DNA from: Candidatus Poribacteria bacterium | GTDB lineage: Bacteria > Poribacteria > WGA-4E > WGA-3G | Reading direction: 5' to 3' | NCBI GenBank assembly: GCA_965197475.1 | Contig: CBDANF010000003.1 | Coordinates: forward strand, 2,925,971 to 2,989,970 | Length of the DNA stretch: 64,000 nucleotides | Part shown: positions 1-64,000 of the stretch, piece by piece | Layout: each line of letters opens with the position of its first letter | Numbering within the stretch: the first letter of the stretch is position 1 | Notes under the pieces: generated by a model | Databases searched by the model: none | What the model was told of the DNA's origin: nothing | The model's input: the letters and a program-made list of their open reading frames with translations, nothing else | Position numbers and translations under genes: made by a program

Positions 1-105
1 GAGGTTATGGCGGCGACACAACTCCGCTTGTGAACTTTGACCGCTAAGCGCCTCAATAACAACTTCAGCCTTAAATTCGGGAGTGAATCTTCTTCGTTTT
101 GCCAT
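1..105 (-). CDS. IS3-family transposase OrfA (HTH), N-terminal part, cut by window edge
   Basis: ATG at 105 on the minus strand. Translation MAKRRRFTPEFKAEVVIEALSGQSSQAELCRRHNL is the typical IS3 OrfA N-terminus. Confidence 0.75.
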   Translation of the reverse strand, partial: MAKRRRFTPEFKAEVVIEALSGQSSQAELCRRHNL

Positions 106-184
106 CGGTTCCTCCTTTCAATCAGATTGTTATTATATCACAATCTTGGTTTAGACAGTGGTCTAAATTTCCGATGGCAGTACA
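1..184 (-). mobile_element. IS3-family (IS150-like) element, one end only; continues past the window start
   Basis: On the minus strand the element end at 184 reads TGTACTGCCATCGGAAATTTAGACC, a TG-initiated terminal repeat typical of IS3/IS150. It is followed by an AAGGAGG RBS and the orfA start at 105. Confidence 0.7.
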
Positions 185-271
185 AACTTTGTTTCAACAT
201 CTGATGGAAGAAACTTTCTAAAACGTGCATTTGATGAGAATCTCTCCAATTATCTGGTAAACAACGGTGTC

Positions 272-844
272 ATGGGTTCAGTTACCACTATACGTCCAGT
301 GCCTTCAATTGTCGCGTCGGTACATCTCAACTATCCACCCTTCTTATCTGAATCTGGACAACTTAATTTTCACTTTAGTCAAGACTGTACCTTGCTTATC
401 GCAGAAAATATAGCAAACCCTGATAATCTTGGAATGACATTGCGTACCGCTGACGCAGCAGGGACAACTGCTGTCTTACTTGGTGGGGAAGGTGCGAGTC
501 CTTTTCATAAAAACTGTATCCGTGCATCGCGTGGTGCTGTTGGTCGTCTGCCTATGTTCCACCTACCAAACACTAATTTGACGATTGAACAACTCAAAAC
601 ATCAGGGTGGAAAGTTGTTGGTGCTACAGCCAGTGCAGAAAAAGATATCAATGGTATGGAGCATTTTTCTCCTACAGCAATTGTTGTCGGTAACGAAAAT
701 AGCGGATTATCGGTTGGAACGCGTAAATGTTGCACAGAATTAGTCCGTATTCCGATGGCAACAGGACAATCGTCCTTAAATGTTGGAGTCGCAGCGGGGA
801 TTTTACTCTACGAATTATCTCGGCAAAAGATGACATTTTCATGA
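272..844 (+). CDS. SpoU/TrmH-family RNA 2'-O-methyltransferase, possibly 5'-truncated
   Basis: 190-aa ORF with SpoU motifs VVGNENSGLS and IPMATGQSSLNVGVAAGILLYE. The frame stays open upstream of the ATG back to the IS3 end at 184. Confidence 0.75.
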   Translation: MGSVTTIRPVPSIVASVHLNYPPFLSESGQLNFHFSQDCTLLIAENIANPDNLGMTLRTADAAGTTAVLLGGEGASPFHKNCIRASRGAVGRLPMFHLPNTNLTIEQLKTSGWKVVGATASAEKDINGMEHFSPTAIVVGNENSGLSVGTRKCCTELVRIPMATGQSSLNVGVAAGILLYELSRQKMTFS

Positions 845-932
845 CTTCAATTTGACAAATTGACCAGAAGATGGTAAAATTGTTTAGTTTTAAAGAGTCG
901 TAGAAAAGTTACAAGATTTTGAAGAACTATGG

Positions 933-1706
933 GTGTTAACACCTAAGGAACGTTTGCATTTGGTATCAAATTGTATTCTAAAATATCTACACGAGGTTCT
1001 TGAAAAACAGAATGCGGGTTATCTCGTGCTGATTGATCCTGAAGAATGTGAAGTTGAAAATTGTGCTAAACTTGCGCGCGAAGTTGAACAGGCAGGCGCG
1101 GATGCGATTCTCCTTGGTGGCAGTCTGTTGACAAGTGACCTGCATCCGATTGCGGCAGCCCTAAAAGCAGAAACAGCACTGCCTATCGTTCTTTTCCCTG
1201 GGGACTCGATGCATCTTACGCCTCACGCAGATGCAATTCTTTATATGAGTCTAATCAGCGGACGAAATCCAAACTACCTTATCGGTGAACAGGTAAAAGC
1301 AGCACCGTGGATTCAACGGTATTCTCTGGAACCCATTCCTACAGGCTATATGCTCATCGAAGGTGGTAACCGAACGGCTGTTGAATTTATGAGTGGAACA
1401 GCACCTATCCCTCGAAATAAACATGACATCGCAGCACCACACGCATTGGCTGCGCAATACCTTGGTATGCAGCTGATATATTTAGAAGCTGGAAGCGGTG
1501 CCGAACTTCCTGTTCCGAACGTTATGATTTCGACGGTGAAAACGCAAATTGAAATTCCACTGATTGTAGGCGGTGGCATCCGAACGCCGGAAATCGCTGC
1601 AGAAAAAGTTAGTGCTGGTGCCGATTTCATCGTTACAGGGAACATACTTGAAAAGACAGGTTCCTTTGATTTGATGAAACAGTTTGCGGATGTTGTTCAT
1701 GGATGA
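933..1706 (+). CDS. Geranylgeranylglyceryl/heptaprenylglyceryl phosphate synthase family (PcrB-like)
   Basis: 257-aa ORF with a GTG start and TIM-barrel phosphate-binding motifs (YLEAGSGA, LIVGGGIRTPE) typical of the GGGPS/PcrB family. Confidence 0.7.
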   Translation: MLTPKERLHLVSNCILKYLHEVLEKQNAGYLVLIDPEECEVENCAKLAREVEQAGADAILLGGSLLTSDLHPIAAALKAETALPIVLFPGDSMHLTPHADAILYMSLISGRNPNYLIGEQVKAAPWIQRYSLEPIPTGYMLIEGGNRTAVEFMSGTAPIPRNKHDIAAPHALAAQYLGMQLIYLEAGSGAELPVPNVMISTVKTQIEIPLIVGGGIRTPEIAAEKVSAGADFIVTGNILEKTGSFDLMKQFADVVHG

Positions 1707-1779
1707 GCATCGCAAGGAAATTTTCTTATAGAAACATAAGTAACAAGGATTCAAGCAAAAGAAAGAGAGGTAATTCATT

Positions 1780-2532
1780 ATGTCTGAAAATAATGAGGTA
1801 GTAATAAAGATAGAGACAGAAAAAGAAAACAATGACAAGCCTGATTTTCTTATTGATGTGTCTCAAGATGAAACGGATGCGTCTAATGAAACGGATACTG
1901 AAACAGAAGAACGGACAATAGAAACCGTTGAGGCTGAACTTGAGGCACTCAAAGAAGAATTTAAAATACAGATAGAAGCAATAGCCGAAGCCGAGCGTGC
2001 ACAATATGAAGCAGAACGAGAACGTTTGCTACGTACTGCCGCTGAAGCCGAAAATACAAAAAAACGTCTGGAAATCGAAGCACAGAAACAACTTAAGTAC
2101 GCGAATAAAAACATAATTGAAGGATTGATCCTTGTATTAGATAGTCTTGAAGCAGCAATAAAAAGTGTCAACGAGAAAGTTGAATCAAGTGAGACCTCCT
2201 CAGATCTTTCAAACTTCAGCGAAGGGGTGCAATTGGTTCATAAACAACTCATGGATATTCTGAAAATCCATGGACTCACACCAATTGAAGTGGTCGGTGG
2301 AACGTTTGACCCGAATCAACATGAAGCAGTCTTTGCTACTGAATCAGATGAAGTCGCAGAAGGAAATATTATTGAAGAATTCAGACGCGGCTATCAACTC
2401 CACGATCAGGTAATTCGTGCCGCACAAGTCGCGGTTTCTAAAGGAAAATATGAGCAGTCTCCCTCTGAGGATAACGAGACACAAGATCAGGATAAAGAAG
2501 CGCAAGAAGTTGAAAACACTACCGAAAATTAG
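1780..2532 (+). CDS. grpE: Nucleotide exchange factor GrpE with acidic N- and C-terminal extensions
   Basis: The core (LLRTAAEAENTKKR...GTFDPNQHEAV...GYQLHDQVIRAAQVAVS) matches GrpE. It lies directly upstream of dnaJ. Confidence 0.9.
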   Translation: MSENNEVVIKIETEKENNDKPDFLIDVSQDETDASNETDTETEERTIETVEAELEALKEEFKIQIEAIAEAERAQYEAERERLLRTAAEAENTKKRLEIEAQKQLKYANKNIIEGLILVLDSLEAAIKSVNEKVESSETSSDLSNFSEGVQLVHKQLMDILKIHGLTPIEVVGGTFDPNQHEAVFATESDEVAEGNIIEEFRRGYQLHDQVIRAAQVAVSKGKYEQSPSEDNETQDQDKEAQEVENTTEN

Positions 2533-2567
2533 GTGAAATTAAAACCACAGTGTAAGTAGGTAAACAA

Positions 2568-3686
2568 ATGGTGCAAAAACGGGATTATTACGAAATATTA
2601 GATGTAAGTCGAGATGCGGATGAAAACGAAATCAAGAAGGCTTACAGAAAGTTAGCCATTAAATATCATCCGGATAAAAATCCGGGTGATAAAGAAGCAG
2701 AAGAAAAGTTTAAAGAAGCAACCGAAGCTTATGATGTCCTGCGGACACCTGAGAAACGACAACGTTACAATCAATTTGGACATGCCGGACTTGAAGGTGC
2801 ATCCAGCGGGCACGGATTTGGGGTTAACTTTGACGATATTTTGAGCGAAGTCTTCGGAGACGTTTTAGGCGGATTCGGTAGGACACAACATAGACCAAAA
2901 CAGGGTCGCAGCCTACAATGTAACCTTGAAATCACTCTTGAAGATGCCTTTTACGGGAAAGGGGAAACAATCGAAATTCCTCGCATTGAATCCTGCCCAG
3001 AATGTAATGGAAGTGGAGCAGAAACAGGTTCAACGGCTGAAACCTGCCCACAGTGCTACGGACGAGGACAGATAACCCAATCCCAAGGCTTTTTCACGAT
3101 GTCCCGAACCTGTCCACGCTGCCGAGGTGAAGGTGAAATTATACAAAATCCATGCAGAAATTGTAATGGACAGGGGCGAATTAGAGTGAAACGCGAAATT
3201 AAACTGAAGATTGACAAAGGCGTAGATAACGGTTTTGAATATCGGTTGCGTGGAGAAGGGGAAGCGGGTACACTCGGCGGGCCTCCAGGTGATTTACTTG
3301 TCGTCGTTCAAATCAAACCACATCAGCGGTTTAGTCGTGAAGGTAGCAATCTGCTTACTTCTGCCAAAATATCGTTTGTCCAAGCAGCATTAGGCAGCAC
3401 CATCGAAATCAATAGTATTGACGGCACACAAAAATTGGATATTCCCGGCGGAACGCAGTATGGGGATCAGTTGCGTATCCCCGGTAAAGGAATGCCAGAG
3501 TACAGACGTTCTAGCTTCGGAGACCTCGTTGTACAGATCGGGATCGAAACACCGAGAAATCTCAATGAACAGCAACGCGAACTTTTAGAACACTTTGCTG
3601 AACTACAAGATAAATCAGCGGAATCTGGACACGGTGGATTTTGGGACAAGCTTTTTCGTCCTCACGATGATGAAGATAAATCGTAA
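2568..3686 (+). CDS. dnaJ: Molecular chaperone DnaJ
   Basis: J-domain with HPD (KYHPDKNP), a G/F region, and four CxxCxGxG zinc motifs (CPECNGSG, CPQCYGRG, CPRCRGEG, CRNCNGQG). Confidence 0.95.
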   Translation: MVQKRDYYEILDVSRDADENEIKKAYRKLAIKYHPDKNPGDKEAEEKFKEATEAYDVLRTPEKRQRYNQFGHAGLEGASSGHGFGVNFDDILSEVFGDVLGGFGRTQHRPKQGRSLQCNLEITLEDAFYGKGETIEIPRIESCPECNGSGAETGSTAETCPQCYGRGQITQSQGFFTMSRTCPRCRGEGEIIQNPCRNCNGQGRIRVKREIKLKIDKGVDNGFEYRLRGEGEAGTLGGPPGDLLVVVQIKPHQRFSREGSNLLTSAKISFVQAALGSTIEINSIDGTQKLDIPGGTQYGDQLRIPGKGMPEYRRSSFGDLVVQIGIETPRNLNEQQRELLEHFAELQDKSAESGHGGFWDKLFRPHDDEDKS

Positions 3687-3709
3687 AAGATTCAAATGTA
3701 AGAGGCGCA

Positions 3710-4594
3710 ATGAATTGGGCGCGGATTACTGTAACAACTTCTAATGACGCATCTGAAGCTGTTGCAAACTATTTATTTGAAATGGAGACTTTCGGTGTTG
3801 AACTGAAAGACGCTGCCGATTCAACAACTTCTCTCACCGCATATTATCCGCTGGATGACCGTGTAAACACAAGAGTTAAAAATCTTAGAGATTTTCTCTC
3901 TAAACTGCCAACGTGGGGCATCCAACCACATCCTGCGAAAATTGACTTAAAACGGGTTGAATCTGAAGAGTGGACAGATGCGTGGAAGTCAGCTTTCCCA
4001 CCGCAGCGGATCGGCAAACGTCTACTTATCGCACCAACTTGGCATAAAATCCCCCCTGATGAGGCACGTATTCTAATCCGACTTGATCCTGGTATGGCAT
4101 TTGGCACCGGTTACCATCCGACTACACGTTTATCATTGGAAATGTTGGAGCAAACGATTGAGCCGCATCAACACGTCGCGGATATCGGAACAGGTTCCGG
4201 TATACTTGCAATTGCTGCTATAAAGTTAGGCGCAAAACAAATTGATGCGATTGAACTTGACCCGACAGCAATTCCTGTAGCAGAAACAAACTTCGCCATT
4301 AATGGTGTGGCGCAACAAATTCGTTTGCATCAAGGCGATGGAATAAAGACTGCCGATGGCAAATATCATCTAATTGTTGGGAATATTCTAACAAAAGTGA
4401 TTCTTCCTATTATTCCACATTGTCCTTCGCGATTGCGACCCGAAGGACACATCATTTTTTCTGGAATTTTGGATTCAGAACTGCAAGAGGTTCAGGAGGT
4501 ATTGGCGGAAAACGGATTGCAATGTATCCATGTGATGCGTGAAGCAGAAGCAGAAGTAATGTGGGTTGCAGTCTTAGCGCGCTTCCTTCGCTAA
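3710..4594 (+). CDS. prmA: Ribosomal protein L11 methyltransferase
   Basis: 294 aa. PrmA layout with SAM motif DIGTGSGILAIAA and GMAFGTGYHPTT. Confidence 0.9.
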   Translation: MNWARITVTTSNDASEAVANYLFEMETFGVELKDAADSTTSLTAYYPLDDRVNTRVKNLRDFLSKLPTWGIQPHPAKIDLKRVESEEWTDAWKSAFPPQRIGKRLLIAPTWHKIPPDEARILIRLDPGMAFGTGYHPTTRLSLEMLEQTIEPHQHVADIGTGSGILAIAAIKLGAKQIDAIELDPTAIPVAETNFAINGVAQQIRLHQGDGIKTADGKYHLIVGNILTKVILPIIPHCPSRLRPEGHIIFSGILDSELQEVQEVLAENGLQCIHVMREAEAEVMWVAVLARFLR

Positions 4595-4831
4595 CCCGTG
4601 GCAGAGGTTACATCTGCCGAGGTTGAGGTGTGGCATTGTCGGTGATTTTTCGTCACCTTTCAAATGGCAATTCAGGCATGCAGCGTCTTCTACAGACTTC
4701 CGATGTACTTCAATGTTTGAACGCGCGGGAGCGGCGTTAAAAAAGAGAATAACCATCACTATGGCAAAAATAAGACCGATTACGCAAACAATATAAAATA
4801 GCACCTTGGGGTTAGCTTGTTCGGTCGGCAT
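4574..4831 (-). CDS. Small membrane-anchored di-haem c-type cytochrome (putative)
   Basis: 85 aa with an N-terminal TM helix (VLFYIVCVIGLIFAIVMVILFF) and two CxxCH motifs (CLNCH, CNLCH). Its end overlaps the prmA end by 21 nt, convergently. Confidence 0.5.
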   Translation of the reverse strand: MPTEQANPKVLFYIVCVIGLIFAIVMVILFFNAAPARSNIEVHRKSVEDAACLNCHLKGDEKSPTMPHLNLGRCNLCHGLAKEAR

Positions 4832-4922
4832 ATAAGAAAAGTAGACTCCTAATCTGCAGTGCTTTTAGTCTCAGCTAATAGGATACCTTATATTTACCCG
4901 TTCTGCAACTGAAATTGCAGTC

Positions 4923-5747
4923 TTATTCAAAAAAAGGAAAAAGGACCGGTAAATTTTCTGCTGTTAGTGAAGAACCGTATTCACAAGATTCAAATGCTTC
5001 AGCATATTGAATGTTAACACCGATTTTTTCCCCGTAATGTGCTTTTAATAGATCGCGATATTTTTCTGCTATAGTACGGAAACGATTTCGTAAACGTTCT
5101 GCAAGCCATTCGCGCCGAACTTCGGCATTATCGGGAACTGCATTTAGGGTGCCGCTGTTGTAAGGAAGCCATTCATAGAATTGTGATGTATGGCAATGCA
5201 ACATATCAATTTTCTGTCCCACTACGGTGTCAATACCGACAACGACATCCGGTGTAAACGGGATAGGTTTCATAAAACCATCGCTCAAATACACAATGAC
5301 AGGGTTTTTCTCCAGATGTGGCGTAAGCGCACAGATATTGGGAACGGTTACCATATACGCTGCATCCTGCACCAGTATTGACGTATAACGATGATCGGGA
5401 TGATAGTCGTTGGGGCGGTGTGTCATAATCAGGTCTGGCCGGAATTCTCGAATAGTGCGGATAATTTGATACCGATTTTCTAAAGTCGGCATCAATTTAC
5501 CATCGTGGTTGTCAAGCAATTCATATTCAATGCCGATAATTTCTGCGGCTGCTTGTGCTTCTGCATTACGCCGTTGCGTTAAAGGACCACCACCCACTTC
5601 ATGATGTCCGGCATCACCGTTGGTAACAGAAACGAATTTAACATGGTGTCCCTGCTCCCTATATAGTGCAGCAACGCCGCCAGCTTTAATATCACAATCG
5701 TCGGGATGCGCTCCGAAAACTAAAATGCGGATATGTTTTGTGTCCAT
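4923..5747 (-). CDS. PIG-L/LmbE-family N-acetylglucosaminyl deacetylase
   Basis: AHPDDCD motif near the N-terminus and a later HPDH motif. 274 aa. Confidence 0.8.
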   Translation of the reverse strand: MDTKHIRILVFGAHPDDCDIKAGGVAALYREQGHHVKFVSVTNGDAGHHEVGGGPLTQRRNAEAQAAAEIIGIEYELLDNHDGKLMPTLENRYQIIRTIREFRPDLIMTHRPNDYHPDHRYTSILVQDAAYMVTVPNICALTPHLEKNPVIVYLSDGFMKPIPFTPDVVVGIDTVVGQKIDMLHCHTSQFYEWLPYNSGTLNAVPDNAEVRREWLAERLRNRFRTIAEKYRDLLKAHYGEKIGVNIQYAEAFESCEYGSSLTAENLPVLFPFFE

Positions 5748-5771
5748 TAGATTTTCCGTAAAAGTGTCCTG

Positions 5772-8700
5772 TTAATTTTCCTCTGGATCCAGAAAGTCCA
5801 AATCGTCAAAGGGTTTTCCATTCATATCAGTAAGTCGCAGATAGAATCCTGCTTTTTCTTCTTGATTGCACACCTTAACAAGAATAGTGTTTTTGCCCTG
5901 CTTGAGTATAACAGGGACAGTGTACTGGTCCACTTCTGCATCGTGAATTTCCGTATTCGCGAACACCTTTTTACCATTTAACCAGACTTTCGCTTGGCAA
6001 CTGCTGCCAAATCGAATTTGTGCTTGCCGTTCATCAGGTGAAGTAAGTGTTGTCCATGCATAAGTGGTCAGCCAATTGCTGTCTATGCCGAATTCAACAT
6101 ATCCATCAAAGGTCTCATCCTCAGTCATTACCCAAGTTACACTGCCATTTACGCTATCGTATTTTTCAGTTGTGTTAATCTGCGTTGCGTTTTCAGGGAT
6201 GTATGCTTTATCGTACCCGATGCCATTCGTGTTGTCAAACGGTCCGAGAATCAACCATAAGTCTTCAGAGATGAAACCTGCTTTCTGAATGTACGTTTTT
6301 GCCTTTTCGGGCTCGTCATATTCACGGTAAAATTCAGCCATTGTCAAATTGGTGTTTAGGTTGAGACTTGGCATGGCTTTAAGCAAATTGTCTGCCATCC
6401 GAGCAAGTTCAGTGTAGATCCGTTGCAACTCTCGAGAGATTTCCTTCCGTTCACTGTCCCGGGCGGTCATATCCAGTGCTTTCTTATATGCATTGACAGC
6501 TTTTTCCAATTCACCATCATAACGATACCTCCGGGCAATTGATCGCTGCATACTAAACGTAAGTGTACCTTTACTTTCTTCTCGTATAAAGAATTCCTCT
6601 AGCTTGTCATGGTTGCGATAGATATTTATTAACTGTCGTTCAATATTCTGACGACTATAATCTGAAGAAGTGTATTGGATAGCTTGCTCATAAGTTTTTT
6701 CGGCAGCATCCATGTCATTTTTCCTGAGATAAAGTTCTAACAATTCATGATAAACTTGTTGATCTCCAGGTGTAAGTTCAATTGCTTTTTCGTATGCAGT
6801 GATAGAATCATCAATCTGCTTTTTGGAGGCATAAAGTTTTGCGATACGTGCATAGTGGACTCCGATTTCCGGTTCTGCATCAATGTATTTATGGGCGAGT
6901 TCAAGTGCCTTACTGTATTTGCCAACAGCCTGGTAACTGTTGACGAGTCCATCTTGATACTTTGTGTTCACTGGATCTTTTTCAAGTAAAGCATTCCAGA
7001 TTTCTACTGCCTTACTATGCTGATTTTGACGAGAATAGAGCGTTGCCAGTTTTTCTTTTGATACAAGATCCTCTGGTACTGCTTTCGTAATCTGCTCATA
7101 AGCTTTGATAGCTTCGTTAGGTTTATTGCTGTTCATATACTGTTGTGCCAAAGCGCGTAGGGTTCCGAAGTCAATTTTTTCTGTATTTTGGGCTGCATTG
7201 ATAGATTGACTTTGCCTTTTTTTAATTTCTTGCAACTTTTCTTGTGTCTCTCGGCGTTTCCAAGAATGTACCAACCAGTTGTCTCTGATATCAGTAAACA
7301 GTGCTTCGGCATCATCCCACATTCTGAAAGACATGTATTTTTTGGCGACTTGTTCCTTATCTGATATACTTCCTCCTCTTCGCATAATTTGAATGTTGCC
7401 TATCTTTCGGCATATCTCTTGTGCCTTTTCAATCTCGCCACTGTTTTTATAAGCAATGACAATTGAATCGTATATACTTTGGACAGTACTATCATCCTGC
7501 AGATTGACTTGTGCAACAGCCGCTTTGAGCAGTTTAAGTTCAAGGTTGTAATTATTAGCAGCCTGACAGGTGTTCGCTAATTTTCTTATCCATCTTAAAT
7601 TTGCTCGTGCCGGATCATTCTCAAGTATCTGATTAACGAGCGGTGCTGCATCTTCATTATTATTCATAGTTATTTTCATGAGTGTAACGAGATAAAGCAA
7701 GAATGTATCTGTAGGATTCTCTACGAATTTTTCTTCGTATTCTTTTGAAAAGACTTCTAAATTGCCAGTGGTTTTGTAAAGCTCAACAAGTTTAAGTATT
7801 AACTGTTCTTGGAGTAAAACCCTATTTACTGTGTCCAGTTTTTGACGCAAGAGCTGAATAGCCTTGTCATGTTCATTTATGTGTGAATATGCAGATGCAA
7901 GTTTCAAATATGTATCTATATCGCTTGGATCAATTTCAACGATCTTCTCAGATAACTCAATGATGGTCATAGCTGCTTCCTGATTGTACTTGGTTCTATT
8001 AGCATATTCTTCAACTATGTTCCGCGCGATATTGAGTCCAATATATTGACTTTCGGTCAACGTATTTTCCTTTGTCACGAGCATTTCTTCTACGAGTGCA
8101 ACGAGTTCGTCAATTTTTTCTGACTCAATAAATGCACTGATCAGTGACCAATAATAGGTTCTAAAAAGACCTGGGTTATCTTTAAGGAGTATAGCATATT
8201 GGGTTGCGGCATTTTTATACTGTTCATTTTCTTTCAACATATATGCATATCTCTGTCGGGTTGCATTATCCTCCGGTTTTAGTGTTAGTGCCGCCTTATA
8301 AGCCTCTGATGATTTTTTATACTGTTCTCTTCTTTCGTAGAACTCCACTAACCTGATTTGTGCCTGGAATGAATCGGGATTCTTTTGGGCAGCATCAACT
8401 AACAAGGATTCGCGTTTTTTAGTAACTTCTACTCGTCTTTTCTTAGCTTCTGCATTTTTCGCTGTTAGCTGGAGAGCTCGCTGGAAATCCCATTGGTCTA
8501 ACTCCTGCCTCCGTGAAGAACTTCTGTTATCCAGATACAGAGCACGTTTGGCAAGAAGTGCTGCATCCTGATGTTGACCAAGATCTTTTAGATACTGTGC
8601 TAATTGAGTTAAATCGGATGGATCTTTTTCTTGCCTCATTAAGGACATCGCTTTTTTTGCGACAGCAATTGCATATTGTGTAAGTCCTGCGTTCTGAAGT

Positions 8701-11700
8701 TGTCGTGAAAACTGATAGAGTTCTCGACTTCCTGCCCCTGAATTCAGTTTTTTTACCATTAACTCGCGTACAGTTTCAATATTTCCTGTGTGCAAGGCAA
8801 GTTGTAACATAAGCTGAAGGTAATGCTCTCGATTTCTCGGATCATCTGCAGCAGATTCTTTAAGCAAATCTAATGCTGTTACATATTGATGTGTCTGAAT
8901 AGATATGAAAACTGTGTTAAGTTTGAGCGTAATATCATTAGAAAATTCTTTTTGTAGTGCATAGAGGATTTCACGTGCTTTGTCTCGATTTCCCTCCCAC
9001 CAATAACAATAACTGAGAGCTAAAGCTGGATAAATACGGTCTTTGCCTTTAGCGGATTCTAATTTCGTTTGAAATTTGGCGTACAATGTTTCCTTTTGAT
9101 TTTTCATCCACAGTTGGCTAAAAATTTGTTGAAGAAACTTCAACCGATTCTGATTAAAGTAAATCGTTGGGGATGTATAATTTGATTCTGTCTGAGTATA
9201 GCCTCCGTAAGCAATTGGCGAGTAACCAAGTGTTGAGACGTTTTCGGTTGTTGTGATGTTCGGTTTGCTGTATTCAAGGTACTTCCAGAAAAGCGCAATT
9301 GCTTTGTCGGTCTGTCCTAATGCAATGTAAGCAGTTGTAAGACTCTGATAACTATCCAAGTACAGCTGCCACTGTTGTTCAATGGACGATTTCTGCTTGC
9401 TTCGTTGCGTCCGAATGTTAGGCTCCCCTGATGGGATTGGAAATTGGTCGAGTAATTTTTGTGCCCTGTCAACTGCCTCTATTTGTGCAAGAGTCGTAAT
9501 TAATGTTGCACCTGTGTTAAGGTCAGTTATTTCTTCATCTTTAATTTTTTCAACGAGTTTTTGAGCATCTGCCTTTCTGCCCTCACGAGAAAGTATGCTC
9601 GCGTATTGTACTATATACCAGAATCGTATTTCTGGAGGTAAGTCCGTTACGTCATTAATGTACTGCGCTAAGAAATCAGAGTCTTGGTTTTTCTCAATTG
9701 CGTGATTCATTCGTATGGCTTGATACAATGGATTATCTGGTTCGGCGACAATTAATCGGTCAATCACTTCGTTTGCTTTTTTGGAATCCTCAATTAAAGT
9801 ATAGAAATGTGCTAATGTTTCAAGAATCCGTATATCTTTTGGGTTTGCTGCAGCGTTTTTCTCAAATTTTTGAATTAGCTCAGATAGTTTGCCTTGACTT
9901 TCTGCGATTTCCTTCAACATAACAAGGGCACCGGCTTGTGCTTCCTCAAAACTACTCGGTTTCCAAATTTGTTCACCTCTGTCCCAATGGATGATTCCGA
10001 AAGAAACTTCCCAAGCAAGATTTTGCGCGAGATAAAAATCGTTAATGTTAATTCCTGGAGGCCAAGATTTGGAGTCAAACAATCTTCCAGCTATATGCTG
10101 AGTTGGATTAAACTTTGCTGACACGGGTTTTGGCATTTCCAGAATTCGTTGAAAGTACATCTCTGTTTTGTCTATTTCGGTCATTGCGGCAAATAGTGCA
10201 CCAACCTGATATAATGATACTGCATCATTTGCTTTTTCAGATACTCGTCCAAGCAAGGTAATAGCATCATCCAGCATCCTATGTCGCATCAGTAAAGTCA
10301 CCAATTTGATCCCAACTTCAAATGTATGATTTTTTGTATGCAGAAGTTTTTCCCATGCCTGAATCGCTTCCTCTTCGCGTCCTGCATCAAATAACAATTC
10401 ACCCAGTTTTTGGTGATTGATGGGATCCGGGTGTGTTTCCACAAGCCGCTGTTGATAGGCGAGAGCATCTGCAATATCACCGAGGTCCAGACTAATATTA
10501 ACCAGTCTTTCTAACAACTCAGGATTTCCTCGTTCTCGGTCTAAGGCACGTGCTAATTGGAAACGTGCGTTTGCTAATTCGCCCTCCAAGCGATAAAATT
10601 CTGATAGTGCTAAAACAGCTCCGACATAGGTTGTGTCAACTTTTGCCATCTGCTTCAGTTTTTCTTCAAACTCACCACGTTTACCTAATTCATAATATAC
10701 TTCAGAAAGCGGTTTGACGAGATTGAGTTTGTCGTCCACATTAGTACTTAGTTCCCAACATCGCCAGTATTGGACGATAGCTTCTTGCGGCTTGCCCGAA
10801 AGTTTGAGTGTTTCAGCAAGTTTTATGCAAATGTCAACAGCATCCGGACGAAGACGTACTGCCTGTCTGAGACTATTAATTGAAGTTTCAAAATCTCTGG
10901 ACTGCTTAGCGATTTCCGCCAACAGCTGATGTCCTTCAGGATTGCGAGGGGTGTGTGCAACAACTTGTTTTGCAGCAGCAGTTGCAGCCGCAAAATCCAT
11001 AACATTTAGATAAGAACGCGCTATATTCGCATAATATTCGCGTGCATTTGTGTTGTCCACTTTGATTAAGTGTTTATAGATAGCATTTGCAGCCTCACGA
11101 TGTCCCTGCTTGTCGTAGATGTCTGCAAGCCAACGGTTAATAACTACATTATCAGGTTGGAGTGTTTTGACTTTTAATAGTACTTTAAGCGCGTGAGTGA
11201 TGTTGCCCAATTTTAGATACATTTTCGCAAGTCGCTTATGGTTTGCAAAGGTCTCGGCAGAAGCAAGATTCGGTTTTTGAAGTTCAACCTCCATCGCTTC
11301 AACTTTGTCCATGAGCGTTCCTTGCCTACGATAGATTTCAATTCGCCGATCGTCAATCTGTTCGGCGAAAAAATCGTTGGGGGCGAACTTAGCGGCTTCT
11401 GTGTATTCTGCTAATGCTTCATCGTAAGCTTTGTTTTCCATCAACCTTTTCGCTAATGCTTCACGATAACGGTATGCTTCCGGCATCAACTGCACCGCTT
11501 TTCGACTAACATTGATTGCCTGAGTTTGTAATTCCTTTGCTCCGAACAGTTGTGCCAACTGGTCATAATTTTCAGCGATACCTTTATCATTGGCAACCAT
11601 CCGATTCCATGTCTCAATTGCTTTTTCATGGTTTCCCTGACGAAAGTAGAATTCACCGAAATACCGAATGTAATCCAGATTGTCGGGGGCGAGCGAGATT

Positions 11701-13004
11701 GCCTTTTGATATGCTGCGACAGCATCAGCGGTCCACTTATGGTTGGTGTAAATCTCGGCGAGAGTGATGTATGTGCTTGCATTCTCCGGGTCGTAGTCAA
11801 TCATTCTCTGATAAGTCGCCTTTGCCTTATCTTCGTTTTCTAATTGCAAATACAGTTTGCCGAGCTCACGATAGATACCAAAATTGTCGGGTTGTTGCTT
11901 GCTGAGTATTTCGTATTCTACCGCTGCATCCTCAAATTTATCTGCGTTGCGAAGGGTATTGATAAGGTTCAGACGTAAATTCGTGTCAGTTGGAGCAAGT
12001 TCCAATCCTTTTCTATATGCCGCAATACCTTCTTCTAACTGCTGATTTTCAATATATGCTGCAGCAAGTAATCCGTGTAACTCTGGCTCTTTTGGTGTTG
12101 CTTTAAGTTTTTCTTGATAGTATGAGATTAGGTCTTTCCAGTTTGCATCGTTGGCGTAAATAGTGATAATCCGATTTTGAAGGTCTTTACGCAGCCAGTT
12201 CCCCGGGGCAGTCAAGGCAAGTGCATCATCGTAACTTTGAATGGCATCCTGATAATCACCTTTCTCTTCCTGAATATTTCCTATTTCCCGACGACTTAGA
12301 CACACACGATATGGATCATCTTTTTTAATCTCAATGATTGTTTGATGTTGCACTATCGCTTGTGAGTAAAGACCCTGTTCGTAGTAAAGATCGGCAAGTT
12401 CAATAAGGGCGAAGATGTTCTGTGGATTAAGTTCAGAGATTTTTTCCCATGCTTGAATCGCTTCTTTTACCCTATCTTGACGGAAATAAACGTGTCCAAG
12501 GGACTTATAAATTGCAATCAATTCCTCGGGAGGCACAGTCTGTGCTTGTTCTAATAAGGCTGCGGCTTTGCCTAATTCTGTGATTGCCTCCTTATCTTGA
12601 CGCAAAGTCGTATACATCTGTCCTAATGCGAAATGGGTGTAATAATCGTTCGGAGAAAGCTCAACTGCACGTTGATACGCCGAAACTGCCTTAATATCTT
12701 TAGCAAAACGTTTGTATATATGTCCCAGTATAAGGTGCAAATTTGGGTCGTTCGGGTTAGCTTGTGTTTCTGCCTGATAATCGGAAATCATTGCATCTAA
12801 CCCCTTGTCTTCAAGGTAAAACTGGCACAAACGCTCGAATGTATTACCCTCTTTCGGCTTTTGACGCAGCATCAGTTTGTAACGCTCAATGATTTTCTCA
12901 TCGGGCACCTCGTCTTGAGCAGTAATAATTGATGTAAAACATAACGTGTAGGATATAAGAAAGACAAAAAACACAAACGTTCGTTGTTTTTCAAGCTTAG
13001 ACAT
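5772..13004 (-). CDS. Giant secreted tetratricopeptide-repeat protein (2410 aa) with C-terminal beta-sandwich-like domain
   Basis: Signal-peptide-like N-terminus (FVFFVFLISYTLCFTSIITAQ). Dozens of 34-aa TPR units (A..Y.KALEL.P.. pattern) run throughout. The last ~190 aa are non-TPR (WLILGPFDN...VWLNGKKVF...FYLRLTD). Confidence 0.85.
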   Translation of the reverse strand: MSKLEKQRTFVFFVFLISYTLCFTSIITAQDEVPDEKIIERYKLMLRQKPKEGNTFERLCQFYLEDKGLDAMISDYQAETQANPNDPNLHLILGHIYKRFAKDIKAVSAYQRAVELSPNDYYTHFALGQMYTTLRQDKEAITELGKAAALLEQAQTVPPEELIAIYKSLGHVYFRQDRVKEAIQAWEKISELNPQNIFALIELADLYYEQGLYSQAIVQHQTIIEIKKDDPYRVCLSRREIGNIQEEKGDYQDAIQSYDDALALTAPGNWLRKDLQNRIITIYANDANWKDLISYYQEKLKATPKEPELHGLLAAAYIENQQLEEGIAAYRKGLELAPTDTNLRLNLINTLRNADKFEDAAVEYEILSKQQPDNFGIYRELGKLYLQLENEDKAKATYQRMIDYDPENASTYITLAEIYTNHKWTADAVAAYQKAISLAPDNLDYIRYFGEFYFRQGNHEKAIETWNRMVANDKGIAENYDQLAQLFGAKELQTQAINVSRKAVQLMPEAYRYREALAKRLMENKAYDEALAEYTEAAKFAPNDFFAEQIDDRRIEIYRRQGTLMDKVEAMEVELQKPNLASAETFANHKRLAKMYLKLGNITHALKVLLKVKTLQPDNVVINRWLADIYDKQGHREAANAIYKHLIKVDNTNAREYYANIARSYLNVMDFAAATAAAKQVVAHTPRNPEGHQLLAEIAKQSRDFETSINSLRQAVRLRPDAVDICIKLAETLKLSGKPQEAIVQYWRCWELSTNVDDKLNLVKPLSEVYYELGKRGEFEEKLKQMAKVDTTYVGAVLALSEFYRLEGELANARFQLARALDRERGNPELLERLVNISLDLGDIADALAYQQRLVETHPDPINHQKLGELLFDAGREEEAIQAWEKLLHTKNHTFEVGIKLVTLLMRHRMLDDAITLLGRVSEKANDAVSLYQVGALFAAMTEIDKTEMYFQRILEMPKPVSAKFNPTQHIAGRLFDSKSWPPGININDFYLAQNLAWEVSFGIIHWDRGEQIWKPSSFEEAQAGALVMLKEIAESQGKLSELIQKFEKNAAANPKDIRILETLAHFYTLIEDSKKANEVIDRLIVAEPDNPLYQAIRMNHAIEKNQDSDFLAQYINDVTDLPPEIRFWYIVQYASILSREGRKADAQKLVEKIKDEEITDLNTGATLITTLAQIEAVDRAQKLLDQFPIPSGEPNIRTQRSKQKSSIEQQWQLYLDSYQSLTTAYIALGQTDKAIALFWKYLEYSKPNITTTENVSTLGYSPIAYGGYTQTESNYTSPTIYFNQNRLKFLQQIFSQLWMKNQKETLYAKFQTKLESAKGKDRIYPALALSYCYWWEGNRDKAREILYALQKEFSNDITLKLNTVFISIQTHQYVTALDLLKESAADDPRNREHYLQLMLQLALHTGNIETVRELMVKKLNSGAGSRELYQFSRQLQNAGLTQYAIAVAKKAMSLMRQEKDPSDLTQLAQYLKDLGQHQDAALLAKRALYLDNRSSSRRQELDQWDFQRALQLTAKNAEAKKRRVEVTKKRESLLVDAAQKNPDSFQAQIRLVEFYERREQYKKSSEAYKAALTLKPEDNATRQRYAYMLKENEQYKNAATQYAILLKDNPGLFRTYYWSLISAFIESEKIDELVALVEEMLVTKENTLTESQYIGLNIARNIVEEYANRTKYNQEAAMTIIELSEKIVEIDPSDIDTYLKLASAYSHINEHDKAIQLLRQKLDTVNRVLLQEQLILKLVELYKTTGNLEVFSKEYEEKFVENPTDTFLLYLVTLMKITMNNNEDAAPLVNQILENDPARANLRWIRKLANTCQAANNYNLELKLLKAAVAQVNLQDDSTVQSIYDSIVIAYKNSGEIEKAQEICRKIGNIQIMRRGGSISDKEQVAKKYMSFRMWDDAEALFTDIRDNWLVHSWKRRETQEKLQEIKKRQSQSINAAQNTEKIDFGTLRALAQQYMNSNKPNEAIKAYEQITKAVPEDLVSKEKLATLYSRQNQHSKAVEIWNALLEKDPVNTKYQDGLVNSYQAVGKYSKALELAHKYIDAEPEIGVHYARIAKLYASKKQIDDSITAYEKAIELTPGDQQVYHELLELYLRKNDMDAAEKTYEQAIQYTSSDYSRQNIERQLINIYRNHDKLEEFFIREESKGTLTFSMQRSIARRYRYDGELEKAVNAYKKALDMTARDSERKEISRELQRIYTELARMADNLLKAMPSLNLNTNLTMAEFYREYDEPEKAKTYIQKAGFISEDLWLILGPFDNTNGIGYDKAYIPENATQINTTEKYDSVNGSVTWVMTEDETFDGYVEFGIDSNWLTTYAWTTLTSPDERQAQIRFGSSCQAKVWLNGKKVFANTEIHDAEVDQYTVPVILKQGKNTILVKVCNQEEKAGFYLRLTDMNGKPFDDLDFLDPEEN

Positions 13005-13340
13005 GAGACGATCTCCTTGAAAGTGGCTGTGTTAGGAAAATAATCTTTTAATTCTGCTTCTTATTGATATCTGAAATAGCCAGGTTTAGCACAAGTGATG
13101 GAATGTCGTTATACTTGCAAAGACATGCACACGGGTGAAGAAACACACAAAATCCAATATGGTAGACAAGTCTTGAGCCAACAGAAGCACCTGCCAAACG
13201 CTTACTCACTGAACGTCGGGGACATTGGGCAATAGAGACAAGGTGTACTGAGTGCGGGATGTTGTGTTTGGAGAAGATACTTCTCACGTCCGACAAATGC
13301 CATACTCGCTTAACCCAGCAGGTAAAGGTGGCAAATAGCG

Positions 13341-14774
13341 TTAGATTTGGTCAAACCTTTCCGGTTGCAAACCAAGTTTTTGATATGATTCAGCAGTTGG
13401 GAAAATCTTACCGGGATTACAGAGTCCTGTCGGATTGAAAATCTCCTTGACATTCGCCATCACTTGTAAATCAGCAGGACTGAAGATAAGCGGCATATAA
13501 TCCATCTTTTCAACACCGATACCGTGTTCTCCTGTGATCGTGCCACCGACTTCAGCGCATACGGTCAGGATTTCTTTGTTCACATGTTCCACCCGTTCAC
13601 ACTGGTCGTGATCACGTTCGTCAAAAAGAACAATCGGATGGATATTACCATCACCCGCATGGAACACATTCGCAATCGCAATCTGATATTTTTCAGAGAT
13701 TTCTGAGATACGTCGTAGTACCTTTGGTAACCGAGTACGTGGCACAACCCCATCCTGCGTAATATAGTTCGGAGCAAGTCGTCCGAATGAACCGAACGCG
13801 CTTTTGCGCGCCTTCCAAAGCTCTTGACGTTCCGCATCATCTTTGGCGTAGTTCACCTCTCGAGCGTTGTGTTGCTTGAAGATTTCAAGTATCCGATCTG
13901 TTTGATTTTGCATGCCTGCCTTAATACCGTCAAGTTCTACAATTAGAATCGCTTCGGCATCAAGGGGAAAACCGAACTTGAATGCTTCCTCCAATGCACG
14001 AATAACAAGCGTATCCATCATTTCAAGTGCGGCTGGAATAATTCCCGCACCGATAATTGTTGAAACAGCATTAGAGGCATCGTCCATTTTGTCAAAGACT
14101 GCAAGCGCGGTTTGATACGCTTGCGGATTCCGTGTGAGACGGAGTGTCGCTTTTGTTACGATCCCAAACGTGCCTTCAGAACCGATCATTACACCACGTA
14201 GATCATAACCGGGAACTTCTTCAACAGCACCACCGAATTCGATTATTTCACCATCCGGCATTACCACTTCCATTCCAAGCACATGGTCAGAGGTGACACC
14301 GTATTTTAGCGTGTGAGGACCGCCAGAGTTTTCAGCGATATTACCACCGATTGTACACGCCTTTTGACTTGATGGGTCTGGTGCATAATGGTAACCTTGA
14401 GCCTGCACTGCCTGAGACAAAAGCAGATTGACAACTCCCGGTTCAATGACTGCTCGCTCGTTTTCAATGTCTATTTCAAGGATGCGGTCCATTCGATTGA
14501 GCGCAATAATTATGCCCCCTTGAACAGACAACATGCCACCGCTCAAACCTGTTCCACCGCCGCGTGCGATAAATGGTGTATTATATTTATTCGCTAACTT
14601 GACAATATCCGACACCTGTTGTGTTGTATCAGCAAAGACAACAACATCCGGCAATGCCTTAAAAGATGGTGCTGCGTCACATTCGTATACCGACAAAGCG
14701 GTTGCATCTGTTAGGACATTTTTGGAACCGAGGAGTTCAGAGAGTTCTGCAATGAGTTGTTCTTTTTGTTCCAT
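13341..14774 (-). CDS. glcD: FAD-linked oxidase, glycolate oxidase GlcD-like
   Basis: FAD-binding PCMH-type motifs (FIARGGGTGLSGG, GIVTKATLRL) and C-terminal TGEHGIG. The start is placed at the ATG preceded by AAGGAAA; the ORF track starts 21 nt earlier. Confidence 0.8.
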   Translation of the reverse strand: MEQKEQLIAELSELLGSKNVLTDATALSVYECDAAPSFKALPDVVVFADTTQQVSDIVKLANKYNTPFIARGGGTGLSGGMLSVQGGIIIALNRMDRILEIDIENERAVIEPGVVNLLLSQAVQAQGYHYAPDPSSQKACTIGGNIAENSGGPHTLKYGVTSDHVLGMEVVMPDGEIIEFGGAVEEVPGYDLRGVMIGSEGTFGIVTKATLRLTRNPQAYQTALAVFDKMDDASNAVSTIIGAGIIPAALEMMDTLVIRALEEAFKFGFPLDAEAILIVELDGIKAGMQNQTDRILEIFKQHNAREVNYAKDDAERQELWKARKSAFGSFGRLAPNYITQDGVVPRTRLPKVLRRISEISEKYQIAIANVFHAGDGNIHPIVLFDERDHDQCERVEHVNKEILTVCAEVGGTITGEHGIGVEKMDYMPLIFSPADLQVMANVKEIFNPTGLCNPGKIFPTAESYQKLGLQPERFDQI

Positions 14775-14994
14775 GGTGTTTTCCTTATTACACAATTTTA
14801 TCGTGTTTCTTCAGATTAGATTATCATATTTCCATTTGTTTGTCCAATTAGAAATGTCACGAAGTATTAATTTTTTGGCACAAAATAGCGTAAAATGTTA
14901 TAATATTAAAGTTATAGAATTAGTCAGAGTTTAATTCGGAAAATCCATTATCTTATTAATGCACGTTTTCGCGTGCAGAAATGAAGGAGACAAA

Positions 14995-15777
14995 ATGCGA
15001 AAATTAGTTTTGATTTTAGGAATCACATGTTTAATTGTGTGGCTGCTACCACATATTAGTTCTGCTAAGATTGACCCAGAAAAAGTGGTCGGTGTATGGC
15101 TATTTGATGAAGGTGCAGGTAATAATGTTGAAGATTCTTCCGGTAAGGGCAATAATGGCACGATTAATGGGGCAAAATGGAAGGATGGAAAATTCGGCGA
15201 TGGACTTGAGTTTGATGGTGGAGATTGGGTGTCCATTCCCTCTACACCTGAACTTCAAGTTGGCGAAGAACTGACCATGATGGCATGGTTCTATGCAACT
15301 AATATTGGGGATTGGAGACAACTTATAGCCAAAAGTGACGAGTATCTGTTACGTATTGACCCACCACATGAACAAAACAAAATGTCTGCCTTTGTAAATG
15401 CTGAAAATGAATGGGAGCCGCGAGCATCTTCACGTGTGCCTGAAACAAACACATGGATTCACTTCGCTGCGACTTATGACAGTGGAGCAAACAGTGATCA
15501 TCTTGTTGTATATGTTAACGGTGAACACGCTGGCGCAAGTTCTCGTGCCGGGCAGGTTGCCGTAACCGGAAATGCTGTTGAAATCGGCAAGTGGGATAAT
15601 GGTTCATATTTCGTCGGAATTATTGATGAAGTGGCTACATTTAAAGATGTACTCACTGAAGATGACTTGAAAACTATCATGGATAACGGTTTAGATAAAG
15701 CACTCGGTGGTGTCGCAGCTGTTGATGCATCCGACAAATTGGCAACAACTTGGGGCACCATTAAAGCGAACCGGTAA
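14995..15777 (+). CDS. Secreted LamG-like jellyroll domain protein
   Basis: Signal peptide MRKLVLILGITCLIVWLL, then VGVWLFDEGAGNNVEDSSGKGNNGTINGAKWKDGKFGDGLEFDG, the typical LamG-like lead-in. RBS GAAGGAG lies upstream of the ATG at 14995. Confidence 0.75.
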   Translation: MRKLVLILGITCLIVWLLPHISSAKIDPEKVVGVWLFDEGAGNNVEDSSGKGNNGTINGAKWKDGKFGDGLEFDGGDWVSIPSTPELQVGEELTMMAWFYATNIGDWRQLIAKSDEYLLRIDPPHEQNKMSAFVNAENEWEPRASSRVPETNTWIHFAATYDSGANSDHLVVYVNGEHAGASSRAGQVAVTGNAVEIGKWDNGSYFVGIIDEVATFKDVLTEDDLKTIMDNGLDKALGGVAAVDASDKLATTWGTIKANR

Positions 15778-15884
15778 AACAGTTCAAGTGCACACTACGT
15801 GGGCGGATAAGAACACTTCCGCCCTTAATCTTAAAATACACATCTGAACATTGAAAATAAACACGAAGGAGAAATTTTGCCCTC

Positions 15885-18800
15885 ATGTCCATTCCTAAAA
15901 TGTCTGTGAATAACCCTGTTTTAGCGAACATGCTGATGATTCTTATTATTATTTTTGGGTTGTATGCATGGATCAACTTACCAAGGGAACTCACCCCGGA
16001 AATCGCCCTACAAAGTGCTACCGTAACGACACTATACCCAGGTGCATCCCCGGAAGAGGTTGAAAAACTGATATCTGCACCAATTGAAGAGGCAATTGAG
16101 GAAAACGTCAACAAAATCAATCTGATGCTTTCCACTTCTTCAGAGGGTAGATCAATTATCTCGGTTGATTTTGATGAAATGAGTGACAGAGATTTCGACA
16201 AAGAGATGGAGAATCTCCGCACTGCTGTTGAAGGTGTAAATGATTTACCGGAGGAGATTTTAGACGATCCCAAGGTAATGGAATTGGATATTAGTTCCGG
16301 ATTTCCGATGTTGACGATTGTTGTCGGAGGAAACATTTCAGAGTCTCAAATGCGGGAAATTGCGGAGAATCTAAAAGACGAGATATTAGAAATTAAAAAC
16401 ATTGCATCTGTGCAAATTGCTGGACTACGTGATAGAGTAATTTGGATTGAGGTTGATCCGGATCGGTTGAAAGCGTATAATCTCCCGATCACTGCTATTA
16501 CAATGGCACTACAAGCAGGGAATTTAAATCTACCCGCAGGAACAATGGAGATTGGTAACACGGAGTTTATGGTGCGAACAATGGGAGAATTTCCTAATCC
16601 TGACTATATCGGTGATACAATCATCAGTGTTCAGCCATCAGGGACACCACTTAGACTTCGAGATGTTGCAACAGTATCTGATGATTATGAGGAAGCACGA
16701 ACACTTTCAAGAATTGAAGGGAAATCCTCTATCAGTCTAAGCGTTCAAAAAAAGAAAGAGGGCAACACTATCTCTTTGGTGGCGAAACTTCGCGATTTAG
16801 TCAAAAAACGCCAAGTTGAACTTCCTGAAGGTGCAGTGTTGACACCTGTGAACGACTATTCCGTGATCTTAAAAGAGAGGTTGGGCATTCTTGAAACAAA
16901 TGCTGTATTCGGACTTATTCTTGTCATATTCATGCTTTTCCTATTTATCGGATGGCGAAATGCCCTCTTTGCAGCACTTGGTATTCCGGTGGCATTTATG
17001 GCAACTTTTTGGTTCATGTCAATAGTGGATTATTCGCTGAGTGGTGTGGCACTGTTTGGTCTCATCTTGGTCGTAGGAATTGTTGTAGACGATGCCATCG
17101 TTGTTATAGAGAACACCTATCGGCATATAGAGGCAGGAGAATCCCCGAAAGTTGCAGCCGTTCGCGGTGCAGAAGAGGTTGGCTGGCCTGTTTTAGCGGC
17201 AAGTTTGACAACGATTGGTGCATTTGGTCCCTTGATGTTTATGTCAGGTGTTTCAGGGCAGTATATGCGGATCGTGCCAATAATGGCAATTATCGTCTTA
17301 GTGGCTTCGCTCTTTGAAGTTTTTGTAATTTTACCGGCACACGTTGCTGAGTGGGGAAAAGCCAAAACACGGACAGGACGCAGTAGACTTGAAAACCTCC
17401 GTACACGATCTCAAGGTGCATTCACCATAAGTATCCTTTTTGCTGGCTTTTTTGCGTGGTTTGCCACGATTTTTGACATTATACGGAACAGATATGTCAG
17501 AATCCTGAAAATAACGATCCGAAAACGGTATATCTTTGTAGGAAGCGTTCTCTTTATCGGAACGATTGCGTGCGTCAGTGCCTTTGTAGTTCTTGACAAG
17601 GAACTTTTTCCCGGTGAAGACTTTCCACAATTTTACGTCAAGGCAGAAATGCCACCGTCCTACGGCATACAGGAAACAACTGATGTAATCGCACAACTTG
17701 AAGATGCAGCCAAAACTTTGCCGGAAGATGAAGTTGCTGCTATTGTTAGCAATATAGGCTTACATACACCTATCTCAGGGCTTCTTAAAGGCATCACCTA
17801 CGGTTCCAATTTTGGAGAACTTATCATTGAACTTGTTCCCAAAGATCAACGGACTCGGAACACTGACCAAATCATCGATTCCTTACGGCAACAGACTGCT
17901 AATATCAGTGGCATGGAAAAAAAACCCAATTTTGTCAAACTGGAAGGGGGTCCACCCCAAGGACCAGATGTTGAGGTAAAGGTCAAGGGGACTCGGTTTG
18001 AACAGTTAGTTGAAATTGCTGATCGACTTAAAGCAACATTAAGCCAAATAGATGGTGTGGAAGACATACGAGACGATTTTCGCGTCGGTAAATCTGAATT
18101 ACGTATCTATTTGAAACCTGAAAAAGCTGCGCAATTTGGAATGTCAACCCGCCAAGTTGCTCAGGCTGTTCGCACTGCTATTGAAGGTGCAAAGGCGACA
18201 ACCTATCGTGAGGCAGATGAAGCAATTGATGTAATCGTCAAATACAGAGAGGATCGTTTACAGACAATAGAAGAACTGAACGACCTATTGATAGCAACAC
18301 CGACTGGAGCGATTATCCCTTTAAAAGATGTTGCTGATATAACTGAGGAGAAAGGGTATGCGGATATCCGCCGCTTTGAAGGAGAACGTGCAATCACTGT
18401 TTATGCAGCGGTTGATTCAACGAAAACCACACCATTTAAAGTTAACCAAATATTAATGAACTCTTTTGCTGATATTGAATCTTTATATCCCGGTTATCGG
18501 CTTGATTTCCGTGGGGTCTTTGACGAAATACGGGAATCTTTTGGAGAGTTATGGAAACTTTTTATCGTTGGAATTCTTGTCATCTATATGATATTGGGTG
18601 CGCAATTCAAATCGTTTACACAACCGATCATAATCCTTTTTGCTGTGCCGTTCGGAATGATAGGCGCGATGGTCGGGTTACTCTTTTCCAATGCAACGCT
18701 TAGTATGGTTGCAATGTTCGGTATCGTCGCACTTGCGGGGATTGTCGTGAATGATTCAATTGTGTTAATTGATTTTATCAACAAGTACAGAGAACGCGGT

Positions 18801-19115
18801 TTTAATAGATGGTATGCGATTCTTAAAGGTGGGAGTGTTCGTCTACGTCCAATTGTCTTAACCTCATTAACGACAATTTTCGGACTTATTCCGATGGCAT
18901 TGGGGCTTGGTGGAAAATCCCCTATCTGGCAGCCGATGGCGAATACTATCATATTTGGTCTTGCCTTTGCAACGATTATGACACTGTTTGTAATGCCTTC
19001 ATTGTATGCAATCACTACTGACCTGCGCGGAGTTTTTCTAAAAGACCCTGAAGCGCGTTTCCGAACTGTAACTGATGAAGAATTATTAGGGGCTGCTGTT
19101 CCTGCGGATGATTAG
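15885..19115 (+). CDS. RND-family efflux transporter permease (AcrB/CzcA superfamily)
   Basis: 1076 aa with 12-TM RND topology and conserved VVDDAIVVIEN and IVVNDSIVLIDF motifs. No adjacent MFP or OMP gene is present in the window. Confidence 0.9.
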   Translation: MSIPKMSVNNPVLANMLMILIIIFGLYAWINLPRELTPEIALQSATVTTLYPGASPEEVEKLISAPIEEAIEENVNKINLMLSTSSEGRSIISVDFDEMSDRDFDKEMENLRTAVEGVNDLPEEILDDPKVMELDISSGFPMLTIVVGGNISESQMREIAENLKDEILEIKNIASVQIAGLRDRVIWIEVDPDRLKAYNLPITAITMALQAGNLNLPAGTMEIGNTEFMVRTMGEFPNPDYIGDTIISVQPSGTPLRLRDVATVSDDYEEARTLSRIEGKSSISLSVQKKKEGNTISLVAKLRDLVKKRQVELPEGAVLTPVNDYSVILKERLGILETNAVFGLILVIFMLFLFIGWRNALFAALGIPVAFMATFWFMSIVDYSLSGVALFGLILVVGIVVDDAIVVIENTYRHIEAGESPKVAAVRGAEEVGWPVLAASLTTIGAFGPLMFMSGVSGQYMRIVPIMAIIVLVASLFEVFVILPAHVAEWGKAKTRTGRSRLENLRTRSQGAFTISILFAGFFAWFATIFDIIRNRYVRILKITIRKRYIFVGSVLFIGTIACVSAFVVLDKELFPGEDFPQFYVKAEMPPSYGIQETTDVIAQLEDAAKTLPEDEVAAIVSNIGLHTPISGLLKGITYGSNFGELIIELVPKDQRTRNTDQIIDSLRQQTANISGMEKKPNFVKLEGGPPQGPDVEVKVKGTRFEQLVEIADRLKATLSQIDGVEDIRDDFRVGKSELRIYLKPEKAAQFGMSTRQVAQAVRTAIEGAKATTYREADEAIDVIVKYREDRLQTIEELNDLLIATPTGAIIPLKDVADITEEKGYADIRRFEGERAITVYAAVDSTKTTPFKVNQILMNSFADIESLYPGYRLDFRGVFDEIRESFGELWKLFIVGILVIYMILGAQFKSFTQPIIILFAVPFGMIGAMVGLLFSNATLSMVAMFGIVALAGIVVNDSIVLIDFINKYRERGFNRWYAILKGGSVRLRPIVLTSLTTIFGLIPMALGLGGKSPIWQPMANTIIFGLAFATIMTLFVMPSLYAITTDLRGVFLKDPEARFRTVTDEELLGAAVPADD

Positions 19116-19343
19116 ACCCAATGCGAATTTTCGTGATTTAAATTCCTCAAAATCTATACTTTTCGCATAAGTAATTCATTAAAGTGCATGCGGTAAAAGA
19201 TGGACGAATTTAGTTTTCAAAAGCGTCTTAGATGTGGTATAATGTGAATGAATTTATTTCAATGTCCGCACGAATTCTTCGCACCACCAAAGATCTACAT
19301 ATTTAATTTTAAAATAAAAAAGTTTAGAAAAAAGGACAACAAC

Positions 19344-19676
19344 ATGGGTAAAATAGCCGATGCAACCTTTCAAGGTAAGATGGACACCTACAACTTTGGG
19401 GTTTATACCACGGACACGGTTTTCATTGACGTTGGAGCCGTTTACATATTCTCAAAACGTGTAGTTGGATCCGATGGAAGGGGTACACATACGTTTCTAT
19501 ACATCGGTCAAACACATTCACTTGAAGACAGAATCCCGTATCACGAACAGTGGCTCTGTGCACAGAGGAATGGTGTAAATTGTATATGCGTTCATCCAGA
19601 CGATGATGCCAGTTCCCGAATAAAAAAAGAAGCAGATCTTCTCGCTACAAACCCCACCCCGTGTAACAGAGAATAG
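19344..19676 (+). CDS. Small GIY-YIG-like nuclease domain protein (putative)
   Basis: AVYIF...LYIGQTHSLEDRIPYH...KKEADLLATNPTPCN fits the GIY / YIG / R / E / N order of GIY-YIG domains, but with a longer GIY-YIG spacer. An extended -10 TGGTATAAT lies at 19233-19241. Confidence 0.45.
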   Translation: MGKIADATFQGKMDTYNFGVYTTDTVFIDVGAVYIFSKRVVGSDGRGTHTFLYIGQTHSLEDRIPYHEQWLCAQRNGVNCICVHPDDDASSRIKKEADLLATNPTPCNRE

Positions 19677-20710
19677 TTCATGCTTAATCATCGGAAATAG
19701 CTCAAGGAAGATTATCAAATGGCGATACTAGAAGGTTTTAGAGTAAGGAACTATGGTGTTCTAAAAGATGTGACATTGGGTCGTCTATGGGACCAAGGGA
19801 AAGTACCGCTCACTCCTATAACTGCAATAATTGGAAAAAATGGAGTCGGTAAGACCACATTATTTGATGCGTTTGGTTTCCTTGCTCATGCTTTTAAGTT
19901 TGATGTCGAGACAGCTTGTGATGATCGCGGAGGTTTAAAAAAATACGTTCGCAAGGAGAGAAAGAGCCAATTGTTTTTGATGTGTACTACCGAGAACATA
20001 AGAATGTTCAACCTATTACATACCAAGTAGCAATTGGAGATGACCAATTTGGTCGTCCTTATGTCCTACAAGAACGTCTCAGGCAAAGGCGAAAGGGACA
20101 GAAATACGGTGAACCGTATACTTTTTTAAGACTTGATAACGGTAGTGGGGTAGCGTGGAAAGGCAACCAAGAAGGCTATCAGAAAACTCCTTTTGAATCC
20201 ATAAAATCAATAATTATAAGTACTTCAAGTAGCAAAAAAAAAGAAAAAGTTAAAAAGATAGATATAAAAAAAGGTGACCTTATTGACGATAACGAGAACT
20301 CAAGTCAAGCCTCAAGTAACTTAGACCTCTTAGAATACATAGTCAATAAGGAAGCCGACGAGACTGAGATTATTAAATTGGAGGATCCGCGAAAACTTGG
20401 CATTGCCACTCTCGGTGCTTTGAAGCAGCATCCGCGAATTTCTGCTTTTCGTAGGTTCATTGAAGGATGGTTTCTTAGTTACTTCACTCCTGATGCAGCA
20501 CGTAACTTACAATTTGCCGGCCCGCAAGAACACCTCAATATACAAGGCGATAACCTCAGAAACGTTGCGCAATTTATGGAGCGCGAATACCCTCAACGTT
20601 TCCAAGTAATTCTAAAAAAAAATCGCAGATAAAATTCCGGGCATAGAAAAAATTGACACCAAGAAAACAGAAGACAATAGGTTACTACTCAGGTTCAACG
20701 AAAAAAGGTT

Positions 20711-21696
20711 GGCTCATGTAAAAAGTAAGTGCTATTTTTTCAAAGTTATGTTAGCGTGTTACCTATGGACTTTCCAATACAATCTCTCCTGGATGAAGAA
20801 AAAACTCAAGCGTGGGTGTTGGATCATTTCCACCTTCAAGGGCTGTGTTGCCCAAAATGCCAAGCGAGCGTGGCGGAGGCACGCAAGTTCCGTCCGACTG
20901 AAACAAGTGGTCTACAAGTGTATCGCTGCAAACACTGTGAGAGCATCTACAACCTCTATACCGGGACGGTCTTTGCTGGCACGCAGTTTCGTCCCTCACA
21001 GGTCGTTCTGCTTTTGCGCGGTGTCTGTCAAGGTGTTTCAAGTGCACAACTCGGGTGTGAACTGGGTCTAAGTCGTCAAACCGTTCTTTCTATAAGACGT
21101 AAACTCCAAACTTCGGCAGAGCAGATACAACCCGAAGCTGCTTTACCTGATGCTGAAGTCGAAACAGATGAGATGTTTCAAAACGCCGGTGAAAAAGGCG
21201 ATAAGCACGTTGATGCTTCGGATCCGCCGCGTCGGCGTGGCAATAAACGCAGGGAACATGGGACTTATGACAATGATCGTCCGCCTATTGTTGGGACGAA
21301 AGGTCGCGAAAGCGGTCTCCTGAGATTACGTGTTGTGCGGCACACCGATTCTGCGACGCTTTCAACACACGTTCATCAGTGGACGTTGCCGACTTCAACG
21401 GTGTATACGGATGGTTGGCGTGGCTATAACCGTATTCAGCGCGCCCGTGAGATTGTTCTCCATAAGGATGGCGAGTGGGCAAGAGACGCAGACGGTGATG
21501 GTCTTTACGAGATCCATACAAGGACGATTGAAGGTGCCTGGACGACGCTGCGAAACTTCCTTCGTCCCTTTCGTGGCGTTCATAAAAAGTTCCTCGCCGG
21601 TTACGTCGCAATCTGTGAGTTCGTCATGAATCTAAAAGCTGTCAGTGTTGATTTTATAGCAAAACTCGTCAAAAGCACTTACTCTTGACATGAGCG
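20711..21696 (+). mobile_element. IS1595-family insertion sequence (986 bp) with 8-bp TSD AAAAGGTT
   Basis: Terminal inverted repeats GGCTCATGTAAAAAGTAAGTGCT and AGCACTTACTCTTGACATGAGCG match at 19 of 23 positions. Direct repeats AAAAGGTT lie at 20703-20710 and 21697-21704. By eye it is more GC-rich than the flanks. Confidence 0.85.
20765..21688 (+). CDS. IS1595-family transposase (zinc-ribbon + DDE)
   Basis: N-terminal CCPKC...CKHC zinc ribbon, then ETDEMF, YTDGWRGY and HTRTIEGAW motifs typical of IS1595 DDE transposases. Confidence 0.85.
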   Translation: MDFPIQSLLDEEKTQAWVLDHFHLQGLCCPKCQASVAEARKFRPTETSGLQVYRCKHCESIYNLYTGTVFAGTQFRPSQVVLLLRGVCQGVSSAQLGCELGLSRQTVLSIRRKLQTSAEQIQPEAALPDAEVETDEMFQNAGEKGDKHVDASDPPRRRGNKRREHGTYDNDRPPIVGTKGRESGLLRLRVVRHTDSATLSTHVHQWTLPTSTVYTDGWRGYNRIQRAREIVLHKDGEWARDADGDGLYEIHTRTIEGAWTTLRNFLRPFRGVHKKFLAGYVAICEFVMNLKAVSVDFIAKLVKSTYS

Positions 21697-22096
21697 AAAA
21701 GGTTTTCAAGATCCCTTCCAAGTTGAGCAAATGTCCGATGGAACACTCAAACTGTTTGCATATCTTCTGATGCTTGAAAATCCTACGCCACCGCCATTTC
21801 TTTGTATTGAAGAACCGGAAAACTACTTATATCACAAACTTTTGGAGATTCTCGCCACTGAATTCCGAGAACATGCAACAGGACTCAAAGGCGGTTCACA
21901 GGTTTTTGTTACGACGCATCAACCATACTTTGTCAATGCATTAGACCCGAAAGAGGTCTGGATCCTCGAAAAAAAAGAAGATGGGTTTTCCAAAATCCGT
22001 CGGGCAAGCGAAGATCCGCTTGTGAATAACCTGGTTGAAGAAGGGTTACCTTTGGGCGGGCTCTGGTATAGCGACTATCTTGACCCGAGGTAATTA

Positions 22097-22738
22097 ATGC
22101 ACTTTGAGATACTTATTGAAGACTTGTCAGGCAAGAAAGCACTTCAGATTTTGATTCCAAAAATCGTCGGTGCGCGACATACATTCAGTATCTATCCCTA
22201 TAAAGGAATTGGACACCTTCCAATAAAATCTCAAAATCCGACAACTGCGAATACTGGTCATTTGCTTGACGATCTACCAAAGCAGCTCCGTGCTTATGGA
22301 AAAAGTTATGCCAATGATCCTACCAAAGTTGTAATTGTCGTTTGCGACTTGGATAAAAGGTGTTTGAAAACATTTCGAAAAGAACTTTTTTCTGTCCTTA
22401 ATGCGTGTAACCTCAAACCAGAGACTCGGTTTTGTATTGCTATAGAAGAAGGTGAAGCCTGGCTGCTTGGGAATATCCCCGCGATCAAGAAAGCTTTCCT
22501 AAAAGCCATTGATAATGTTCTGAATAGTTATCAAAATGACTCTATTTGCGGAACGTGGGAACTTCTGGCTGATGCTATATACGCAGGAGGTGCAAAATCG
22601 CTGCAAAAGAAAACTTGGCGTGCAAGAGGCAAGGTAAAATCAGTATGGGCACAAAAAATAACTCCATATATGAATGTAGACAAAAACGCGTCTCCCAGTT
22701 TCTGTTATTTTCGAGATAAGATTCGAGAATTGATCTGA
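22097..22738 (+). CDS. DUF4276-like (Toprim-like) partner of the AAA15 ATPase
   Basis: 213 aa, starting 3 nt after the ATPase stop. N-terminal ILIEDLSGK (acidic E) and VVCDLD (DxD) fit a Toprim-like core. The family was recognised from memory, not searched. Confidence 0.65.
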   Translation: MHFEILIEDLSGKKALQILIPKIVGARHTFSIYPYKGIGHLPIKSQNPTTANTGHLLDDLPKQLRAYGKSYANDPTKVVIVVCDLDKRCLKTFRKELFSVLNACNLKPETRFCIAIEEGEAWLLGNIPAIKKAFLKAIDNVLNSYQNDSICGTWELLADAIYAGGAKSLQKKTWRARGKVKSVWAQKITPYMNVDKNASPSFCYFRDKIRELI

Positions 22739-22787
22739 GCATCCGCCCATTGAACTGCCAACTTGTTGAAACAAAGGAGAAAATAGT

Positions 22788-23774
22788 ATGAGTCAAAGCG
22801 ATTTGAAAATTGCTTTTATTGGTGTTGGCGGTATTGCAGGTAATTACCGCCGAAGCCTAAAACAACTACAACGTCCGATTGCATCAATATGTGATATAAA
22901 CGCTGAACGCGCAGCAGCGATTGCTGCCGATGAAAATGCTACTGCATACACCGATCATCAGGAAATGCTTCAGAAAGAAAAACCTGATGTCGTTTTTACC
23001 TGTATCCCACCCGGTGCACACACCACACAAGTTGCGGATGCTGCAAGGGTTGGTGCTGCGGTCTTTGTTGCAAAACCGGTTGCAGATAGCATTGCTACTG
23101 CCCAACACACGAGTGCCTCAATTCGTAGGGCAGGAGTTATCAACCAAGTCGGTTATATGGCACGGTATAGCGACATCACTGACAAAGCAAAGGCGTTCGT
23201 AGGAGATCGGAAGCTTACAATGGGGTTTGGACGGTTTCTCACGCGGATGGGCGCAAACCATCCGTGGTGGGGAAAATTTGAAGTATCTCGCGGACAGATG
23301 GTTGAGCAGACTACTCATGTCTTTGACCTAATCCGATATTTCCTTGGTGATGTTGAAAATGTCCAAGCTTTCGGTATCAAAGGTGTCTCTGAAGGTATTG
23401 CAGATTTTGAGGAGTGCACTGTTTGCAATCTGAAGTTTAAAAGCGGTGCCGTAGCAAGTATTACCAGCACCTGTGTTGCTCGCGCACATGATAGTTTCGC
23501 AACTGAATTGGTGGGAGATGACATCTATCTCAAACTGACGCACGATCTCAGTTTGCGCGGACAGATTGGCGGTGAAGGAATAGACTATACCGGCACCGAA
23601 GCCGGTTATTTCCGACAGATTGAGCAGTTTATCAAAGCGGTTGAAGCAAATGACCAAGAGCTGGTACGTTCTTCCTATGAAGATGCGTTCAAGACACTTG
23701 CGGTCACACTTGCTGCGAATCGTTCGTTAGAGACAGGACAGGTTGAACAGGTTGTGGAAGAGATCACTGATTGA
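22788..23774 (+). CDS. Gfo/Idh/MocA-family NAD(P)-dependent oxidoreductase
   Basis: N-terminal Rossmann motif IAFIGVGGIAGNY and the typical length of 328 aa. Confidence 0.85.
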   Translation: MSQSDLKIAFIGVGGIAGNYRRSLKQLQRPIASICDINAERAAAIAADENATAYTDHQEMLQKEKPDVVFTCIPPGAHTTQVADAARVGAAVFVAKPVADSIATAQHTSASIRRAGVINQVGYMARYSDITDKAKAFVGDRKLTMGFGRFLTRMGANHPWWGKFEVSRGQMVEQTTHVFDLIRYFLGDVENVQAFGIKGVSEGIADFEECTVCNLKFKSGAVASITSTCVARAHDSFATELVGDDIYLKLTHDLSLRGQIGGEGIDYTGTEAGYFRQIEQFIKAVEANDQELVRSSYEDAFKTLAVTLAANRSLETGQVEQVVEEITD

Positions 23775-23844
23775 AAATGTGATCGGTGAATAGCCCACCT
23801 CAAACTGGGTATAGTATTGAGAAATTTATTGATTATGAAACGTG

Positions 23845-23868
23845 AATCTGGTATAAGAATACCAGATT
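23845..23868 (+). terminator. 10-bp perfect hairpin downstream of the oxidoreductase gene
   Basis: AATCTGGTAT-aaga-ATACCAGATT. No U-tract follows, so terminator function is uncertain. Confidence 0.3.
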
Positions 23869-23946
23869 ACTATCTGTATTGCATTAGTGTTAAGTCCGTG
23901 CTTCAGAATTGGTAAAACCTCCTATATAGGAAAGGAGTCTCATTTG

Positions 23947-26900
23947 ATGAAAAAACATATTTTTCGTTTTGCCATATTTACGTTAATCTGTCTATTCTTT
24001 TGTATGCTATCTGTTGAGTTTGTTTATGCTGGGATTGAAGCTTCTATTATACTTGATATAGACCTTAACGAAAATGGTCTCATGCGTGATATTGCGGCGA
24101 CAGCTACGCGTTTTTATGTCTTGTTTGCAGGCAGGCAACCGGAAATAGGAGGAACGTCCAATAGTGGATCGTCTTATATACGGAAAGTCTACGTTTTTGA
24201 CCATGAAGGAACACGTAAACCAGACGAGGAGTTTGAAATAGATACAGAACTGACACCATACAGCATTGCAGTAACAAATAAATTTATCTATATTTCATAC
24301 TGGGATAGTTCCGGTATTGATGCCTATGCGTTTGATGGTACGCGTTTACATGATGAGGGCTTACGTTATGCCTCTGCAGGTCAAAAAAGTAGTATAGCAG
24401 CAACAGAGACGCACATATATGTTTCAGATGTCTCTTATTTAGATGAAGTTGATATTTACAAGTTTAAAGATACACAAGGCGATCTAAACGCAAGGAACGT
24501 TTCCTGGGAGAAAGAATTTAAACTTACCACAAATGAGAGTCTTAGAGCTTTCATCGCCGCAACAGATACCCGTGTCTATATCCAAAATCCTAACGATTCT
24601 ACAATCTATGTCTACGATACCCGGGACGGTGGTAGACGCGCACGTGAAGATTTCGTACACTGCTTATGGACTGGGCTAAGGAAAGAATCTATTTACGTCC
24701 CCTCACGCTATTTATCAGGCATTACAACAACACCATTAGGTGGAAAATTGTATATGTTAATTTCCCGATCAAGGGATGATGGAATAGAGGGACGCCAACT
24801 TAAGGTCTATAGGTATTCTATTCCGGAAGAAAATGCTGCACGTCCTGAGGTCTTTTTGCCTGCAAAACCGCCTCGCAGAGCAAGTTATTATTTCTATTTG
24901 CCGCCTTCTGGTTCCGGGATAGCTGCGACTGATACAACCGTCTATATAGGAGCTGATGGTTCACGTTATTTTGGTCGTGCTGCTACAATACATGCCGAAA
25001 CCTATTCCGATGGGGTACCGGGCAGTTTATTCGCAGATGCCGGCAAACTGAGAGGTAATATATCCGTAACCTATCCTCATCTAGGTTCTTCCGGTATGAC
25101 AGTTGACTATAACAATATCTATCTGCTTATTCGTCGGGCATCTGATGTACTTACTCAAGAACACAACTATGCCGTTCGACACTGTTTACTTAATTCAGAT
25201 GGAACTATTCATGGTGGTAAGACGACATTAAGAGATCTTCAACTACCACTTGCAATGGAAAATTTTAAGAATGGAATAGGGCTAGCTATTGACTCAGAAG
25301 GAATTCTATACGTGATGGCTGCTGGTGAAAATTACAAAGGACCTCCGCTAATCTATCGATATAAACCTTCATTGGATTCTCCACAACATAGTCAAGCTTT
25401 GCCTGGTAACCCTATCTTGTTACATCCTGACCATAAGGCTCCATGCGGTATAACGATTGTAAAAAACCGCGCTTATGTTCTGGATAGGGCGTTTATAACT
25501 GATGAAGGCACCCCTCGATTGTACGCAAAGGTTTTTGTCTACGATTTGGATGCCCACGATGTATTTGAGTACTTACCTGAGGAGAGTTTTTTAGTAAATG
25601 CCCGAATAGGAAATCAGACAATCATACCGTATGATTCAGGTATTGCTGTAAATGGAGACACATTTTTCATCTCAATGAGAGCAGAGTGGCCTTCCAATTA
25701 TAAACATGTTCTTGTCTACGGTCCTCTTGCAGCACCGAGTTGGGGGCCCATACGCGCAGATACAATTCAGCGTAGGCAACCCTATGGTGGGGACATTAGA
25801 AGAATGTCAATAGTGGCTACAAATGGTAGTGACTACTACAAATACCAGGCAATCGAAGGTATTCCATGGATTCTTTCACTGGATTTTGACTTTGTATTTG
25901 GCAATCCTGATCCTTCCATTACCTTTAAAACAGGTTATAAAAAACCAGAATGGTTGACCTTAAAGGATGGTGTTCTATCAGGTACCCCTTCATCAGCAGG
26001 TAAGTTAACAATTGAACTCACTGCCACCAACGAACAAGGAAGTACGGATGAAAGTATCACCTTAAACGTTGGTCCGGGGGTTGTGGCACCGAGTTGGCAT
26101 GATTTCTCAGTGCCAGAGATAAGGATACACGATGCTTGGTCATTAACCTTAACTGACTTGGTTACTGGTAATCCGACACCGGAGATATATTTTACACAAG
26201 GATACACACCACCTGACTGGTTAAAGCTAAGAGAAGGCGTGTTATCAGGGACACCGCCAAAGGCGGGTACATATTCTATCCAAGTTACCGCTGCCAGTGC
26301 TCTCAGACGCCCTGGCTATGTAAAGTGGGCGGATATTGTGATATATTTGGTTGTCAAAGGTCCAACATCTCCTAATTGGGCACTTGATTCCATGAACGAT
26401 ACTGCACAAGGTATCGCCGCTACGGACAACCGGATCTATGTGACAGACCTTATTGATGACAAAATCTATGTTTACGGACACGATGGAGAGCGATATGTTG
26501 CTCAGGATATAGACCTCAAGACACTCACAGAAAACCCAATCGGTATCACTGCTACGGTGACACATATCTATATTGTTGATAACAGCGAGGATATCGTCTC
26601 AATTTTAGATGTTACAGAAACAGGTTCTGTCGGCAATTTCAAGCTTGACCCCGATAATAGAGGTCCAACCGGTATTGCAGCGACAGCAAGACGACTTTAT
26701 GTTGTTGACCACGAGGATGATAAGGTCTATACCTACGCACACGACGGTACACGGCACCCTACTGAGGATGTTAACCTGCACAAACATAGTGAACCCACCG
26801 GTATTACAGCGACAGCGACACGACTTTATGTTGTTGACGGTGATGATGACAAAATCTATCCCTATGAATATGATGGCAAAATGAAGAACAGTGAAATTGT

Positions 26901-28737
26901 TGAACTTGTTACAGAAAACAGAAGTCCAACTGGTGTTACTGCAACACCAGCGCATCTGTTTGTCGCAGATATTATTGACCAGAAAGTCTATTCATATCCG
27001 ATCCCTGGTGTTACCGAGGTTGTTGTAACTGTAGGCGCGCCGAGTTGGAAGCCCGTGTCAATTCCCGAAGCAGTGAAAGGTTCCCATTGGACGCTCTCCT
27101 TAGCAGATTTCGTAAAAGGGGACCCAACGCCACAGATCTACTTTACAGACGGTTATACGTCATCTAACTGGCTTACGTTGCAAAATGGTGTGCTTTCAGG
27201 CACCCCTACGATGGCTAACACTGAATATATCAAAGTTACCGCAACAAATAGTAAGGGAAGCGCAGACATAACAGTACCGCTTTCTGTGTCGCATTCAGAA
27301 TATACATCCTGGGACCTCAACCCCGAAGAAATTTATGTAAATACCATTGCCAGCACAGAAGAGTTTGTCTATGTGTTTTATGGGACCCAGAATAATATAC
27401 CTCACATAAGTGCTTACACTCATGATGGAATTCGCCGTCCGGATAAGGATATAAAACTTGGAACGGAACATAGAAAAGACTCACACAGCATTAACACCCA
27501 CATCACCGCCTCTGAAACACATCTTTTTATGGTGGAGACATATAACGATTCCGATGAATCGAATCCAACTGGTGGAAGAAAAGTCTATGTGTTTGACATT
27601 ACAGGAACAGGCACTAAACGGCATTTTTTTCTAAGTAGGGAGGTAGGTATGTACACAGCGGAGATTGCTGCCACTACAACGCGCTTTTATGCAGTCAATT
27701 GGTCTGAAAGGAAATTCCATGTTTACGGACACGATGGAACACCTTACCCAAATGAGGATTTTACACTCAAGCCGCACGACACTGAAGGTACATTTTTTTT
27801 GGACGTAGCGACAACTGAAACGCGTATCTACGTTTTGTTAGCAAAAGTGAATGGTTATGTTCGTGGTAAAGTTTTTGTATATGGGCATGATGGCACACCT
27901 TATCCTGACGAAAACTTCAACGTCGGTGAAGTAAAAACTGTAGATATTACAGCAACATCAACGCATCTGATGGCATATTCCGGTCCGTATCTTAGAGGCA
28001 TAAATACCGGCTCTATTTTTTACTTCCCACTTCCTGAGGCGGAAGGAAACACCGAAACAGCTGTTCATATCCAAGATACAACGCCCGCTTGGGATGTCAA
28101 TCAGGATGGAAAGGTTGATATCCAAGACCTAATTAAGGTCGCACAGTATATTGATGAAACAGAACTTTCTAATCCACAAGCAGACGTAAATGGAGATGGA
28201 ACAATTGATGTTCAAGACCTACTCATTGTTTCACAACATTTAGGAGAATCAGCTGAGGCAGCATCACCTATAAAAACAACTGCTTTGCGATTTCCTGCCC
28301 TTGTAAAAAACGTTGCAGATGGTGATGTCACAACGGAACTAATTCAAACATGGATAGACCTTGCGCGGATTTCGGACGATGGTTCGCCTGTTTTTCAGCG
28401 CGGTATTGCAAACTTAGAACGTCTATTAGCTGAGATGCTACCAGATAAGACAGAACTCCTCGCAAACTATCCGAATCCTTTTAACCCAGAAACGTGGATA
28501 CCTTACCATCTTGCTAAGGAAGCTGAGGTGCAAATTACTATTTACGATATAAACGGTGCTGTCGTGAGACAATTAGACCTGGGATTGAAACTCGCCGATA
28601 ATTATACGGACCGTTCCCGAGCTGCTTTTTGGGATGGACGCAATGCTGATGGTGAGAAGGTTGCAAGCGGAATTTACTTCTATCAACTCCGTGCAGGCGG
28701 CTATGATCACACCCGCAGAATGCTTATTGTTAAATAG
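23947..28737 (+). CDS. Giant secreted beta-propeller / Ig-like / dockerin-like protein with T9SS-like C-terminal domain
   Basis: RBS AAAGGAG and signal peptide MKKHIFRFAIFTLICLFFCML. Many GIAAT-x-RIYV-D..DDKIYVY.HDG blades and three Ig-like GY..P(D/E)WL.L..GVLSGTP segments. Two DVN(Q/G)DG..D.QDL repeats. C-terminal LLANYPNPFNPETWIPY...GIYFYQL. Confidence 0.85.
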   Translation: MKKHIFRFAIFTLICLFFCMLSVEFVYAGIEASIILDIDLNENGLMRDIAATATRFYVLFAGRQPEIGGTSNSGSSYIRKVYVFDHEGTRKPDEEFEIDTELTPYSIAVTNKFIYISYWDSSGIDAYAFDGTRLHDEGLRYASAGQKSSIAATETHIYVSDVSYLDEVDIYKFKDTQGDLNARNVSWEKEFKLTTNESLRAFIAATDTRVYIQNPNDSTIYVYDTRDGGRRAREDFVHCLWTGLRKESIYVPSRYLSGITTTPLGGKLYMLISRSRDDGIEGRQLKVYRYSIPEENAARPEVFLPAKPPRRASYYFYLPPSGSGIAATDTTVYIGADGSRYFGRAATIHAETYSDGVPGSLFADAGKLRGNISVTYPHLGSSGMTVDYNNIYLLIRRASDVLTQEHNYAVRHCLLNSDGTIHGGKTTLRDLQLPLAMENFKNGIGLAIDSEGILYVMAAGENYKGPPLIYRYKPSLDSPQHSQALPGNPILLHPDHKAPCGITIVKNRAYVLDRAFITDEGTPRLYAKVFVYDLDAHDVFEYLPEESFLVNARIGNQTIIPYDSGIAVNGDTFFISMRAEWPSNYKHVLVYGPLAAPSWGPIRADTIQRRQPYGGDIRRMSIVATNGSDYYKYQAIEGIPWILSLDFDFVFGNPDPSITFKTGYKKPEWLTLKDGVLSGTPSSAGKLTIELTATNEQGSTDESITLNVGPGVVAPSWHDFSVPEIRIHDAWSLTLTDLVTGNPTPEIYFTQGYTPPDWLKLREGVLSGTPPKAGTYSIQVTAASALRRPGYVKWADIVIYLVVKGPTSPNWALDSMNDTAQGIAATDNRIYVTDLIDDKIYVYGHDGERYVAQDIDLKTLTENPIGITATVTHIYIVDNSEDIVSILDVTETGSVGNFKLDPDNRGPTGIAATARRLYVVDHEDDKVYTYAHDGTRHPTEDVNLHKHSEPTGITATATRLYVVDGDDDKIYPYEYDGKMKNSEIVELVTENRSPTGVTATPAHLFVADIIDQKVYSYPIPGVTEVVVTVGAPSWKPVSIPEAVKGSHWTLSLADFVKGDPTPQIYFTDGYTSSNWLTLQNGVLSGTPTMANTEYIKVTATNSKGSADITVPLSVSHSEYTSWDLNPEEIYVNTIASTEEFVYVFYGTQNNIPHISAYTHDGIRRPDKDIKLGTEHRKDSHSINTHITASETHLFMVETYNDSDESNPTGGRKVYVFDITGTGTKRHFFLSREVGMYTAEIAATTTRFYAVNWSERKFHVYGHDGTPYPNEDFTLKPHDTEGTFFLDVATTETRIYVLLAKVNGYVRGKVFVYGHDGTPYPDENFNVGEVKTVDITATSTHLMAYSGPYLRGINTGSIFYFPLPEAEGNTETAVHIQDTTPAWDVNQDGKVDIQDLIKVAQYIDETELSNPQADVNGDGTIDVQDLLIVSQHLGESAEAASPIKTTALRFPALVKNVADGDVTTELIQTWIDLARISDDGSPVFQRGIANLERLLAEMLPDKTELLANYPNPFNPETWIPYHLAKEAEVQITIYDINGAVVRQLDLGLKLADNYTDRSRAAFWDGRNADGEKVASGIYFYQLRAGGYDHTRRMLIVK

Positions 28738-28868
28738 TATCAAATGACCATAGGATATCTGGAAGGTTGATGTTTATTGGCTTCCCAGCGATCATTAATG
28801 AGTGGGTTGCGTTGGGATCGCGAGCATCCTCTTTGAGAAATGATGCGTTTAGCGATAAACGTGTCTAA

Positions 28869-28897
28869 AGTATAGCAAAACCAGTAGCGGTTGTCAA
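28869..28897 (-). promoter_or_regulatory. Consensus sigma70-like promoter TTGACA-17-TATACT pointing out of the DUF1670 cassette
   Basis: On the minus strand the -35 TTGACA is at 28897-28892, the spacer is 17 nt, and the -10 TATACT is at 28874-28869. It lies downstream of the DUF1670 stop and faces the 3' end of the giant gene. Confidence 0.4.
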
Positions 28898-28964
28898 CCA
28901 TATTTTCAAGGCACCTGCCCCGGTTTTGCGAAGTAAAGTTCGTCGGGAACATAGGATTAGGGTC

Positions 28965-29849
28965 TCATTGGGCTTCTCCTTGGTGAGTGGCTTCATCGTT
29001 TGAGTCTGAATTGGCAAGGTCTGCATCTATGGCTTGGAGTTGGTGCTGCGGTATGAGGTCGAGATATTGAGAGATGACGCGTTTAGAAAGTCGTGTAATC
29101 TGTGAGATTTTATCAATATCTGCGGTTGCTTTCCGAACGACTTTGACGCTCTCATAATCGCGAATGTATCGGTCAACTGCCTCCTTAGAGTGTTTGGTCT
29201 TTGCGGCAATCCTGGGGGTGAGATGTCCTTGAAGATAGAGGGTTATGATCTCTTTCTTATGGGTAATAGCCCCCGATAAGTCATGGATATTGCCACGGGT
29301 GGGCAAGAGTTCTCCAGTGGTTTTTTGCCATTCATTAACATAATCACAGACAACGGCATCGCAGACATTGAGCAAAACTGCCAAGTCGAGTTGTGTCAAT
29401 AATGCCCCTTGGTCATAAGCTTGATGACACCAGCGGACCAAGCGATTGATCCGCAATTGCCGGGAGGTGAAACCGTTGCGAAAGGATTCAATATCCTCTG
29501 CGGCGAGGTAAGTCAGGATGACGGGTTTCATGCGGGTTTTGACGATGGACTTTCCTCTTTCTGGATGCTCTTCAATAGGGACAGCCATCCAAACGAGGTG
29601 TCCATAGCTCAGCAGCCGCTCCTCTGGGAGTGCGTCACCAGTGGCGAGTTTCTCCAAAGGAAGGGTAATCACGAAATAGTCCTCAACGGTCTTAAGAATA
29701 TCATCAACAATAGCTGTCGCCGTGACTTCGCCTTTGTCATAACCGTAGTCATTGAGAAAGCGATGGATCAGCAACTGTCGTAGGGATTTATCGTTGATGC
29801 GTCTGAACTTTTTCTCGTTGATTTGGGTGCGCGTCAAAGGTTTGCTCAT
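28965..29849 (-). CDS. DUF1670-like HTH protein (paralogue B)
   Basis: 294 aa. Its C-terminal half aligns with the upstream paralogue (QGALLTQLDLAVLL / QDALLSYEDLAVLL; TRGNIHDLSGAITHK / TRGAKHDMGPGLSHK). Family recognised from memory. Confidence 0.6.
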   Translation of the reverse strand: MSKPLTRTQINEKKFRRINDKSLRQLLIHRFLNDYGYDKGEVTATAIVDDILKTVEDYFVITLPLEKLATGDALPEERLLSYGHLVWMAVPIEEHPERGKSIVKTRMKPVILTYLAAEDIESFRNGFTSRQLRINRLVRWCHQAYDQGALLTQLDLAVLLNVCDAVVCDYVNEWQKTTGELLPTRGNIHDLSGAITHKKEIITLYLQGHLTPRIAAKTKHSKEAVDRYIRDYESVKVVRKATADIDKISQITRLSKRVISQYLDLIPQHQLQAIDADLANSDSNDEATHQGEAQ

Positions 29850-29852
29850 CAG

Positions 29853-30665
29853 AGTTCCTCCTTTTTTTTCTCCACGGGCTCTGGGTGAAGGAGTTGGGTC
29901 ATGCGATCGGTGTGTTGATATTCCTCGGACAGCGAGAGATACTCGCGGATCAGCCGGTCAGAGAGATGAGTGATGAGTGATGAGCCGTATCTGTGCGTTA
30001 GGAAAACCTTGATGATGGAGCGTGGCGACTTGTATTAAGTCCCTCAAGTAGCGGTAGACGGCCCGTTCGGAGTGGTTCGTCTTTTGCTCAATCTCGGTGA
30101 AGGTGTATGCTTTGAAGGACAACTCAAGAATCTGCGTCTTATGAGACAGTCCCGGGCCCATGTCGTGTTTCGCCCCGCGCGTCATCACGAAATAGCCGGA
30201 CTGCTTCAACGCTCGGATGTCGCGTTTGACGGTGGCAGGACTGGTAGTTAATAACACTGCCAAATCCTCATAACTCAGCAAGGCATCTTGGTCATAAGCT
30301 TCTTGGGTCAATCGGAGGATCCGATGCCGTCTGAGACCTGCGAGCCCATAAGTCGCTAAAACTTCAAGGTCGGCTTCAACATCGTTGAGTTTGAGTCGAC
30401 AGGAAACTTTTTTCGCTAAAGCGATGTGTTTGCCTGCGGGTTCCTCAGCGGCGACTGCCTCATAGCAGATTTGCCCTGAGGTAAGTTGCACATCGGCGTG
30501 CTGTTCAAAGTAGGTGGAAATCTGTTTATAGTAGGCTTCAGCAACGAGAGGCATTAGATTAAAGTCTGCTGAAATCTTCTGAATAATAGCGGCTCTGGCA
30601 TTCTTGGATTCCAGTCGATTGATACCGTAGGCGGTATCCTTCTTACGGTCCATATTGACCTCCAT
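29853..30665 (-). pseudogene. DUF1670-like HTH protein (paralogue A) with a frameshift from a 7-nt tandem duplication
   Basis: The ORF 29958-30665 stops inside GATGAGT GATGAGT GATGAG (29965-29984). Removing one 7-nt unit restores ...IRLITHLSDRLIREYLSLSEEYQ...EEL. That aligns with ISQITRLSKRVISQYLDL of paralogue B and ends in TGATG coupling with the next gene. Confidence 0.65.
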
Positions 30666-30789
30666 GAAGAAAGTGTCGGCGATGCAAATACATCTACCCG
30701 TTAGTTTAACGAATACTAATAGTATAACTCATGGGGTCATTTGATACAAACTATAAGTAAGTTGAAACCTATTTCCTAAATATATGCGT

Positions 30790-30812
30790 AGGCGCGCTTT
30801 GTAAGCGCGCCT
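30790..30812 (-). terminator. GC-rich 10-bp hairpin downstream of the small nuclease-like gene
   Basis: AGGCGCGCTT-tgt-AAGCGCGCCT. Only a weak T/A tract follows. Confidence 0.35.
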
Positions 30813-30912
30813 CTCACAAAGGATAAAACAGCGTTTAGACTCTGCTTTTGCCGAACAATACACCTGCAAGATTCCGTGGTCTGCCACAACGCCCTATCTG
30901 AATTAGTAAACG

Positions 30913-31242
30913 CTAACGAATTGCAGTTGGGACAATTTGAGCGATAAATTTCAAACTGTTTTCCAACTTTTCGATTGCCTCTGATTCGCGAGCTGTCCCA
31001 CTCTTGAGTTCAATCGAAACTCCCACAAGATTATTTTCAGTTGGAGAAATAAAAAAGAGAAGTCGGTCACACCTTTTTTCAGTTTTTTGGCGCAAATCAA
31101 ACTCATGTTCAAGATTTACAATCACCCGTTCGGATGGTATGTCATCCATGTCAACATTGCATCCTTCTCCACTGCATGCATCAACTAAACTACCTGTATT
31201 AAAACGTGCACGGAGTTCACCAAGAATTCTACTCTGATTCAC
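30913..31242 (-). CDS. Small (109 aa) PD-(D/E)xK-like protein, putative effector partner of the upstream ATPase
   Basis: CDRLLFF...(19 aa)...VSIELKSG gives a D...ExK pattern. Its start overlaps the ATPase stop by 14 nt. Confidence 0.35.
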   Translation of the reverse strand: MNQSRILGELRARFNTGSLVDACSGEGCNVDMDDIPSERVIVNLEHEFDLRQKTEKRCDRLLFFISPTENNLVGVSIELKSGTARESEAIEKLENSLKFIAQIVPTAIR

Positions 31243-32639
31243 GCTTAGTGTTGCCTTTCATTTCTTCAAGTCGATTTTGTAGACGTGCGGAACGGTTGTA
31301 AAGGTCCTCAGCGACATCCAAATATTCCATCGGTTCAACGCCGTCAATACGATTGTAAGGTATTTCTTCCACCTTTCCATTTTTCTGAAAATGCCAAATT
31401 CCAACTTGTTCTGTCTGAAGAGAAGTCGGCAGGTCGCTAACTTCCTGCCCTGCGTTCTCAAGTTCTCCTGCACGTATCAGATTCCCTATTTCCTGAAGTA
31501 ACCAATCGCTATGTGTTGTTATTATTATTTTCACGCCTGCCCGAACTAAACGTGCAAGAATGACTGCCATGCCTGCTTGGGCACCCGGGTGTAGGTGTGC
31601 CTCCGGTTCTTCAATGATCAGCGTATCACCTGGCTGTACAAGACTTCGGAGATATAGGACTAAGGGCGCAAGTTCAGATACCATTGAGGAAGATTGGCTG
31701 AGACGAAATTCTTCATTAGTGCCTTGTGGTAAATAACGAAAGTCCGGATACCCACTCGCTGAAGGTTTTAAGCGTATCTTTCCAGCAAGTACTTCAGTTT
31801 CCAAAGTTTCAGAATGTTGTTTCATCTCAGCATTCGGTTTTTTTGGTTCTTCGTAAAGGATAATTTTTTCCATAAAGTCTGCTATCACTCCTGACATAGT
31901 GGGAACCTCAGGAAAACGTTCGAAACCTACTCGGGTTGATCGCTTTACAAGCGAAGTTGCTATCACTCGATGACTTTGCATGATGCCGCTCCGGGCAGCA
32001 GGAAGGTAGTAACGGTTTCCTCCATTTTTGATGTTTCCCTTAAAACCATGTATTTTTTTTACTCCGCTTGTCAGTTCAACTCCCCAATCTCCGCTAAAAG
32101 TGAAATTAAAATTACCTTCACCTTTCCAGTCTGTGGAGATTGCCAATCCCTCAGGAATAAGAATCATAGTCTCGTTGAATGAACTATTAAGGATAACATC
32201 TGATTCAGATGTATTTAACTTGATACTCCAACCGTCTTGCTGTTTTTCATCAACCATCAGTGAAACAGTCATTTCATTTTTTTCTCCCGTTGTCAATCGT
32301 CTTAATTCCAAAATTGCATCAAAATCATAACAGTTTTTGAGTTCAGACTGTAGTTTGTCCCCAAAAACCTCTGCATCATCAATAATTGTCTTTAAGAGAT
32401 CTCGTAGTTCTGTTGGAAAATCTAACAATCTAAAGGCCCCTGTCACTGGTGTTTAGTTTTTTGAGCACATCCTGAACTTTTTGCTTTGCTGATGGACTCG
32501 CGTTTGTCAAAACAAAGTTCTGTAAAGCATGTAAAATACCTACAATCCCTTGGAGCCCAGATGGAAATAGAAGTTGGGGTTCTGTCATATCCGGAAATAC
32601 ACCGTACAAGGCGTACACCAGCGTAGAAAAATAAGTTTT

Positions 32640-33778
32640 CGGAATAAGTCGTTTTGGACTTGACAAAAGTTGGAAAAGTGCGCTAAACCCTTGTAAATAA
32701 AGGGTTTTCATAGTATAATATCAGTAAGAAAATAGGGGGTATCAACCCCCTATTTGAAACTCAAAAAAGCGAGTTGCTTTTCTGGTTCACACTTATCTGA
32801 TATTGTATCAGAAACTATCAGAAAAATGCAACTCCAAAAAACAGGAGTGTTTTCTGATGGATTTAATCAAGGTGATGAAGACGTTCTCAACGCAAGAGGA
32901 TTGCATCGAATATCTGGAGCGGCTCCGATGGAAAGAATCGCCAGAATGCCCGCATTGTCCAAGTCTAAACGTCCGAAGGCGGAACGAACACGAGGTTGGG
33001 CGTGTCGGACGCTGGAACTGCCACGATTGCCGTGCTACATTCAAGGTGACACACGGCACAATATTTCACGGCACGAAGATACCGCTCCAAAAGCGGTTTC
33101 TCGCTATCGCTCTCATGGCAAACGCAAAGAAAAGTTTGTCCTCCCATCAACTTGCGCGCGATTTAGGGATGAAACAGAAAGCTGCTTGGTGTCTAATGAT
33201 GGCTATACGCACAGAGATGGGAAAGGATAATGTCCTACTACAAGGGGTCATTGAAGCAGATGAAACCTATATCGGTGGTAAGCGTCGCAAAGACTATGAC
33301 CGGGAGGATGGTGAACCCCGTAAACGCGGACGCGGCACCGCTAAAGATGCCGTGCTGGGCGCAGTCGCACGTGGTGGACACGTCATCGCACAACTCGTAT
33401 CCAACGCCACTGGTGAGACGATCTCCGACTTCATCAACAGATTCGTCAATACCGAAGATTCTGAACTCATTACCGATCAGTATAGAAGCTACAACGAAAT
33501 CGGTAAGGAAATGAAACATGAGACACTTAACCGTAGTGAGAAATGGGAGGCTGGCGACATCCATACCAATACGATGGAAGGCTTTTGGTCTTTCGTCAAG
33601 AGGGCATGGTATGGACAACAACACCACTACTCAACAAGATACACGCCCCTGTATCTCGCAGAGGCAGGCTATAAATATAACTACCGAGAAACCAACATCT
33701 TTGAGAAGTTTCTCACCGAAAGTATAACGTGAGAAATCTGAAAAATAAAAACTTCCAAGTCCAAAACGACTTATTGCG
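32640..33778 (+). mobile_element. IS1595-family insertion sequence (1139 bp) with 8-bp TSD TAAGTTTT
   Basis: Terminal inverted repeats CGGAATAAGTCGTTTTGGACTTG and CAAGTCCAAAACGACTTATTGCG match at 22 of 23 positions. Direct repeats lie at 32632-32639 and 33779-33786. Confidence 0.9.
32857..33732 (+). CDS. IS1595-family transposase
   Basis: MDLIKVMKTFSTQEDCIEYLERLRWKESPECPHC zinc ribbon, then EADETYIGG, TDQYRSY and HTNTMEGFWS motifs. It is a close paralogue of the transposase at 61438-62319. Confidence 0.9.
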   Translation: MDLIKVMKTFSTQEDCIEYLERLRWKESPECPHCPSLNVRRRNEHEVGRVGRWNCHDCRATFKVTHGTIFHGTKIPLQKRFLAIALMANAKKSLSSHQLARDLGMKQKAAWCLMMAIRTEMGKDNVLLQGVIEADETYIGGKRRKDYDREDGEPRKRGRGTAKDAVLGAVARGGHVIAQLVSNATGETISDFINRFVNTEDSELITDQYRSYNEIGKEMKHETLNRSEKWEAGDIHTNTMEGFWSFVKRAWYGQQHHYSTRYTPLYLAEAGYKYNYRETNIFEKFLTESIT

Positions 33779-33949
33779 TAAGTTTTTCCTGTATTACTGG
33801 GACCAACAAATACCGTCAACGGGCGCAAATCGATATTGGCTTCCGCAATAGGTCCAAAATTCTCAACTGCAATTTCAACCTTCGGCTGCTCTTGTGTGTC
33901 TTTGACTTCGCTCATGGTCATCTCCTCAAAAATGATTTGTTTATGTAGG

Positions 33950-35320
33950 TTAGAAAAACGTTAAATACGGCTTACCGATAATCTCCCGCCACAACAGGAC
34001 CGCAAGTTCGCGGGCGTGATAATCTCCCCACATAGATGCCTCACCGCACGGAATCTTCCTACCTTCCGGCACATAATCCCATCCATTCGGACGGTGATAC
34101 ACGGAATGCAACAACAAGCCTTGATGTGAATCAGAAGTAGAGAGATACGGTTCAGCGAAGAGAGTCTTTGCTACCGTCAAACCTGCTTGGTAATAGGAGT
34201 TGCCTGCCTCAGCTTCACCATGCTTTTTGAGATAGTTGCCGAGTCGAATTAATCCTTGGGCAGCAATCGCAGCTGCGGAGCTATCCACCGGTTCAAAATC
34301 GTTGAACGGATCGGCGGGTGCTGCCAAATAATCTCCGAGCTCAGCTAAACCGGGAGCACCTGTATCCCAATATGGAATGCCATCTTGTGCGGTGTTCTCA
34401 ATGTAGAAATCGGCAGTGGCTTCCGCTGCTTTGCGCATGTGTGTGGTTACTTCTACATACCCACCGTAAGGTTCAAGGTCATCTTCAGTTAGCGTGTCAA
34501 AAAATTCAAGTTGTTCAGCGTAGCCTGCTATAATCCATGCCAATCCACGTGTCCACGTCGAAAACGGGGAATAACCTTGTTGTGTGCTGGGACAACGGTA
34601 ATTACCATCATTTGTATTGAAGATAGATTCATGCACAACACGTCCTTGCACGTCAAAAGCATCACGTCCTTCACCGTAGTAGACGTTATAGGCTGCTGTC
34701 GTCTGGGAATGTTGGAGCAGGCGTTCCAATAGACTGATAGCGACATCGCCTTCACCCATCAGTACTGCACCGAGTGTATGTCCGATTGCTAAAACGCGTA
34801 GTGAACGAATAGTGTCAGAAAAGAGCGAATGCGGACCGTTGAAAGAGGTGATATAGCCCGTTCCGTCTTTAATTCGTGTCCAGCGACTTGCTTGAACGGC
34901 AGCGGAGGCTTTCAGTGCAAGTTCATAGAAATGCATCTCGCTATCGTTCCACGGAATGACACCTTCACGCATTAGTTGTCTTAGGTTTCCGTAAGTGGAG
35001 ACGTTGTTGAAACCGTGGTCATGCACACCGATGTGTGTGACATGGGGTGCCATCTTTTCAATCGTGTTCTGCCTACCAATTTCAAGAAACTGCTCATCAC
35101 CTGTGGCATCAAATTGAAGGATAGCAGAGCCAAATTGGAATCCTTGTGTCCACTCAGTCCAACCTCGCGTGGTATAAGTACCAGCGACAGTAAAAACAGG
35201 GGTGCCTTTTTCAGGAGACCACGTATCTTCTATAGCCAATATTTTTTGACCTGAGCATTCAAAAAGTCGTTCTATCTGACGTTTCAGGTCATTAAGTTGC
35301 AATGAATCGTTTATCTGCAT
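33950..35320 (-). CDS. Glycoside hydrolase family 88/105-like (unsaturated glucuronyl hydrolase-like)
   Basis: 456 aa. The TEWTQGF and VHDHGF motifs resemble the WT.GFW and HDLGF motifs of GH88. Confidence 0.5.
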   Translation of the reverse strand: MQINDSLQLNDLKRQIERLFECSGQKILAIEDTWSPEKGTPVFTVAGTYTTRGWTEWTQGFQFGSAILQFDATGDEQFLEIGRQNTIEKMAPHVTHIGVHDHGFNNVSTYGNLRQLMREGVIPWNDSEMHFYELALKASAAVQASRWTRIKDGTGYITSFNGPHSLFSDTIRSLRVLAIGHTLGAVLMGEGDVAISLLERLLQHSQTTAAYNVYYGEGRDAFDVQGRVVHESIFNTNDGNYRCPSTQQGYSPFSTWTRGLAWIIAGYAEQLEFFDTLTEDDLEPYGGYVEVTTHMRKAAEATADFYIENTAQDGIPYWDTGAPGLAELGDYLAAPADPFNDFEPVDSSAAAIAAQGLIRLGNYLKKHGEAEAGNSYYQAGLTVAKTLFAEPYLSTSDSHQGLLLHSVYHRPNGWDYVPEGRKIPCGEASMWGDYHARELAVLLWREIIGKPYLTFF

Positions 35321-35371
35321 TTGTCCTCGGTGTTTTTTGTAGATGGAGTACTATATGCTGCGTATTCTATA

Positions 35372-35860
35372 TCACGAATCCCCATGTCGTTCACATATTA
35401 CTTCTATAAGGTTCGTTGTAGATTTACCCGGTACATTGAGTCCAACGATTACCTTGCCTCCGTTTGCCTCAACGACTTCCCTTTCAACCAACTGTTCCAA
35501 TTTATAATCGCCACCTTTGACGTGAATGTTCGGTTTGAGTTCAGAAAGTAATTCAATAGGTGTTAATTCAGGAAAGATGACGACATAATCGACGCATTCT
35601 AAGCCAGCGAGCATTTCAGCGCGCTCTTCTTCGGGAACGAGAGGACGATTTTCGCCTTTCAGTTCTCGGACAGAAGTATCACTGTTAACTGCCACTACAA
35701 GCAAATCACCGAGTCGTCGCGCTGCTTGAAGATAGCGGAGATGTCCTAAATGTAGAACATCAAAACATCCGTTCGTAGTGACGATAACGTTGCCTTCGGA
35801 TTTCAGTTGCTGAAGAAGGGATGCAAGTTCGTTGCGTTTGTATGTTTTTTGCTGTGACAT
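35372..35860 (-). CDS. D-glycero-beta-D-manno-heptose 1-phosphate adenylyltransferase-like cytidylyltransferase (RfaE domain II type)
   Basis: TNGCFDVLHLGHLRYL nucleotidyltransferase motif, VAVNSD, and KGGDY near the C-terminus. 162 aa. Confidence 0.8.
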   Translation of the reverse strand: MSQQKTYKRNELASLLQQLKSEGNVIVTTNGCFDVLHLGHLRYLQAARRLGDLLVVAVNSDTSVRELKGENRPLVPEEERAEMLAGLECVDYVVIFPELTPIELLSELKPNIHVKGGDYKLEQLVEREVVEANGGKVIVGLNVPGKSTTNLIEVICERHGDS

Positions 35861-35942
35861 TATGTTATTAATTTATCACGCTTGGTGTATTTTAGCAACT
35901 TGGATTTTCTATTATCAACTTACATGAATATACGATTTCGTA

Positions 35943-36105
35943 CGGGTGTGTAAAGTTTTTGTCAATTTCTGAATCGCGGATTATGCGGATTTTGGGAACT
36001 TGGTGTCAAATCAATGGCAAATGCGCGCTTGATATTGGAAATCGGGGTTGAAAACCCCTCTTACAAGAGAAAGGGAATGGTTAATGCCAAAAACTTTACA
36101 CACCC
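35943..36105. mobile_element. MITE-like element (~163 bp) with 18-bp terminal inverted repeats and 8-bp TSD ATTTCGTA
   Basis: GGGTGTGTAAAGTTTTTG at 35944-35961 and CAAAAACTTTACACACCC at 36088-36105. ATTTCGTA at 35935-35942 and 36106-36113. There is an internal GGGGTT-gaa-AACCCC hairpin. Confidence 0.6.
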
Positions 36106-36207
36106 ATTTCGTAATACATTATTGCACAATCTCCAAACTTTTGCTATAATAAAAGACACATTCCAATAGGCAATCATTCCCATTAAGAGACCCTGAAGGA
36201 GAGATAG

Positions 36208-37368
36208 ATGGACGCAAAGAGAGGTTCCGCAGATCGTTCCCTACCTATCTGTACACTTGGCGCAGACGAACATGGTAAAACAACGTTGACAGCAGCGATT
36301 GCAAAGGTCGTTGCACGAATCGGATCAATCCGTTCCAAAGCGAACAACCAATTTGAACAGCAAGCACCAGTTCACCACCCAATCCGCGAAGGTGTTGGCA
36401 TTACCTATCGGGCAATTGATTACGAAACCAGCGGAAAATTCTATTTGCAGATTGACTGTGAAGCACATCTGGATATTATCAAAATGTTAGTCAGTCGTTC
36501 ATTTGCAATCCAGGGTGCCATTTGGATTGTGGATGCTGATGAAGGGGTTACACAGGATTCCGAGGCACATCTCCGCATAGCGAACCGTATAAATTTGCCA
36601 ACGGTAATTTCATTTCTCAATACACGAAATATCGCAAAAGATGATGAACTGGTAGATATTTGCCAACAAGAGATGCGCGATTTACTCACCGAATATGGAT
36701 GGGAAGAACAGAACAGTCCTATAATTGTCGGAGATGCCAATAGGGCGTTAAACTACAAAGGCGATCGGATCGGTTCTGATCAGTGGAAACCGATTGTTGA
36801 CCTGATATTTGCGATGAATCGGTGTATGCCTAAACCTGTCAATTCTGAAAACTTACCGCCCATTATGCCAATCTATGAGATTGTAGAGGAGCTGAAGGAA
36901 CGCGTCACTGTGCGGGGTGAGATTGTTCAAGGACATCTTGCTGTCGGGCAGGCGGTCGATATTGTCGGTAAGGGCGATCGGATAAAGACAAAATGTCTTA
37001 GCATTAAAAAGAATGAAGTGAGTGTAGAGTCTGAACCCGATTGGTTGTCTATTGGGCAAGTTTTGTGTACACCTAAGACCATAAAGGCGCATTCAGATTT
37101 TACCGCTCTTATCTATCTGCTTACACAGGAAGAGAGCGGCACACATATCCCACTTATCGAAAATGATAAACCTGAAATCCATTTGTGGGGTATTGATATG
37201 CCAGCGAGTCTGCAGCTTCCACCAGAATTATCCATTGTTACCCCTGGAGATAATGCTCATGTATCGTTTTCTCTCGAATTGCCGCTTGCAATGGAAGTTG
37301 GCACAACGTTTGAGGTAAAGAAAATGGGATCACGGATCGGACTCGGTGTTGTGACTGATGTGGTGTAA
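36208..37368 (+). CDS. EF-Tu-like paralogue with partly degenerate GTPase motifs
   Basis: Collinear with EF-Tu domains I-III (GADEHGKTTLTAAI; VTPGDNAHVSFSLELPLAMEVGTTFEVKKMGSRIGLGVVTDVV). The P-loop is kept. DCPGH has become DCEAH, NKCD has become NTRN, and SAL has become NRAL. Confidence 0.8.
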   Translation: MDAKRGSADRSLPICTLGADEHGKTTLTAAIAKVVARIGSIRSKANNQFEQQAPVHHPIREGVGITYRAIDYETSGKFYLQIDCEAHLDIIKMLVSRSFAIQGAIWIVDADEGVTQDSEAHLRIANRINLPTVISFLNTRNIAKDDELVDICQQEMRDLLTEYGWEEQNSPIIVGDANRALNYKGDRIGSDQWKPIVDLIFAMNRCMPKPVNSENLPPIMPIYEIVEELKERVTVRGEIVQGHLAVGQAVDIVGKGDRIKTKCLSIKKNEVSVESEPDWLSIGQVLCTPKTIKAHSDFTALIYLLTQEESGTHIPLIENDKPEIHLWGIDMPASLQLPPELSIVTPGDNAHVSFSLELPLAMEVGTTFEVKKMGSRIGLGVVTDVV

Positions 37369-37386
37369 TACCAGTTAATATTATTT

Positions 37387-38094
37387 TTAACGTGCAACGG
37401 CAATTGCATCACACAGTGCAAGGTCACCGGTATACAATGCTCGTCCAATAATTGCACCGCAGGCACCGATGTCCTTCAATGCTTTAATATCAGAAAGTGA
37501 GGTAACCCCTCCTGAACCGATGACATCTGCTGACACCGCATTGACAATATCCGCAGTAGTCTCAACATTAGGTCCCTTAAGCATACCGTCGCTTTTGATG
37601 TCAGTGTAAATAAGCGTTTGCACTTCAGTCATTTCCACAGCAAATTCAACAGCAGATTTTTGAGAAACTTCTAACCATCCGTGTGTGGCAACTATACCGT
37701 CTCTTGCGTCAATACCTACAGCGATACGTTTCCCATGTTTTGCGCAAGCCTGCTTCACCAAACTCGGTTGTTTTAGCGCAGCCGTGCCTAAAATTGCGCG
37801 GTGCACGCCTAACGCTAAAACTGCATCCAGCTGTTCCATACTCCGGATTCCGCCGCCGAGTTGCACAGGGATATCAAGCACATCAACAATTTCACGGACA
37901 ATGTGTAGGTTCGCCGATTCTCCTTGAAATGCACCGTCTAAATCAACGAGATGAAGATATTCCGCCCCCTCTGCTTGCCATCGCTTTGCCATTTCCACAG
38001 GTGAATCAGAGAAGACAGTTTCTTGTTCTGCAATACCCTGTACCAGATTTACACACTTTCCACCGCGAAGATCTATTGCGGGTAATATTTGCAT
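37387..38094 (-). CDS. hisA: ProFAR isomerase HisA
   Basis: MQILPAIDLRGGKCV N-terminus and the GGGIRS and GRALY motifs. Confidence 0.9.
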   Translation of the reverse strand: MQILPAIDLRGGKCVNLVQGIAEQETVFSDSPVEMAKRWQAEGAEYLHLVDLDGAFQGESANLHIVREIVDVLDIPVQLGGGIRSMEQLDAVLALGVHRAILGTAALKQPSLVKQACAKHGKRIAVGIDARDGIVATHGWLEVSQKSAVEFAVEMTEVQTLIYTDIKSDGMLKGPNVETTADIVNAVSADVIGSGGVTSLSDIKALKDIGACGAIIGRALYTGDLALCDAIAVAR

Positions 38095-38109
38095 TAAATT
38101 TCCTTTCCG

Positions 38110-39009
38110 TTATTCCTCTCGGAAAACACCGAGTAATTTTAATTGCGCTACTGAGATAATAGCAATTATGATAAAAAGCACCCAACCGATTGTCGCGGCA
38201 TAGCCGAGGCGCATGAACTGAAAGCCGTTTTTATAGAGATACATCACGATGGTTGTACCAGCATCGGCAGGTTCACCGCCATTCGTTAAAATATATGGTA
38301 AGTCAAAGAGTTGGAACGAACCGATCATAGAAACAACAAAGACGAACGCTATAACTGGTCGTAAAGACGGCAGCGTGATATGCACAAACGATTGCCACCA
38401 ATTCGCACCGTCAACTGCTGCTGCTTCATATAGTTCCTGCCGAATACCCTGTAGCCCTGCTAAAAAATAGATCATGTTGAAACCTGCCCACTGCCAAACA
38501 CCTGTTAGAATAACCGCTGGCATAACATATTCTTCTTGGCTGAGCCAGCCGATTTCTTTTCCAAAAAGTATAAATTCGTTGTTGATCAATCCCGCCCGTT
38601 GGTCAAATATCAGATTAAAGATGATTGCTACAAAAACCCCGGCAACGAGGACCGGCGTAAAAAAGGCGAGTCGTAGAAAATTCTTCCCTTTTACGAACTT
38701 TGCATTAAGCAGAATAGCAAGTAACAATGCAATCGGTAATTGGAGTATTAGGGTGCCAATGGCAAAATAGGTCGTATTCCATAATGATTTCCAAAAGATT
38801 GGATCGCTAAACAGATCGGTGAAGTTGCCAAAGCCGACAAAGATTCGACTCTGGAATCCGCGCATCTCATAAAAACTCATGATGAGCGATGAGATTAGGG
38901 GATACCCTAAAAAGATAGCAAAGAGGATGTAAAACGGGGCAATAAAAAGATAGGGAGCGATTTTCTGTTGCTGATTCCAGAAGCGGGACGTAGTCAGTTT
39001 TGTTTTCAT
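38110..39009 (-). CDS. Carbohydrate ABC transporter permease (MalF/UgpA-like)
   Basis: Multi-TM protein with the EAA-loop region ELYEAAAVDGANWWQSF. The start is placed at the ATG sharing one base with the upstream stop (TGATG). Confidence 0.85.
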   Translation of the reverse strand: MKTKLTTSRFWNQQQKIAPYLFIAPFYILFAIFLGYPLISSLIMSFYEMRGFQSRIFVGFGNFTDLFSDPIFWKSLWNTTYFAIGTLILQLPIALLLAILLNAKFVKGKNFLRLAFFTPVLVAGVFVAIIFNLIFDQRAGLINNEFILFGKEIGWLSQEEYVMPAVILTGVWQWAGFNMIYFLAGLQGIRQELYEAAAVDGANWWQSFVHITLPSLRPVIAFVFVVSMIGSFQLFDLPYILTNGGEPADAGTTIVMYLYKNGFQFMRLGYAATIGWVLFIIIAIISVAQLKLLGVFREE

Positions 39010-40370
39010 CAATAATTCCTTTTTCCCCAACGTTCTTGGTCTTTTGCAATAAGTGAGCGCACCTTTTCAGCGAGTTCTGTCAAGGCTTGCCGCGGTGTCT
39101 GTTTTTCAGTAACAGCATTGAAAATTGCATCATTCAGCAAATCCGCTGCTTCAGACCAATATGGGTTCTGATAAAGCGGCGGCAAATCGGGTGCAAGTTC
39201 AATAAACAACTTTCCAAGTGGCTGCCCGCCCAAGTAAGTATCTGATTTTTTAAAAATTGGTGCATCCCATGCATCTTTGAGTGGTGGAATAATCCGCGTC
39301 GTTTCATAACGGTTAATCAATCCTGCCCTATCAAAGTAGGTAAATTTCAGAAGTTCCCATGCAAGGTCTGGATTCTTGCACTGTTTTGTAATCCCGATCA
39401 TTGTTCCGCCGCGAGTGGAAGTACGTCTGCCACCGGGCATCCACGCAGGCATACTGATAGCCTTCCATTTGCCGGACATCCGCTGGACTTGACTTTTGAG
39501 GAGGCCGACATACCAATCCGGGGCAAGCACAGAAAGTATTTTTCCGTCTTGCATTGCAGCGTAGTTACTCGGATGTCCATGCCATGTGCCGTAAACTGGT
39601 GTGGCAATTTCGTGTTCATTAAATAACGATGTAAAAAATTCCAATGTTTCAATTGCAATATCGCTATCAATTATTACGTTCCCATCAACATCAAAAAAGC
39701 CACCACCCCGTTGAAGCAATAGGTTAAAATAGTCGCTTTCTGTCTTGCTATCAAGCACAATCGCATATTGGTCAATTTTACCGTCGCCATCGAGATCGCG
39801 AGTTGCTTTTTTTGCCGCAACAATAAAGTCATCCCACGTTTCAATTTCGGTCATCTCAACACCAGCAGCTTTAAATAAGTCATCACGATAAAGAAGGACA
39901 ACAGGATGCAAGTCGTGAGGAATACCAAAAATTCTGTCACGGTAAGACCAAGGTGTAAAACGACTGAGGACCAATTTATCCATCCAACCTTCCTTTTCTA
40001 AACGGGGACGTAAGTCAATAAAACCGACTTCATCTATTGCCCCTTTGAGGAAACGACCGATAGATGCAATCTCAACTTCAACAACGTCTGGTGCACCGAA
40101 ATCGGATAATAAGGCGGTGAGGAGTTTATCGTGCATCGTGTCGCCATAATTGATAAGTTGCACGTTAACTTCCGGATGCTGTGTCTCAAAAATTGGTAAA
40201 CGTGCTTGATATTCCTCGTAATGGGTAGGGGCGAAAATCCAAAATTCTAAATTCTCCCCCTTTTCTTTAGCAGGAGCAAAAACAAAGACCGAAGAAATAA
40301 GGAAAAGAATTAACATCACCATCGGACCCTTGCCAAGTGGGAAACTGTCTATATCATATAGGAAGCGCAT
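39009..40370 (-). CDS. ABC transporter extracellular solute-binding protein (family 1, sugar type)
   Basis: 453 aa with an N-terminal hydrophobic signal. It lies immediately upstream of the permease. Confidence 0.8.
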   Translation of the reverse strand: MRFLYDIDSFPLGKGPMVMLILFLISSVFVFAPAKEKGENLEFWIFAPTHYEEYQARLPIFETQHPEVNVQLINYGDTMHDKLLTALLSDFGAPDVVEVEIASIGRFLKGAIDEVGFIDLRPRLEKEGWMDKLVLSRFTPWSYRDRIFGIPHDLHPVVLLYRDDLFKAAGVEMTEIETWDDFIVAAKKATRDLDGDGKIDQYAIVLDSKTESDYFNLLLQRGGGFFDVDGNVIIDSDIAIETLEFFTSLFNEHEIATPVYGTWHGHPSNYAAMQDGKILSVLAPDWYVGLLKSQVQRMSGKWKAISMPAWMPGGRRTSTRGGTMIGITKQCKNPDLAWELLKFTYFDRAGLINRYETTRIIPPLKDAWDAPIFKKSDTYLGGQPLGKLFIELAPDLPPLYQNPYWSEAADLLNDAIFNAVTEKQTPRQALTELAEKVRSLIAKDQERWGKRNY

Positions 40371-40424
40371 AAAATGCCTCTAATGTAAAACTTGACGTAA
40401 TTTCGGTGTATTGGCAAATTTGAC

Positions 40425-40453
40425 TTGACAATTTCACGATAAACCATTAGAAT
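40425..40453 (+). promoter_or_regulatory. Sigma70-like promoter TTGACA-17-TAGAAT upstream of the zinc-ribbon gene
   Basis: -35 at 40425-40430, 17-nt spacer, -10 at 40448-40453. Confidence 0.45.
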
Positions 40454-40505
40454 TTAATCAAAACATGTTCTTTTTATCAACTAAGAAATGGAGGACAATG
40501 GTTAT

Positions 40506-40805
40506 ATGCCTACTTACGACTATAAGTGTCTTGAGTGTGATGTTCAGTTTGAGAAGTTTCAGGGTATTACAGCACCACCACTTGAAGAATGCCCCGAATG
40601 TGGCGGTAAAGTTAAACGACTCATCGGGGCAGGCGCAGGATTGATTTTCAAAGGGTCCGGCTTCTATATCACTGATCACCGGAGTGAAGGATACAAGGAA
40701 TCCGCAAAGAAAGATAAAAACCCACCGTCAGAAAAAAGCGATAAAAAAGAAAAGAAAACTGACACAAGTAGCGAATCGAAAAGTAAATCCAGTGACTCTG
40801 ACTAA
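40506..40805 (+). CDS. FmdB-family zinc-ribbon protein with Lys/Ser-rich tail
   Basis: MPTYDYKCLECDVQFE...CPECGG matches the CxxC...CxxC FmdB/Zn-ribbon_8 signature. Confidence 0.75.
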   Translation: MPTYDYKCLECDVQFEKFQGITAPPLEECPECGGKVKRLIGAGAGLIFKGSGFYITDHRSEGYKESAKKDKNPPSEKSDKKEKKTDTSSESKSKSSDSD

Positions 40806-40850
40806 AAAGTGGATTGTCCATTATGTTGCCAATCACTTTAAGGAGACACT

Positions 40851-41798
40851 TTGCCAAATCATATCCATCAGCATCATCAGCATCAAGACGAACCACATGT
40901 GCATAGCCATCAGACACATCTGCAGAAAAAATTTAAAATTGCAGTGTTAGTAACGTTTTTAGTCTTCCTTGGAGAAGTTATCGGAGGAATCTGGTCAGGA
41001 AGTCTCGCGTTGCTAAGTGACGCTGCGCATGTGATGTCGGATGTTCTCTCGCTTCTAATCAGTTGGTTGGCAATCTATCTATCAACACGTCCTGCAACAT
41101 CATCTCGGACTTTCGGCTATCATCGTGCGGAGGTTTTCGCTGCGTTTATCAACGGCGTTTCACTCATCGGTATCTCCGGTTGGATTTTTTACGAAGCGTA
41201 CCAACGATACAATTCACCGGAGGATATAAAGGTGACAGGGATGTTTGTTGTTGCATGTCTCGGCTTGGTTGCGAACCTGTTTATCTTGTGGCAACTACAC
41301 GGTGAGAGCCATGGCAACCTAAACGTTCGGAGCGCGGTGCTTCATGTGGTAGGCGATACGCTTTCTTCTGTTGCTGTTGTCGTCGGCGGAGTGATCATTT
41401 TTTTCACAGGATGGTATCCAATTGATGCGATCCTCAGTTTCGTTATCGGTGGGATAATTCTTTTCGGTGCCATTAACGTAACAAAAGAAGCGGTGCATAT
41501 TCTGCTTGAGAATTCGCCACGGAATACTGACGCTCACACGGTGGCAAAACACCTCTGTGATTTAGCCCCGGTGAAAGATGTTCATGACATGCACATTTGG
41601 TCGCTCTGTTCTAACTATAGTGCATTAAGCGCGCACATTGTCATTAACGAAAATTCTACGCTGCCTCATGATCAAATTCTCAAACAGATTAACGCAGAAT
41701 TACAAAAACGTTTCGGCATCAACCATACAACCCTTCAATTAGAACGGATCGCGTGTACACAAGCAGGCAACCTGCTATGCAACGCGCAACATTCGTAG
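40851..41798 (+). CDS. Cation diffusion facilitator transporter (CzcD/ZitB-like) with His-rich N-terminus
   Basis: His-rich lead (HIHQHHQHQDEPHVHSHQTH), six TM helices, and the SDAAHVMSD and HVVGD motifs. Confidence 0.9.
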   Translation: MPNHIHQHHQHQDEPHVHSHQTHLQKKFKIAVLVTFLVFLGEVIGGIWSGSLALLSDAAHVMSDVLSLLISWLAIYLSTRPATSSRTFGYHRAEVFAAFINGVSLIGISGWIFYEAYQRYNSPEDIKVTGMFVVACLGLVANLFILWQLHGESHGNLNVRSAVLHVVGDTLSSVAVVVGGVIIFFTGWYPIDAILSFVIGGIILFGAINVTKEAVHILLENSPRNTDAHTVAKHLCDLAPVKDVHDMHIWSLCSNYSALSAHIVINENSTLPHDQILKQINAELQKRFGINHTTLQLERIACTQAGNLLCNAQHS

Positions 41799-41815
41799 CA
41801 TCACACGAAAATAGA

Positions 41816-42394
41816 TTAACTGTGTTCTTCTTTTAAACGGTGTGCTTTCCGTATAAGGGAGGTATCTTTAGCAAACTTTTGGGTTGCTTGCACGAGTCCG
41901 TCTACATGCGATACCATATCCTTTTCAACCTGCACAATACGATTCATAAGATAAGGTTGATTGCTTTCTTGAATTGCTTTTCTCATTATAGAGAGTAGAT
42001 ACATATAGATAGTATCTGTTTCGCTTCCCTCAATGGCAATGGCTATTTCAAACGCCTCGTCCAATGAAATTCTCCCACTTTCTACCTTCGATTCGTGTGT
42101 ATTTAGAGCGTCTGTGATTTTTTGAATCGATATATCAGGCAGTAGTGCTATCGGTGATGAAGATTCATCTGTGTCCGCAGAAGATATAGGCGTGTCAATG
42201 CCGAACGCTTCTATACATAAAGCACGACCAAAATCCACAAGAATATAGTGTTGCCACTCCTCCGTACTCATCCTTTCCCAAAATCTCGCTATCCGTTCAT
42301 CAACATCTCCCAAAAGTAGCGCGAAAGAGGCGTATAATTTTGCTTGTCGCAGCTCAAGGTCTTGGCATACATCAAAAAGGTCTTCTAATGTCAA
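41816..42394 (-). CDS. Hypothetical protein, possibly ferritin-like
   Basis: 192 aa, helical, with one EExxH-type motif (TEEWQH). No firm family call. Confidence 0.3.
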   Translation of the reverse strand: MTLEDLFDVCQDLELRQAKLYASFALLLGDVDERIARFWERMSTEEWQHYILVDFGRALCIEAFGIDTPISSADTDESSSPIALLPDISIQKITDALNTHESKVESGRISLDEAFEIAIAIEGSETDTIYMYLLSIMRKAIQESNQPYLMNRIVQVEKDMVSHVDGLVQATQKFAKDTSLIRKAHRLKEEHS

Positions 42395-42451
42395 TGGTTC
42401 TCCTTTCTTAATTAGGTAGTAGGCACACGCCGATGTGCCAAAACTAATTGT

Positions 42452-43489
42452 CTACATTTGAAGCGGCAAAGGAATTGCCGCACCCGATAACATACTCCGC
42501 GTAACCGCCTCCGTAAACTCCATATACTTAACGCCAGTGTCAAAGTCGGTATGTGTGATAACCTCCCCGCCACGGATAGCGTTCACAAATTCCTCTTCTA
42601 CTCGCCACGCACCTTCCTCCTCAGTGGGAATATCAATCTCATTTAGTTCATCATCTTCTTTTTGTCCACCGTAGACTTTATTTCCTGAAAATCTCAAGGT
42701 TCCTTGACTGCCAAAAATAAAAACCTCTGGTGCACCTACCAACCCTGTTACAGCGGAAATTTGCATGTGAAGTTGTGCACCACAAGCGAGTTCCCCAACA
42801 ACATCAATATGTTCCGGAATTCGCACCGCACGCATCACGTCTTCAGCATCAGGACGCATTTTGACGAATGTTTTACCCATCGCCATAACTCTTGTCGCTT
42901 CTCCGACCCAACGCATCAACGCCTCATACCAAATTCCCATGCTCATGATGTTCATGCCACTCAGGTCAAAATCTTGCCGCCACTGCAGCGGTGCTTCGCT
43001 ATCCAGAAACGCACCGCCTGCACGCACTTCAACGGCAAGCACCTCTCCGATATATCTGTCTGTGATGTGCCGCTTTATAGTGTTATCCACTCGGAGTGTC
43101 ATCGGTGATGGGACAATTTGCGCGGTAAGTTGCGATTTCCGACGTGCCATCAAACGCATCGCGTGTGCCTCACGGGCATTCATTGCCATCCGTGCTTCAC
43201 ACATCACGTGCTTATTTGCCATAAGTGCTGAAACTGTTGCACGGCAGTGCATGTAGGGCCATGTCCCGATAACAATCGCATTCGTTTCTTTATCGGCAAT
43301 TGCATCCTGCCAGTTGTCGTAGATTTTAGGGATTCCGAACTCGTCTGCTACGCGCTGCGATGACTCTCGACTCCGATTACAAACGCCGATAATCTCAACG
43401 CCTTCAATCGCTTGTAGTCCAGGGATATGTCGTGATTTTGTGTTTCTGCCTGCGCCGATGATACCGACTCGGACTGTTTCTGATGCCAC
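42452..43489 (-). CDS. Gfo/Idh/MocA-family oxidoreductase
   Basis: VRVGIIGAGRN Rossmann motif. 345 aa. Confidence 0.85.
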   Translation of the reverse strand: MASETVRVGIIGAGRNTKSRHIPGLQAIEGVEIIGVCNRSRESSQRVADEFGIPKIYDNWQDAIADKETNAIVIGTWPYMHCRATVSALMANKHVMCEARMAMNAREAHAMRLMARRKSQLTAQIVPSPMTLRVDNTIKRHITDRYIGEVLAVEVRAGGAFLDSEAPLQWRQDFDLSGMNIMSMGIWYEALMRWVGEATRVMAMGKTFVKMRPDAEDVMRAVRIPEHIDVVGELACGAQLHMQISAVTGLVGAPEVFIFGSQGTLRFSGNKVYGGQKEDDELNEIDIPTEEEGAWRVEEEFVNAIRGGEVITHTDFDTGVKYMEFTEAVTRSMLSGAAIPLPLQM

Positions 43490-43743
43490 TTAATTTGCTC
43501 CTTGCTATTTAGGTAACAGGCGTTTCGGATTTCTTCTTACGAGATGTACAGAAATCTGCATATTTCACACTTTGCTTCAACCGTTTCTCCTGCCGACGCA
43601 TCACAAATTCTTTATAGGTCTCCAGGTCACCAAAGATGGCGACGAGACGCGCCTTGGCCTGTCGAATGTCTTCCACTGGATTTTTACACATTAGAGTGCC
43701 TCCATTATCGCTTTTGGTGAGTCAACGTGAGGCGGTGAATAAT

Positions 43744-43863
43744 AGGGTTATTTAGTTCTCCATATTTTTGGTTATTCTTGAATGTCCCTCTTGCTTGTAG
43801 GAGCGAGCTCCGCTCGCGACTTTTTGACGAAAATGTGCAAAAACCCTAAAACTAAATAACCCT
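43744..43863. repeat. Structured ~120-bp intergenic element with 14-bp terminal inverted repeat
   Basis: AGGGTTATTTAGTT at 43744-43757 and AACTAAATAACCCT at 43850-43863. Internal GCGAGC-tcc-GCTCGC hairpin followed by TTTTT (43803-43825). Confidence 0.4.
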
Positions 43864-43901
43864 GGCGTGTCACGTTATCGTGATACGCTTTATTTTTTTA
43901 C

Positions 43902-43957
43902 TGATAACCTAACTAATCTGTTTCAACTAATTTTGAAACGGATTAGTTAGGTTATCA
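43902..43957. repeat. Near-perfect 25-bp-arm palindrome
   Basis: TGATAACCTAACTAATCTGTTTCAA-ctaatt-TTGAAACGGATTAGTTAGGTTATCA, with a single T/G position. It lies just beyond the stop of the 73-aa ORF. Confidence 0.6.
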
Positions 43958-43980
43958 AGTTGTTATAAGAAATAAAACAC

Positions 43981-44202
43981 TTATTTCTTATCAGATGGTT
44001 TTTCACTACTCGGTTTATCTTCAGATGGTTTTTCAACAGGTTTGGTAGGTTCTATATTAGGCTTGTTATCAGGTAATACTCTATCTGGTAAAACTATAAT
44101 TTCAGGCGGATTTTGTGATTTTTTCACTCTAACTGTAACCATAGGTTTACTCTTATTGGGCGTATCCGCTCGTGATCGGCTATTTGGTTTCTGGTTTTTC
44201 AC
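43981..44202 (-). CDS. Small Lys/Pro-rich hypothetical protein
   Basis: 73-aa ORF of low complexity (KPSEDKPSSEKPSDKK), 13 nt downstream of the membrane-protein gene. Confidence 0.3.
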   Translation of the reverse strand: MKNQKPNSRSRADTPNKSKPMVTVRVKKSQNPPEIIVLPDRVLPDNKPNIEPTKPVEKPSEDKPSSEKPSDKK

Positions 44203-44215
44203 AATAGGCCTCCAT

Positions 44216-44701
44216 TTAATTGATCTGATTAATAAAATTATCTTGATTTAATATAATAAATAACGAAGTTAGTATCAGGGCTGCAATATAGAGTATGACT
44301 GAAAAAAATCTAAGAAGATCAACGCGCACTGAAAATATATTTTTTTCACCTAATACACTGGTATCTCCTAGCAAATAATATTTTACAATACGTTCTCTCT
44401 GAAATCGCAACGCTTTTTTTGCAGGCGAATACGATACCAGATTTAGAACAATTGCAGTAATAAAACAAAACCATGAACTAAACAGCACCCAATTATTTGA
44501 TGATGTTGATAAATTGATAATACCTTTAATAAATGCAATAGAAAAACCTAGTCCAGCACTTGAAAGTGTAAATAAATATTTGTCAACTTGTTCATAAAGC
44601 GAAAACTCTCGTTTAGATACCTCTTTCTGCATTTCAATATAGGTATTAAATGTTCTGTCATCAATTTCATGTTCATGTTCAGATTCATGTTCAGAATTCA
44701 T
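44216..44701 (-). CDS. Hypothetical membrane protein (three predicted TM segments) in AT-rich island
   Basis: 161 aa with an acidic/His N-terminus and hydrophobic segments YLFTLSSAGLGFSIAFIKGII, WVLFSSWFCFITAIVLNLV and FFSVILYIAALILTSLFIIL. Confidence 0.45.
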   Translation of the reverse strand: MNSEHESEHEHEIDDRTFNTYIEMQKEVSKREFSLYEQVDKYLFTLSSAGLGFSIAFIKGIINLSTSSNNWVLFSSWFCFITAIVLNLVSYSPAKKALRFQRERIVKYYLLGDTSVLGEKNIFSVRVDLLRFFSVILYIAALILTSLFIILNQDNFINQIN

Positions 44702-44714
44702 AAAGATACTTACC

Positions 44715-44743
44715 TTGCAGTTTTTAAGTTGTTACGGTATAAT
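44715..44743 (+). promoter_or_regulatory. Sigma70-like promoter TTGCAG-17-TATAAT directly upstream of the first tRNA-like gene
   Basis: -35 at 44715-44720, 17-nt spacer, -10 at 44738-44743, five nt before the cloverleaf start at 44749. Confidence 0.5.
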
Positions 44744-44748
44744 ATATA

Positions 44749-44822
44749 ACCCCCGTAGCTCAAATGGATTAGAGCAACTCTTTGCCGAAGGGTAGGTTAT
44801 GGGTTCAAGTTCCATCGGGTCT
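44749..44822 (+). tRNA. Degenerate tRNA-like gene, anticodon loop TTGCCGA (GCC, Gly-type)
   Basis: The cloverleaf can be drawn with a good D-arm (GCTC-AAATGGATTA-GAGC), anticodon stem ACTCT/AGGGT, and T-arm ATGGG-TTCAAGT-TCCAT. However, acceptor pairs 2:71 and 3:70 are mismatched (ACCCCCG vs CGGGTCT) and 53:61 is G:T. Confidence 0.4.
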
Positions 44823-44842
44823 TATATATAATACAAGCATGT

Positions 44843-44920
44843 GCAGGAGTGGTCGAACTGAATTTCTTTGCAAGGAAATAGTCTTTTTGACTCACGGGGG
44901 TTCGAATCCCATCCCGCCTC
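44843..44920 (+). ncRNA. Second tRNA-like sequence (canonical GGTTCGAATCC T-loop and long variable arm, no proper acceptor or D stem)
   Basis: GGGGG-TTCGAAT-CCCAT T-arm, AGTC-ttttt-GACT extra arm, candidate anticodon loop TTTGCAA. The 5' end (GCAGGAG) does not pair with the 3' end (CCCGCCT). Confidence 0.25.
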
Positions 44921-45002
44921 ATACACTTTGTACTATTGTACTTACGTATTAGTATACAATAATTCAATACAGTTTGTCAAGTGTAACTCAAGTTGCTGCC
45001 TA

Positions 45003-45059
45003 TGTAGCGTAAACTTCCACTTTGTGTCATAAGGGAGCAAACTGGAAGTTTACGCTACA
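45003..45059. terminator. 17-bp perfect hairpin between the tRNA-like genes and the AbiJ-like gene
   Basis: TGTAGCGTAAACTTCCA - 23-nt loop - TGGAAGTTTACGCTACA. It lies downstream of the stop at 45114 on the minus strand. Confidence 0.45.
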
Positions 45060-45113
45060 GTAGTGTCCAAATAATTATGGATTTTACTATAAAGGTTCTT
45101 AATGGATTAGTTT

Positions 45114-46055
45114 CTATTTCAGTTCTGCATCAGCTTTAGTCAACAAAAGTATGTTTGATGCCGTTAGGTGAAGCGCGTAAGCAGCTAAGTACTCTGGTAC
45201 TGTTGTTATTTCTGGTCCCTGTCCGTGTCCGGACTCGCGATTGCGAACTGTAGGAAGTCCATCCTTTAATGTATTTTTCAATGTTTTTTTCAACGCTGAA
45301 AAGTGTGATTCCAAGTAAGTTGGAATCAATTCATTGTCAAATACGATCTCAATTAGATCCTTGGCAGTAGCTCTATTTTCATCGTAGTGCCATCCTCTCT
45401 TTTTACAAATTCCTTTGAGGCAACTCTCAAATGCTTTGAGACATTCATTCATACATTCCTTGTATCTGTGCTTTCGGTAATGTTGGTGTGCATTTAAGAA
45501 TTCTTCTTTTGCGCCTTCATACATTGGATCGGAAAGGAAAGTCAGCACAGGTTTTACCACTTCGGTGTGAATAAACTGAGAATCAACTTTAATTATTTGA
45601 CCAGATTCATACTGATACCCTACACCGTGCTCGCGAAATCGATTATTTAGTTCATCAATCGCTTGATCAGGTGGAACATTCGAACAGAAGTGTTTATTAT
45701 TATCTGAAACCTCTGGGTCAAAACATCGAAACGAGAACTCAATGACATCAATCACCTTTTCTGTTTCTTTTGTGTCCAGGAAAAAATTACAGACTCTCTG
45801 AAAAAGATCTTCCTCTTCACCAAGTGAAATCATGCCATATTCACGACACAATTTATTGTGGATGAATGCATACGCTTCATAGGCATACTCATCGCTTATG
45901 TTATAGTAATTACACTCAATTTCCCCATACTCATCTTTCCAGATATGGATTACTTGTATCCGTAATTCCTCTGGAATAGTTTCATGCTGGTACACATCAG
46001 GAACTTCACCACGTATTCGCTTCTGGCGTTTTGAAAAAAGTTCATAGTTTTTCAT
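45114..46055 (-). CDS. AbiJ-like abortive-infection protein (N-terminal AbiJ-NTD-like region + HEPN-like C-terminus)
   Basis: 313 aa. N-terminus LFSKRQKRIRGEVPDVYQHETIPEELR and C-terminal RNRESGHG (Rx4-6H HEPN-type motif). Confidence 0.5.
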   Translation of the reverse strand: MKNYELFSKRQKRIRGEVPDVYQHETIPEELRIQVIHIWKDEYGEIECNYYNISDEYAYEAYAFIHNKLCREYGMISLGEEEDLFQRVCNFFLDTKETEKVIDVIEFSFRCFDPEVSDNNKHFCSNVPPDQAIDELNNRFREHGVGYQYESGQIIKVDSQFIHTEVVKPVLTFLSDPMYEGAKEEFLNAHQHYRKHRYKECMNECLKAFESCLKGICKKRGWHYDENRATAKDLIEIVFDNELIPTYLESHFSALKKTLKNTLKDGLPTVRNRESGHGQGPEITTVPEYLAAYALHLTASNILLLTKADAELK

Positions 46056-46099
46056 ATTGTTTTCCTTTCTTCGTTCTATAAATATTCTATTTCACAAGA

Positions 46100-49006
46100 C
46101 TACTCCGCATCTAATTCAACCTTAGACTTCTTCCCACCGTGGATACTCGGCTCTTGACACAACATTTTCCGAAGTAGATCAAGCCCTTCATGCACATCCG
46201 GACGTTCCGATTCCGTGATACCGAGTACATCTGATAACAACAACCGATCAAGTTCATGACGCACCGAATCCTCATCCATCTGATTAAATGGTAACATCTT
46301 CTTATGTTTAAGTTGATTGAAAATCCGCTCCGCATTTGCCAATGCATCATCAGAGAGTTCTCGTACATCTAACGTAGGCATAGCATCAAAAGTGGCTCGA
46401 CTCAGAACACCCCTTCCGTGCTGTTGCTTACCGCTCTGATACCAGTGACAGAGTAAGCCAAACGTTGAGTTGCACCACAACGTCCATACATACTCATGAA
46501 TTTTGTTATCAAAAAAGACATTCGGAAGTTTATTTACGCCAATAGTATCTTGTTCGGTAAACATCACTGCTAACGAATTCGCATTAAACCGTAACTCCAT
46601 GTTGTAATGCACCCGACTATTGAATCTCATTATATTCTTAACTTTTTCCGCTGAATTTAAGCGAGGCTGTGCGTGAGCATTTGGTGCAACAATCATCGCT
46701 CGTTGTACATCAGTTTCTACATGCCATAAGCATGGATACATCACAGTATCAGAGCATCCCTTTTCAATATCAAATGCCCCCCTGCCACCGCCGCCTCTTA
46801 TGTCTTTGGTACCAATTCCTAACGTCGCAATTTCTGAAACACGCCGTATAGTGAGTTGAATATCTGCAGTTTGTCGAGGGATGCGTATTAACCCTTTAGC
46901 AAGATAATGTGCAGACTGAACAACCCCCATGTCATTAACACAAGAAAGAGGCCATCCTGCATCACTTTGAACAATAGGCACTGAGATCACATATCCAATA
47001 ACCTCCTTCCCTATGCGGATCGGGTCACCGCCGCTTAGTGTATCATCATCCAATTGGCGGACATCTTTCAACTTGTGGAGACCATTTGCGATTTCCAACG
47101 CTTCTAACTCTCCATTAGGACAACGCTTGAGGCAAACAAATTTACCGCCTCCCGTATTTTTGCGTTTACCTTTCTTCGCAACAATGAGACACTCTGCCAT
47201 CTCCGTATCCGCAGAAAAGGAACACTCCTCAATATTTTCATGTGCGATAGTAATGACAAGAACATCATGATACTCCGCTGCCCACAGCTTTCTTACCTTT
47301 TGCCAACTACTGCCAGTAATAGCCGTGGCAGGTAGCACAAATGCCATTGTGCCGTTAGGTCTTAGCATCCTATCGGCAAGATCGACAAAGTCAACACCCT
47401 CCCCAGGATTGTTGCCTGAAAGCCGCCGGCCTTGTGCTTTACGTGACGCTCGCATCGCCGCCGCTTCCTTTTTGTCTGCGAAAATACTCTTGGGAACGTT
47501 AGAGTTTCCATCAGCACCTGCCCGAGTATAGGGCGGATTCTGAATAACGATGTCAAATTCACTATGTCTGAAAGTATCTCTCATGTCAGTAATTTCTGTA
47601 CCTTGTCCCGTGGCGGTTTCCGTTGTGTCAAGGGTCAATGGGAGCGTACCTGATGGATCACTGAGTAAGTTGAGAGCACCGATGGCATAAAGTCCGTCGG
47701 CGCGTGGCGTGCCGTAGGGCATTGTGTGAATACGTGTGCCACCGATGCGGACATCTGGGTAGGTGCTGGCAATAATAGAGGCTGTCAGATGCGCAGCATT
47801 CGGTAGAATGTCACACCCTACAAGATTATTCTCCATCATATATTGATGGATGGTTTCCCCTTTGCCGCCTGCTTGCTCATAGAGCATCAGCAGCCTTTGA
47901 TATACTCCGTTGAGGAGTGAACCGGTGCCGCAGGCGAAATCTGCAATTTTCAGTTTTTTTGGATCGCGGTTGAGTTCTGGTAACGCAAGGGCACAGAGCA
48001 GTGCAGAAGATTCGGGGCGGGTATAGTTCGCTTTAATAATTTTCCTATTGTCAATGAGTTTCTGGAACACAATTCCTGCAAGTTCATGTTCTTGTGCAAG
48101 TCCCATCTTTTCTAATTCGCGGGCGGTATCTCTTAGCACACTCAAAATCCCACCGACAAGTTTATCATCGGCGGCGAGCGTCTCTACAATATTGTAGGCA
48201 ACGTTGAAAATCGGGGCATAGTTAACCTTTTGGATTTCTCGCCATGCGCGGAGGATTTCGTCTGAATCAAGTTGTCCATATTCTGCGGTGAGTTCACTGA
48301 GTGATGGCACGTTTTCTAAATCTGGTTTGCGCGCAAGGGAACTCTGAAATACAAGAGCATTGCTGATGATCAACATCGCCATCTGCGTTGTTTGGTCGCC
48401 TGGTTCCTGGACAAGGAGTTCACCTATTTTTTTGCCAATGTGGGGTCGGTGTTCAATTGCGCTATTGACGATAACAGCAGCACGATGGATGCCGTTTTCC
48501 AGCACTTTGGCTGCTTGTTCAATTTTGGTGATGGGTGTAGCACCAATGCGAATTGCGGTTGCGATGTCGGCGATACTGCCGTGAAGCCACCCTTTTTTCG
48601 GGAATCGCTGTGGATCATCAAGATTAAGAAGGAGATACGCGAAGTCTTTTGAGACTTCAAGGTTTTCACTAATCTCGTCGCGTGGCATTGAGCGGAATCT
48701 GTGTGGGATGCGGATTACCATTGCACTGGTAAGTTTCTCCTGTGTCATCGCGAGTGTCTTACCTAAGTACTGTTCACGTGCCTGCTTTTCGCCTGTTTCA
48801 TTGGGACCGCGCTTGTAGTCAATTTTTACCTCAACTCCCATTGGGTAACGTTCGACTGTGCGGATAATCGCATCGGGTTTCTTTTGATTTTCGACAAGTG
48901 GTTGCGTTGTCTGCTCGTAAATTTTCCATGTGGCACTCATCGGCATCAAAATTTCGACGAGTAGGGTGGTAATAGTGTTTTCGCTATTAGTATATTGGTG
49001 GTTCAT
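46100..49006 (-). CDS. Type IIG/IIL-like fused restriction-modification enzyme (PD-ExK + gamma-class N6-adenine MTase + TRD)
   Basis: 968 aa. KPDAIIRTVERYPMGVEVK (D...EVK), SAM motif I DFACGTGSLL, motif IV IVIQNPPYTRA, and a ~450-aa C-terminal region. No separate R or S gene is nearby. Confidence 0.65.
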   Translation of the reverse strand: MNHQYTNSENTITTLLVEILMPMSATWKIYEQTTQPLVENQKKPDAIIRTVERYPMGVEVKIDYKRGPNETGEKQAREQYLGKTLAMTQEKLTSAMVIRIPHRFRSMPRDEISENLEVSKDFAYLLLNLDDPQRFPKKGWLHGSIADIATAIRIGATPITKIEQAAKVLENGIHRAAVIVNSAIEHRPHIGKKIGELLVQEPGDQTTQMAMLIISNALVFQSSLARKPDLENVPSLSELTAEYGQLDSDEILRAWREIQKVNYAPIFNVAYNIVETLAADDKLVGGILSVLRDTARELEKMGLAQEHELAGIVFQKLIDNRKIIKANYTRPESSALLCALALPELNRDPKKLKIADFACGTGSLLNGVYQRLLMLYEQAGGKGETIHQYMMENNLVGCDILPNAAHLTASIIASTYPDVRIGGTRIHTMPYGTPRADGLYAIGALNLLSDPSGTLPLTLDTTETATGQGTEITDMRDTFRHSEFDIVIQNPPYTRAGADGNSNVPKSIFADKKEAAAMRASRKAQGRRLSGNNPGEGVDFVDLADRMLRPNGTMAFVLPATAITGSSWQKVRKLWAAEYHDVLVITIAHENIEECSFSADTEMAECLIVAKKGKRKNTGGGKFVCLKRCPNGELEALEIANGLHKLKDVRQLDDDTLSGGDPIRIGKEVIGYVISVPIVQSDAGWPLSCVNDMGVVQSAHYLAKGLIRIPRQTADIQLTIRRVSEIATLGIGTKDIRGGGGRGAFDIEKGCSDTVMYPCLWHVETDVQRAMIVAPNAHAQPRLNSAEKVKNIMRFNSRVHYNMELRFNANSLAVMFTEQDTIGVNKLPNVFFDNKIHEYVWTLWCNSTFGLLCHWYQSGKQQHGRGVLSRATFDAMPTLDVRELSDDALANAERIFNQLKHKKMLPFNQMDEDSVRHELDRLLLSDVLGITESERPDVHEGLDLLRKMLCQEPSIHGGKKSKVELDAE

Positions 49007-49122
49007 GCTTTTCCTTAACTTTGGTTATGAGATCGCTTTTATTTGATTTCATTATAGCACGTTGGTAAATAGGTGTCAATTGAGAATTGACATGTTTCAG
49101 ATTATGAAGTATACTCAATTAC

Positions 49123-49767
49123 ATGAAGTCAAAAACACAACGCGAACGCGGCATCATAGTCGGAATAACAGGCGGCATTGCCTGCGGAAAAACAACCGTC
49201 TCTGAACTTCTGGCAGAAAAAGGTGCAATTCCGATTAACGCCGACGAAATCGGACATCAACTCCTCAAAGCAGATAGTCCCGTTATTGGTGAACTTGTTG
49301 ACACATTTGGACAGGAAATCCTTGAAGAATCAGGGGATGTCAACAGGAAAAAATTGGGCGCAATCGTTTTCAAAGACAAAACAGTGCGTGAGCGATTGAA
49401 TGCCATTCTACATCCGTTAATTATCCAACGTTCCCGCACTCGCGCCCACAAATTTGTGATGGAAGACCCATCATGCGTTGTGCTACTTGACGCACCGCTC
49501 CTAATTGAAGCTGGGGCTTACGATTCTGTCGATCTGATAGTCGTTGTAACTGCCTCGCCAGAAACGCAATTGCAACGGACATTAGAACGTAGCAGAGCAC
49601 AGAACCGTCCACTCACCGAAAGCGAAGCACAAGCACGTATCAACTCACAGATGCCAGTGTCAGAAAAGGTTAAATATGCAGATGTTGTTATAGAGAATGA
49701 CGGAACACTTGAAGAACTAAATAGACAGGTTGAAGAACTGTGGCAGCAACTTCAGACACGTTTATGA
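49123..49767 (+). CDS. coaE: Dephospho-CoA kinase
   Basis: P-loop GITGGIACGKTT and the typical length of 214 aa. Confidence 0.9.
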   Translation: MKSKTQRERGIIVGITGGIACGKTTVSELLAEKGAIPINADEIGHQLLKADSPVIGELVDTFGQEILEESGDVNRKKLGAIVFKDKTVRERLNAILHPLIIQRSRTRAHKFVMEDPSCVVLLDAPLLIEAGAYDSVDLIVVVTASPETQLQRTLERSRAQNRPLTESEAQARINSQMPVSEKVKYADVVIENDGTLEELNRQVEELWQQLQTRL

Positions 49768-50853
49768 ATCGTGCCAAAGCAGATTGATAGCATTTGCCTT
49801 GATAACGCAGTAGACTTCCTTTCCCTCACATAATTGGAGTTGTTCACACGCTTCATGCGTAATTTTCACTGAAAGGCGATGCGTTTCAACCAGAATAGAC
49901 AACACTGTTTTATCTCCGACAACATCAACCTGATCAATCGTTCCCTTCAACATGTTACGCGCGCTGATTGGCAGATTGGGTTCAAGCGAAACGATAATAT
50001 CTTCTGCCCGAATGGCGATTGGGACTTCTTTTCCGATCTCCGTATCTATGTAAGGGATAACGAGGCACTGAGACCCTATTTCTAATTCAGTTATACCTCT
50101 ATGTTTATCTGAATTTGCAACGGGTAAAGACAATATGTTTTCTACACCTGTCAAGTTTGCAATCGGTAAAGCAGAAGGCGCAGTTAGCAGTTGATAAGGT
50201 TCTCCACTTGCTGTAATCTTTCCATCAGAAAGTAAAAAAGCCTCATCAGCGAGTGCCATCGCTTCTGATATAGCATGAGTTACGTAAAGTATAGGTATCT
50301 CATAAGCGTTCTTAATGTGATGCAGATACGGAATAATTCGACTTTTCAATCCACCGTCAAGCGAAGCAAGTGGTTCATCCATGAGAAGTAGGCGGGGCTC
50401 CATAGCAAGCGCACGTGCAATTGCAACCCGTTGACGCTGTCCGCCAGAGAGTTGTTTTGGATATCGTTCAAGCAGCTCCGATATTTCGAGAATGTCAAGC
50501 ACTCGGGAAATGCTTTTCAGATTTTTGCGCATGTTTCGTGGCTGCCCGTAACGGATGTTCTGGGCAACGGTGAGATGCGGAAAAAGATATCCCTCTTGAA
50601 ACACATAGCCGAAACGACGTTTTTCTGGCGGCACATTAACTCTTGGATCAGAGGTGTAAAGTGCTTCATCTCTGAATACAATCTCACCATCGTCAGGACA
50701 CAGCGTTCCGCTGATGCAGTTGAGGAGCGTACTTTTTCCACTGCCAGACGCACCTAAAAAAGCGGTAACCTTCTTTTCAAGCGTGCAATTGAGTTCTAAC
50801 GTAAAACTACCGAGGCGTTTACGAAAGTTGAGTGAGATTTTGGTGTTATCTGT
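49762..50853 (-). CDS. modC: Molybdate ABC transporter ATP-binding protein with C-terminal TOBE/Mop domain
   Basis: Walker A GASGSGKST, signature LSGGQRQRVAIARAL, Walker B LLLMDEP, and a C-terminal TOBE-like region. The start was chosen at MTDNTK; the ORF track begins 48 nt earlier. Confidence 0.85.
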   Translation of the reverse strand, partial: TDNTKISLNFRKRLGSFTLELNCTLEKKVTAFLGASGSGKSTLLNCISGTLCPDDGEIVFRDEALYTSDPRVNVPPEKRRFGYVFQEGYLFPHLTVAQNIRYGQPRNMRKNLKSISRVLDILEISELLERYPKQLSGGQRQRVAIARALAMEPRLLLMDEPLASLDGGLKSRIIPYLHHIKNAYEIPILYVTHAISEAMALADEAFLLSDGKITASGEPYQLLTAPSALPIANLTGVENILSLPVANSDKHRGITELEIGSQCLVIPYIDTEIGKEVPIAIRAEDIIVSLEPNLPISARNMLKGTIDQVDVVGDKTVLSILVETHRLSVKITHEACEQLQLCEGKEVYCVIKANAINLLWHDS

Positions 50854-50939
50854 CATAGCGTTTTTGAACATTCCATTATGTCGTTTGCCACTCCAATACA
50901 AACCGATAAGTTTTCTGAATTAAAGTTGCTTTAAACGTT

Positions 50940-51263
50940 TTATTCAAATCCGCCGCCATCAAAGCCATCGCCGCCATCAAAACCGCCACCGTCGAATCCG
51001 CCATCATTTCCACCATCAAATCCTCCGGAATCTGTATCAGCAGACAAGTCACCTTGGTCGTCATTATCTAACATTTCACCTAAGACAATACCAGTTAAAA
51101 GCATATCTTCTACATCATCACCAGTATCAAGACTATCAGCATGATCATCACGCTGCCGTTTTCGCCTTTGTGATCGATCGTTTTTTGAACGCCGAGCCAA
51201 ATTCCAGATGAGCAGCAGTAATATGCCACCACCAATTAAAATTAATAGTATTTCCAGAGTCAT
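50940..51263 (-). CDS. Small membrane-anchored Asp/Gly-repeat protein
   Basis: 107 aa. TM helix LEILLILIGGGILLLLIW, basic patch RRSKNDRSQRRKRQR, acidic region, and C-terminal GGFDGGNDGGFDGGGFDGGDGFDGGGFE. Confidence 0.5.
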   Translation of the reverse strand: MTLEILLILIGGGILLLLIWNLARRSKNDRSQRRKRQRDDHADSLDTGDDVEDMLLTGIVLGEMLDNDDQGDLSADTDSGGFDGGNDGGFDGGGFDGGDGFDGGGFE

Positions 51264-51356
51264 AATTTATTCTCCGTTATGTGTATAAAAATATAGACAT
51301 TTTTCGCCTTAACTACTGAAGTTTATATCGGGAAAATTCAAGGCGATGATCGAGAA

Positions 51357-52028
51357 CTAATCATACCTTAGGGTGAAACGTTCTGTTAACCAAATCGCAA
51401 CAAATGCAAGCACAGTTGAAATAAACACCAACCGATAGACCGTTGCGTCTGCTCCTTGTTGTACAGCACTAAAGATTGACAAAGCCATCGTCTGCGTTTT
51501 ACCGGGGATATTTCCGGCTACCATGATGGTAGCCCCAAACTCACCGAGGCTTTTCGAAAAACCGAGAATTGTTCCCCCAATAATTCCACGATATGCGAGC
51601 GGAAATGTAATCGTCCAGAAGACCTTAAATGGTGATGCACCAAGTGTTCGGGCAGCATTTTCAAGTTCAGATGGCACAGATGCCATTCCAGTTATGATAC
51701 CCCGTACCAATAAAGGAAACGAGATAATCGAAACGGCAATTACAACAGCGAAAGGTGAAAAAACGAGCTCTAAATTGAAGACGTTAAATAAAAATCCTCC
51801 AATGAGTCCGTTTTTACTAAAGAGAATAAGGAGCAAATACCCACTCACCACAGGCGGTAGCACCAATGGTAACATGACGAACGTATTGAGGATACTTTTA
51901 CCAGGAAATTTCCGTTTTGCAAGTAGCCAACCCACCAACAGTCCTGGCGGAAACATTACGATCAGACTCAACAACGCAACTTTTATAGATAGAATAAGGG
52001 CGGTGATTTCGGCGGGTGTTATCCTCAT
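51357..52028 (-). CDS. modB: Molybdate ABC transporter permease
   Basis: 223 aa with five or six TM segments and EAA-loop-like ELENAARTLGASPFKVFWTITFP. Overlaps modA by 4 nt. Confidence 0.9.
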   Translation of the reverse strand: MRITPAEITALILSIKVALLSLIVMFPPGLLVGWLLAKRKFPGKSILNTFVMLPLVLPPVVSGYLLLILFSKNGLIGGFLFNVFNLELVFSPFAVVIAVSIISFPLLVRGIITGMASVPSELENAARTLGASPFKVFWTITFPLAYRGIIGGTILGFSKSLGEFGATIMVAGNIPGKTQTMALSIFSAVQQGADATVYRLVFISTVLAFVAIWLTERFTLRYD

Positions 52029-52870
52029 TGTAATGTGTCAGGCGCACTCTGTTGTGCCGAAGTAGATGATAGGCAGGTAAATCCGTGCTTTTCAAATATC
52101 TCGGTAGCACGGTGTTTTTTCAGATACGCGATAAACTGTTGTGCTAAATGTTTCTGATCGCTGTCCTTTAGAACAACAGCAGGATAGACTATAGATGTAT
52201 GCACATCAGCCGGAAATCGGTAAAGAACTTTGACCTCATTACTAACTGTGGTATCAGTTTCATATACAACCGCCAGGTCTACATTTCCTGTGGAAACATA
52301 GGCGAGCGTCGCACGTACGTCAGTTCCAAAGATTAACTTTGGTTGTAACTTATTCCACAAGTCAAAATGAATTAAAGCCTCTTTCACATACGTGCCAGCA
52401 GGTACAATTTCCGGCTGTCCAATTGCAATTCTCGAAACAGCAGCATCGCAAAGCTTATCAACAGTTTCCACGGATAAAGCTGAGTTTTTATGAGAAACAA
52501 GGACTAACCGATTCGCTAAAATATCGGATCTACTTCTATCTTCAAGTAAGCCGAGGGTTTCAAGGGCATCAACCTGTATTGGACTCGCAGAAATGAAGAT
52601 ATCTGCTGATGCACCTTTTTCAATTTGACGTTGTAGGATTAAAGAAGCAGCGAAATTGTAATAGACCCTAACATTGTTTTTTGCCGAAAACTGCTCCCCG
52701 ATTTCAGTGAGAGCATTTGTTAAACTCATCGCAGCAAATACGTCTAATTCGCTACGTTTCTGTTTATCTGTTGCGCATCCCAAAAACCCAACGCCAATAA
52801 GTAGAATAACGAGTAGATTACAGACTATCCCAATCCAACGCATGAATTTCCAACTCAAAGCAGATTTCAT
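52025..52870 (-). CDS. modA: Molybdate ABC transporter substrate-binding lipoprotein
   Basis: Start chosen at MKSALSWKF. Lipobox FLGC. The 16 extra N-terminal codons in the ORF track read through a MITE terminal-repeat copy. Confidence 0.85.
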   Translation of the reverse strand: MKSALSWKFMRWIGIVCNLLVILLIGVGFLGCATDKQKRSELDVFAAMSLTNALTEIGEQFSAKNNVRVYYNFAASLILQRQIEKGASADIFISASPIQVDALETLGLLEDRSRSDILANRLVLVSHKNSALSVETVDKLCDAAVSRIAIGQPEIVPAGTYVKEALIHFDLWNKLQPKLIFGTDVRATLAYVSTGNVDLAVVYETDTTVSNEVKVLYRFPADVHTSIVYPAVVLKDSDQKHLAQQFIAYLKKHRATEIFEKHGFTCLSSTSAQQSAPDTLQ

Positions 52871-52895
52871 TCCAAAGAGTATAGCAGATATAGTA

Positions 52896-52914
52896 GGGTG
52901 TGTAAAGTTTTTGT
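52896..52914. repeat. Solo copy of the MITE terminal repeat
   Basis: GGGTGTGTAAAGTTTTTGT is identical to 35944-35962. No partner repeat was found nearby. An IS5-family element starts ~100 bp away. Confidence 0.45.
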
Positions 52915-53012
52915 ACAAATATGAATTGAAGAGATGTTACGAGGTATGCCGAAAAATAGTATCCTTTCCTAAAACTACCATTTATTAGAGAGGATACCAA
53001 TGTTTAATATAT

Positions 53013-54021
53013 TATGAACTCATAGCGAGTAAGAGCTAAGCATCGTTGAAAGTTCTCCGAAAGTTTATCATTGAATATGCTAAATTACGAAAACCTAAAC
53101 GGGTTTCTTTGAGTTTATCATAACTAAGGGCGAGTTTCCGATAAGTCCCTTGCCAACCCAAGGTTCGCTCCACTTTATATCGGTCTTTGTCCATTTCTTT
53201 GTTAAACCACCGGAACGGACGGGCAATTACAATAGGTTCTTTGGCATTCCGCCGGTTCGGATAGATCACCGGGAGCAGCCCGTGTTGTTTGATAATCTTA
53301 TGATTCTTTTTGGAATCAAAACCGGAGTCCAGTGTTAGAGCAGAAGCATTGAGGTCCATTCCAATACGATTAGCAAAGGCGATAAGATCGGTGAGTGTTT
53401 CGGGCAAAATCTTTGTATGATGTTGGTTGACAGGTTTGATGGTTATCGGGCTGATGATGAACCCCTGATTGTCAGTGATGGTCAACTCTTTTTCACCTTT
53501 TTGATGTTTGTGGCCTGAATAACCGATGTTGTCACTCCTTTTTTCACGACGGTATTTGACCCATCTCCATGAGTTGAGAGGTGTCAAGTTAGTCGGTGTC
53601 AAACAGGTGTATCACTGATGCCTCAAAAAGTTTCTGATACGAGCCATCTTTTGACCACTGATTATGCCATTTATAGATATTAGACCAATGGAGTTCAGGA
53701 TGCCGGGTTCGGAGTTGATCCCATTGAATACCCGTATGTAAAACATAGAGGATATAGTTGAATATCTTGTCCAAGGAGAGTTTCGGTTTCGGGCTTTTGA
53801 CTCGTTTCGCTAAATGTGGTAAGATATAACGATTGAAATCTTTACGGGAAACCTGTTTGGGAATACAGTTGTATTTTGGTGATTTTTGAGCCTCGTTTGC
53901 CATAATAACACCTTTCATAAAGTAAAGCGGTATCTGAAGTGGAAAGAATGGGACATAAATTATACCCTTTTCTTTCCCTATTTTACCACATCCTTATGTT
54001 TTACTCAATATGACTTCATAC
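53013..54021 (-). mobile_element. IS5-family insertion sequence (~1 kb), IS427/IS1031-like two-ORF type
   Basis: Imperfect terminal inverted repeats TATGAACTCATAGCGAGTAAGAGCTAAG (53013-53040) and CTTATGTTTTACTCAATATGACTTCATA (53993-54020). No unambiguous TSD. Confidence 0.8.
53036..53918 (-). CDS. IS5-family DDE transposase in two overlapping frames (orfA 53589-53918, orfB 53036-53602)
   Basis: orfA has YILYVLHTGIQWDQL...WSKDGSY. orfB has GYSGHKHQKGEKE...LDSGFDS...YKVERTLGW. The frames overlap by 14 nt. Confidence 0.8.
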
Positions 54022-54110
54022 GAAAATATTGGTTTGATGTCAAGAAAAATGGAAGTTAGATATCTGGGTAAACTACAAACCTTGCCCTAATATGTTCATT
54101 CCCTAAAGGT

Positions 54111-54704
54111 TTTACTCAGTGAATGTGACGCGCTCGTATATTTCCTGCAAAGGCAATTCGCACTGAATTGCGGTAAGCGGAAGTTGCTGCTCAAGTTCTT
54201 GAAAAAAGGTATAAGTCCATTCATCCTGTTTGCGGAGGTAGCGTTCACCCTGTCCTGGGAAACAAGGATGTATTCTTTCAAGGATTGGAGCTGTAGATAA
54301 TGTGATAATTTTTCACCTCTGTCATACGTTTCGGTTGTGGGAGAGAGCACCTCTACGATGACAATTGGGTTGAGAAGCGTGTCAAACTCATCATCTTCAA
54401 AGCGGGGTTCCTCACAGACAACAATATCAGGATAAAAGTAGCACTTTGCCGAGGGAATACTGACACGCATTTCGTTCATTAGGACTTCACACTTGCTACT
54501 TTTCAGTTTGCCGTGGAGTTCAGCAGCAATATTACCTGTAATAAGATTGTGTGCACGGTTAGAGCCGCCCATTCCAATTACTTTACCATTGAGATATTCA
54601 CTTCTGACTGTGTTAGCGTCAGGGATTGCTTTACGTTCTAAAGTGATATTCTTCTGGTGTGAGGTATGTTTGTGCTGCCCTTGTTGCCATGATTTCCTCC
54701 GCAT
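54111..54704 (-). pseudogene. Uma2-family (DUF820) endonuclease with an apparent 1-nt frameshift
   Basis: The Uma2 core reads YPDIVVCEE...NPIVIVEVLSPTTETYDRGEKLSHYLQL. After ILVSQDRV the expected tail ERYLRKQDEWTYTFFQELEQQLPLTAIQCELPLQEIYERVTFTE is in another frame, with the switch near 54241-54256. Confidence 0.7.
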
Positions 54705-54766
54705 ATTTACTGATAATTCTATTATAGCGGAACTACGCGGGATGTCAAGATTTTATGTGGAGTTCG

Positions 54767-55893
54767 CTAATCTCTAAAGAGATTCAGGTATTTCTCAAGG
54801 ACAAAGAGACGATTTCGGGAATGTCCTGTGATTTCCTTTAGTATGTCAAGTTCTGTCAAGGATTTTAGTAGGCGATTAGCACTTGAGAAATCCATATCTA
54901 ATCTATTTCCAACCGATCTCACGTTAGCAATTGGTTTAGCGTACATAAGGTGAAGTAGTTTGTGTGCATTTTTTGCCCGAGAACCTAAAGTTAGTATTTT
55001 TGCTTCATATTCTTCCCTGAGTGCAATAATCGCCTTGAATGTTTCAAGTCCATGCTGAGCAGTTTCAGCGATTCCATTTAGGAAAAATATAATCCATTGC
55101 TCTAAATCATTTGATGAGCGAACCGTAGTGAGCGATTCATAGTATGAATCTCTATTTTTCTCAAAAAAGGTGGACATGTAGAGTACCGGTTTCCTCAGTA
55201 TATTTGCACTAATGAGTTGCAAGATAATTAACAACCTTCCGCATCTGCCGTTTCCATCAAGGAAAGGGTGAATGGTTTCAAACTGATAATGTGTTATAGC
55301 GATTTTAATCAGTTCTGGTATATGTAAGGATTTATTGTGCATAAATTTTTCTAGATCACTTAAGAGATCCGGTAGTTTTGCAGCAGAAGGTGGTACAAAA
55401 ATTGCGTCAGCGAGCGATGAACCACCAATCCGATTCTGACCTTTACGAATTTCCCCGGGCCCCCTATTTTTTCCACGAACACCAGAGAGTAGTATTTTAT
55501 GAGTTTCCTTGAGAAGTCGCATTGAAAGTGGGATTTTTGGAAGTTCAGCTATCGCAAAATTCATGGCTCCAACATAGTTTTGGACTTCTTCCCAATCATC
55601 CCGTCTTTCCGGATCAATTTCTTCTTGAGGTAAAACAACTTCATCAAGTTCAGTTTTGGTGCCTTCAATTCTAGTAGAGTCTCTTGCTTCTTTTAGAACA
55701 TTCATTTTGATGAAAAAATCGACATCCGGTACAAAATCTGCATAGGCGTTGAGTTCCCTAAAAGTCTCCCCGCATGTTCTAAAAGAACATCTATCTGAGG
55801 GTTTTCCCAAGCAATATAACGGTTTACTGAGAAAGGTGTAAAACTTTTATATCCTCCTTGCTGCTTATATGTGCCCGCTATAAAGTTTTTCAT
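54767..55893 (-). pseudogene. Fic/DOC-family protein (AMPylase-type) with an apparent 1-nt frameshift
   Basis: Fic motif [14 protein letters not shown]. The N-terminal [18 protein letters not shown]...[10 protein letters not shown] is in a different frame from [15 protein letters not shown], with the switch at the CCC/GGG run 55756-55758. Confidence 0.8.
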
Positions 55894-56014
55894 ACTATGT
55901 TTTATCCTATTTTTGACAATACAGAATTCCATATTATCATTTTTTTGTATTTTTGACAATATAAAATTCTAAATTGTCAATCAGTGCAAATATACCGATT
56001 TTGAAAGCACGTTT

Positions 56015-57004
56015 TTACGACGAAGAGAGATTTATGGTGTTGCGGACTTCGGTGATAATAGCATCCGGTTTAATACTCTCACCTTGTCCCTCAAAGTTGA
56101 GAAGAATGCGGTGACGGAGGGCAGGAAGAAGGACAGCGTCGATATCCGCGTAAGCAACGTTATAACGTTCATCAAGAAGTGCCTTGATTTTTGCGGTGAG
56201 GGTTATCGCTTGGATGCTACGGATACCCGCACCAAGATGCACATAACGTTTGACAATCTCAGGTGCATCCGGCGAATCTGGATGCGTAGCACGAACAAGT
56301 CGGATGATGTGTCGTTCCACATGTTCTGCGATGATAACCTGCGGGACAAGCTGCCGCATCTGGTTAAGTGTTTCGGCATCCGTGACTTTGTCAATTGTGA
56401 TATTTGCGCCAGATGTAGTGCGCCGCAAAATCTGGACTATCTCATCCTCATCAGGGAATTCTATGAGAAGTTTGAATAAAAACCTATCAAGTTGTGCCTC
56501 TGGAAGCGGGTATGTACCCTCCATCTCAAGCGGGTTTTGCGTGGCGAGAACACAAAAAGGCTCTTCTAATTTATGACTTGTCCGCCCAACCGTAACAGTG
56601 TGGTCCTGCATTGCTTCAAGAAGTGCTGATTGGGTGCGCGGTGTCGCCCGATTAATCTCATCAGCGAGGATAAGTTGTGCGAAAATCGGACCTTGCTGAA
56701 ATTCAAACTGCTTTCTGCCCTGTTCATCTTCAATGAGAAAGGTTGTACCGGTGATATCAGACGGCATCATATCCGGTGTGAAATGGATCGGTTTGAAAGT
56801 AAGGTTAAGTGCTTCGCTGAGTGTCCGGATAAGTTGAGTTTTGCCTAAACCGGGTATACCTTCAAGCAGCGCGTGTCCATTCGCAAGTAGACAAAGAAGA
56901 ACGCCTTCAACGATCGCATCTTGGCCGACAATACGTTTTTGGATTTCAGTCTTGACGCGATAGAATGTCTCACGAAATTCTTGGATTTGGGTTTCTATAT
57001 TCAT
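56015..57004 (-). CDS. MoxR-family AAA+ ATPase
   Basis: Walker A GIPGLGKT, Walker B LILADEINR, sensor VLATQNP. Start chosen at MNIETQ to avoid overlap with the upstream gene. Confidence 0.85.
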   Translation of the reverse strand: MNIETQIQEFRETFYRVKTEIQKRIVGQDAIVEGVLLCLLANGHALLEGIPGLGKTQLIRTLSEALNLTFKPIHFTPDMMPSDITGTTFLIEDEQGRKQFEFQQGPIFAQLILADEINRATPRTQSALLEAMQDHTVTVGRTSHKLEEPFCVLATQNPLEMEGTYPLPEAQLDRFLFKLLIEFPDEDEIVQILRRTTSGANITIDKVTDAETLNQMRQLVPQVIIAEHVERHIIRLVRATHPDSPDAPEIVKRYVHLGAGIRSIQAITLTAKIKALLDERYNVAYADIDAVLLPALRHRILLNFEGQGESIKPDAIITEVRNTINLSSS

Positions 57005-57056
57005 ATTTTTGGGTTCATATTTTGGCACGCCTACTGTTAATGTCTGCTCACAAAAT

Positions 57057-58106
57057 TTACCAGTTATCTCTTGTGACATAGAGAGAACGATTTTCCATTG
57101 GAAGCGAGACACGATTGCCACCCAACCGATGCGATTCAATCATGCCCATCAACGTCTCTTGACTACGCCGTGCAAGATGAACAGGTCCTTTTGTTACACG
57201 GTCTTCGTCAAGTGCTTCGGCGATGTCCGTTATGCCCATAACAGTACCAGTAGCACGGGAAACTTCTGGAAATGGTACGGCCTCATAAAAAGCACCATCT
57301 TTTTTACGAAATTGAACTTCTCTGCTGTTATTTTGGACTCGGATTTTGCCACCTGTGCCGCACACCTCAAATTCGGGTCCTGTACCAGCAGTATTATACC
57401 CGTGCACCCCGTTGGAAAAACGGATATACCCACAAGTAATTGCTGGATCAGCGTTCAAGCGATTTCCATCCCAATCTGAGTCCTTGCACGAAACTGTACC
57501 TTGAACAAAGTTAACCTCTGGATCACCTGCAAGAAAAAGGAGCATGTCGGCGGCGTGCGTTAATCCCCAAAGCGCGGAGCTTGCACCGCATTGTGCAATG
57601 GTACACTGAATGTCGCCGATTTCGCCCGCATCAACGAGTTCGCGCACTTTGCGATAAATAGGCATGAAGCGGCGTTGCGTACCGTAGTTGAATTTGACAC
57701 CGTGCTTTTCAACAATATCCACCATGATGTCTGCTTCTTCCATAGAACAGCAAAGCGGTTTTTCACAGTAGATACCCTTGACACTGTTTTCTGCTGCGAA
57801 AACAGTAATATCTGCGTGTGGTCCTGGGCGCGTGGCGATACAGACGATGTCAGGTTTCTCTTTTTCAATCATCTGTTGGTAGTCTGTATAGGCGCGCTCG
57901 GCTCCGTAACGTTGTCGGATAGCTTCGGCTTTTTCAGCGAAGACATCGGAGACAGCGACGAGGTCTGTTCTGTCACAAGCAACAGCGGCTGCAGCGTGAG
58001 AGAAGGGTTGCCAGATGAAACTATCGGGACGGTCTGCGACTTCATCGTCAATAGTTGCGCCCATCCGTCCGCATCCGATGAGACAAGTTTTATATGTGTG
58101 TGGCAT
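57057..58106 (-). CDS. Gfo/Idh/MocA-family oxidoreductase
   Basis: CLIGCGRMG Rossmann motif and EKPL motif (YCEKPL). 349 aa. Confidence 0.85.
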   Translation of the reverse strand: MPHTYKTCLIGCGRMGATIDDEVADRPDSFIWQPFSHAAAAVACDRTDLVAVSDVFAEKAEAIRQRYGAERAYTDYQQMIEKEKPDIVCIATRPGPHADITVFAAENSVKGIYCEKPLCCSMEEADIMVDIVEKHGVKFNYGTQRRFMPIYRKVRELVDAGEIGDIQCTIAQCGASSALWGLTHAADMLLFLAGDPEVNFVQGTVSCKDSDWDGNRLNADPAITCGYIRFSNGVHGYNTAGTGPEFEVCGTGGKIRVQNNSREVQFRKKDGAFYEAVPFPEVSRATGTVMGITDIAEALDEDRVTKGPVHLARRSQETLMGMIESHRLGGNRVSLPMENRSLYVTRDNW

Positions 58107-58347
58107 ATTTTTCTCCTACAACATAAATCCCAGTGATCAACATAAAAGCGTTATAATAAAATCAATACCTTCGCCAAAAAATACTTGAATAAATAGGGCT
58201 GTTGTCCAAAAGTTATAACAACTAAACATAACTTAGAAAGGACAATCCCCATACCCTAAAATTATAGCACTGTTTACTGTTTTTATTCCACATTTATCCG
58301 CAACGACGACCTGTCAATTATGCCGAGTTGCATTCGCACTGCTTGCG

Positions 58348-58482
58348 ATGACAGGGCGGGTAACAATGTTAAATATATCTCGCTGGACTTCACAAGGAGG
58401 TAGCTACCGCACCGGACAACGCTTTTTCAACACTGTTATTCCCTGGGCAGCGATTTGCTGGATGTTTTTTCGCACGCAGAGG
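58348..58482 (+). mobile_element. Remnant of a transposase N-terminus (IS701/IS4-like, uncertain)
   Basis: LNISRWTSQGGSYRTGQRFFNTVIPWAAICWMFFR resembles, from memory, the N-termini of DDE transposases. The ORF then runs into an unrelated dehydrogenase fragment. Confidence 0.35.
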
Positions 58483-58907
58483 TTTTTGGTGAGCAGAAAT
58501 ATGTGGTATACTGCGGTCCGATCGGATCCGGACAGATCGTTAAGGGAGTAAATCAATTAGCAATGGGACTCGGTGCTGCTGCTTACATGGAAGCCATGGC
58601 GTTTGGCGTATATGCTGATGTGGATCCGATAGCAATTCGTAACGCTGTTGGCATGGGTGATGGTTGGCGTGGAGAGTTTGACAGAATCGCAAAACGTATT
58701 ATAGATGACTCAGGAAAAAAGCTCGTTGTTAAATATCCTGAATTACTCTATTTTCTTGCTGAAGCAGAAGCATCGGGATTTGAGATTCCACTTACAGAAG
58801 CACTTTATGAATTTTGTAAAAAGGGAAGTTATACGATGTATGACAACATGAACCGACCATCGCGTTCTTTTTGGCATGAATTGACCAAAGACTCTAATCA
58901 GGAATAG
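58455..58907 (+). pseudogene. C-terminal half of a 3-hydroxyisobutyrate/6-phosphogluconate dehydrogenase-like protein (N-terminal Rossmann half missing)
   Basis: FGEQKYVVYCGPIGSGQIVKGVNQLAMGL matches the mid-protein GSGQ..K..N motif of this family. There is no NAD-binding N-terminal domain upstream. Confidence 0.6.
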
Positions 58908-58948
58908 CATTTCCACATTTAATTCAAATATTCAATCTCTAATTTCTG

Positions 58949-60037
58949 CTACGGTGTTACTGATTTCGCACAACGGAAACCAGTAAGATGGCTTGTGCGT
59001 GCTGGATCATTTCCACGTCGGTAAGTTATCCATACACGTGGTTGACCACTCTCGACCCATGAACCACCCCGTAATGCACGAGAAGATTTAATGTTCTTAA
59101 AATTATCTATAACCTCCTTAATACTATCGTCACCAGCAATCGGATTACTGTCCGGTGGATCTTCATAAAAATCTTTATCATACGCATCAAGACACCATTC
59201 CAATACGTTTCCAACCATATCATATAGACCATACCCGTTAGTGGGATAATCCCCAACAGGCGTTGTACTACCGGTAACGCCAACATTCAAGGTGTAGTTC
59301 GCCTTGTTATCGTCAATTGAATTTCCCCACGGATATTTTTGACCTTCTACACCACCACGTGCAGCTTTTTCCCATTCTGCCTCAGTCGGTAAACGCTTTT
59401 CTACCCATTCAGCATACGCAGCAGCTGCATACCAACTCACATAAATAACAGGATGGTCAGCTTTTTCGCTTGGATAAGTATTTCCAGACCAATTGACGAG
59501 ATAATTTCCATCATGAAATTTGCTGTCAATATGCTCTTTTTGCCACTCAGGGTTGGCATCAACGAATTTTTTATATTGTATATTCGTTACCTCATATTTG
59601 TCGATATAGAACGCGTCAAGGTAGACCGGATGTCCAGCTTGTTCAACATTTCCTGCTTGTCCGCTGATACTGCCTAACTGAAATTTTCCTTCAGGAATTA
59701 GTACCATGCCTTCAGGGGTTACGACATGGTCTTCTACAGTGAAAGTGAGTCTACGGCTCCCACCTTCCCAAGTGACTTCTACATCAAGCTTCCCTAATGT
59801 GAAGGGACCCGTAATAGTTACAATCTTATCAGATGTAGTTGATTTTCCTGGCGAAACAGTAAGATTTTGTGGAGTGCGATTAAAACTTACAGTAATAGTT
59901 GCGTCAGTGGATATAGTACTTCCATCGGACGGATCCACAGATTGGATTTCTACCGAGTCATCTTCTCCACAGCCAATTATAGAGAAGGTAAAAATATATG
60001 CAAGAATTATTGCTAAAAAATATGATTTCTTTTTCAA
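58949..60037 (-). CDS. Lipoprotein with Ig-like N-domain and formylglycine-generating-enzyme (SUMF1/FGE-sulfatase) domain
   Basis: Lipobox IIGC. FGE-type motifs HPVIYVSWYAAAAYAEW, EAEWEKAARGG, GNVLEWCLD, ALRGGSW. Confidence 0.8.
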   Translation of the reverse strand: MKKKSYFLAIILAYIFTFSIIGCGEDDSVEIQSVDPSDGSTISTDATITVSFNRTPQNLTVSPGKSTTSDKIVTITGPFTLGKLDVEVTWEGGSRRLTFTVEDHVVTPEGMVLIPEGKFQLGSISGQAGNVEQAGHPVYLDAFYIDKYEVTNIQYKKFVDANPEWQKEHIDSKFHDGNYLVNWSGNTYPSEKADHPVIYVSWYAAAAYAEWVEKRLPTEAEWEKAARGGVEGQKYPWGNSIDDNKANYTLNVGVTGSTTPVGDYPTNGYGLYDMVGNVLEWCLDAYDKDFYEDPPDSNPIAGDDSIKEVIDNFKNIKSSRALRGGSWVESGQPRVWITYRRGNDPARTSHLTGFRCAKSVTP

Positions 60038-60242
60038 AATATTCTCCTTTCAAATATCAAAAGTAGAGCAATCGGACTTACAAAGCCCTCCTATAAGAAA
60101 AGGCGAATGTAGATAGCATTAGTCTGTATTAAACGCAATGAGTAGTTTTGGACTTGCAACAAGCCCCTGAATTTTTAATTTTTAACACCCTTTGCACCTT
60201 TTTCCTTGACAAACCCCTCTCAAATAACGTATCCTATTAAAA

Positions 60243-60322
60243 TCATTCGTTGTCAGGGCTGTTAGTGCAACATACCTTATGTTGCACCCTGACACCACTT
60301 CTAACAGAGTGTAAACGAATGA
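60243..60322 (+). ncRNA. Strongly structured ~80-nt region inside the IS passenger segment (candidate leader or sRNA)
   Basis: Nested stems TCATTCGTT/AAACGAATGA, GTCAGGG/CCCTGAC and TGCAACAT/ATGTTGCA. The bulged CTGTTAG is complementary to the downstream CTAACAG. A candidate promoter TTGACA-18-TATCCT lies upstream. Confidence 0.35.
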
Positions 60323-60429
60323 CCGGATGATACCCCGTTTAACGTATCAATTTTATATGCTTGAGCAGTGCATAACGCATTGCATGATACGCTATGCACC
60401 ATTTTATCTCAAGCAAAGTGAGGTGCATT

Positions 60430-60561
60430 ATGGCTTTTAAAAAGCCTGTCATGCGGTATCGCAGTGCCATTACTGGTAGATACGTACGACCATGGGTAGC
60501 AAAACGCTATCCCAAAACGACGGTTAAAGAAACCGACAAACCTCGCAAGCGGTGTAAATAA
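60430..60561 (+). CDS. 43-aa basic peptide (not in the ORF track)
   Basis: RBS GAGGTG then ATG. Translation MAFKKPVMRYRSAITGRYVRPWVAKRYPKTTVKETDKPRKRCK, followed by the hairpin ATGTTAGGG-gtctttgat-CCCTAACAT. Confidence 0.4.
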   Translation: MAFKKPVMRYRSAITGRYVRPWVAKRYPKTTVKETDKPRKRCK

Positions 60562-60631
60562 TCCGCTTGCATACATGTTAGGGGTCTTTGATCCCTAACA
60601 TACACATATTACCTCACTAAGGGAGCTTAAA

Positions 60632-61057
60632 ATGCACAGAAAAATTGGACCTGGTGGCGTTATCCTTAATCCTACAAACACACCTCCAGCATTGTCACGT
60701 CCAGATGAATTTAAAACCAACTGGAAACAATTGTCGTTTTCATTCAAAGGTAGAATAAACCGAAAAGACTATTGGATATATTTCTTAGGTACTGGTTTAT
60801 TATACATAACTTTTGGGGCATTTTTGATATATACAGTAGGTGAAATTGCGTATTACGCTTTTATGATACCAATTGGTTTCGTGAAATTCTTCTGGTGTGA
60901 TAACGCTGTTACAGTGAAACGATTCCATGATTTTGGTAGATCTGCTTGGTATCTTATCCCACTTTACATACCTCTGATTGGTATAGTCCTTTGGTTTATG
61001 TTTGCTTTCAGTAAAGGTGATCCCGAACCAAACAAGTATGGCGAACCGCCCAAATAA
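60632..61057 (+). CDS. DUF805-family inner-membrane protein
   Basis: GRINRKDYW, VKRFHDFGRSAWY and a C-terminal GDPEPNKYGEPP are typical DUF805 features. Confidence 0.7.
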   Translation: MHRKIGPGGVILNPTNTPPALSRPDEFKTNWKQLSFSFKGRINRKDYWIYFLGTGLLYITFGAFLIYTVGEIAYYAFMIPIGFVKFFWCDNAVTVKRFHDFGRSAWYLIPLYIPLIGIVLWFMFAFSKGDPEPNKYGEPPK

Positions 61058-61110
61058 CCCAACAACGAGGGGACCCTGTCCCCTCTAACCACAAAGGAGA
61101 TTAAACCCAT

Positions 61111-61434
61111 GTGGGTAATACTGAAGAACCCCGTAAAGGACCCGAATTTGATCTTTTAGCAGTTCATCTTGAATCTTTTAACGCAATTGCTATATTCAAC
61201 TTTGACAAAAAATACCATCTTGCCATGATTAAACATTTCGACGGTCATTTTTCGAATCACTCATATATGCATTGCGTTTTTGATGTATTTGACACGTACA
61301 AACAGGCTCAGGACTTCTTTCAAGAGATGGTAGAATCCCTAAAGACTGGCGAATCAGTATTTGATCTGCGTCCCCGCGCGGATTTGAACTCAGAGAAAAA
61401 GGAGAAAAAGGAGAAAAAGGGTGGTTATCTATAG
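61111..61434 (+). CDS. Hypothetical protein with C-terminal (EKK)n tail
   Basis: 107-aa ORF with a GTG start 11 nt after AAGGAG. The tail is encoded by 3 x GAGAAAAAG (61393-61419). Confidence 0.35.
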   Translation: MGNTEEPRKGPEFDLLAVHLESFNAIAIFNFDKKYHLAMIKHFDGHFSNHSYMHCVFDVFDTYKQAQDFFQEMVESLKTGESVFDLRPRADLNSEKKEKKEKKGGYL

Positions 61435-61437
61435 CAT

Positions 61438-62319
61438 TCATCTCATACTTTCATTGACAAACTTGACAAACAAGCTGTCAACGCTCCTATAGTTATACTT
61501 ATAGCACGCTTCCGCCACATACAGCGGTGTGTATCCTGTCTGATAATGGTGATGCTGTCCATACCAAGCCCGTTTGAGTAGTGACCAGAACCCTTCAATC
61601 GTGTTTGTATGTGTATCACCATCAGCAAACTGCACCTTGTGGTTGATAACAGCGTGCTTCATTTCTTTCCCAATAGCGTTGTAAGCCTGATATTCATCGG
61701 TTATTAGTTCCGAGTTTTTTAGGTTTACAGCACTCCGAATAAACTCAAGGATAGTGCGTCCTGTGAGGTTGTGTGCCACCTGTGCGACAACCCTACCCCC
61801 ACGTTGCACTGCTCCTATTATAGCAGTTTTCTCCGTTCCTCTGCCACGTTTATGTGGTTCATCATCTTCACGTTTGTTCTTTTTACGAGATTTACCGCCA
61901 ATATAGGTCTCATCTGCTTCAATGATACCTTGTAGTAAAGCCCCGCCTTTCTTTGCCATTTCAGCACGAATACGTGCCATCATAAACCATGCTGTCTTTT
62001 GATTCAAGTCTAAATCGCGCGCCAGTTGATGACTTGACAAACTTTTCTTCGCATTCGTTATCAACGAAATAGCTAAAAACCACTTCTGTAACACTATCTT
62101 TGTCCCGTGAAACACCGACCTGCACGTCACCTTGAAACTCACTTGGCACTCGTGGCAGTTCCACCGACCGATACGACCGATCTTTGTCTCCTCACGCCTG
62201 CCCACATGACCGCTTTCACAATGCGGACACACAGGTTTACCTCGCCACCGAATCTTCTCTAAATGCGAAATACAACTCTCTTGATCGGGGAAACGCTCCA
62301 TCACCTTCAATAAATCCAT
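61438..62319 (-). CDS. IS1595-family transposase
   Basis: MDLLKVMERFPDQESCISHLEKIRWRGKPVCPHC, then EADETYIGG, TDEYQAYN and HTNTIEGFWS. It is a paralogue of the transposase at 32857-33732. Confidence 0.9.
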   Translation of the reverse strand: MDLLKVMERFPDQESCISHLEKIRWRGKPVCPHCESGHVGRREETKIGRIGRWNCHECQVSFKVTCRSVFHGTKIVLQKWFLAISLITNAKKSLSSHQLARDLDLNQKTAWFMMARIRAEMAKKGGALLQGIIEADETYIGGKSRKKNKREDDEPHKRGRGTEKTAIIGAVQRGGRVVAQVAHNLTGRTILEFIRSAVNLKNSELITDEYQAYNAIGKEMKHAVINHKVQFADGDTHTNTIEGFWSLLKRAWYGQHHHYQTGYTPLYVAEACYKYNYRSVDSLFVKFVNESMR

Positions 62320-62488
62320 CAGATAACTCCTTGAAATAGGAGTTGCTTTTTCTGACGGATTTCTGATATAATACCAGATAAGATTAGAACCTTCAGAAAG
62401 CAACTCTGCTTTTTGGGTTAATTGGGAGGCTACAACCTCCCTTTTTCTTATCTATATTATACCATATAAACCCAGTCTACACAAGGCT

Positions 62489-63331
62489 TTATAGCGATTT
62501 TTTAAAATTTTTCTCAAGTCCAAAACTACTCATTGCGGTATTAAATACCTGTTGCATTTCTACCTTTAACGTCTCAAACAATTCGCCTTTCAGACTGATT
62601 AGTTCCCTATCAGTGATGCTTCTAGGACGCGGTAACGGCACATCAACTTCCGCTTTTATTGATGCGGGTCTGGCAGTTAAGACATATATCTTATCAGCAA
62701 GCAGAAGTGCTTCCTCAATATCGTGGGTTATCAACAGGACAGTCTGACCGCCTTTGTCCCAAATATCTAAAAGAATAGATTGCATCACAGTGCGGGTCAT
62801 TGCATCCAATGCACCAAAAGGTTCATCCAAAAGCAGAATCTCTTTTCGGAAAAGGAGCGTCCTGACCAAAGCAACGCGTTGTCGCATCCCACCCGAAAGC
62901 TGCATCGGGTAACTATTTGAAAACCCCTGCAAACCGAGCTGCTCCAATAGTTTTTGTGCTTCCGTTTTTGCTGAACCAAACGATTCCTTCTGTATTTCTG
63001 GGCCGATGAGTACGTTCTTTAAGACTGTTCGCCAAGGGAGAAGGAGGTCCTTCTGTTGCATATACCCGAACGCGCCTGTATTACCTTGGATACGTTTCCC
63101 GTTGAGATAAATTTCCCCGGATTGCGGTGCGAGAAGTCCTGAGATAATATTGAACAACGTACTCTTACCGCATCCAGAGGGACCAAGCAATGCCACAAAC
63201 TGCCCAGTATTCACTGAAAAGTTTAACTCGTTCAGTACTGACAGTTGTTTGTTGCTTTGAACGAATGCGTGTGTTAAATTCAGAACTTCAAGTTTTGTCA
63301 TAATACTATGGTATCTGTTCTGCGCGGTCAC
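62489..63331 (-). CDS. ABC transporter ATP-binding protein (nitrate/sulfonate/taurine NitT/TauT type), C-terminus rewritten by the IS end
   Basis: Walker A GPSGCGKST, signature LSGGMRQRVALVRTL, Walker B LLLDEPF. The last 15 codons (AMSSFGLEKNFKKSL) lie inside the IS terminal repeat. Confidence 0.85.
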   Translation of the reverse strand: MTAQNRYHSIMTKLEVLNLTHAFVQSNKQLSVLNELNFSVNTGQFVALLGPSGCGKSTLFNIISGLLAPQSGEIYLNGKRIQGNTGAFGYMQQKDLLLPWRTVLKNVLIGPEIQKESFGSAKTEAQKLLEQLGLQGFSNSYPMQLSGGMRQRVALVRTLLFRKEILLLDEPFGALDAMTRTVMQSILLDIWDKGGQTVLLITHDIEEALLLADKIYVLTARPASIKAEVDVPLPRPRSITDRELISLKGELFETLKVEMQQVFNTAMSSFGLEKNFKKSL

Positions 63332-63360
63332 AAACCATCGCCTACGGTTTGAAAAAATAC

Positions 63361-64000
63361 CTAACCACGCGCAGCACGTTGCCGAAAAAAACGGATTAAC
63401 GGTATAACATAAGACTCGTCTGTTTGGATATCAATAAAATCAACCTGATTTACCCTAAAAGTATGTTGACGTTCTGCAGCATTTTTTTCATTAAGTTCTG
63501 CATATAACTGTCGTGCTTGTGTTGATCGCGTATCTACAACGATTCGCTCTCCAGTCTCCGCATCTTGTAACTCTATTATACCTACGTTTGGCATCTCCAT
63601 TTCCCTTCGGTCCTGTAGGGATATTGCAATCAGTGAATGCCGCTTGCTGGTCATACGCAGCTGCTTTTGATATTCCGTTCCCATAAAATCTGATATTAGG
63701 AACACAACACTATGCGGTTTGAGAACCCGATCTGCAAATGTCAAAGCATCCGCAATATTAGTCCCCGTTTTTTGGGGTTGAAAACGGAGAATATCACGAA
63801 CGACCCGCAGCACATGTCTTTTACCTTTGCGAGGTGCAACATAGTGTTCAACTGAATCGGTAAAGCAAATGAGTCCTACTTTGTCATTGTTTTTGATGGC
63901 AGAAAAAGCAAGCAGTGCGGCAATTTCTGCCGCTACCTCTGCTTTTGTCTCAGGAATACTTCCGAAGGTTGTTGAGGCACTCATATCCACGATCAACATC
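63361..64000 (-). CDS. DUF58 (vWA-like, MoxR-associated) protein, N-terminus beyond the window end
   Basis: LIVDMSASTTFGS (MIDAS-like DxSxS), VVFLISDF. The ORF is open to the window edge. Confidence 0.75.
   Translation of the reverse strand, partial: MLIVDMSASTTFGSIPETKAEVAAEIAALLAFSAIKNNDKVGLICFTDSVEHYVAPRKGKRHVLRVVRDILRFQPQKTGTNIADALTFADRVLKPHSVVFLISDFMGTEYQKQLRMTSKRHSLIAISLQDRREMEMPNVGIIELQDAETGERIVVDTRSTQARQLYAELNEKNAAERQHTFRVNQVDFIDIQTDESYVIPLIRFFRQRAARG

Follow-up and report, generated by a model that had tools for sequence, protein, structure and literature searches.

Organization of the locus

The window, a stretch of 64,000 nucleotides from the genome of a Candidatus Poribacteria bacterium, contains three reading frames on the forward strand, between genes for an RND pump and an oxidoreductase (Table 1): a 110-aa ORF, an ABC-ATPase frame that extends from 19719 to 22093, and a 213-aa ORF. 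The frames are separated by exactly 42 nt and 3 nt. This layout agrees with a previous sequence-only reading of the locus, and all the motifs listed there were recovered, namely Walker A (GKNGVGKTT), the signature region QMSDGTLKLFAYLLML and Walker B (CIEEPENYLYH) of the ATPase, and the Toprim-like E (ILIEDLSGK) and DxD (VVCDLD) of the 213-aa protein. The same reading presented three plain genes, which is correct for the two small nuclease-type ORFs, both of which are intact, but not for the ATPase gene, which is dead, disrupted by an insertion sequence and three frameshifts; the earlier use of the word "repaired" only hinted at this state. A promoter scan placed a -35/-10-like site at 19214-19243, 5' of the first gene, and a terminator scan found no terminator between the cassette genes; these signals were discarded as evidence, their counts being no higher than in shuffled controls.

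Table 1. Features of the locus, with positions in the window
Feature	Position	Strand	Remarks and basis
Stand-alone GIY-YIG-like protein, 110 aa, intact	19344..19676	+	AF2/Foldseek fold, conserved motif residues
HEC-01A piece 1	19719..19940	+	N-terminus, Walker A GKNGVGKTT; three-frame translation, tblastn with the intact L139 orthologue, DNA alignment to four intact orthologues
HEC-01A piece 1 end	19930-19943	+	-1 frameshift
HEC-01A piece 2	19934..20620	+	Shifted frame, holds the lineage-specific insert; tblastn frames, insert alignment
HEC-01A piece 3	20614..20710	+	From the +1 frameshift at 20614 to the IS; second +1 frameshift in run 20701-20706
IS1595-family insertion sequence, 986 bp	20711..21696	+	Transposase HMMs, inverted repeats, target duplication, GC profile
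IS transposase ORF	20765-21688	+	NCBIfam IS1595 and Pfam DDE_Tnp_IS1595
HEC-01A piece 4	21698..22093	+	C-terminal third: ABC signature QMSDGTLK, Walker B CIEEPE, H-loop region
HEC-01B, 213 aa, intact, DUF4276 TOPRIM-type predicted nuclease	22097..22738	+	PADLOC, Pfam, invariant residues

Inactivation of the ATPase gene

The ATPase frame spans 2.4 kb because it harbours the insertion sequence. This element has the hallmarks of the IS1595 family, that is, a DDE transposase, terminal inverted repeats and an 8-bp target-site duplication. The transposase scores 89.8 bits against the NCBIfam model NF033547 (IS1595; cutoff 75) and 48 bits against Pfam DDE_Tnp_IS1595 (above 27), the inverted repeats, GGCTCATGT... 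and ...ACATGAGCG, are imperfect (pattern count of 2 observed versus 0.02 expected), and the duplicated target, AAAAGGTT, lies at 20703-20710 and 21697-21704. The GC profile sets the element (~50%) apart from the cassette (~40%). The exact transposase product, with either the 307-aa or the 319-aa start, returned no record from the assembly index.

Alignment with four intact orthologues revealed, in addition, three frameshifts, -1 near 19930 and +1 at both 20614 and 20701. Since the insertion sequence, with its inverted repeats and target duplication, is accompanied by three indels whose lengths are not multiples of three, the ATPase gene in the window is a pseudogene. The second piece of the gene encodes a lysine-rich insert of ~30 aa (roughly 20183-20360) that, in the alignment, is specific to a lineage; at the DNA level this segment shows no blastn homology to most orthologues.

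Assignment to HEC-01

The repaired ATPase (459 aa) matches the PADLOC model HEC-01A (PDLC04182) over residues 1-457 with an E-value of 2e-181 (601 bits), and the Pfam families AAA_21 (7e-41) and AAA_15 (2e-19). Its sole match among PDB sequences was an OLD-family nuclease (6P74), marginal (E = 0.008) and limited to the P-loop region. The 213-aa protein matches PADLOC HEC-01B (PDLC04205; E = 4.1e-88) over residues 1-211 of 213; the proposed DUF4276 relationship is thus borne out by this model, whereas the Pfam DUF4276 hit (E = 1.3e-5, 26 bits) stays under the gathering score of 30.2. The catalytic-type residues E8, D84 and D86, the latter two forming the DxD motif, are invariant in 26 homologues. 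The family is large, with homologues in 5145 clusters, nearly all of which carry a prior PF14103 annotation. An AF2 model based on 26 close homologues is poor (pLDDT 46), its β-α-β-α-β-α order of secondary structure elements being compatible with a TOPRIM domain, and a profile search against PDB sequences returned only noise; the predicted TOPRIM fold of HEC-01B rests on the literature, where, in connection with MADS, DUF4276 is described as possessing the TOPRIM E and DxD.

HEC-01, or Hma-embedded candidate 01 of PADLOC-DB v2, is defined as an ABC ATPase together with a TOPRIM protein that has a conserved metal site, and it came to light inside Hma defence systems (Payne et al. 2024, bioRxiv 10.1101/2024.01.29.577857). 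The OLD/PARIS-like core perceived previously thus stands: an ABC ATPase of the AAA_15/21 type encoded apart from its DUF4276 TOPRIM partner, a pairing that is part of a candidate defence family. The companion remark, that the three-gene arrangement was not recognised as a described system, applies only to the form that includes the GIY-YIG gene: the ATPase-DUF4276 pair is already catalogued as HEC-01, and it is the three-gene form, rare and confined to Poribacteria, that is undescribed and narrowly distributed. Taken together, these data make it highly probable (about 85%) that the stretch 19344-22738 is the degenerate remnant of a HEC-01 candidate anti-phage system.

The GIY-YIG-like protein

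The 110-aa protein possesses the residues Y34, Y53-I54-G55, R63, E96 and N108, of which Y34, Y53, G55, E96 and N108 are invariant, and R63 mostly present, across 22 homologues. Its score against the Pfam GIY-YIG family (PF01541) is 15.3 bits (E = 0.026), short of the gathering score of 22.6, but the structure model supports the assignment made from the sequence. The AF2 model has a pLDDT of 90, and the six top Foldseek matches in the PDB are all GIY-YIG domains of UvrC (probability 0.98-1.0, TM 0.52-0.65, E-values 0.07-0.3); as modelled, the protein has the GIY-YIG fold.

Synteny and distribution

HEC-01 occupies the same chromosomal site in approximately 30 Poribacteria species-level loci, flanked by the RND pump (73-93% amino acid identity) and a GFO/IDH/MocA oxidoreductase (79-86%), so that the locus can no longer be described as a small accessory island. 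At 80/80 related genome loci, the DUF4276 gene is immediately preceded by ATPase coding sequence, which is full length at 79, the other being L104, where the contig end leaves only the last 101 codons. The GIY-YIG gene, in contrast, adjoins HEC-01 in 4 of 80 species-representative genomes, along with four further metagenome contigs, and is absent from the remaining 76; the gene, whose own family mostly resides elsewhere, is not a general component of the cassette. The trio is found at L001/L103, L102, L105, L139, L173, L174 and L175, and intact three-gene cassettes, anticipated by the sequence-only reading, do exist (e.g., L139, L173 and L103).

In every GIY-linked locus the GIY-YIG gene is on the same strand as the ATPase gene and ~20-50 nt from it. 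Intact GIY-linked ATPases and the repaired window copy are 456-462 aa long and all others at most 438 aa, a perfect correlation between the longer, insert-bearing ATPase and the presence of the GIY-YIG gene. At L105, the trio is found in a different context, between transposases and a LolA-like gene, and its DNA homology to the window extends exactly from 19328 to 22738. Monophyly of the GIY-linked ATPases was considered and rejected, as a whole-protein neighbour-joining tree splits them. Segment identities place them nearest to each other in the N-terminal 150 aa only, their C-terminal halves being mixed with alleles that lack the GIY-YIG gene; given these identities and the tree, we treat the locus as a mosaic and not as a clean clade, which is what the sequences suggest. 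A separate observation concerns L172, which has the closest homologue of the GIY-YIG protein and a degraded trio: its ATPase, DUF4276 and RND genes are all fragmented, which may reflect decay or, equally, poor assembly.

Alternative explanations

The GIY-YIG gene might be an independent small gene, whether a selfish, mobile nuclease gene or one with an unrelated role, that landed next to HEC-01 in one lineage, leaving a two-gene system with a hitch-hiker, and we put the chances of this only a little below even. Its family comprises 83 clusters versus 5145 for HEC-01B, and 89 of the 90 loci retrieved with the 110-aa protein, that is, more than 80 loci, lack a nearby HEC-01. The neighbours there are mixed (HicB, HigB, transposases, radical SAM, shikimate dehydrogenase and, in single cases, a CBASS cyclase, GmrSD and restriction-modification genes), a second group of Poribacteria paralogues always occurs as HicAB - GIY - histone-deacetylase-like gene, and L115, which of all loci found has the RND flank most similar to that of the window, carries HEC-01 at the shared RND-pump/oxidoreductase site but no GIY-YIG gene. 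Against a chance neighbour speak the constant strand and spacing, the perfect correlation with the insert, and the exact boundaries of the trio at L105; nor is the family phage-associated, as it has no PHROG match and one IMG/VR match. For the small proteins of the locus generally, a phage origin was rejected on the absence of PHROG matches (zero also for the 213-aa protein) and on that lone IMG/VR match. That HEC-01 in the small Poribacteria lineage is a true three-component system, where the GIY-YIG protein docks on the ~30-aa ATPase insert and the ATPase sensor controls both nucleases, we consider possible but unlikely.

Two further explanations concern the state and the function of the pair itself. 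The locus could be intact and functional if the frameshifts were sequencing errors or phase-variable A-tracts that toggle the ATPase. Two of the three shifts are indeed +1 changes in A-runs (A9 versus A8 in L139 at 20614, A6 versus A5 at 20701), which in principle could be long-read homopolymer errors, and the density of A/T runs in the gene is unusual (9 per 1.38 kb, as opposed to 74 per 48 kb elsewhere). Nonetheless, three of these nine runs of at least six are shifted compared to 0/74 in 48 kb of intact neighbouring ORFs (Fisher p = 9e-4), the orthologues are intact and have shorter runs at the shifted positions, and the net frame change is +1, i.e., the indels do not compensate each other. 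As the insertion sequence with its target duplication splits and inactivates the gene regardless, an active locus appears very improbable. A better, albeit still low, probability is assigned to the idea that HEC-01 of Poribacteria is not primarily a phage defence system but a resident OLD/RecF-like ABC ATPase-TOPRIM module for nucleic-acid surveillance or repair. Retention at one RND-pump/oxidoreductase site in ~30 species-level genomes, often amid housekeeping genes, is unusual for defence and so leaves room for such a role; many neighbours of HEC-01 in other phyla are likewise housekeeping genes (GidA, acyl-CoA dehydrogenase, topoisomerase I), and one study reports no protection by HEC-01 in E. 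coli assays (Payne et al. 2024, bioRxiv 10.1101/2024.01.29.577857). Conversely, a cold-seep study describes one HEC-01 representative that gave E. coli B protection from one or more of the phages T4, T5 and T7, and the discovery of the family within Hma systems is matched by some non-Poribacteria copies that adjoin HmaA, PglZ or AbiEi genes, with four sampled loci next to HmaA. Moreover, identities of 60-69% across unrelated phyla indicate horizontal spread, the alleles are mosaic and fast-evolving, and the gene was dispensable in the genome that contains the window. Our preferred reading remains a decayed candidate defence system.

Proposed mechanism and implications

We know of no published biochemical mechanism for HEC-01, and the PARIS-like model outlined here is therefore an analogy only, in which the sensor-effector logic follows PARIS AriA/AriB and OLD nucleases. 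This logic and any role of the GIY-YIG protein are inferred, whereas the sequence analysis shows which family the pair belongs to, that the ATPase gene is a pseudogene, the synteny of the locus and how the GIY-YIG gene is distributed. In an intact system, the gene for the HEC-01A ABC ATPase stands immediately 5' of HEC-01B, the gene for the DUF4276 TOPRIM nuclease. An oligomer of the ATPase could act as both sensor and scaffold and restrain the nuclease until a phage cue alters the state of the ATPase, whereupon the freed nuclease would cut nucleic acid and halt the infection, possibly at the expense of the cell. In a small lineage of Poribacteria, this unit has the 110-aa GIY-YIG gene ~40 nt upstream and the ~30-aa insert in its ATPase, the trio moving as a block; in the window, the hit by the IS1595-family element and the three frameshifts in the ATPase gene have left the system dead.

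The finding opens no new class of systems. It does show that HEC-01, a widespread and mechanistically uncharacterised candidate defence pair, has long resided at a syntenic position in Poribacteria chromosomes, where two or more allelic forms occupy one site and the insertion of an IS element can eliminate it. The GIY-YIG-linked, insert-bearing subtype, of which intact copies are available at L173, L139 and L103, offers a concrete, testable route to learning how partner nucleases are brought in by the ATPase. In annotation terms, the window contains HEC-01A as a pseudogene, an insertion sequence of the IS1595 family, and two nuclease-type genes left as orphans.

Comparison with known systems

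The combination of an ABC ATPase with a TOPRIM nuclease of the E...DxD type is shared with Class 1 OLD and Gabija GajA, where, unlike the two genes and the DUF4276 protein of the window, the domains are fused and the TOPRIM belongs to the OLD class (PF20469); the PADLOC Old model gives no more than a partial match here (4e-10). PARIS, which targets tRNA, is similar in having a separate AAA_15/21 ABC ATPase (AriA) and a separate effector of the TOPRIM superfamily (AriB), but the latter is a DUF4435 protein, and neither PADLOC nor Pfam detected AriB or DUF4435 in the 213-aa protein. The PADLOC AriA models match the repaired ATPase at 2.6e-38 and 1.4e-20, far more weakly than HEC-01A, and the ATPase is probably a relative rather than a member. 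The tree of AAA15/21 ATPase defence proteins in the PARIS paper includes DUF4276 in its domain labels. An ATPase with two nuclease effectors, GIY-YIG and TOPRIM, was not found in the OLD/PARIS-like literature searched.

MADS has a related AAA ATPase in Mad3 (PADLOC mad3, 7.8e-26), and its Mad4 has been described as a DUF4276 homologue, so that the pairing of DUF4276 with an ATPase occurs there too. However, the NCBIfam MAD3 score is 88 bits versus a cutoff of 420, and no methyltransferase or other mad gene flanks the window locus, where the neighbours are the RND pump and the oxidoreductase.

In its fold and catalytic spacing, the 110-aa protein resembles the N-terminal GIY-YIG domain of UvrC (top structures 1YD6 and 1YD3) and stand-alone GIY-YIG (URI) proteins. 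Within its Y-Y-R-E-N constellation, E96 and N108 are 12 residues apart, the same spacing as between E76 and N88 of Thermotoga maritima UvrC. It differs from UvrC/URI by an extra N-terminal β-hairpin, a 19-residue GIY-to-YIG spacing, a sub-threshold Pfam score and the lack of a fused DNA-binding or other domain.

Relative to HEC-01 itself, the window copy lies outside any Hma system, is pseudogenised, and has the upstream 110-aa GIY-YIG gene and the ~30-aa ATPase insert, both missing from the HEC-01 description in its available portion. The two share a two-gene layout in which the gene for an ABC ATPase (AAA_15/AAA_21) precedes that for a DUF4276/TOPRIM protein, with very strong full-length HMM matches for both proteins, the same gene order and the same tight spacing.

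Cassette composition and state

The layout described in the sequence-only reading of this stretch, three co-directional genes separated by 42 and 3 nt, stands, and all the sequence motifs that it quoted were found in the window; the ATPase, however, is not the single gene it was taken for, since its reading frame is broken into pieces among which a 319-aa ORF is embedded. The Pfam and PADLOC profile searches suggested in that reading returned AAA_21, AAA_15, DUF4276 and HEC-01A/B, the last being the two components of a PADLOC candidate anti-phage system. The repaired ATPase (459 aa) matches HEC-01A over its full length (2e-181) as well as AAA_21 (7e-41) and AAA_15 (2e-19); the AriA, mad3, AbiLi and Old models score far lower on it than HEC-01A, and its NCBIfam MAD3 score is far under the cutoff. 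The 213-aa protein matches HEC-01B over its full length (4e-88) and Pfam DUF4276 (1.3e-5), and almost all of its 5145 homologues at E < 1e-5 carry a prior PF14103 annotation. Its E8 and D84-x-D86 are invariant among homologues, E and DxD being the TOPRIM catalytic residues according to the published description of DUF4276. Because the AF2 model of this protein is poor (pLDDT 46) and a search of the PDB found no sequence relatives, the assignment of the TOPRIM fold rests on published work. For the 110-aa protein, the Pfam GIY-YIG match is sub-threshold, but the confidently predicted structure (AF2 pLDDT 90) has the UvrC GIY-YIG domain as all six of its best PDB matches (probability 0.98–1.0, TM 0.52–0.65). 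None of Y34, Y53-I54-G55, E96 and N108 varies among 22 homologues, and most of these keep R63.

Features of the cassette and lesions in its ATPase gene (window coordinates)
Feature	Position	Strand	Basis or comparison
110-aa ORF	19344–19676	+	ORF listing
ABC-ATPase reading frame	start 19719, stop 22093	+	42 nt after 110-aa ORF
Pieces of ATPase reading frame	19719–20030, 19982–20632, 21731–22093		ORF listing
Deletion, 1 nt	near 19930		vs intact orthologues
Insertion, 1 nt	20614		A9 vs A8 in L139
Insertion, 1 nt	20701		A6 vs A5
Target duplication, 8 bp	20703–20710 and 21697–21704
Insertion sequence, complete, IS1595 family, 986 bp	20711–21696		three-frame translation and repeat finding
319-aa ORF	20729–21688		ORF listing
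213-aa ORF	22097–22738	+	3 nt past ATPase stop

The ATPase gene is interrupted by an insertion sequence with imperfect terminal inverted repeats (GGCTCATGTAAAAAGTAAGTGCT and CGCTCATGTCAAGAGTAAGTGCT), flanked by a direct target duplication, AAAAGGTT, a repeat pattern with a count of two where chance predicts 0.02. The 319-aa ORF is its transposase, which scores 89.8 bits with the NCBIfam IS1595 model (cutoff 75) and also exceeds the cutoff of Pfam DDE_Tnp_IS1595. The element has a GC content of ~50%, compared with ~40% in the cassette, and is present as a single copy within the 64-kb window. This insertion alone inactivates the gene, whatever the status of the frameshifts. The latter emerged when the gene, minus the element and one copy of the duplication, was aligned with four intact orthologues (L102, L103, L105 and L139): this gave three indels of a length not divisible by three, which with a net shift of +1 do not compensate each other. 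A/T homopolymers are unusually dense in this gene (9 runs of at least 6 in 1.38 kb, against 74 in 48 kb of other ORFs), and two of the frameshifts, both +1, are slips within such runs. Assembly error would be the alternative to decay; however, the frame is shifted at three of the nine runs here and at none of the 74 runs of the same length in 48 kb of other, intact ORFs of the window (Fisher p = 9e-4), and the frameshifts are therefore read as probable real decay on the basis of this comparison. The window copy is a pseudogene.

Distribution and genomic site

Close HEC-01B homologues (60–79% identity) were collected from 80 species-representative genome loci, and a full-length ATPase gene lies immediately upstream in 79 of them; in the remaining one, L104, the ATPase is cut by the contig end, leaving its last 101 codons. 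About 30 of the 80, nearly all labelled Poribacteria, share the flanks of the window, with 73–93% identity for the RND pump and 79–86% for the GFO/IDH/MocA oxidoreductase. Together with the names of homologues, these flank identities mark the organism as Poribacteria-like. The location is a long-held chromosomal site, not a recent one, and does not fit the small accessory island proposed from the sequence. In one syntenic Poribacteria locus (L108, 10700–14200), the DUF4276 gene and the oxidoreductase are ~3.5 kb apart, with another RND-pump homologue in the intervening DNA, so that the site evidently tolerates rearrangement. Directly downstream of the oxidoreductase, some syntenic Poribacteria loci carry a different AAA_15/AAA_21 ATPase with a 164-aa partner gene, absent from the window (minus strand; L173 9507–11514, with the ATPase fragmented, and L175 9445–11170, where it has 414 aa).

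HEC-01A/B pairs of the same subfamily, at 60–69% protein identity to the Poribacteria copy, occur in Latescibacterota, Binatia, Caldilineaceae, Rhodothermales, Gammaproteobacteria, Desulfobulbaceae and others (L107–L170), an identity that across such phyla implies probable horizontal transfer. Many of these loci belong to MAGs such as are obtained from the microbiomes of sponges or sediments. Defence genes among the neighbours in these non-Poribacteria genomes include HmaA (4), mad3-like ATPases (6), PglZ (2) and AbiEi (2), and many of the remaining neighbours are housekeeping genes.

The GIY-YIG gene and HEC-01

Whether the GIY-YIG gene belongs to the system has to be weighed. Against a link, tblastn and a profile HMM place it in only 4 of the 80 HEC-01 loci; its family is small (83 clusters) with heterogeneous neighbours, and among 90 loci retrieved with the 110-aa protein, HEC-01 is nearby in one, the syntenic L001. 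A paralogue group in Poribacteria is found in the order HicAB – GIY – histone-deacetylase-like gene (L003–L010, L176–L177; e.g. L003 4605–7331). For a link, the three-gene arrangement, intact examples of which the earlier reading had proposed to look for, is found in the window, L001/L103, L102, L105, L139, L173, L174 and L175, and degraded in L172, with the GIY-YIG gene always on the same strand at a gap of ~20–50 nt. Intact trios span, for example, 6001–8401 in L173 and 8253–10651 in L139. Every intact ATPase linked to it, like the repaired window copy, has 456–462 aa, compared with at most 438 aa in all others, the extra length being a ~30-aa insert following a GYQ motif. The L105 trio is flanked by transposases and a LolA-like gene, and its DNA homology with the window ends exactly at 19328, 16 nt ahead of the GIY-YIG start, and at 22738, where the stop codon of the DUF4276 gene ends; L115, which has the RND flank most similar to that of the window among those found, lacks exactly 19130–19708. 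We read the trio as a real three-gene variant of HEC-01 that is inherited as a block and restricted in lineage; that the GIY-YIG protein works together with HEC-01A and HEC-01B has roughly even odds.

The alleles themselves appear to be mosaic: the nearest relative of the window ATPase is in L139 and that of its DUF4276 gene in L091, and likeness among GIY-linked ATPases is found mainly in the N-terminal 150 residues. In mid-ATPase (20183–20360) lies a Lys-rich, partly low-complexity insert for which no DNA homology could be detected in most orthologues; its motif KIDIKKGDLID is shared with the relocated L105 copy and absent from other GIY-linked alleles.

Some further observations concern the GIY-YIG relatives. 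In the paralogue group, the genes directly upstream vary, being of the STAND NTPase, Eco57I-like or type ISP kind. A deacetylase fragment of 80–83 aa precedes the HicAB–GIY segment in L003–L005 and L007–L010 (no such fragment is called in L006, L176 and L177) and the full-length gene lies downstream, an arrangement that resembles the outcome of an insertion accompanied by partial duplication. L172 (ERZ21830300 ctg684577l, 1–9432) encodes the nearest GIY-YIG relative of the window protein (90%); its RND, ATPase and DUF4276 genes are all fragmented, which points either to a second locus in independent decay or to a contig of low quality.

Putative mechanism and relation to known systems

On the model of PARIS and OLD, sensing and scaffolding would fall to the ABC ATPase, and the DUF4276 TOPRIM protein would be a metal-dependent nuclease effector released or activated upon infection; the GIY-YIG protein, if coupled, may serve as a second nuclease or bind the ATPase insert as an accessory. 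The putative sensor gene is destroyed in this genome and both nuclease-type genes are still intact ORFs, which suggests that, when the ATPase is missing, the two do no harm or are not expressed.

Payne et al. [quoted passage not shown] Overall, the earlier observation is partly confirmed and its interpretation as a split-OLD/PARIS-like candidate defence module partly supported. DUF4276 is among the domain annotations on the AAA15/21 ATPase tree of the PARIS paper, and Mad4 of MADS is described as a DUF4276 homologue. Given this literature and these precedents, the ATPase–DUF4276 core of the three-gene arrangement that the sequence-only reading had not recognised as a described system is an already catalogued candidate, and its arrangement is not new. 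Our literature search found no published description of the GIY-YIG-linked, insert-bearing form, which is an undescribed but narrow variant with a core from a known candidate family.

Follow-up and report, generated by a model that had tools for sequence, protein, structure and literature searches.

The evidence supports the view that the two DUF1670 genes in the window (the entire 64-kb stretch of DNA analyzed here) belong to a single, slightly damaged copy of a mobile element that exists in many copies and lacks a recognizable transposase. This element is most probably an insertion sequence, specific for both site and orientation, whose only genes encode a pair of multi-HTH DUF1670 paralogues (OrfA and OrfB). 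The original prediction of a possible unrecognized mobile unit had been drawn from a 13-bp perfect inverted repeat around the paralogous genes; both genes and both arms (GTATCAAATGACC at 28737–28749 and its exact reverse complement at 30735–30747) were confirmed. Within the window, exact copies of GTATCAAATGACC were confined to these two arms. The interior of the unit is richer in GC than its neighbors, as had been judged by eye (0.49–0.52 versus 0.42–0.43 in the flanks). The suspected mobility was borne out: the unit is multi-copy and occurs in many Poribacteria genomes between unrelated flanks, and both further copies and empty sites were found, which disposes of a single-copy, fixed locus.

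Homologues of OrfB numbered 1,540, many of them encoded on contigs of ~2.0 kb, and several paralogues were present on single chromosomes. The Poribacteria MAGs yielded 80 loci, up to ~10 per genome, and genomes of Candidatus Poribacteria contain more than 100 copies, each time with different flanks. As expected of an insertion sequence, the boundaries of the copies are constant, the ends identical, and the flanks unrelated. The many orphan 2-kb contigs in metagenome assemblies are accounted for by this element. Every full unit bounded by the inverted repeats in the DNA fetched for the analysis (100/100) carries DUF1670 genes. Alternative cargo between the same ends was considered and rejected, none being present in the sampled units; the longer units in one genome contain a nested DDE-type IS.

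The whole insertion sequence spans 2,021 bp (28734–30754, minus strand), its genes lying antisense to the target gene. These limits are where similarity among more than 75 copies begins and ends, and the empty sites agree with them. The original prediction had let the unit start at the last base of the stop codon of the preceding giant gene, which holds for the repeat arm (28737) but not for the conserved element (28734); the latter extends beyond the repeat arms and takes in the third base of the last Lys codon and the TAG of the giant gene. The terminal inverted repeats consist of the 13-bp perfect core within asymmetric ends of 16–20 bp, again in keeping with an insertion sequence (ATAG-TATCAAATGACC versus ATAGTTTG-TATCAAATGACC). 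At the gene-proximal end, the repeat (28734–28749; ATAGTATCAAATGACC) provides the giant gene with its Lys third base and TAG stop; every copy has the same AAATAG beside the 13-mer, and this repeat and one other segment are the best conserved of the element. The gene-distal repeat (30735–30754; GGTCATTTGATACAAACTAT) is conserved in all copies and, read inward, is ATAGTTTGTATCAAATGACC, four bases more than the opposite end. A target site duplication, which had not been found in the original prediction, does exist: it is 2 bp long, AA, at 28732–28733 (bases 1 and 2 of the final Lys codon, from comparison of occupied and empty sites) and at 30755–30756 (from the same comparison and that of joined flanks). 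The displaced third base of the original Lys codon (G) follows at 30757–30760 (plus strand), together with the TAA at which the giant gene originally ended.

The targeted context is the 3′ end of the giant gene (28468–28731, plus strand; ORF 23887–28737), which encodes a T9SS type A sorting domain ending in ...TRRMLIV (TIGR04183 Por_Secre_tail, E 2.5e-9, 37 bits with a cutoff of 23). In this lineage, the element targets the final AAR codon, for Lys, in genes whose products end in a T9SS C-terminal sorting domain (CTD). About 60 of the 66 independent insertions lie in the final Lys codon of a gene with such a terminal domain, and these are in one orientation throughout; a ...RKMLIxK* tail, the TIGR04183 tail, adjoins the same element end in ∼60 of the 76 copies. 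On the far side, 61 of the 66 independent insertions show AA, R, and a stop (AAGTAA in 28, AAATAG in 11, AAGTAG in 10, AAATAA in 7, and AAGTGA in 5), and the 66 independent sites, once their flanks were joined, gave the same profile as 72 CTD ends that are empty. Most of the sampled CTD gene ends were unoccupied (74 of 80). Empty sites include orthologous and paralogous ones, and seven pairs of occupied and empty sites, with flanks up to 87% identical, contrasted xxx-AAR-stop with xxx-AA[ATAG…CTAT]AA-R-stop; in 7/7 the difference was the element plus the AA duplication, as insertion of an IS would leave it. The end of the element supplies A and TAG; thus, the target protein is unchanged, and the original R and stop have moved to the far side. 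One subfamily enters the loop of a genomic hairpin instead, where an AA/TT dinucleotide is likewise duplicated. For the window locus, the best relative of the giant gene tail (65% identity) has an empty site; an exact-pattern scan of metagenome contigs for the empty site of the locus itself gave none, and no recorded sequence is identical to the window proteins.

The window copy of orfB (28965–29849, minus strand) encodes an intact DUF1670 protein of 294 amino acids (PF07900, E 7e-61, 205.8 bits), and orfA (29958–30665, minus strand) encodes one cut to 235 amino acids (PF07900, E 8.4e-55, 186 bits; also HTH_11). Both matches are above the PF07900 gathering score of 25 bits, and the two proteins share 34% identity. 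According to the frame translations, the remainder of orfA lies out of frame (29846–29964, minus strand); it would specify the last HTH and stop in a TGA that overlaps the ATG of orfB. The frameshift stems from a 7-bp tandem duplication: the GATGAGT repeat at 29965–29984 comprises ∼2.9 units versus ∼1.9 in every other copy, and alignment with eight other copies showed the duplication to be private to the window. Compared across copies, the unit measures 2,023 bp in the window versus 2,015–2,016 bp elsewhere. Because the duplication truncates orfA, the window copy is probably defective, and immobile unless complemented by other copies. In most copies, both genes are whole and overlapping; intact copies encode an OrfA of 269–270 and an OrfB of 285–302 amino acids, the orfA stop overlapping the orfB start as ATGA. 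Purifying selection acts on both genes (dN/dS ∼0.1; ∼0.095 for orfA among intact copies and ∼0.097 for orfB). The OrfA and OrfB families have invariant residues in common, among them R, D, H-K, H, and Y. The invariant polar residues are E75, D99, D134, R163, D168, H175, K176, Y183, Y206, and Y240 of OrfA and E94, D155, R185, D190, H197, K198, Y205, Y228, and Y262 of OrfB. The AF2 model of OrfB shows a winged HTH and two more HTH modules with a poorly modeled N-terminus, and that of an intact OrfA homologue reached a pLDDT of 78; the N-terminal halves of both proteins were modeled with low confidence. Fused forms with two or three DUF1670 modules exist, without any other enzymatic domain.

As to the mechanism, OrfA and OrfB may function jointly as a hetero-oligomer that would bind both non-identical ends together with the target and would either cut and join the strands itself or directly recruit this activity. 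The fixed orientation would result from the asymmetric ends, the two differing subunits, and the non-palindromic AA overlap. A circular intermediate is possible; in such a circle, an outward promoter would cross the joined ends into orfA. Patterns of a circular junction or tandem dimer had 0 matches in metagenomes, and no such structure was found in genomes, where the junction pattern gave two real matches and one by chance. The match at locus L241 is a new copy beside an old end remnant and that at L240 an ambiguous short ATAGTATC stretch, neither being a dimer. Taken furthest, DUF1670 might represent a new class of transposase or site-specific recombinase, built of HTH modules and with no kinship to the DDE, HUH, serine, tyrosine, and DEDD enzymes, which would act as a hetero-oligomer in 2-bp staggered, oriented insertion with a programmable context (the ends of CTD-coding genes for one lineage and the loop of a hairpin for another). 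This view we put forward tentatively, as somewhat short of probable.

The searches for a catalytic domain bear on both this proposal and its main rival. Domain searches (Pfam and NCBIfam) and a sequence search of the PDB revealed no recombinase or transposase domain inside the unit, in agreement with the original prediction, and with Foldseek included, OrfA and OrfB showed neither a domain nor a fold of the DDE, HUH, serine, or tyrosine recombinases. The profile search of PDB sequences returned HTH regulators only, as did Foldseek against the PDB with both AF2 models (best E 0.36 and 0.055). PADLOC and PHROGs gave nothing meaningful for OrfA or OrfB with respect to a role in defense or phages. 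The proteins encoded by the element are those of the DUF1670 genes only, which are selected and co-vary with the ends, and a catalytic fold was not found in them. The element could be mobile with non-autonomous catalysis, OrfA and OrfB serving only as regulators or as specificity factors that bind the ends and the target, for a host enzyme, or a transposase encoded elsewhere, that cuts and joins; their resemblance to stacked HTH/winged-helix modules, with no nuclease or recombinase fold detected, speaks for this. However, the pair is found together with a related end motif in phyla far apart among the bacteria and archaea, and this would call for a universal helper. Moreover, the units come with no further conserved gene, all sampled units bounded by inverted repeats have DUF1670, and the invariant R, D, H-K, H, and Y exceed what plain HTH scaffolds usually need. 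We therefore consider an external enzyme unlikely, and movement in trans, which the original prediction had left as an option, less likely than mobility encoded by the element itself.

A further alternative concerns the non-coding, gene-proximal end. A promoter-like site (TTGACA-17-TGcTATACT; 28869–28897, minus strand) with 11 of 12 consensus positions and an extended −10 reads outward to this end and may act as a promoter. Both hexamers score well in 41 of 76 copies; the other copies of the main subfamilies mostly keep the −10 with the −35 displaced by one base, and some copies, among them all those of the hairpin-targeting subfamily, have no match. The hexamers lie ∼103–136 nt from the end of the element, and the sequence of the spacer between them is variable. 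By analogy with the bridge RNAs of IS110 and the omega RNAs of IS605, a non-coding RNA transcribed from this promoter through the gene-proximal 130 nt might direct target choice or recombination. The conserved, outward-reading −35 and −10 with their variable spacer in most copies of the main subfamilies would fit such an RNA. Yet no part of the element is less conserved than the transcribed stretch, its last 30 nt excepted, and the promoter has no match in the hairpin-targeting subfamily. A structured RNA at the gene-proximal end was rejected: RNAalifold gave a weak −11.45 kcal/mol with an unfavorable covariation term and one compensatory pair only, and Rfam gave no match. Similarity or complementarity to the target did not exceed that of shuffled controls. 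A guide by way of an element RNA is thus very improbable. Also rejected were a target guide within the subterminal 118 nt (gapped alignment to 72 targets, z ≤1.8 on both strands) and a mimic of the target within the element, for which a 27-nt target PWM scored under the 95th percentile of the null in 10 of 11 copies, and just under it in the eleventh (4.9 versus 5.0). Finally, chance occurrence of the repeat around two resident transcription regulators at an immobile locus, to which only the small size of the 13-bp repeat lends itself, is refuted by the empty sites and by more than 100 copies whose ends are identical and whose flanks are unrelated.

An insertion sequence with DUF1670 proteins as its only products shares traits with several known systems and differs from each. 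Like IS630/Tc1-mariner elements, it is short, has terminal inverted repeats, duplicates a fixed dinucleotide, and encodes tandem HTH modules; the window proteins even give weak Pfam matches to HTH_23 and HTH_29, and the Pax paired domain and the SETMAR DNA-binding domain are among the weak fold matches. However, it has no DDE/D domain, and Foldseek detected no RNase H-like fold; AA rather than TA is duplicated, there are two paralogous proteins, orientation is strict, and the sequence context is far longer. In serine recombinases (the IS607 family and large serine integrases), a 2-bp non-palindromic overlap fixes the orientation of a site-specific integration. The DUF1670 element would have such an overlap and has a defined target sequence as well, but no resolvase or serine-recombinase domain was detected (the sole related fold match is weak and to the HTH part of Tn3 resolvase), classic terminal inverted repeats bound it, and each genome offers many target sites. 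A phage-integrase domain or fold with the R-K-H-R-H/W-Y signature of tyrosine recombinases was not found, the invariant R, H, K, H, and Y being located in HTH-like helices.

With IS110/IS1111 elements, it has in common the oriented, sequence-specific insertion in repeated sequences, including those of the hairpin type, and a promoter in the non-coding end; it differs by having neither a DEDD (RuvC-like) transposase nor a supported structured RNA, and by terminal inverted repeats, a feature generally absent from IS110-type elements. Such repeats also set it apart from IS200/IS605, as does the absence of an HUH Y1 transposase or TnpB domain. The choice of a safe site, at the extreme 3′ end of a conserved coding sequence and with the product left intact, would parallel, by analogy only, Tn7 with TnsD (attTn7 at glmS) and islands at tRNA 3′ ends, the DUF1670 element even providing the stop codon; unlike them, it encodes no TnsA, TnsB, TnsC, TnsD, or integrase, and its target motif is common to dozens of paralogues rather than confined to one essential gene. 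Those orphan groups of ISNCY that have two small ORFs (e.g., IS892) may be comparable, since they too have terminal inverted repeats and belong to no catalytic class assigned so far.

Nor is the arrangement peculiar to Poribacteria. The family comprises ∼1,000 protein clusters from bacteria and archaea. In Actinomycetota, Ignavibacteriota, Bacillota, and archaea, too, DUF1670 pairs form discrete repeats of ∼1.7–2 kb, and their end motif is a related one (profile search for distant homologues built on six sequences); related terminal repeats do bound distant pairs in other phyla, a point that the original prediction had proposed to check. Near-identical units of 1.7–2.0 kb recur in Actinomycetota, ANME-3 archaea, and Melioribacteraceae; the core of the terminal repeat is of the TCA(A/T)ATGA type from Poribacteria through archaea, and the elements of Ignavibacteriota show the same end asymmetry as that in the window. 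A tblastn search with OrfB against 72,556 plasmids, including cyanobacterial ones, gave no match. Current annotation lists the homologues as hypothetical proteins or as regulators (e.g., “biotin operon repressor”), the NCBI name being “DUF1670 domain-containing protein.” NCBIfam, from which PGAP names IS transposases, has no model for OrfA or OrfB, and no record in the literature or NCBIfam was found that describes DUF1670/PF07900 as a transposase or ties it to any IS. Literature searches on insertion sequences of Poribacteria, on the T9SS CTD with insertion sequences, and on ISNCY with IS892 returned nothing relevant.

These findings give a biological role to DUF1670, so far a domain of unknown function. 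They also make the element a possible candidate for a new IS family, or a transposition mechanism, without a recognizable catalytic domain. Inserting into the last codon and rebuilding both codon and stop allows ∼10 copies per genome at little cost, and the element is a natural example of precise, oriented, and scar-tolerant integration.

The two DUF1670 (PF07900) genes are enclosed, as the original prediction stated, by an exact 13-bp inverted repeat (left arm GTATCAAATGACC, 28737-28749; reverse complement, 30735-30747). Neither the 13-mer nor its reverse complement has a further exact copy anywhere in the window, and the DNA between the arms is indeed richer in GC than its flanks (0.49-0.52 vs 0.42-0.43). 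When the window unit and its flanks were compared with other loci by blastn, similarity always began ∼13 bp beyond one arm and extended at least 5 bp past the other. The printed ends of 78 loci gave the true termini which, in the plus-strand sense of the window, read gene…NNN AA, ATAG TATCAAATGACC … GGTCATTTGATAC AAACTAT, AA R-stop; the two ends are unequal (ATAG-TATCAAATGACC vs ATAGTTTG-TATCAAATGACC). The whole element thus spans 28734-30754. The proposed start at the last base of the giant gene's stop codon holds for the arm (28737) but not for the element, which begins at 28734. It is bordered by a duplicated AA (28732-28733 and 30755-30756), so a target-site duplication, reported earlier as missing, is in fact there; past it lie the displaced G and TAA (30757-30760).

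The unit is mobile, as had been suspected: it occurs in many copies at varied loci, and empty sites match occupied ones. When one genome per species was scanned, 80 loci were recovered, every one in a Candidatus Poribacteria MAG, and single genomes contained up to ∼10 copies. Many of the 1,540 OrfB homologues were encoded on contigs of unit size (1.99-2.14 kb), and several distinct OrfB paralogues were found on single chromosomes; the pattern for OrfA was the same. Within ∼1.6 Mb of fetched related DNA, every complete unit bounded by the inverted repeats (100 of 100) contained a DUF1670 pair. The 21 orphan ends were mainly decayed or truncated copies, cuts at contig edges, or interruptions by nested DDE-type ISs; a few were one-mismatch chance matches or ends of more distant elements. 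Three copies on OZ244587.1 (L218, L219, and L223) are split at different positions by another IS with a 336-aa transposase-like ORF, giving units of 2.5-4 kb with truncated orfB.

Empty sites were sought by joining both flanks of each occupied site and searching the other fetched loci, which yielded contiguous matches spanning the junction; seven occupied/empty pairs were examined base by base. The empty locus L127, for example, reads …ATACGG AAG TAA GC…, and its occupied counterpart L056, from a different species and 87% identical in the flanks, reads …ATACGG AA[ATAG…IS…CTAT]AA G TAA GC…. In all seven pairs, the element had entered the final Lys codon after AA, which is found on both sides. 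Because the element itself supplies A and TAG, Lys-stop is restored and the target protein is left unchanged.

The target is a particular kind of gene end. In ∼60 of 76 copies, the ATAG-TATC end adjoins the 3′ terminus of an opposite-strand gene, the protein of which ends in …AAYWDGxNxxGExVASGxYFYxLxAGxFxATRKMLIxK-stop. The window's giant protein (23887-28737, plus strand) has the same tail, a type A sorting domain (CTD) of the T9SS (TIGR04183, 37 bits; cutoff 23). On the far side, AA was followed by R and a stop in 61 of 66 independent insertions (AAGTAA 28, AAATAG 11, AAGTAG 10, AAATAA 7, and AAGTGA 5), and past this motif no conservation was seen in these insertions. The orientation relative to the target gene was identical in all insertions. 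Sampling via the giant protein's tail covered 80 paralogous CTD gene ends: 74 were unoccupied, all ending in Lys-stop, and the remaining six carried a full or decayed copy; the joined flanks of occupied sites have the same nucleotide profile as 72 empty CTD gene ends. The original Lys codon was more often AAG at occupied (43 G:18 A) than at empty sites (34 G:38 A), and AAGTAA was the commonest target (28 of 66 occupied vs 14 of 72 empty; L001-L160), an excess that may reflect a target preference. Remnants at CTD gene ends (L096, 4621-5106; L092, L142, L099, and L112), for example 50-100 bp of the gene-proximal end followed by unrelated DNA, or TAGTATCAAATGA(C) alone, are old insertions or imprecise deletions. 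At the left junction of one locus on OZ242335.1 (L063, identical to L165 and L241), a full copy abuts the terminal remnant of an older one (…AAACTAT-AA-ATAGTATCAAATAACC…); therefore, the Lys-stop that an earlier insertion rebuilt can become a target again.

One subfamily, with 78% identity in OrfB (L070-L080, with L170-L186, L211, and L227-L229), does not target CTD ends. Its apparently longer inverted repeat, GAAACCGAGTTTT…AAAACTCGGTTTC, was ruled out as part of the element, since the same sequence was found element-free: the solo hairpin GAAACCGAGTTTT-TTCTTC-AAAACTCGGTTTC is present in the same genomes. At occupied hairpins, the element interrupts the loop, flanked by duplicated TT (AA on the opposite strand). 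Hence, the 2-bp AA duplication and fixed orientation are retained between subfamilies, whereas the recognized context has changed. In L172, solo hairpins at 4450, 4802, 5154, and 5507 (spacing ∼352 bp) suggest a tandem array.

Both genes of the window copy lie on the minus strand: orfB at 28965-29849 (294 aa) and orfA at 29958-30665 (235 aa). Their products, 34% identical to each other, match Pfam DUF1670 (E 7e-61 and 8e-55, respectively) and, more weakly, HTH families. Intact copies elsewhere encode an OrfA of 269-270 aa with a stop overlapping the orfB start (ATGA). Three-frame translation past the window's orfA stop showed another frame continuing until a TGA overlapping the ATG of orfB, and alignment of copies revealed a 7-bp tandem duplication (GATGAGT, ∼29965-29984) private to this copy. 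Because the duplication breaks the orfA frame, the window copy has lost the final HTH of OrfA and is probably defective. In a set of 12 intact copies drawn from different subfamilies (dS up to 1.8), median dN/dS was 0.095 for orfA and 0.097 for orfB; both genes are under selection, functional, and part of the element.

When 1.84 billion representative proteins were searched exhaustively with HMMER, 1,010 DUF1670 clusters emerged, mostly of 250-290 aa. Fusions of two (∼520 aa; P0302, P0356, and P0377) or three modules (∼930-950 aa; P0253, P0255, P0262, and P0265) contained no further enzymatic domain. A CHC2 (DnaG-type) zinc finger is joined to one DUF1670 protein; P0335 (400 aa) is also among the natural fusions. 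For structure modeling of both proteins, as originally proposed, AF2 was run on alignments built from the paralogue families (pLDDT 65 for OrfB and 78 for OrfA). The models comprise a pair of N-terminal helices, a beta hairpin, one long helix, a winged HTH, and two more HTH modules. Foldseek against the PDB found nothing better than E 0.36 (OrfB) and 0.055 (OrfA), the weak matches being sigma factors, MntR/MarR regulators, the Pax paired domain, the SETMAR DNA-binding domain, and resolvase HTHs; searching PDB sequences with a profile gave no match, and NCBIfam, PADLOC, and PHROGs nothing useful for either protein. In both paralogue families and in distant members, the invariant residues include those of an R-G…(H)D loop, an H-K pair, one His, and two Tyr; these are candidate active-site residues. 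That DUF1670 proteins form a new enzyme class is a reading to which we give somewhat less than even weight.

Beyond the element, 30 nt past the displaced original stop, lies a GC-rich inverted repeat of 10 bp with perfectly matched arms (AGGCGCGCTT-tgt-AAGCGCGCCT, 30790-30812). This may be the hairpin that originally terminated the giant gene, from which the IS now separates it; no T-run follows it, and a terminator scan made no call there. Farther on, an IS1595-family IS (26-bp inverted repeats, 92% complementary, 32637-32662 and 33756-33781; transposase with DDE_Tnp_IS1595 and Zn ribbon, 32803-33732) splits a defense-type AAA ATPase gene (31229-33921; PD-T4-4_A/PDC-M47A-like) into an N-terminal fragment with Walker-A (33634-33921, minus strand) and a C-terminal one (31229-32446, minus strand). 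A 109-aa ORF overlapping the ATPase gene's stop (30913-31242, minus strand) has a weak PADLOC match to PDC-M47B (E 0.0023) and none in Pfam or NCBIfam; it may have served as partner gene in a candidate defense system of two genes, now disrupted. The sole Rfam match in the window is a tRNA gene (44749-44823, plus strand).

That OrfA and OrfB act as a hetero-oligomer is suggested by the stop/start overlap, by naturally occurring fusions, and by the difference between the two ends. Such an oligomer would recognize the element ends and the target and would catalyze, or directly recruit, breakage and joining. The 2-bp duplication could arise by cut-and-paste or copy-out with a 2-bp stagger. Alternatively, a circular junction (…CTAT-AA-ATAG…) could recombine with the target AA, the non-palindromic dinucleotide fixing orientation; in serine integrases, central dinucleotides set orientation. 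Pattern searches found neither a circle junction nor tandem copies. Most copies of the main subfamilies contain, 103-136 nt inside the gene-proximal end, an outward-directed promoter-like site (TTGACA-17-TGnTATACT) conserved in its hexamers but not in its spacer (TTGACA-17-TGcTATACT in the window, 28869-28897, minus strand). If the element were circular, transcription from this site would run into orfA; in the chromosome, the site is directed antisense into the T9SS cargo gene. The stretch downstream is poorly conserved; analysis supported no structure in it and showed no complementarity to the target.

Like ISs in general, the element has inverted repeats, duplicates its target, is present in many copies, and has empty sites. 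None of the defining catalytic domains of IS630/Tc1, serine recombinase, tyrosine recombinase, IS110, and IS200/IS605 elements was detected, consistent with the prediction that no DDE, serine, or tyrosine recombinase is encoded inside. Tn7/TnsD at glmS and islands rebuilding tRNA 3′ ends follow a similar safe-site logic, but none of their proteins is present. A literature search found no paper on DUF1670 or PF07900, and NCBI names the homologues “DUF1670 domain-containing protein”; judged on the literature and this naming rather than on comparison with ISfinder, we rate the element as a new IS family.

A profile of distant homologues recovered loci from Saganbacteria, Ignavibacteriota/Melioribacteraceae, Actinomycetota, Neomarinimicrobiota, Chloroflexota, Bacillota, and archaea (Methanosarcinaceae, Methanoperedens, and ANME-3), many on contigs of ∼2 kb. 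Copies within a genome were near-identical with sharp bounds (six in an actinomycete, 1.73 kb long and 99.7% identical; 1.70 kb at 99.9% in ANME-3; units of ∼1.9-2.05 kb in a Melioribacteraceae genome). Other DUF1670 pairs have similar repeats, a check proposed with the original prediction: the best ones share a core with the window repeat in Neomarinimicrobiota (TAGTATCAAATGATACC), a MAG labeled Bacillota (GTATCAAGTGATACC), Actinomycetota (TCGAATGAGCCGTAC), ANME-3 (ATACTCCCATTTGACCYATAGG), an archaeon (AATACGTCAAATGACG), and Clostridium (TAGGTCATATGACCC). The end asymmetry (ATAG vs ATAGTT(T/A)G) recurs in Ignavibacteriota, and several of these elements adjoin T9SS-like tails (…KKMTLLK and …VRKMILIK, each before the stop). 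We take this cross-phylum linkage of the protein family to its end motif as our main argument that DUF1670 proteins would be the cognate end-binding, transposition-specific proteins of these elements.

What the first reader, a model, noticed from the sequence alone, without database searches (positions are those of the whole stretch)
30913..33921. Second ATPase-based two-gene cassette: ABC/AAA21 ATPase + ~110-aa PD-ExK-like partner
When reconstructed, the ATPase is ~545 aa. It has Walker A GPSNTGKT, a long insert region, Walker B LIIEEPEAHLHP and H-loop TTHSD. Its stop overlaps by 14 nt the start of a 109-aa protein carrying a D...ELK pattern (CDRLLFF...VSIELKSG), which implies translational coupling.

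The logic (ABC ATPase sensor plus small nuclease) parallels Septu, PARIS and OLD-type systems. The tiny PD-ExK-like partner does not match any named system I can recall. This is my best candidate for an undescribed defence pair in the window, although this copy is dead.
Basis: partly seen in the sequence, partly recalled or inferred. Interest (0 to 1): 0.75.

Follow-up and report, generated by a model that had tools for sequence, protein, structure and literature searches.

The report
Dead ABC-ATPase plus small-nuclease defence pair
This is the broken remnant of a two-gene ATPase-plus-small-nuclease module, a distant relative of the known anti-phage systems PD-T4-4, PDC-M47 and WonAB, so it is not a new kind of system, although its intact relatives are unusually stable residents of Poribacteria genomes.

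Summary
On the minus strand there is an ABC-type (AAA_15/AAA_21) ATPase whose stop overlaps, by 14 nt, the start of a small ORF with a conserved D...ExK motif.

Both genes are dead:
- The ATPase carries an intact 1,139-bp IS1595-family element just after Walker A, plus a 1-nt frameshift.
- The small gene has a nonsense codon and a 96-bp in-frame deletion. The "109-aa" protein is therefore a truncated form of a ~163-aa protein.

Intact pairs occur in 76 of 78 related loci, and all 74 reference-genome loci are Candidatus Poribacteria.

The pair is not undescribed. The ATPase matches PD-T4-4_A (E ~1e-38; hhalign 99.4% against a bona fide E. coli PD-T4-4_A) and PDC-M47A. The small-protein family matches PDC-M47B weakly but repeatedly. 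It aligns its CD...ExK core with a PDC-M47B-like protein at 94.5% probability and with PD-T4-4_B at 40%.

The class (ABC ATPase plus variant restriction-endonuclease fold) has been tested experimentally: PD-T4-4 protects E. coli, and WonAB aborts infection by blocking translation.

Distinctive features here are four conserved cysteines in the nuclease and four paralogous copies held at fixed chromosomal positions across Poribacteria.

Verdict: a pseudogenised, divergent new member of a known kind, of modest interest.

The parts
33779..33921 (-). ATPase N-terminal fragment (start codon to just after Walker A, GPSNTGKT|Y)
   Evidence: ORF list and translation. Aligns with the N-termini of intact homologues.
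32640..33778 (+). IS1595-family insertion sequence, 1,139 bp, with 23-bp terminal inverted repeats (22/23 match). The 8-bp target-site duplications AAAACTTA lie at 32632..32639 and 33779..33786.
   Evidence: Inverted repeat I1. Boundaries and identical flanking 8-mers were checked by script, and removing the element restores the reading frame.
32803..33732 (+). Transposase ORF of the IS (309 aa), apparently intact
   Evidence: Pfam DDE_Tnp_IS1595 7.6e-35 (profile positions 2-153 of 153) and Zn_ribbon_IS1595 1.7e-09.
32441..32639 (-). ATPase middle fragment (start of insert 1), in the frame of the N-terminal piece
   Evidence: Frame 0 of the IS-excised sequence. Aligns with homologues.
32437..32440 (-). 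GGGG run, the most likely site of the 1-nt insertion that frameshifts the ATPase
   Evidence: The frame change must fall between the frame-1 TAA and the frame-0 TAG. Deleting one G gives an ungapped alignment with intact homologues. I could not check whether this is a sequencing error.
31229..32446 (-). ATPase C-terminal part: rest of insert, LPAARSG (Q-loop position), LSQSSS signature, Walker B LIIEEPEAHLHP, H-loop TTHSD and the C-terminal extension
   Evidence: ORF. Pfam AAA_15 5.5e-22 and AAA_21 1.8e-12. PADLOC PD-T4-4_A 9.5e-38. hhalign against E. coli PD-T4-4_A 99.45%.
30913..31242 (-). Truncated small nuclease gene (109 codons plus a premature TAG at 30915..30913), carrying C23, C28, E45, E47, C58-D59 and E78-x-K80
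   Evidence: ORF. Homologues are 163-166 aa. PADLOC PDC-M47B E=0.0023.
30835..30912 (-). Remnant 3' end of the small gene, in frame after the premature stop (RLLIQIGRCGRPRNLAGVLFG...). The 96-bp deletion junction lies between 30911 and 30910.
   Evidence: Translation. DNA alignment with the syntenic intact locus L001.

Best explanation
The region holds the decayed remains of a two-gene operon: an OLD-like ABC ATPase without a nuclease domain (~490-515 aa), followed by a translationally coupled small nuclease (~163 aa) with a variant restriction-endonuclease (PD-(D/E)xK) fold. It is a divergent branch of the class that includes PD-T4-4, the PADLOC candidate PDC-M47 and WonAB. This branch was found mostly in Poribacteria.

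Shown here:
- homology of both genes to that class
- strict gene pairing
- conserved ABC motifs and a conserved D59/E78/K80 triad
- four inactivating lesions in the window copy

Inferred by analogy with WonAB and PD-T4-4:
- In intact copies the ATPase dimerises around ATP and holds the nuclease on its C-terminal extension.
- A phage cue triggers ATP-dependent activation of the nuclease.
- The nuclease more likely cuts an RNA of the translation apparatus than DNA, which arrests the infected cell (abortive infection).

In this window nothing functions. An intact IS1595-family element sits right after Walker A, a frameshift follows, and the nuclease gene has a nonsense codon plus a 96-bp deletion.
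For: Anatomy and lesions.

ATPase:
- Pfam AAA_15/AAA_21.
- The top PADLOC matches are always PD-T4-4_A (1e-31 to 1e-39) and then PDC-M47A, for the window copy and for five homologues.
- hhalign of the ATPase profile against a bona fide E. coli PD-T4-4_A (itself 2.9e-260 to the PADLOC model) gives 99.45% probability and E 4.6e-22. The aligned region includes the post-H-loop C-terminal extension.

Small protein:
- D59, E78 and K80 are conserved.
- The AlphaFold model has pLDDT 93 and pTM 0.90. Its order is strand, helix (E45/E47), strand (D59), strand (E78-x-K80), helix, strand.
- The top Foldseek hits are FokI, BamHI, MspJI, HamA, EndoMS, SgrAI and Mrr-like proteins.
- PDC-M47B hits occur in 34/70 and 37/81 members, with a best E-value of 4.7e-10.
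- hhalign gives 94.5% against an Enterococcus PDC-M47B-like protein, 78% against a Vibrio P2-like phage partner and 40% against E. coli PD-T4-4_B. All three align the same CD...(E/D)xK core.

Pairing: 76/78 loci plus distant relatives.

Function of the class:
- PD-T4-4 was selected for T4 defence (PMC9519451).
- WonAB needs both genes, the ATPase motifs and the nuclease lysine. It aborts infection without degrading DNA and blocks translation (PMC12137116).
- PD-T4-4 forms higher-order complexes and cut no DNA in vitro (bioRxiv 10.1101/2025.07.10.664194).
Against: - The match of the small protein to named B components is weak. For the window copy only PDC-M47B is listed, at E 0.0023, and PD-T4-4_B is not listed at E<=1. 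hhalign against PD-T4-4_B gives only 40%.
- No Foldseek match is significant (best E 0.14 against PDB and 2.4e-3 against the viral library).
- Most Poribacteria copies sit between housekeeping genes at four conserved chromosomal positions rather than in variable defence islands. That is atypical for defence systems.
- No member of this branch has been tested.
Confidence: 0.8

Rival explanations
1. A genuinely new, unnamed defence system: an ABC ATPase sensor with a novel tiny PD-ExK effector unrelated to described systems.
For: - Pfam and NCBIfam have no family for the small protein.
- The window copy reaches PDC-M47B only at E 0.0023.
- The family has four conserved cysteines that are absent from E. 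coli PD-T4-4_B.
- Automated tools might not call it.
Against: - The ATPase is clearly homologous to PD-T4-4_A and PDC-M47A, including the C-terminal extension.
- Homologues retrieved with the family profile (E<=1e-12) reach PDC-M47B at up to 4.7e-10.
- hhalign gives 94.5% against a PDC-M47B-like protein.
- The architecture (ATPase then small variant REase, with overlapping genes) is exactly that of PD-T4-4, WonAB and 'OLD-ABC ATPase + novel REase'.
Confidence: 0.08
2. A domesticated or housekeeping nucleic-acid-processing module of Poribacteria (for example RNA or DNA quality control) rather than phage defence. On this reading the module is kept as four vertically inherited paralogues.
For: - 59 of the 83 loci scored for position (window included) fall into four conserved chromosomal positions flanked by housekeeping-type genes (guanylate kinase, GFO/IDH/MocA oxidoreductase, alanine racemase-like, FG-GAP protein).
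- Small-protein identity is 71-77% within a position and 50-57% between positions.
- Several genomes carry two or more copies.
Against: - The closest characterised relatives are all defence systems.
- Some relatives do sit beside defence-type genes: AAA_15+DUF4276 in L080, HEPN_Swt1-DUF499 in L081, an N6_N4 methyltransferase in L003.
- Related pairs occur on plasmids and in a P2-like phage between the repressor and integrase genes.
- About 10-12 of 78 loci, plus the window copy, are truncated or disrupted, which shows the module is dispensable.
Confidence: 0.1
3. A toxin-antitoxin-like addiction pair in which the ATPase merely neutralises a toxic nuclease.
For: - The genes are tightly coupled, with a small, potentially toxic nuclease downstream.
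- Pfam AAA_21 is annotated 'putative AbiEii toxin, Type IV TA system'.
Against: - In WonAB, nuclease toxicity requires the ATPase and its ATPase activity, which rules out simple sequestration (PMC12137116).
- In this window both partners are inactivated, not just one.
Confidence: 0.02

Closest known systems
PD-T4-4 (Vassallo et al. 2022, E. coli; PADLOC PD-T4-4_A/B)
   Same: - Two genes in the order ATPase then small protein, abutting or overlapping.
- The ATPase is the best PADLOC match (about 1e-38) and aligns with a bona fide PD-T4-4_A at 99.45% probability, including the C-terminal extension.
- The small protein shares the C-D...(E/D)-x-K-S core and the following Q-L helix.
   Different: - The small protein is ~163 aa rather than ~209 aa. 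It is only marginally similar (hhalign 40%; PD-T4-4_B HMM hit in 4/70 members).
- It has four conserved cysteines (C23, C28, C58, C151), of which E. coli PD-T4-4_B keeps only the one beside the catalytic Asp.
- The host phylum is different (Poribacteria), and the copies are chromosomal at conserved positions rather than on an ICE or plasmid.
PDC-M47 (PADLOC-DB v2 candidate system, untested; no paper found)
   Same: - The ATPase matches PDC-M47A at about 1e-33.
- The small-protein family hits PDC-M47B models in about half of its members, with a best E-value of 4.7e-10 among the profile-retrieved homologues of alignment A5.
- A PDC-M47B-like Enterococcus plasmid protein aligns at 94.5% with an identical CDY...IELKS motif.
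   Different: - Matches are confined to the ~40-80 residue catalytic core and are weak for the Poribacteria clade itself (E 1e-2 to 1e-5).
- PDC-M47B models are 158-202 positions long. I could not assess whether they carry the N-terminal cysteine motif.
WonAB of the V. cholerae WASA-1 prophage, and the 'OLD-ABC ATPase + novel REase' operon (PMC12137116, citing Krishnan et al. 2020)
   Same: - An ABC ATPase with Walker A, a Q-loop-position Arg, signature motif, Walker B and H-loop, and no fused nuclease.
- A small variant PD-(D/E)xK partner with an essential Lys.
- The paper itself groups WonAB with PD-T4-4 as one larger family of ABC-ATPase sensors paired with nucleases.
   Different: The relation is inferred through PD-T4-4. 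WonAB is prophage-borne.
OLD / Gabija GajA / PARIS AriAB / Septu PtuAB
   Same: Same ATPase clade: weaker PADLOC hits to AriA (1e-23), Old and GajA (1e-11 to 1e-12), and a PDB profile hit to an OLD-family protein, 6p74, at 1.6e-7. The logic is also the same, with an ABC ATPase as sensor and a nuclease as effector.
   Different: Neither protein has a Toprim domain (the OLD, GajA and AriB effector) or an HNH domain (PtuB). The effector here is a separate small PD-(D/E)xK-type protein.

Membership tests
PD-T4-4 | A component: ABC ATPase matching PD-T4-4_A | tested here: met
   PADLOC PD-T4-4_A 9.5e-38 for the repaired window protein and 1e-31 to 1e-39 for five homologues. hhalign against a bona fide E. 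coli PD-T4-4_A gives 99.45%, E 4.6e-22. Coverage is mainly the C-terminal half for the window copy, and positions 3-387 of 460 for L001.
PD-T4-4 | B component: matches PD-T4-4_B | tested here: inconclusive
   The window copy has no listed hit at E<=1. 4/70 family members hit at E<=0.01, best 7.8e-5. hhalign against E. coli PD-T4-4_B gives 40% probability and E 2.9e-4 over 49 columns that include the catalytic motif.
PD-T4-4 | Gene order A then B, adjacent on the same strand | tested here: met
   14-nt overlap in the window. 76/78 loci have the ATPase directly upstream. The order is the same in E. coli, Klebsiella, Enterococcus and Vibrio-phage examples.
PD-T4-4 | Confers phage resistance | not testable with these tools
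   Needs an experiment. The window copy is a pseudogene in any case.
PDC-M47 (PADLOC candidate) | A component matches PDC-M47A | tested here: met
   E 9.7e-33 for the window copy and 1e-24 to 1e-33 for homologues.
PDC-M47 (PADLOC candidate) | B component matches PDC-M47B | tested here: inconclusive
   Window copy E 0.0023. 34/70 close members hit at E<=0.01 and 37/81 wider members at E<=0.001, best 4.7e-10. hhalign gives 94.5% against a PDC-M47B-like Enterococcus protein. PADLOC's own cut-offs were not available, so I do not know whether PADLOC would formally call the system.
[quoted passage not shown] | ABC-ATPase motifs (Walker A, Q-loop position, signature, Walker B, H-loop) with no fused nuclease domain | tested here: met
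   GPSNTGKT, LPAARSG, LSQSSS, LIIEEPEAHLHP and TTHSD are invariant or nearly so in 22 ATPases. Pfam finds only AAA_15, AAA_21 and AAA_23.
[quoted passage not shown] | Direct homology to WonA/WonB | not tested
   The sequences (AWB73975.1, AWB73976.1) could not be fetched. The relation is inferred through PD-T4-4, which the WonAB paper calls similar.
PD-(D/E)xK nuclease superfamily | Conserved acidic residue plus (D/E)xK on consecutive strands of an alpha-beta-beta-beta-alpha-beta core | tested here: met
   D59 is present in 80/81, E78 in 81/81 and K80 in 78/81 sequences. In the model (pLDDT 93), D59 lies at the start of strand 60-65 and E78-x-K80 at the end of strand 72-80, preceded by helix 44-50 and followed by helix 86-103.
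PD-(D/E)xK nuclease superfamily | Significant structural match to a known member | tested here: inconclusive
   The top Foldseek hits are restriction-type nucleases (FokI, BamHI, MspJI, HamA, EndoMS, SgrAI; viral Mrr-like and PD-(D/E)XK proteins). All have E>=0.14 against PDB or >=2.4e-3 against the viral library, with TM 0.2-0.44.
OLD / Gabija / PARIS | Toprim nuclease domain (fused, or as AriB/DUF4435) | tested here: not met
   Pfam and PADLOC find no Toprim or DUF4435 in either protein.
Septu | HNH nuclease PtuB partner | tested here: not met
   No HNH match. No PtuA model appears among the best 25 PADLOC matches listed for the ATPase.
IS1595 family (the disrupting element) | DDE_Tnp_IS1595 transposase with an N-terminal zinc ribbon, terminal inverted repeats and an 8-bp target duplication | tested here: met
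   Pfam 7.6e-35 and 1.7e-09. 23-bp inverted repeats and identical 8-bp flanks AAAACTTA. That 8 bp is typical for this family is from my own knowledge of ISfinder.

The most novel reading that the evidence does not exclude
The intact relatives form a distinct, uncharacterised subtype of the PD-T4-4/WonAB class.
- The nuclease carries a four-cysteine (possibly Zn or Fe-S) cluster that ties the N-terminus, the catalytic strand and the C-terminus together.
- The system has been kept as at least four vertically inherited paralogues at fixed chromosomal positions throughout the sponge-symbiont phylum Poribacteria.

That would be an unusual case of a 'core-genome' abortive-infection module, or a domesticated derivative with a non-defence role, and current annotation tools may miss it.
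Probability: 0.3. Interest if true: 0.5.

Novelty: new member of a known kind. Interest (0 to 1): 0.3.

Why it matters
For this window it matters little. The cassette is a pseudogene of a system class that has been named and partly characterised.

Three wider points have modest value:
- Two-gene ABC-ATPase plus variant-REase systems extend, in divergent form, into an uncultivated sponge-symbiont phylum. There both components lack Pfam/NCBIfam names, and the nuclease is barely detectable with current defence-system HMMs.
- Their conserved chromosomal positions and paralogy contrast with the usual island-hopping behaviour of defence genes.
- Both ATPase-based cassettes in this window are split by IS1595-type elements, which illustrates defence-gene turnover by IS insertion.

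The conserved cysteine set suggests a testable structural metal site in this nuclease family.

Tried and rejected
- Foldseek of the high-confidence small-protein model against PDB and BFVD gave no significant hit, only a consistent enrichment of restriction-type nucleases among weak hits.
- Sequence and profile searches of the PDB found nothing for the small protein (best E 0.78) and only remote OLD and PtuA hits for the ATPase.
- Pfam and NCBIfam have no family for the small protein, even across 81 members.
- The search for related loci with the diverse alignment A5 failed for lack of a conserved stretch. The run with A3 used Poribacteria-derived patterns, so its all-Poribacteria result cannot show that the family is absent elsewhere.
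- Literature: no paper mentions 'PDC-M47'. Krishnan et al. 2020 is not held, so its 'novel REase' description is cited only through PMC12137116.
- The promoter and terminator scan of the region was no better than shuffled sequence.
- Four apparent ATPase disruptions in my first intactness count (L008, L009, L011, L019) were only stops two codons earlier, so I corrected them to intact.
- I considered and rejected the 456-aa upstream gene as a third component. It accompanies only the position-A paralogue.
Full report
**1. What is in the sequence**

The feature lies on the minus strand.
- An ORF starting at 33921 encodes MTMSEVKDTQ...VFVGPSNTGKTY and then loses similarity to homologues.
- A 26-nt imperfect inverted repeat (32637-32662 / 33756-33781) brackets an ORF on the plus strand at 32803..33732. 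That ORF is a complete IS1595-family transposase: Pfam DDE_Tnp_IS1595 7.6e-35, Zn_ribbon_IS1595 1.7e-09.
- A script placed the element at 32640..33778 (1,139 bp), flanked by identical 8-bp direct repeats AAAACTTA. Removing the element plus one repeat copy restores an uninterrupted frame across the junction (...GPSNTGKTY|FSTLVYALYG...).
- About 65 codons further on, the frame shifts by one nucleotide. The shift lies between a frame-1 TAA and a frame-0 TAG, in a stretch that contains a GGGG run (32437..32440). Deleting one G gives a 514-aa protein that aligns without a gap at that point to intact homologues.
- The C-terminal ORF (31229..32446) carries LPAARSG, LSQSSS, LIIEEPEAHLHP and TTHSD.
- The ATPase stop overlaps the GTG start (31242) of a 109-codon ORF by 14 nt.

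**2. The small gene is also broken**

- The 119 database homologues of the 109-aa product include 70 of at least 155 aa, typically 163-166 aa, and cover the query end to end.
- In the window, the reading frame continues after the TAG at 30915..30913 with RLLIQIGRCGRPRNLAGVLFG, which is the conserved C-terminal end of the family.
- A DNA alignment with the syntenic intact locus L001 shows a TCA-to-TAG change and, two bases later, a 96-bp in-frame deletion.

The cassette therefore carries four lesions: the IS, the frameshift, the nonsense codon and the deletion. The perfect target duplication and intact transposase suggest the IS insertion is recent.

**3. The pair is real and conserved**

- Neighbourhood look-ups for four homologues of the small protein all showed an AAA_15/AAA_21 ATPase of 480-500 aa directly upstream, overlapping the small gene or separated from it by a short gap.
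- A scan of one genome per GTDB species returned 74 loci, all from Candidatus Poribacteria. The search patterns were derived from Poribacteria sequences, so this says nothing about absence elsewhere.
- tblastn found the ATPase immediately upstream in 76 of 78 loci.
- By a simple ORF test, about 63 of 78 loci have both genes intact. Three are cut by contig ends, and roughly 10-12 show truncation or decay.
- An exhaustive profile search of 1.84 billion cluster representatives found 731 representatives at E<=1e-3 and 215 at E<=1e-10; the full-length ones among the 150 best listed are about 150-170 aa.
- Three relatives at only 24-28% identity again had a 510-519-aa AAA_15/AAA_21 ATPase overlapping their start.

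**4. What the proteins are**

*ATPase*
- Pfam gives AAA_15 (5.5e-22) and AAA_21.
- In PADLOC the best models are PD-T4-4_A (9.5e-38) and PDC-M47A (9.7e-33). NsnB, AriA, Old and GajA follow well behind. The five homologous ATPases scanned likewise have PD-T4-4_A as the best match and PDC-M47A second or third.
- tblastn against plasmids recovered a bona fide PD-T4-4 on E. coli plasmid CP057079 (A 2.9e-260 and B 6.1e-108 to the PADLOC models).
- A 22-sequence ATPase profile aligns with that PD-T4-4_A at 99.45% probability (E 4.6e-22) over 151 columns, from the signature motif through Walker B and the H-loop into the C-terminal extension.
- No solved structure is close. The best PDB profile hit is an OLD-family protein, 6p74, at 1.6e-7.

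*Small protein*
- No Pfam or NCBIfam family matches.
- Across 81 diverse members, E78 is invariant. D59 is present in 80/81, K80 in 78/81, Q/K92 in 81/81, C28 in 81/81, C58 in 78/81, C151 in 79/81 and C23 in 61/81.
- An AlphaFold2 model of the 163-aa homologue P0003 (78% identical to the window fragment) is confident, with pLDDT 93.1 and pTM 0.90.
- The model has the order strand 39-43, helix 44-50, strand 60-65, strand 72-80, helix 86-103, then further strands. That order matches the restriction-endonuclease core, with D59 and E78-x-K80 on adjacent strands.
- Foldseek found nothing significant, but the top PDB hits are FokI, BamHI, MspJI, Hachiman HamA, EndoMS, EcoO109I and SgrAI. The top viral hits include Mrr-like and PD-(D/E)XK proteins.
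- PADLOC PDC-M47B models are hit by 34/70 close members at E<=0.01 and by 37/81 wider members at E<=0.001 (best 4.7e-10). PD-T4-4_B models are hit by a few members, and Cas4c by one.
- hhalign of the family profile gives:
  - 94.5% (E 7.4e-8) against the partner of an Enterococcus plasmid ATPase, which is itself PDC-M47B-like and carries the motif CDYIII...FLIELKSS
  - 78% against the partner of a Vibrio P2-like phage ATPase
  - 40% (E 2.9e-4) against E. coli PD-T4-4_B, motif CDLVLI...IFDQKSK
- In every case the same C-D...(E/D)-x-K-S core is aligned.
- The bona fide PD-T4-4_B proteins themselves hit PDC-M47B at about 1e-5, so these B families are interrelated.

**5. Comparison with what is known**

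- PD-T4-4 was recovered in a functional selection for T4 resistance in E. coli (PMC9519451).
- WonAB, from the V. cholerae WASA-1 prophage, is an ABC ATPase plus a variant PD-(D/E)xK protein.
  - Both genes, the ATPase motifs and the nuclease lysine are required.
  - Defence is abortive, DNA stays intact and translation stops. The authors propose an rRNA or tRNA target.
  - The authors relate WonAB to the 'OLD-ABC ATPase + novel REase' operon of Krishnan et al. 2020 and to PD-T4-4 (PMC12137116).
- Purified PD-T4-4 forms higher-order complexes but cut none of 11 DNA substrates (bioRxiv 10.1101/2025.07.10.664194).

The window's cassette shares the architecture, the ATPase lineage and the catalytic core of the nuclease with this class. 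It lacks the Toprim domain of OLD, Gabija and PARIS and the HNH domain of Septu. I therefore file it as a divergent new member of a known kind, not a new system.

Membership of PD-T4-4 or PDC-M47 in the narrow sense is unproven for the B component.

**6. How it most likely works**

Shown: homology, pairing, conserved motifs and inactivation.

Inferred by analogy:
- ATP-driven dimerisation of the ATPase
- docking of the nuclease on the ATPase's C-terminal extension
- activation by a phage cue
- cleavage of an RNA of the translation machinery, leading to abortive infection

The four conserved cysteines suggest a structural metal site that E. coli PD-T4-4_B lacks. I could not check this on coordinates.

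**7. Context and evolution**

- The window is syntenic with Poribacteria locus L001/L005. The shared gene order is ABC-transporter permease, HisF, an EF-Tu-like GTPase, a cytidylyltransferase, a 456-aa protein, the ATPase, the nuclease, then a GFO/IDH/MocA oxidoreductase.
- Compared with those loci, the window has about 7 kb extra between the nuclease and the oxidoreductase. The extra DNA encodes two DUF1670 proteins and a 1,616-aa protein.
- Of the 83 loci scored for position (window included), 59 fall into four conserved chromosomal positions: A 23, B 16, C 13, D 7. One further locus carries flank markers of both A and C, and 23 lie at other positions.
- Small-protein identity is 71-77% within a position and 50-57% between positions.
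- Several genomes carry two positions.

This pattern points to old paralogues inherited vertically, which is unusual for defence genes and keeps a non-defence (domesticated) role open as a minority rival. Against that rival:
- Some relatives lie beside defence-type genes.
- Related pairs sit on plasmids and in a P2-like phage between the repressor and integrase genes.
- Decay is recurrent.

**8. Verdict**

- Observation: largely confirmed, with corrections to the ATPase length, the nature of the interruption and the true size of the small protein.
- Interpretation: right about the architecture and the death of this copy, wrong about it being unnamed.
- Novelty: new member of a known kind.
- Interest: modest (0.3). 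It rests mainly on the Poribacteria-wide conserved paralogues and the cysteine-bearing nuclease variant, not on the dead copy in the window.

Noticed in passing
window 19719..22738 (+): The other ATPase cassette in the window consists of AAA-type ATPase fragments (19719..20030, 19982..20632, 21731..22093) followed by a DUF4276 protein (22097..22738). It is also split, with a second IS1595-type transposase ORF (20729..21688, Pfam 2e-12) lying between the ATPase pieces. Both ATPase-based cassettes are therefore IS-disrupted. A distant relative's locus (L080) also has an ATPase+DUF4276 pair directly upstream of its ATPase+nuclease pair.
   Followed up: partly
window 28965..30665 (-): Two tandem DUF1670 genes (294 and 235 aa; Pfam 7e-61 and 8.4e-55, with HTH motifs) lie directly downstream of the dead nuclease gene. 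Together with the 1,616-aa ORF at 23887..28737, they form about 7 kb that is absent from the syntenic loci L001/L005. I do not know their function or whether they are mobile.
   Followed up: no
window 60137..60156 and 62515..62534: A second pair of inverted copies of the IS terminal repeat (2 mismatches each) brackets about 2.4 kb. This suggests a related, larger IS1595-type element or composite near the window end.
   Followed up: no
L086 (Vibrio phage 1.202.O, NC_048066.1) 1526..3557: A P2-like (Peduoviridae) vibriophage carries an AAA ATPase plus a 209-aa partner between its repressor and integrase genes. The partner is related to E. coli PD-T4-4_B (BLASTP 4e-10) and to the Poribacteria family (hhalign 78%).
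   Followed up: partly
L085 (K. pneumoniae MGH 78578 pKPN6, NC_009652.1) 1622..3680: A 4.3-kb ColE1-type plasmid has four annotated genes: a PD-T4-4 pair (B 3.6e-93 to the PADLOC model), Rop and an HTH protein. Related 4.3-kb and 7.9-kb Klebsiella plasmids recur in the hit list.
   Followed up: no
L004 6483..8716, and position-B loci generally: At the guanylate-kinase position, the pair is often followed by a conserved 608-aa protein of unknown family. In L004 a PIN-domain gene comes next. This could be another conflict module or just conserved synteny.
   Followed up: no
window 33950..35320 (-): A 456-aa ORF ends 28 nt upstream of the ATPase start. It has only a weak GH88-like Pfam hit (1.2e-4) and is conserved upstream of the pair in position-A loci only. 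It is probably co-transcribed with the pair but is not part of the system.
   Followed up: partly
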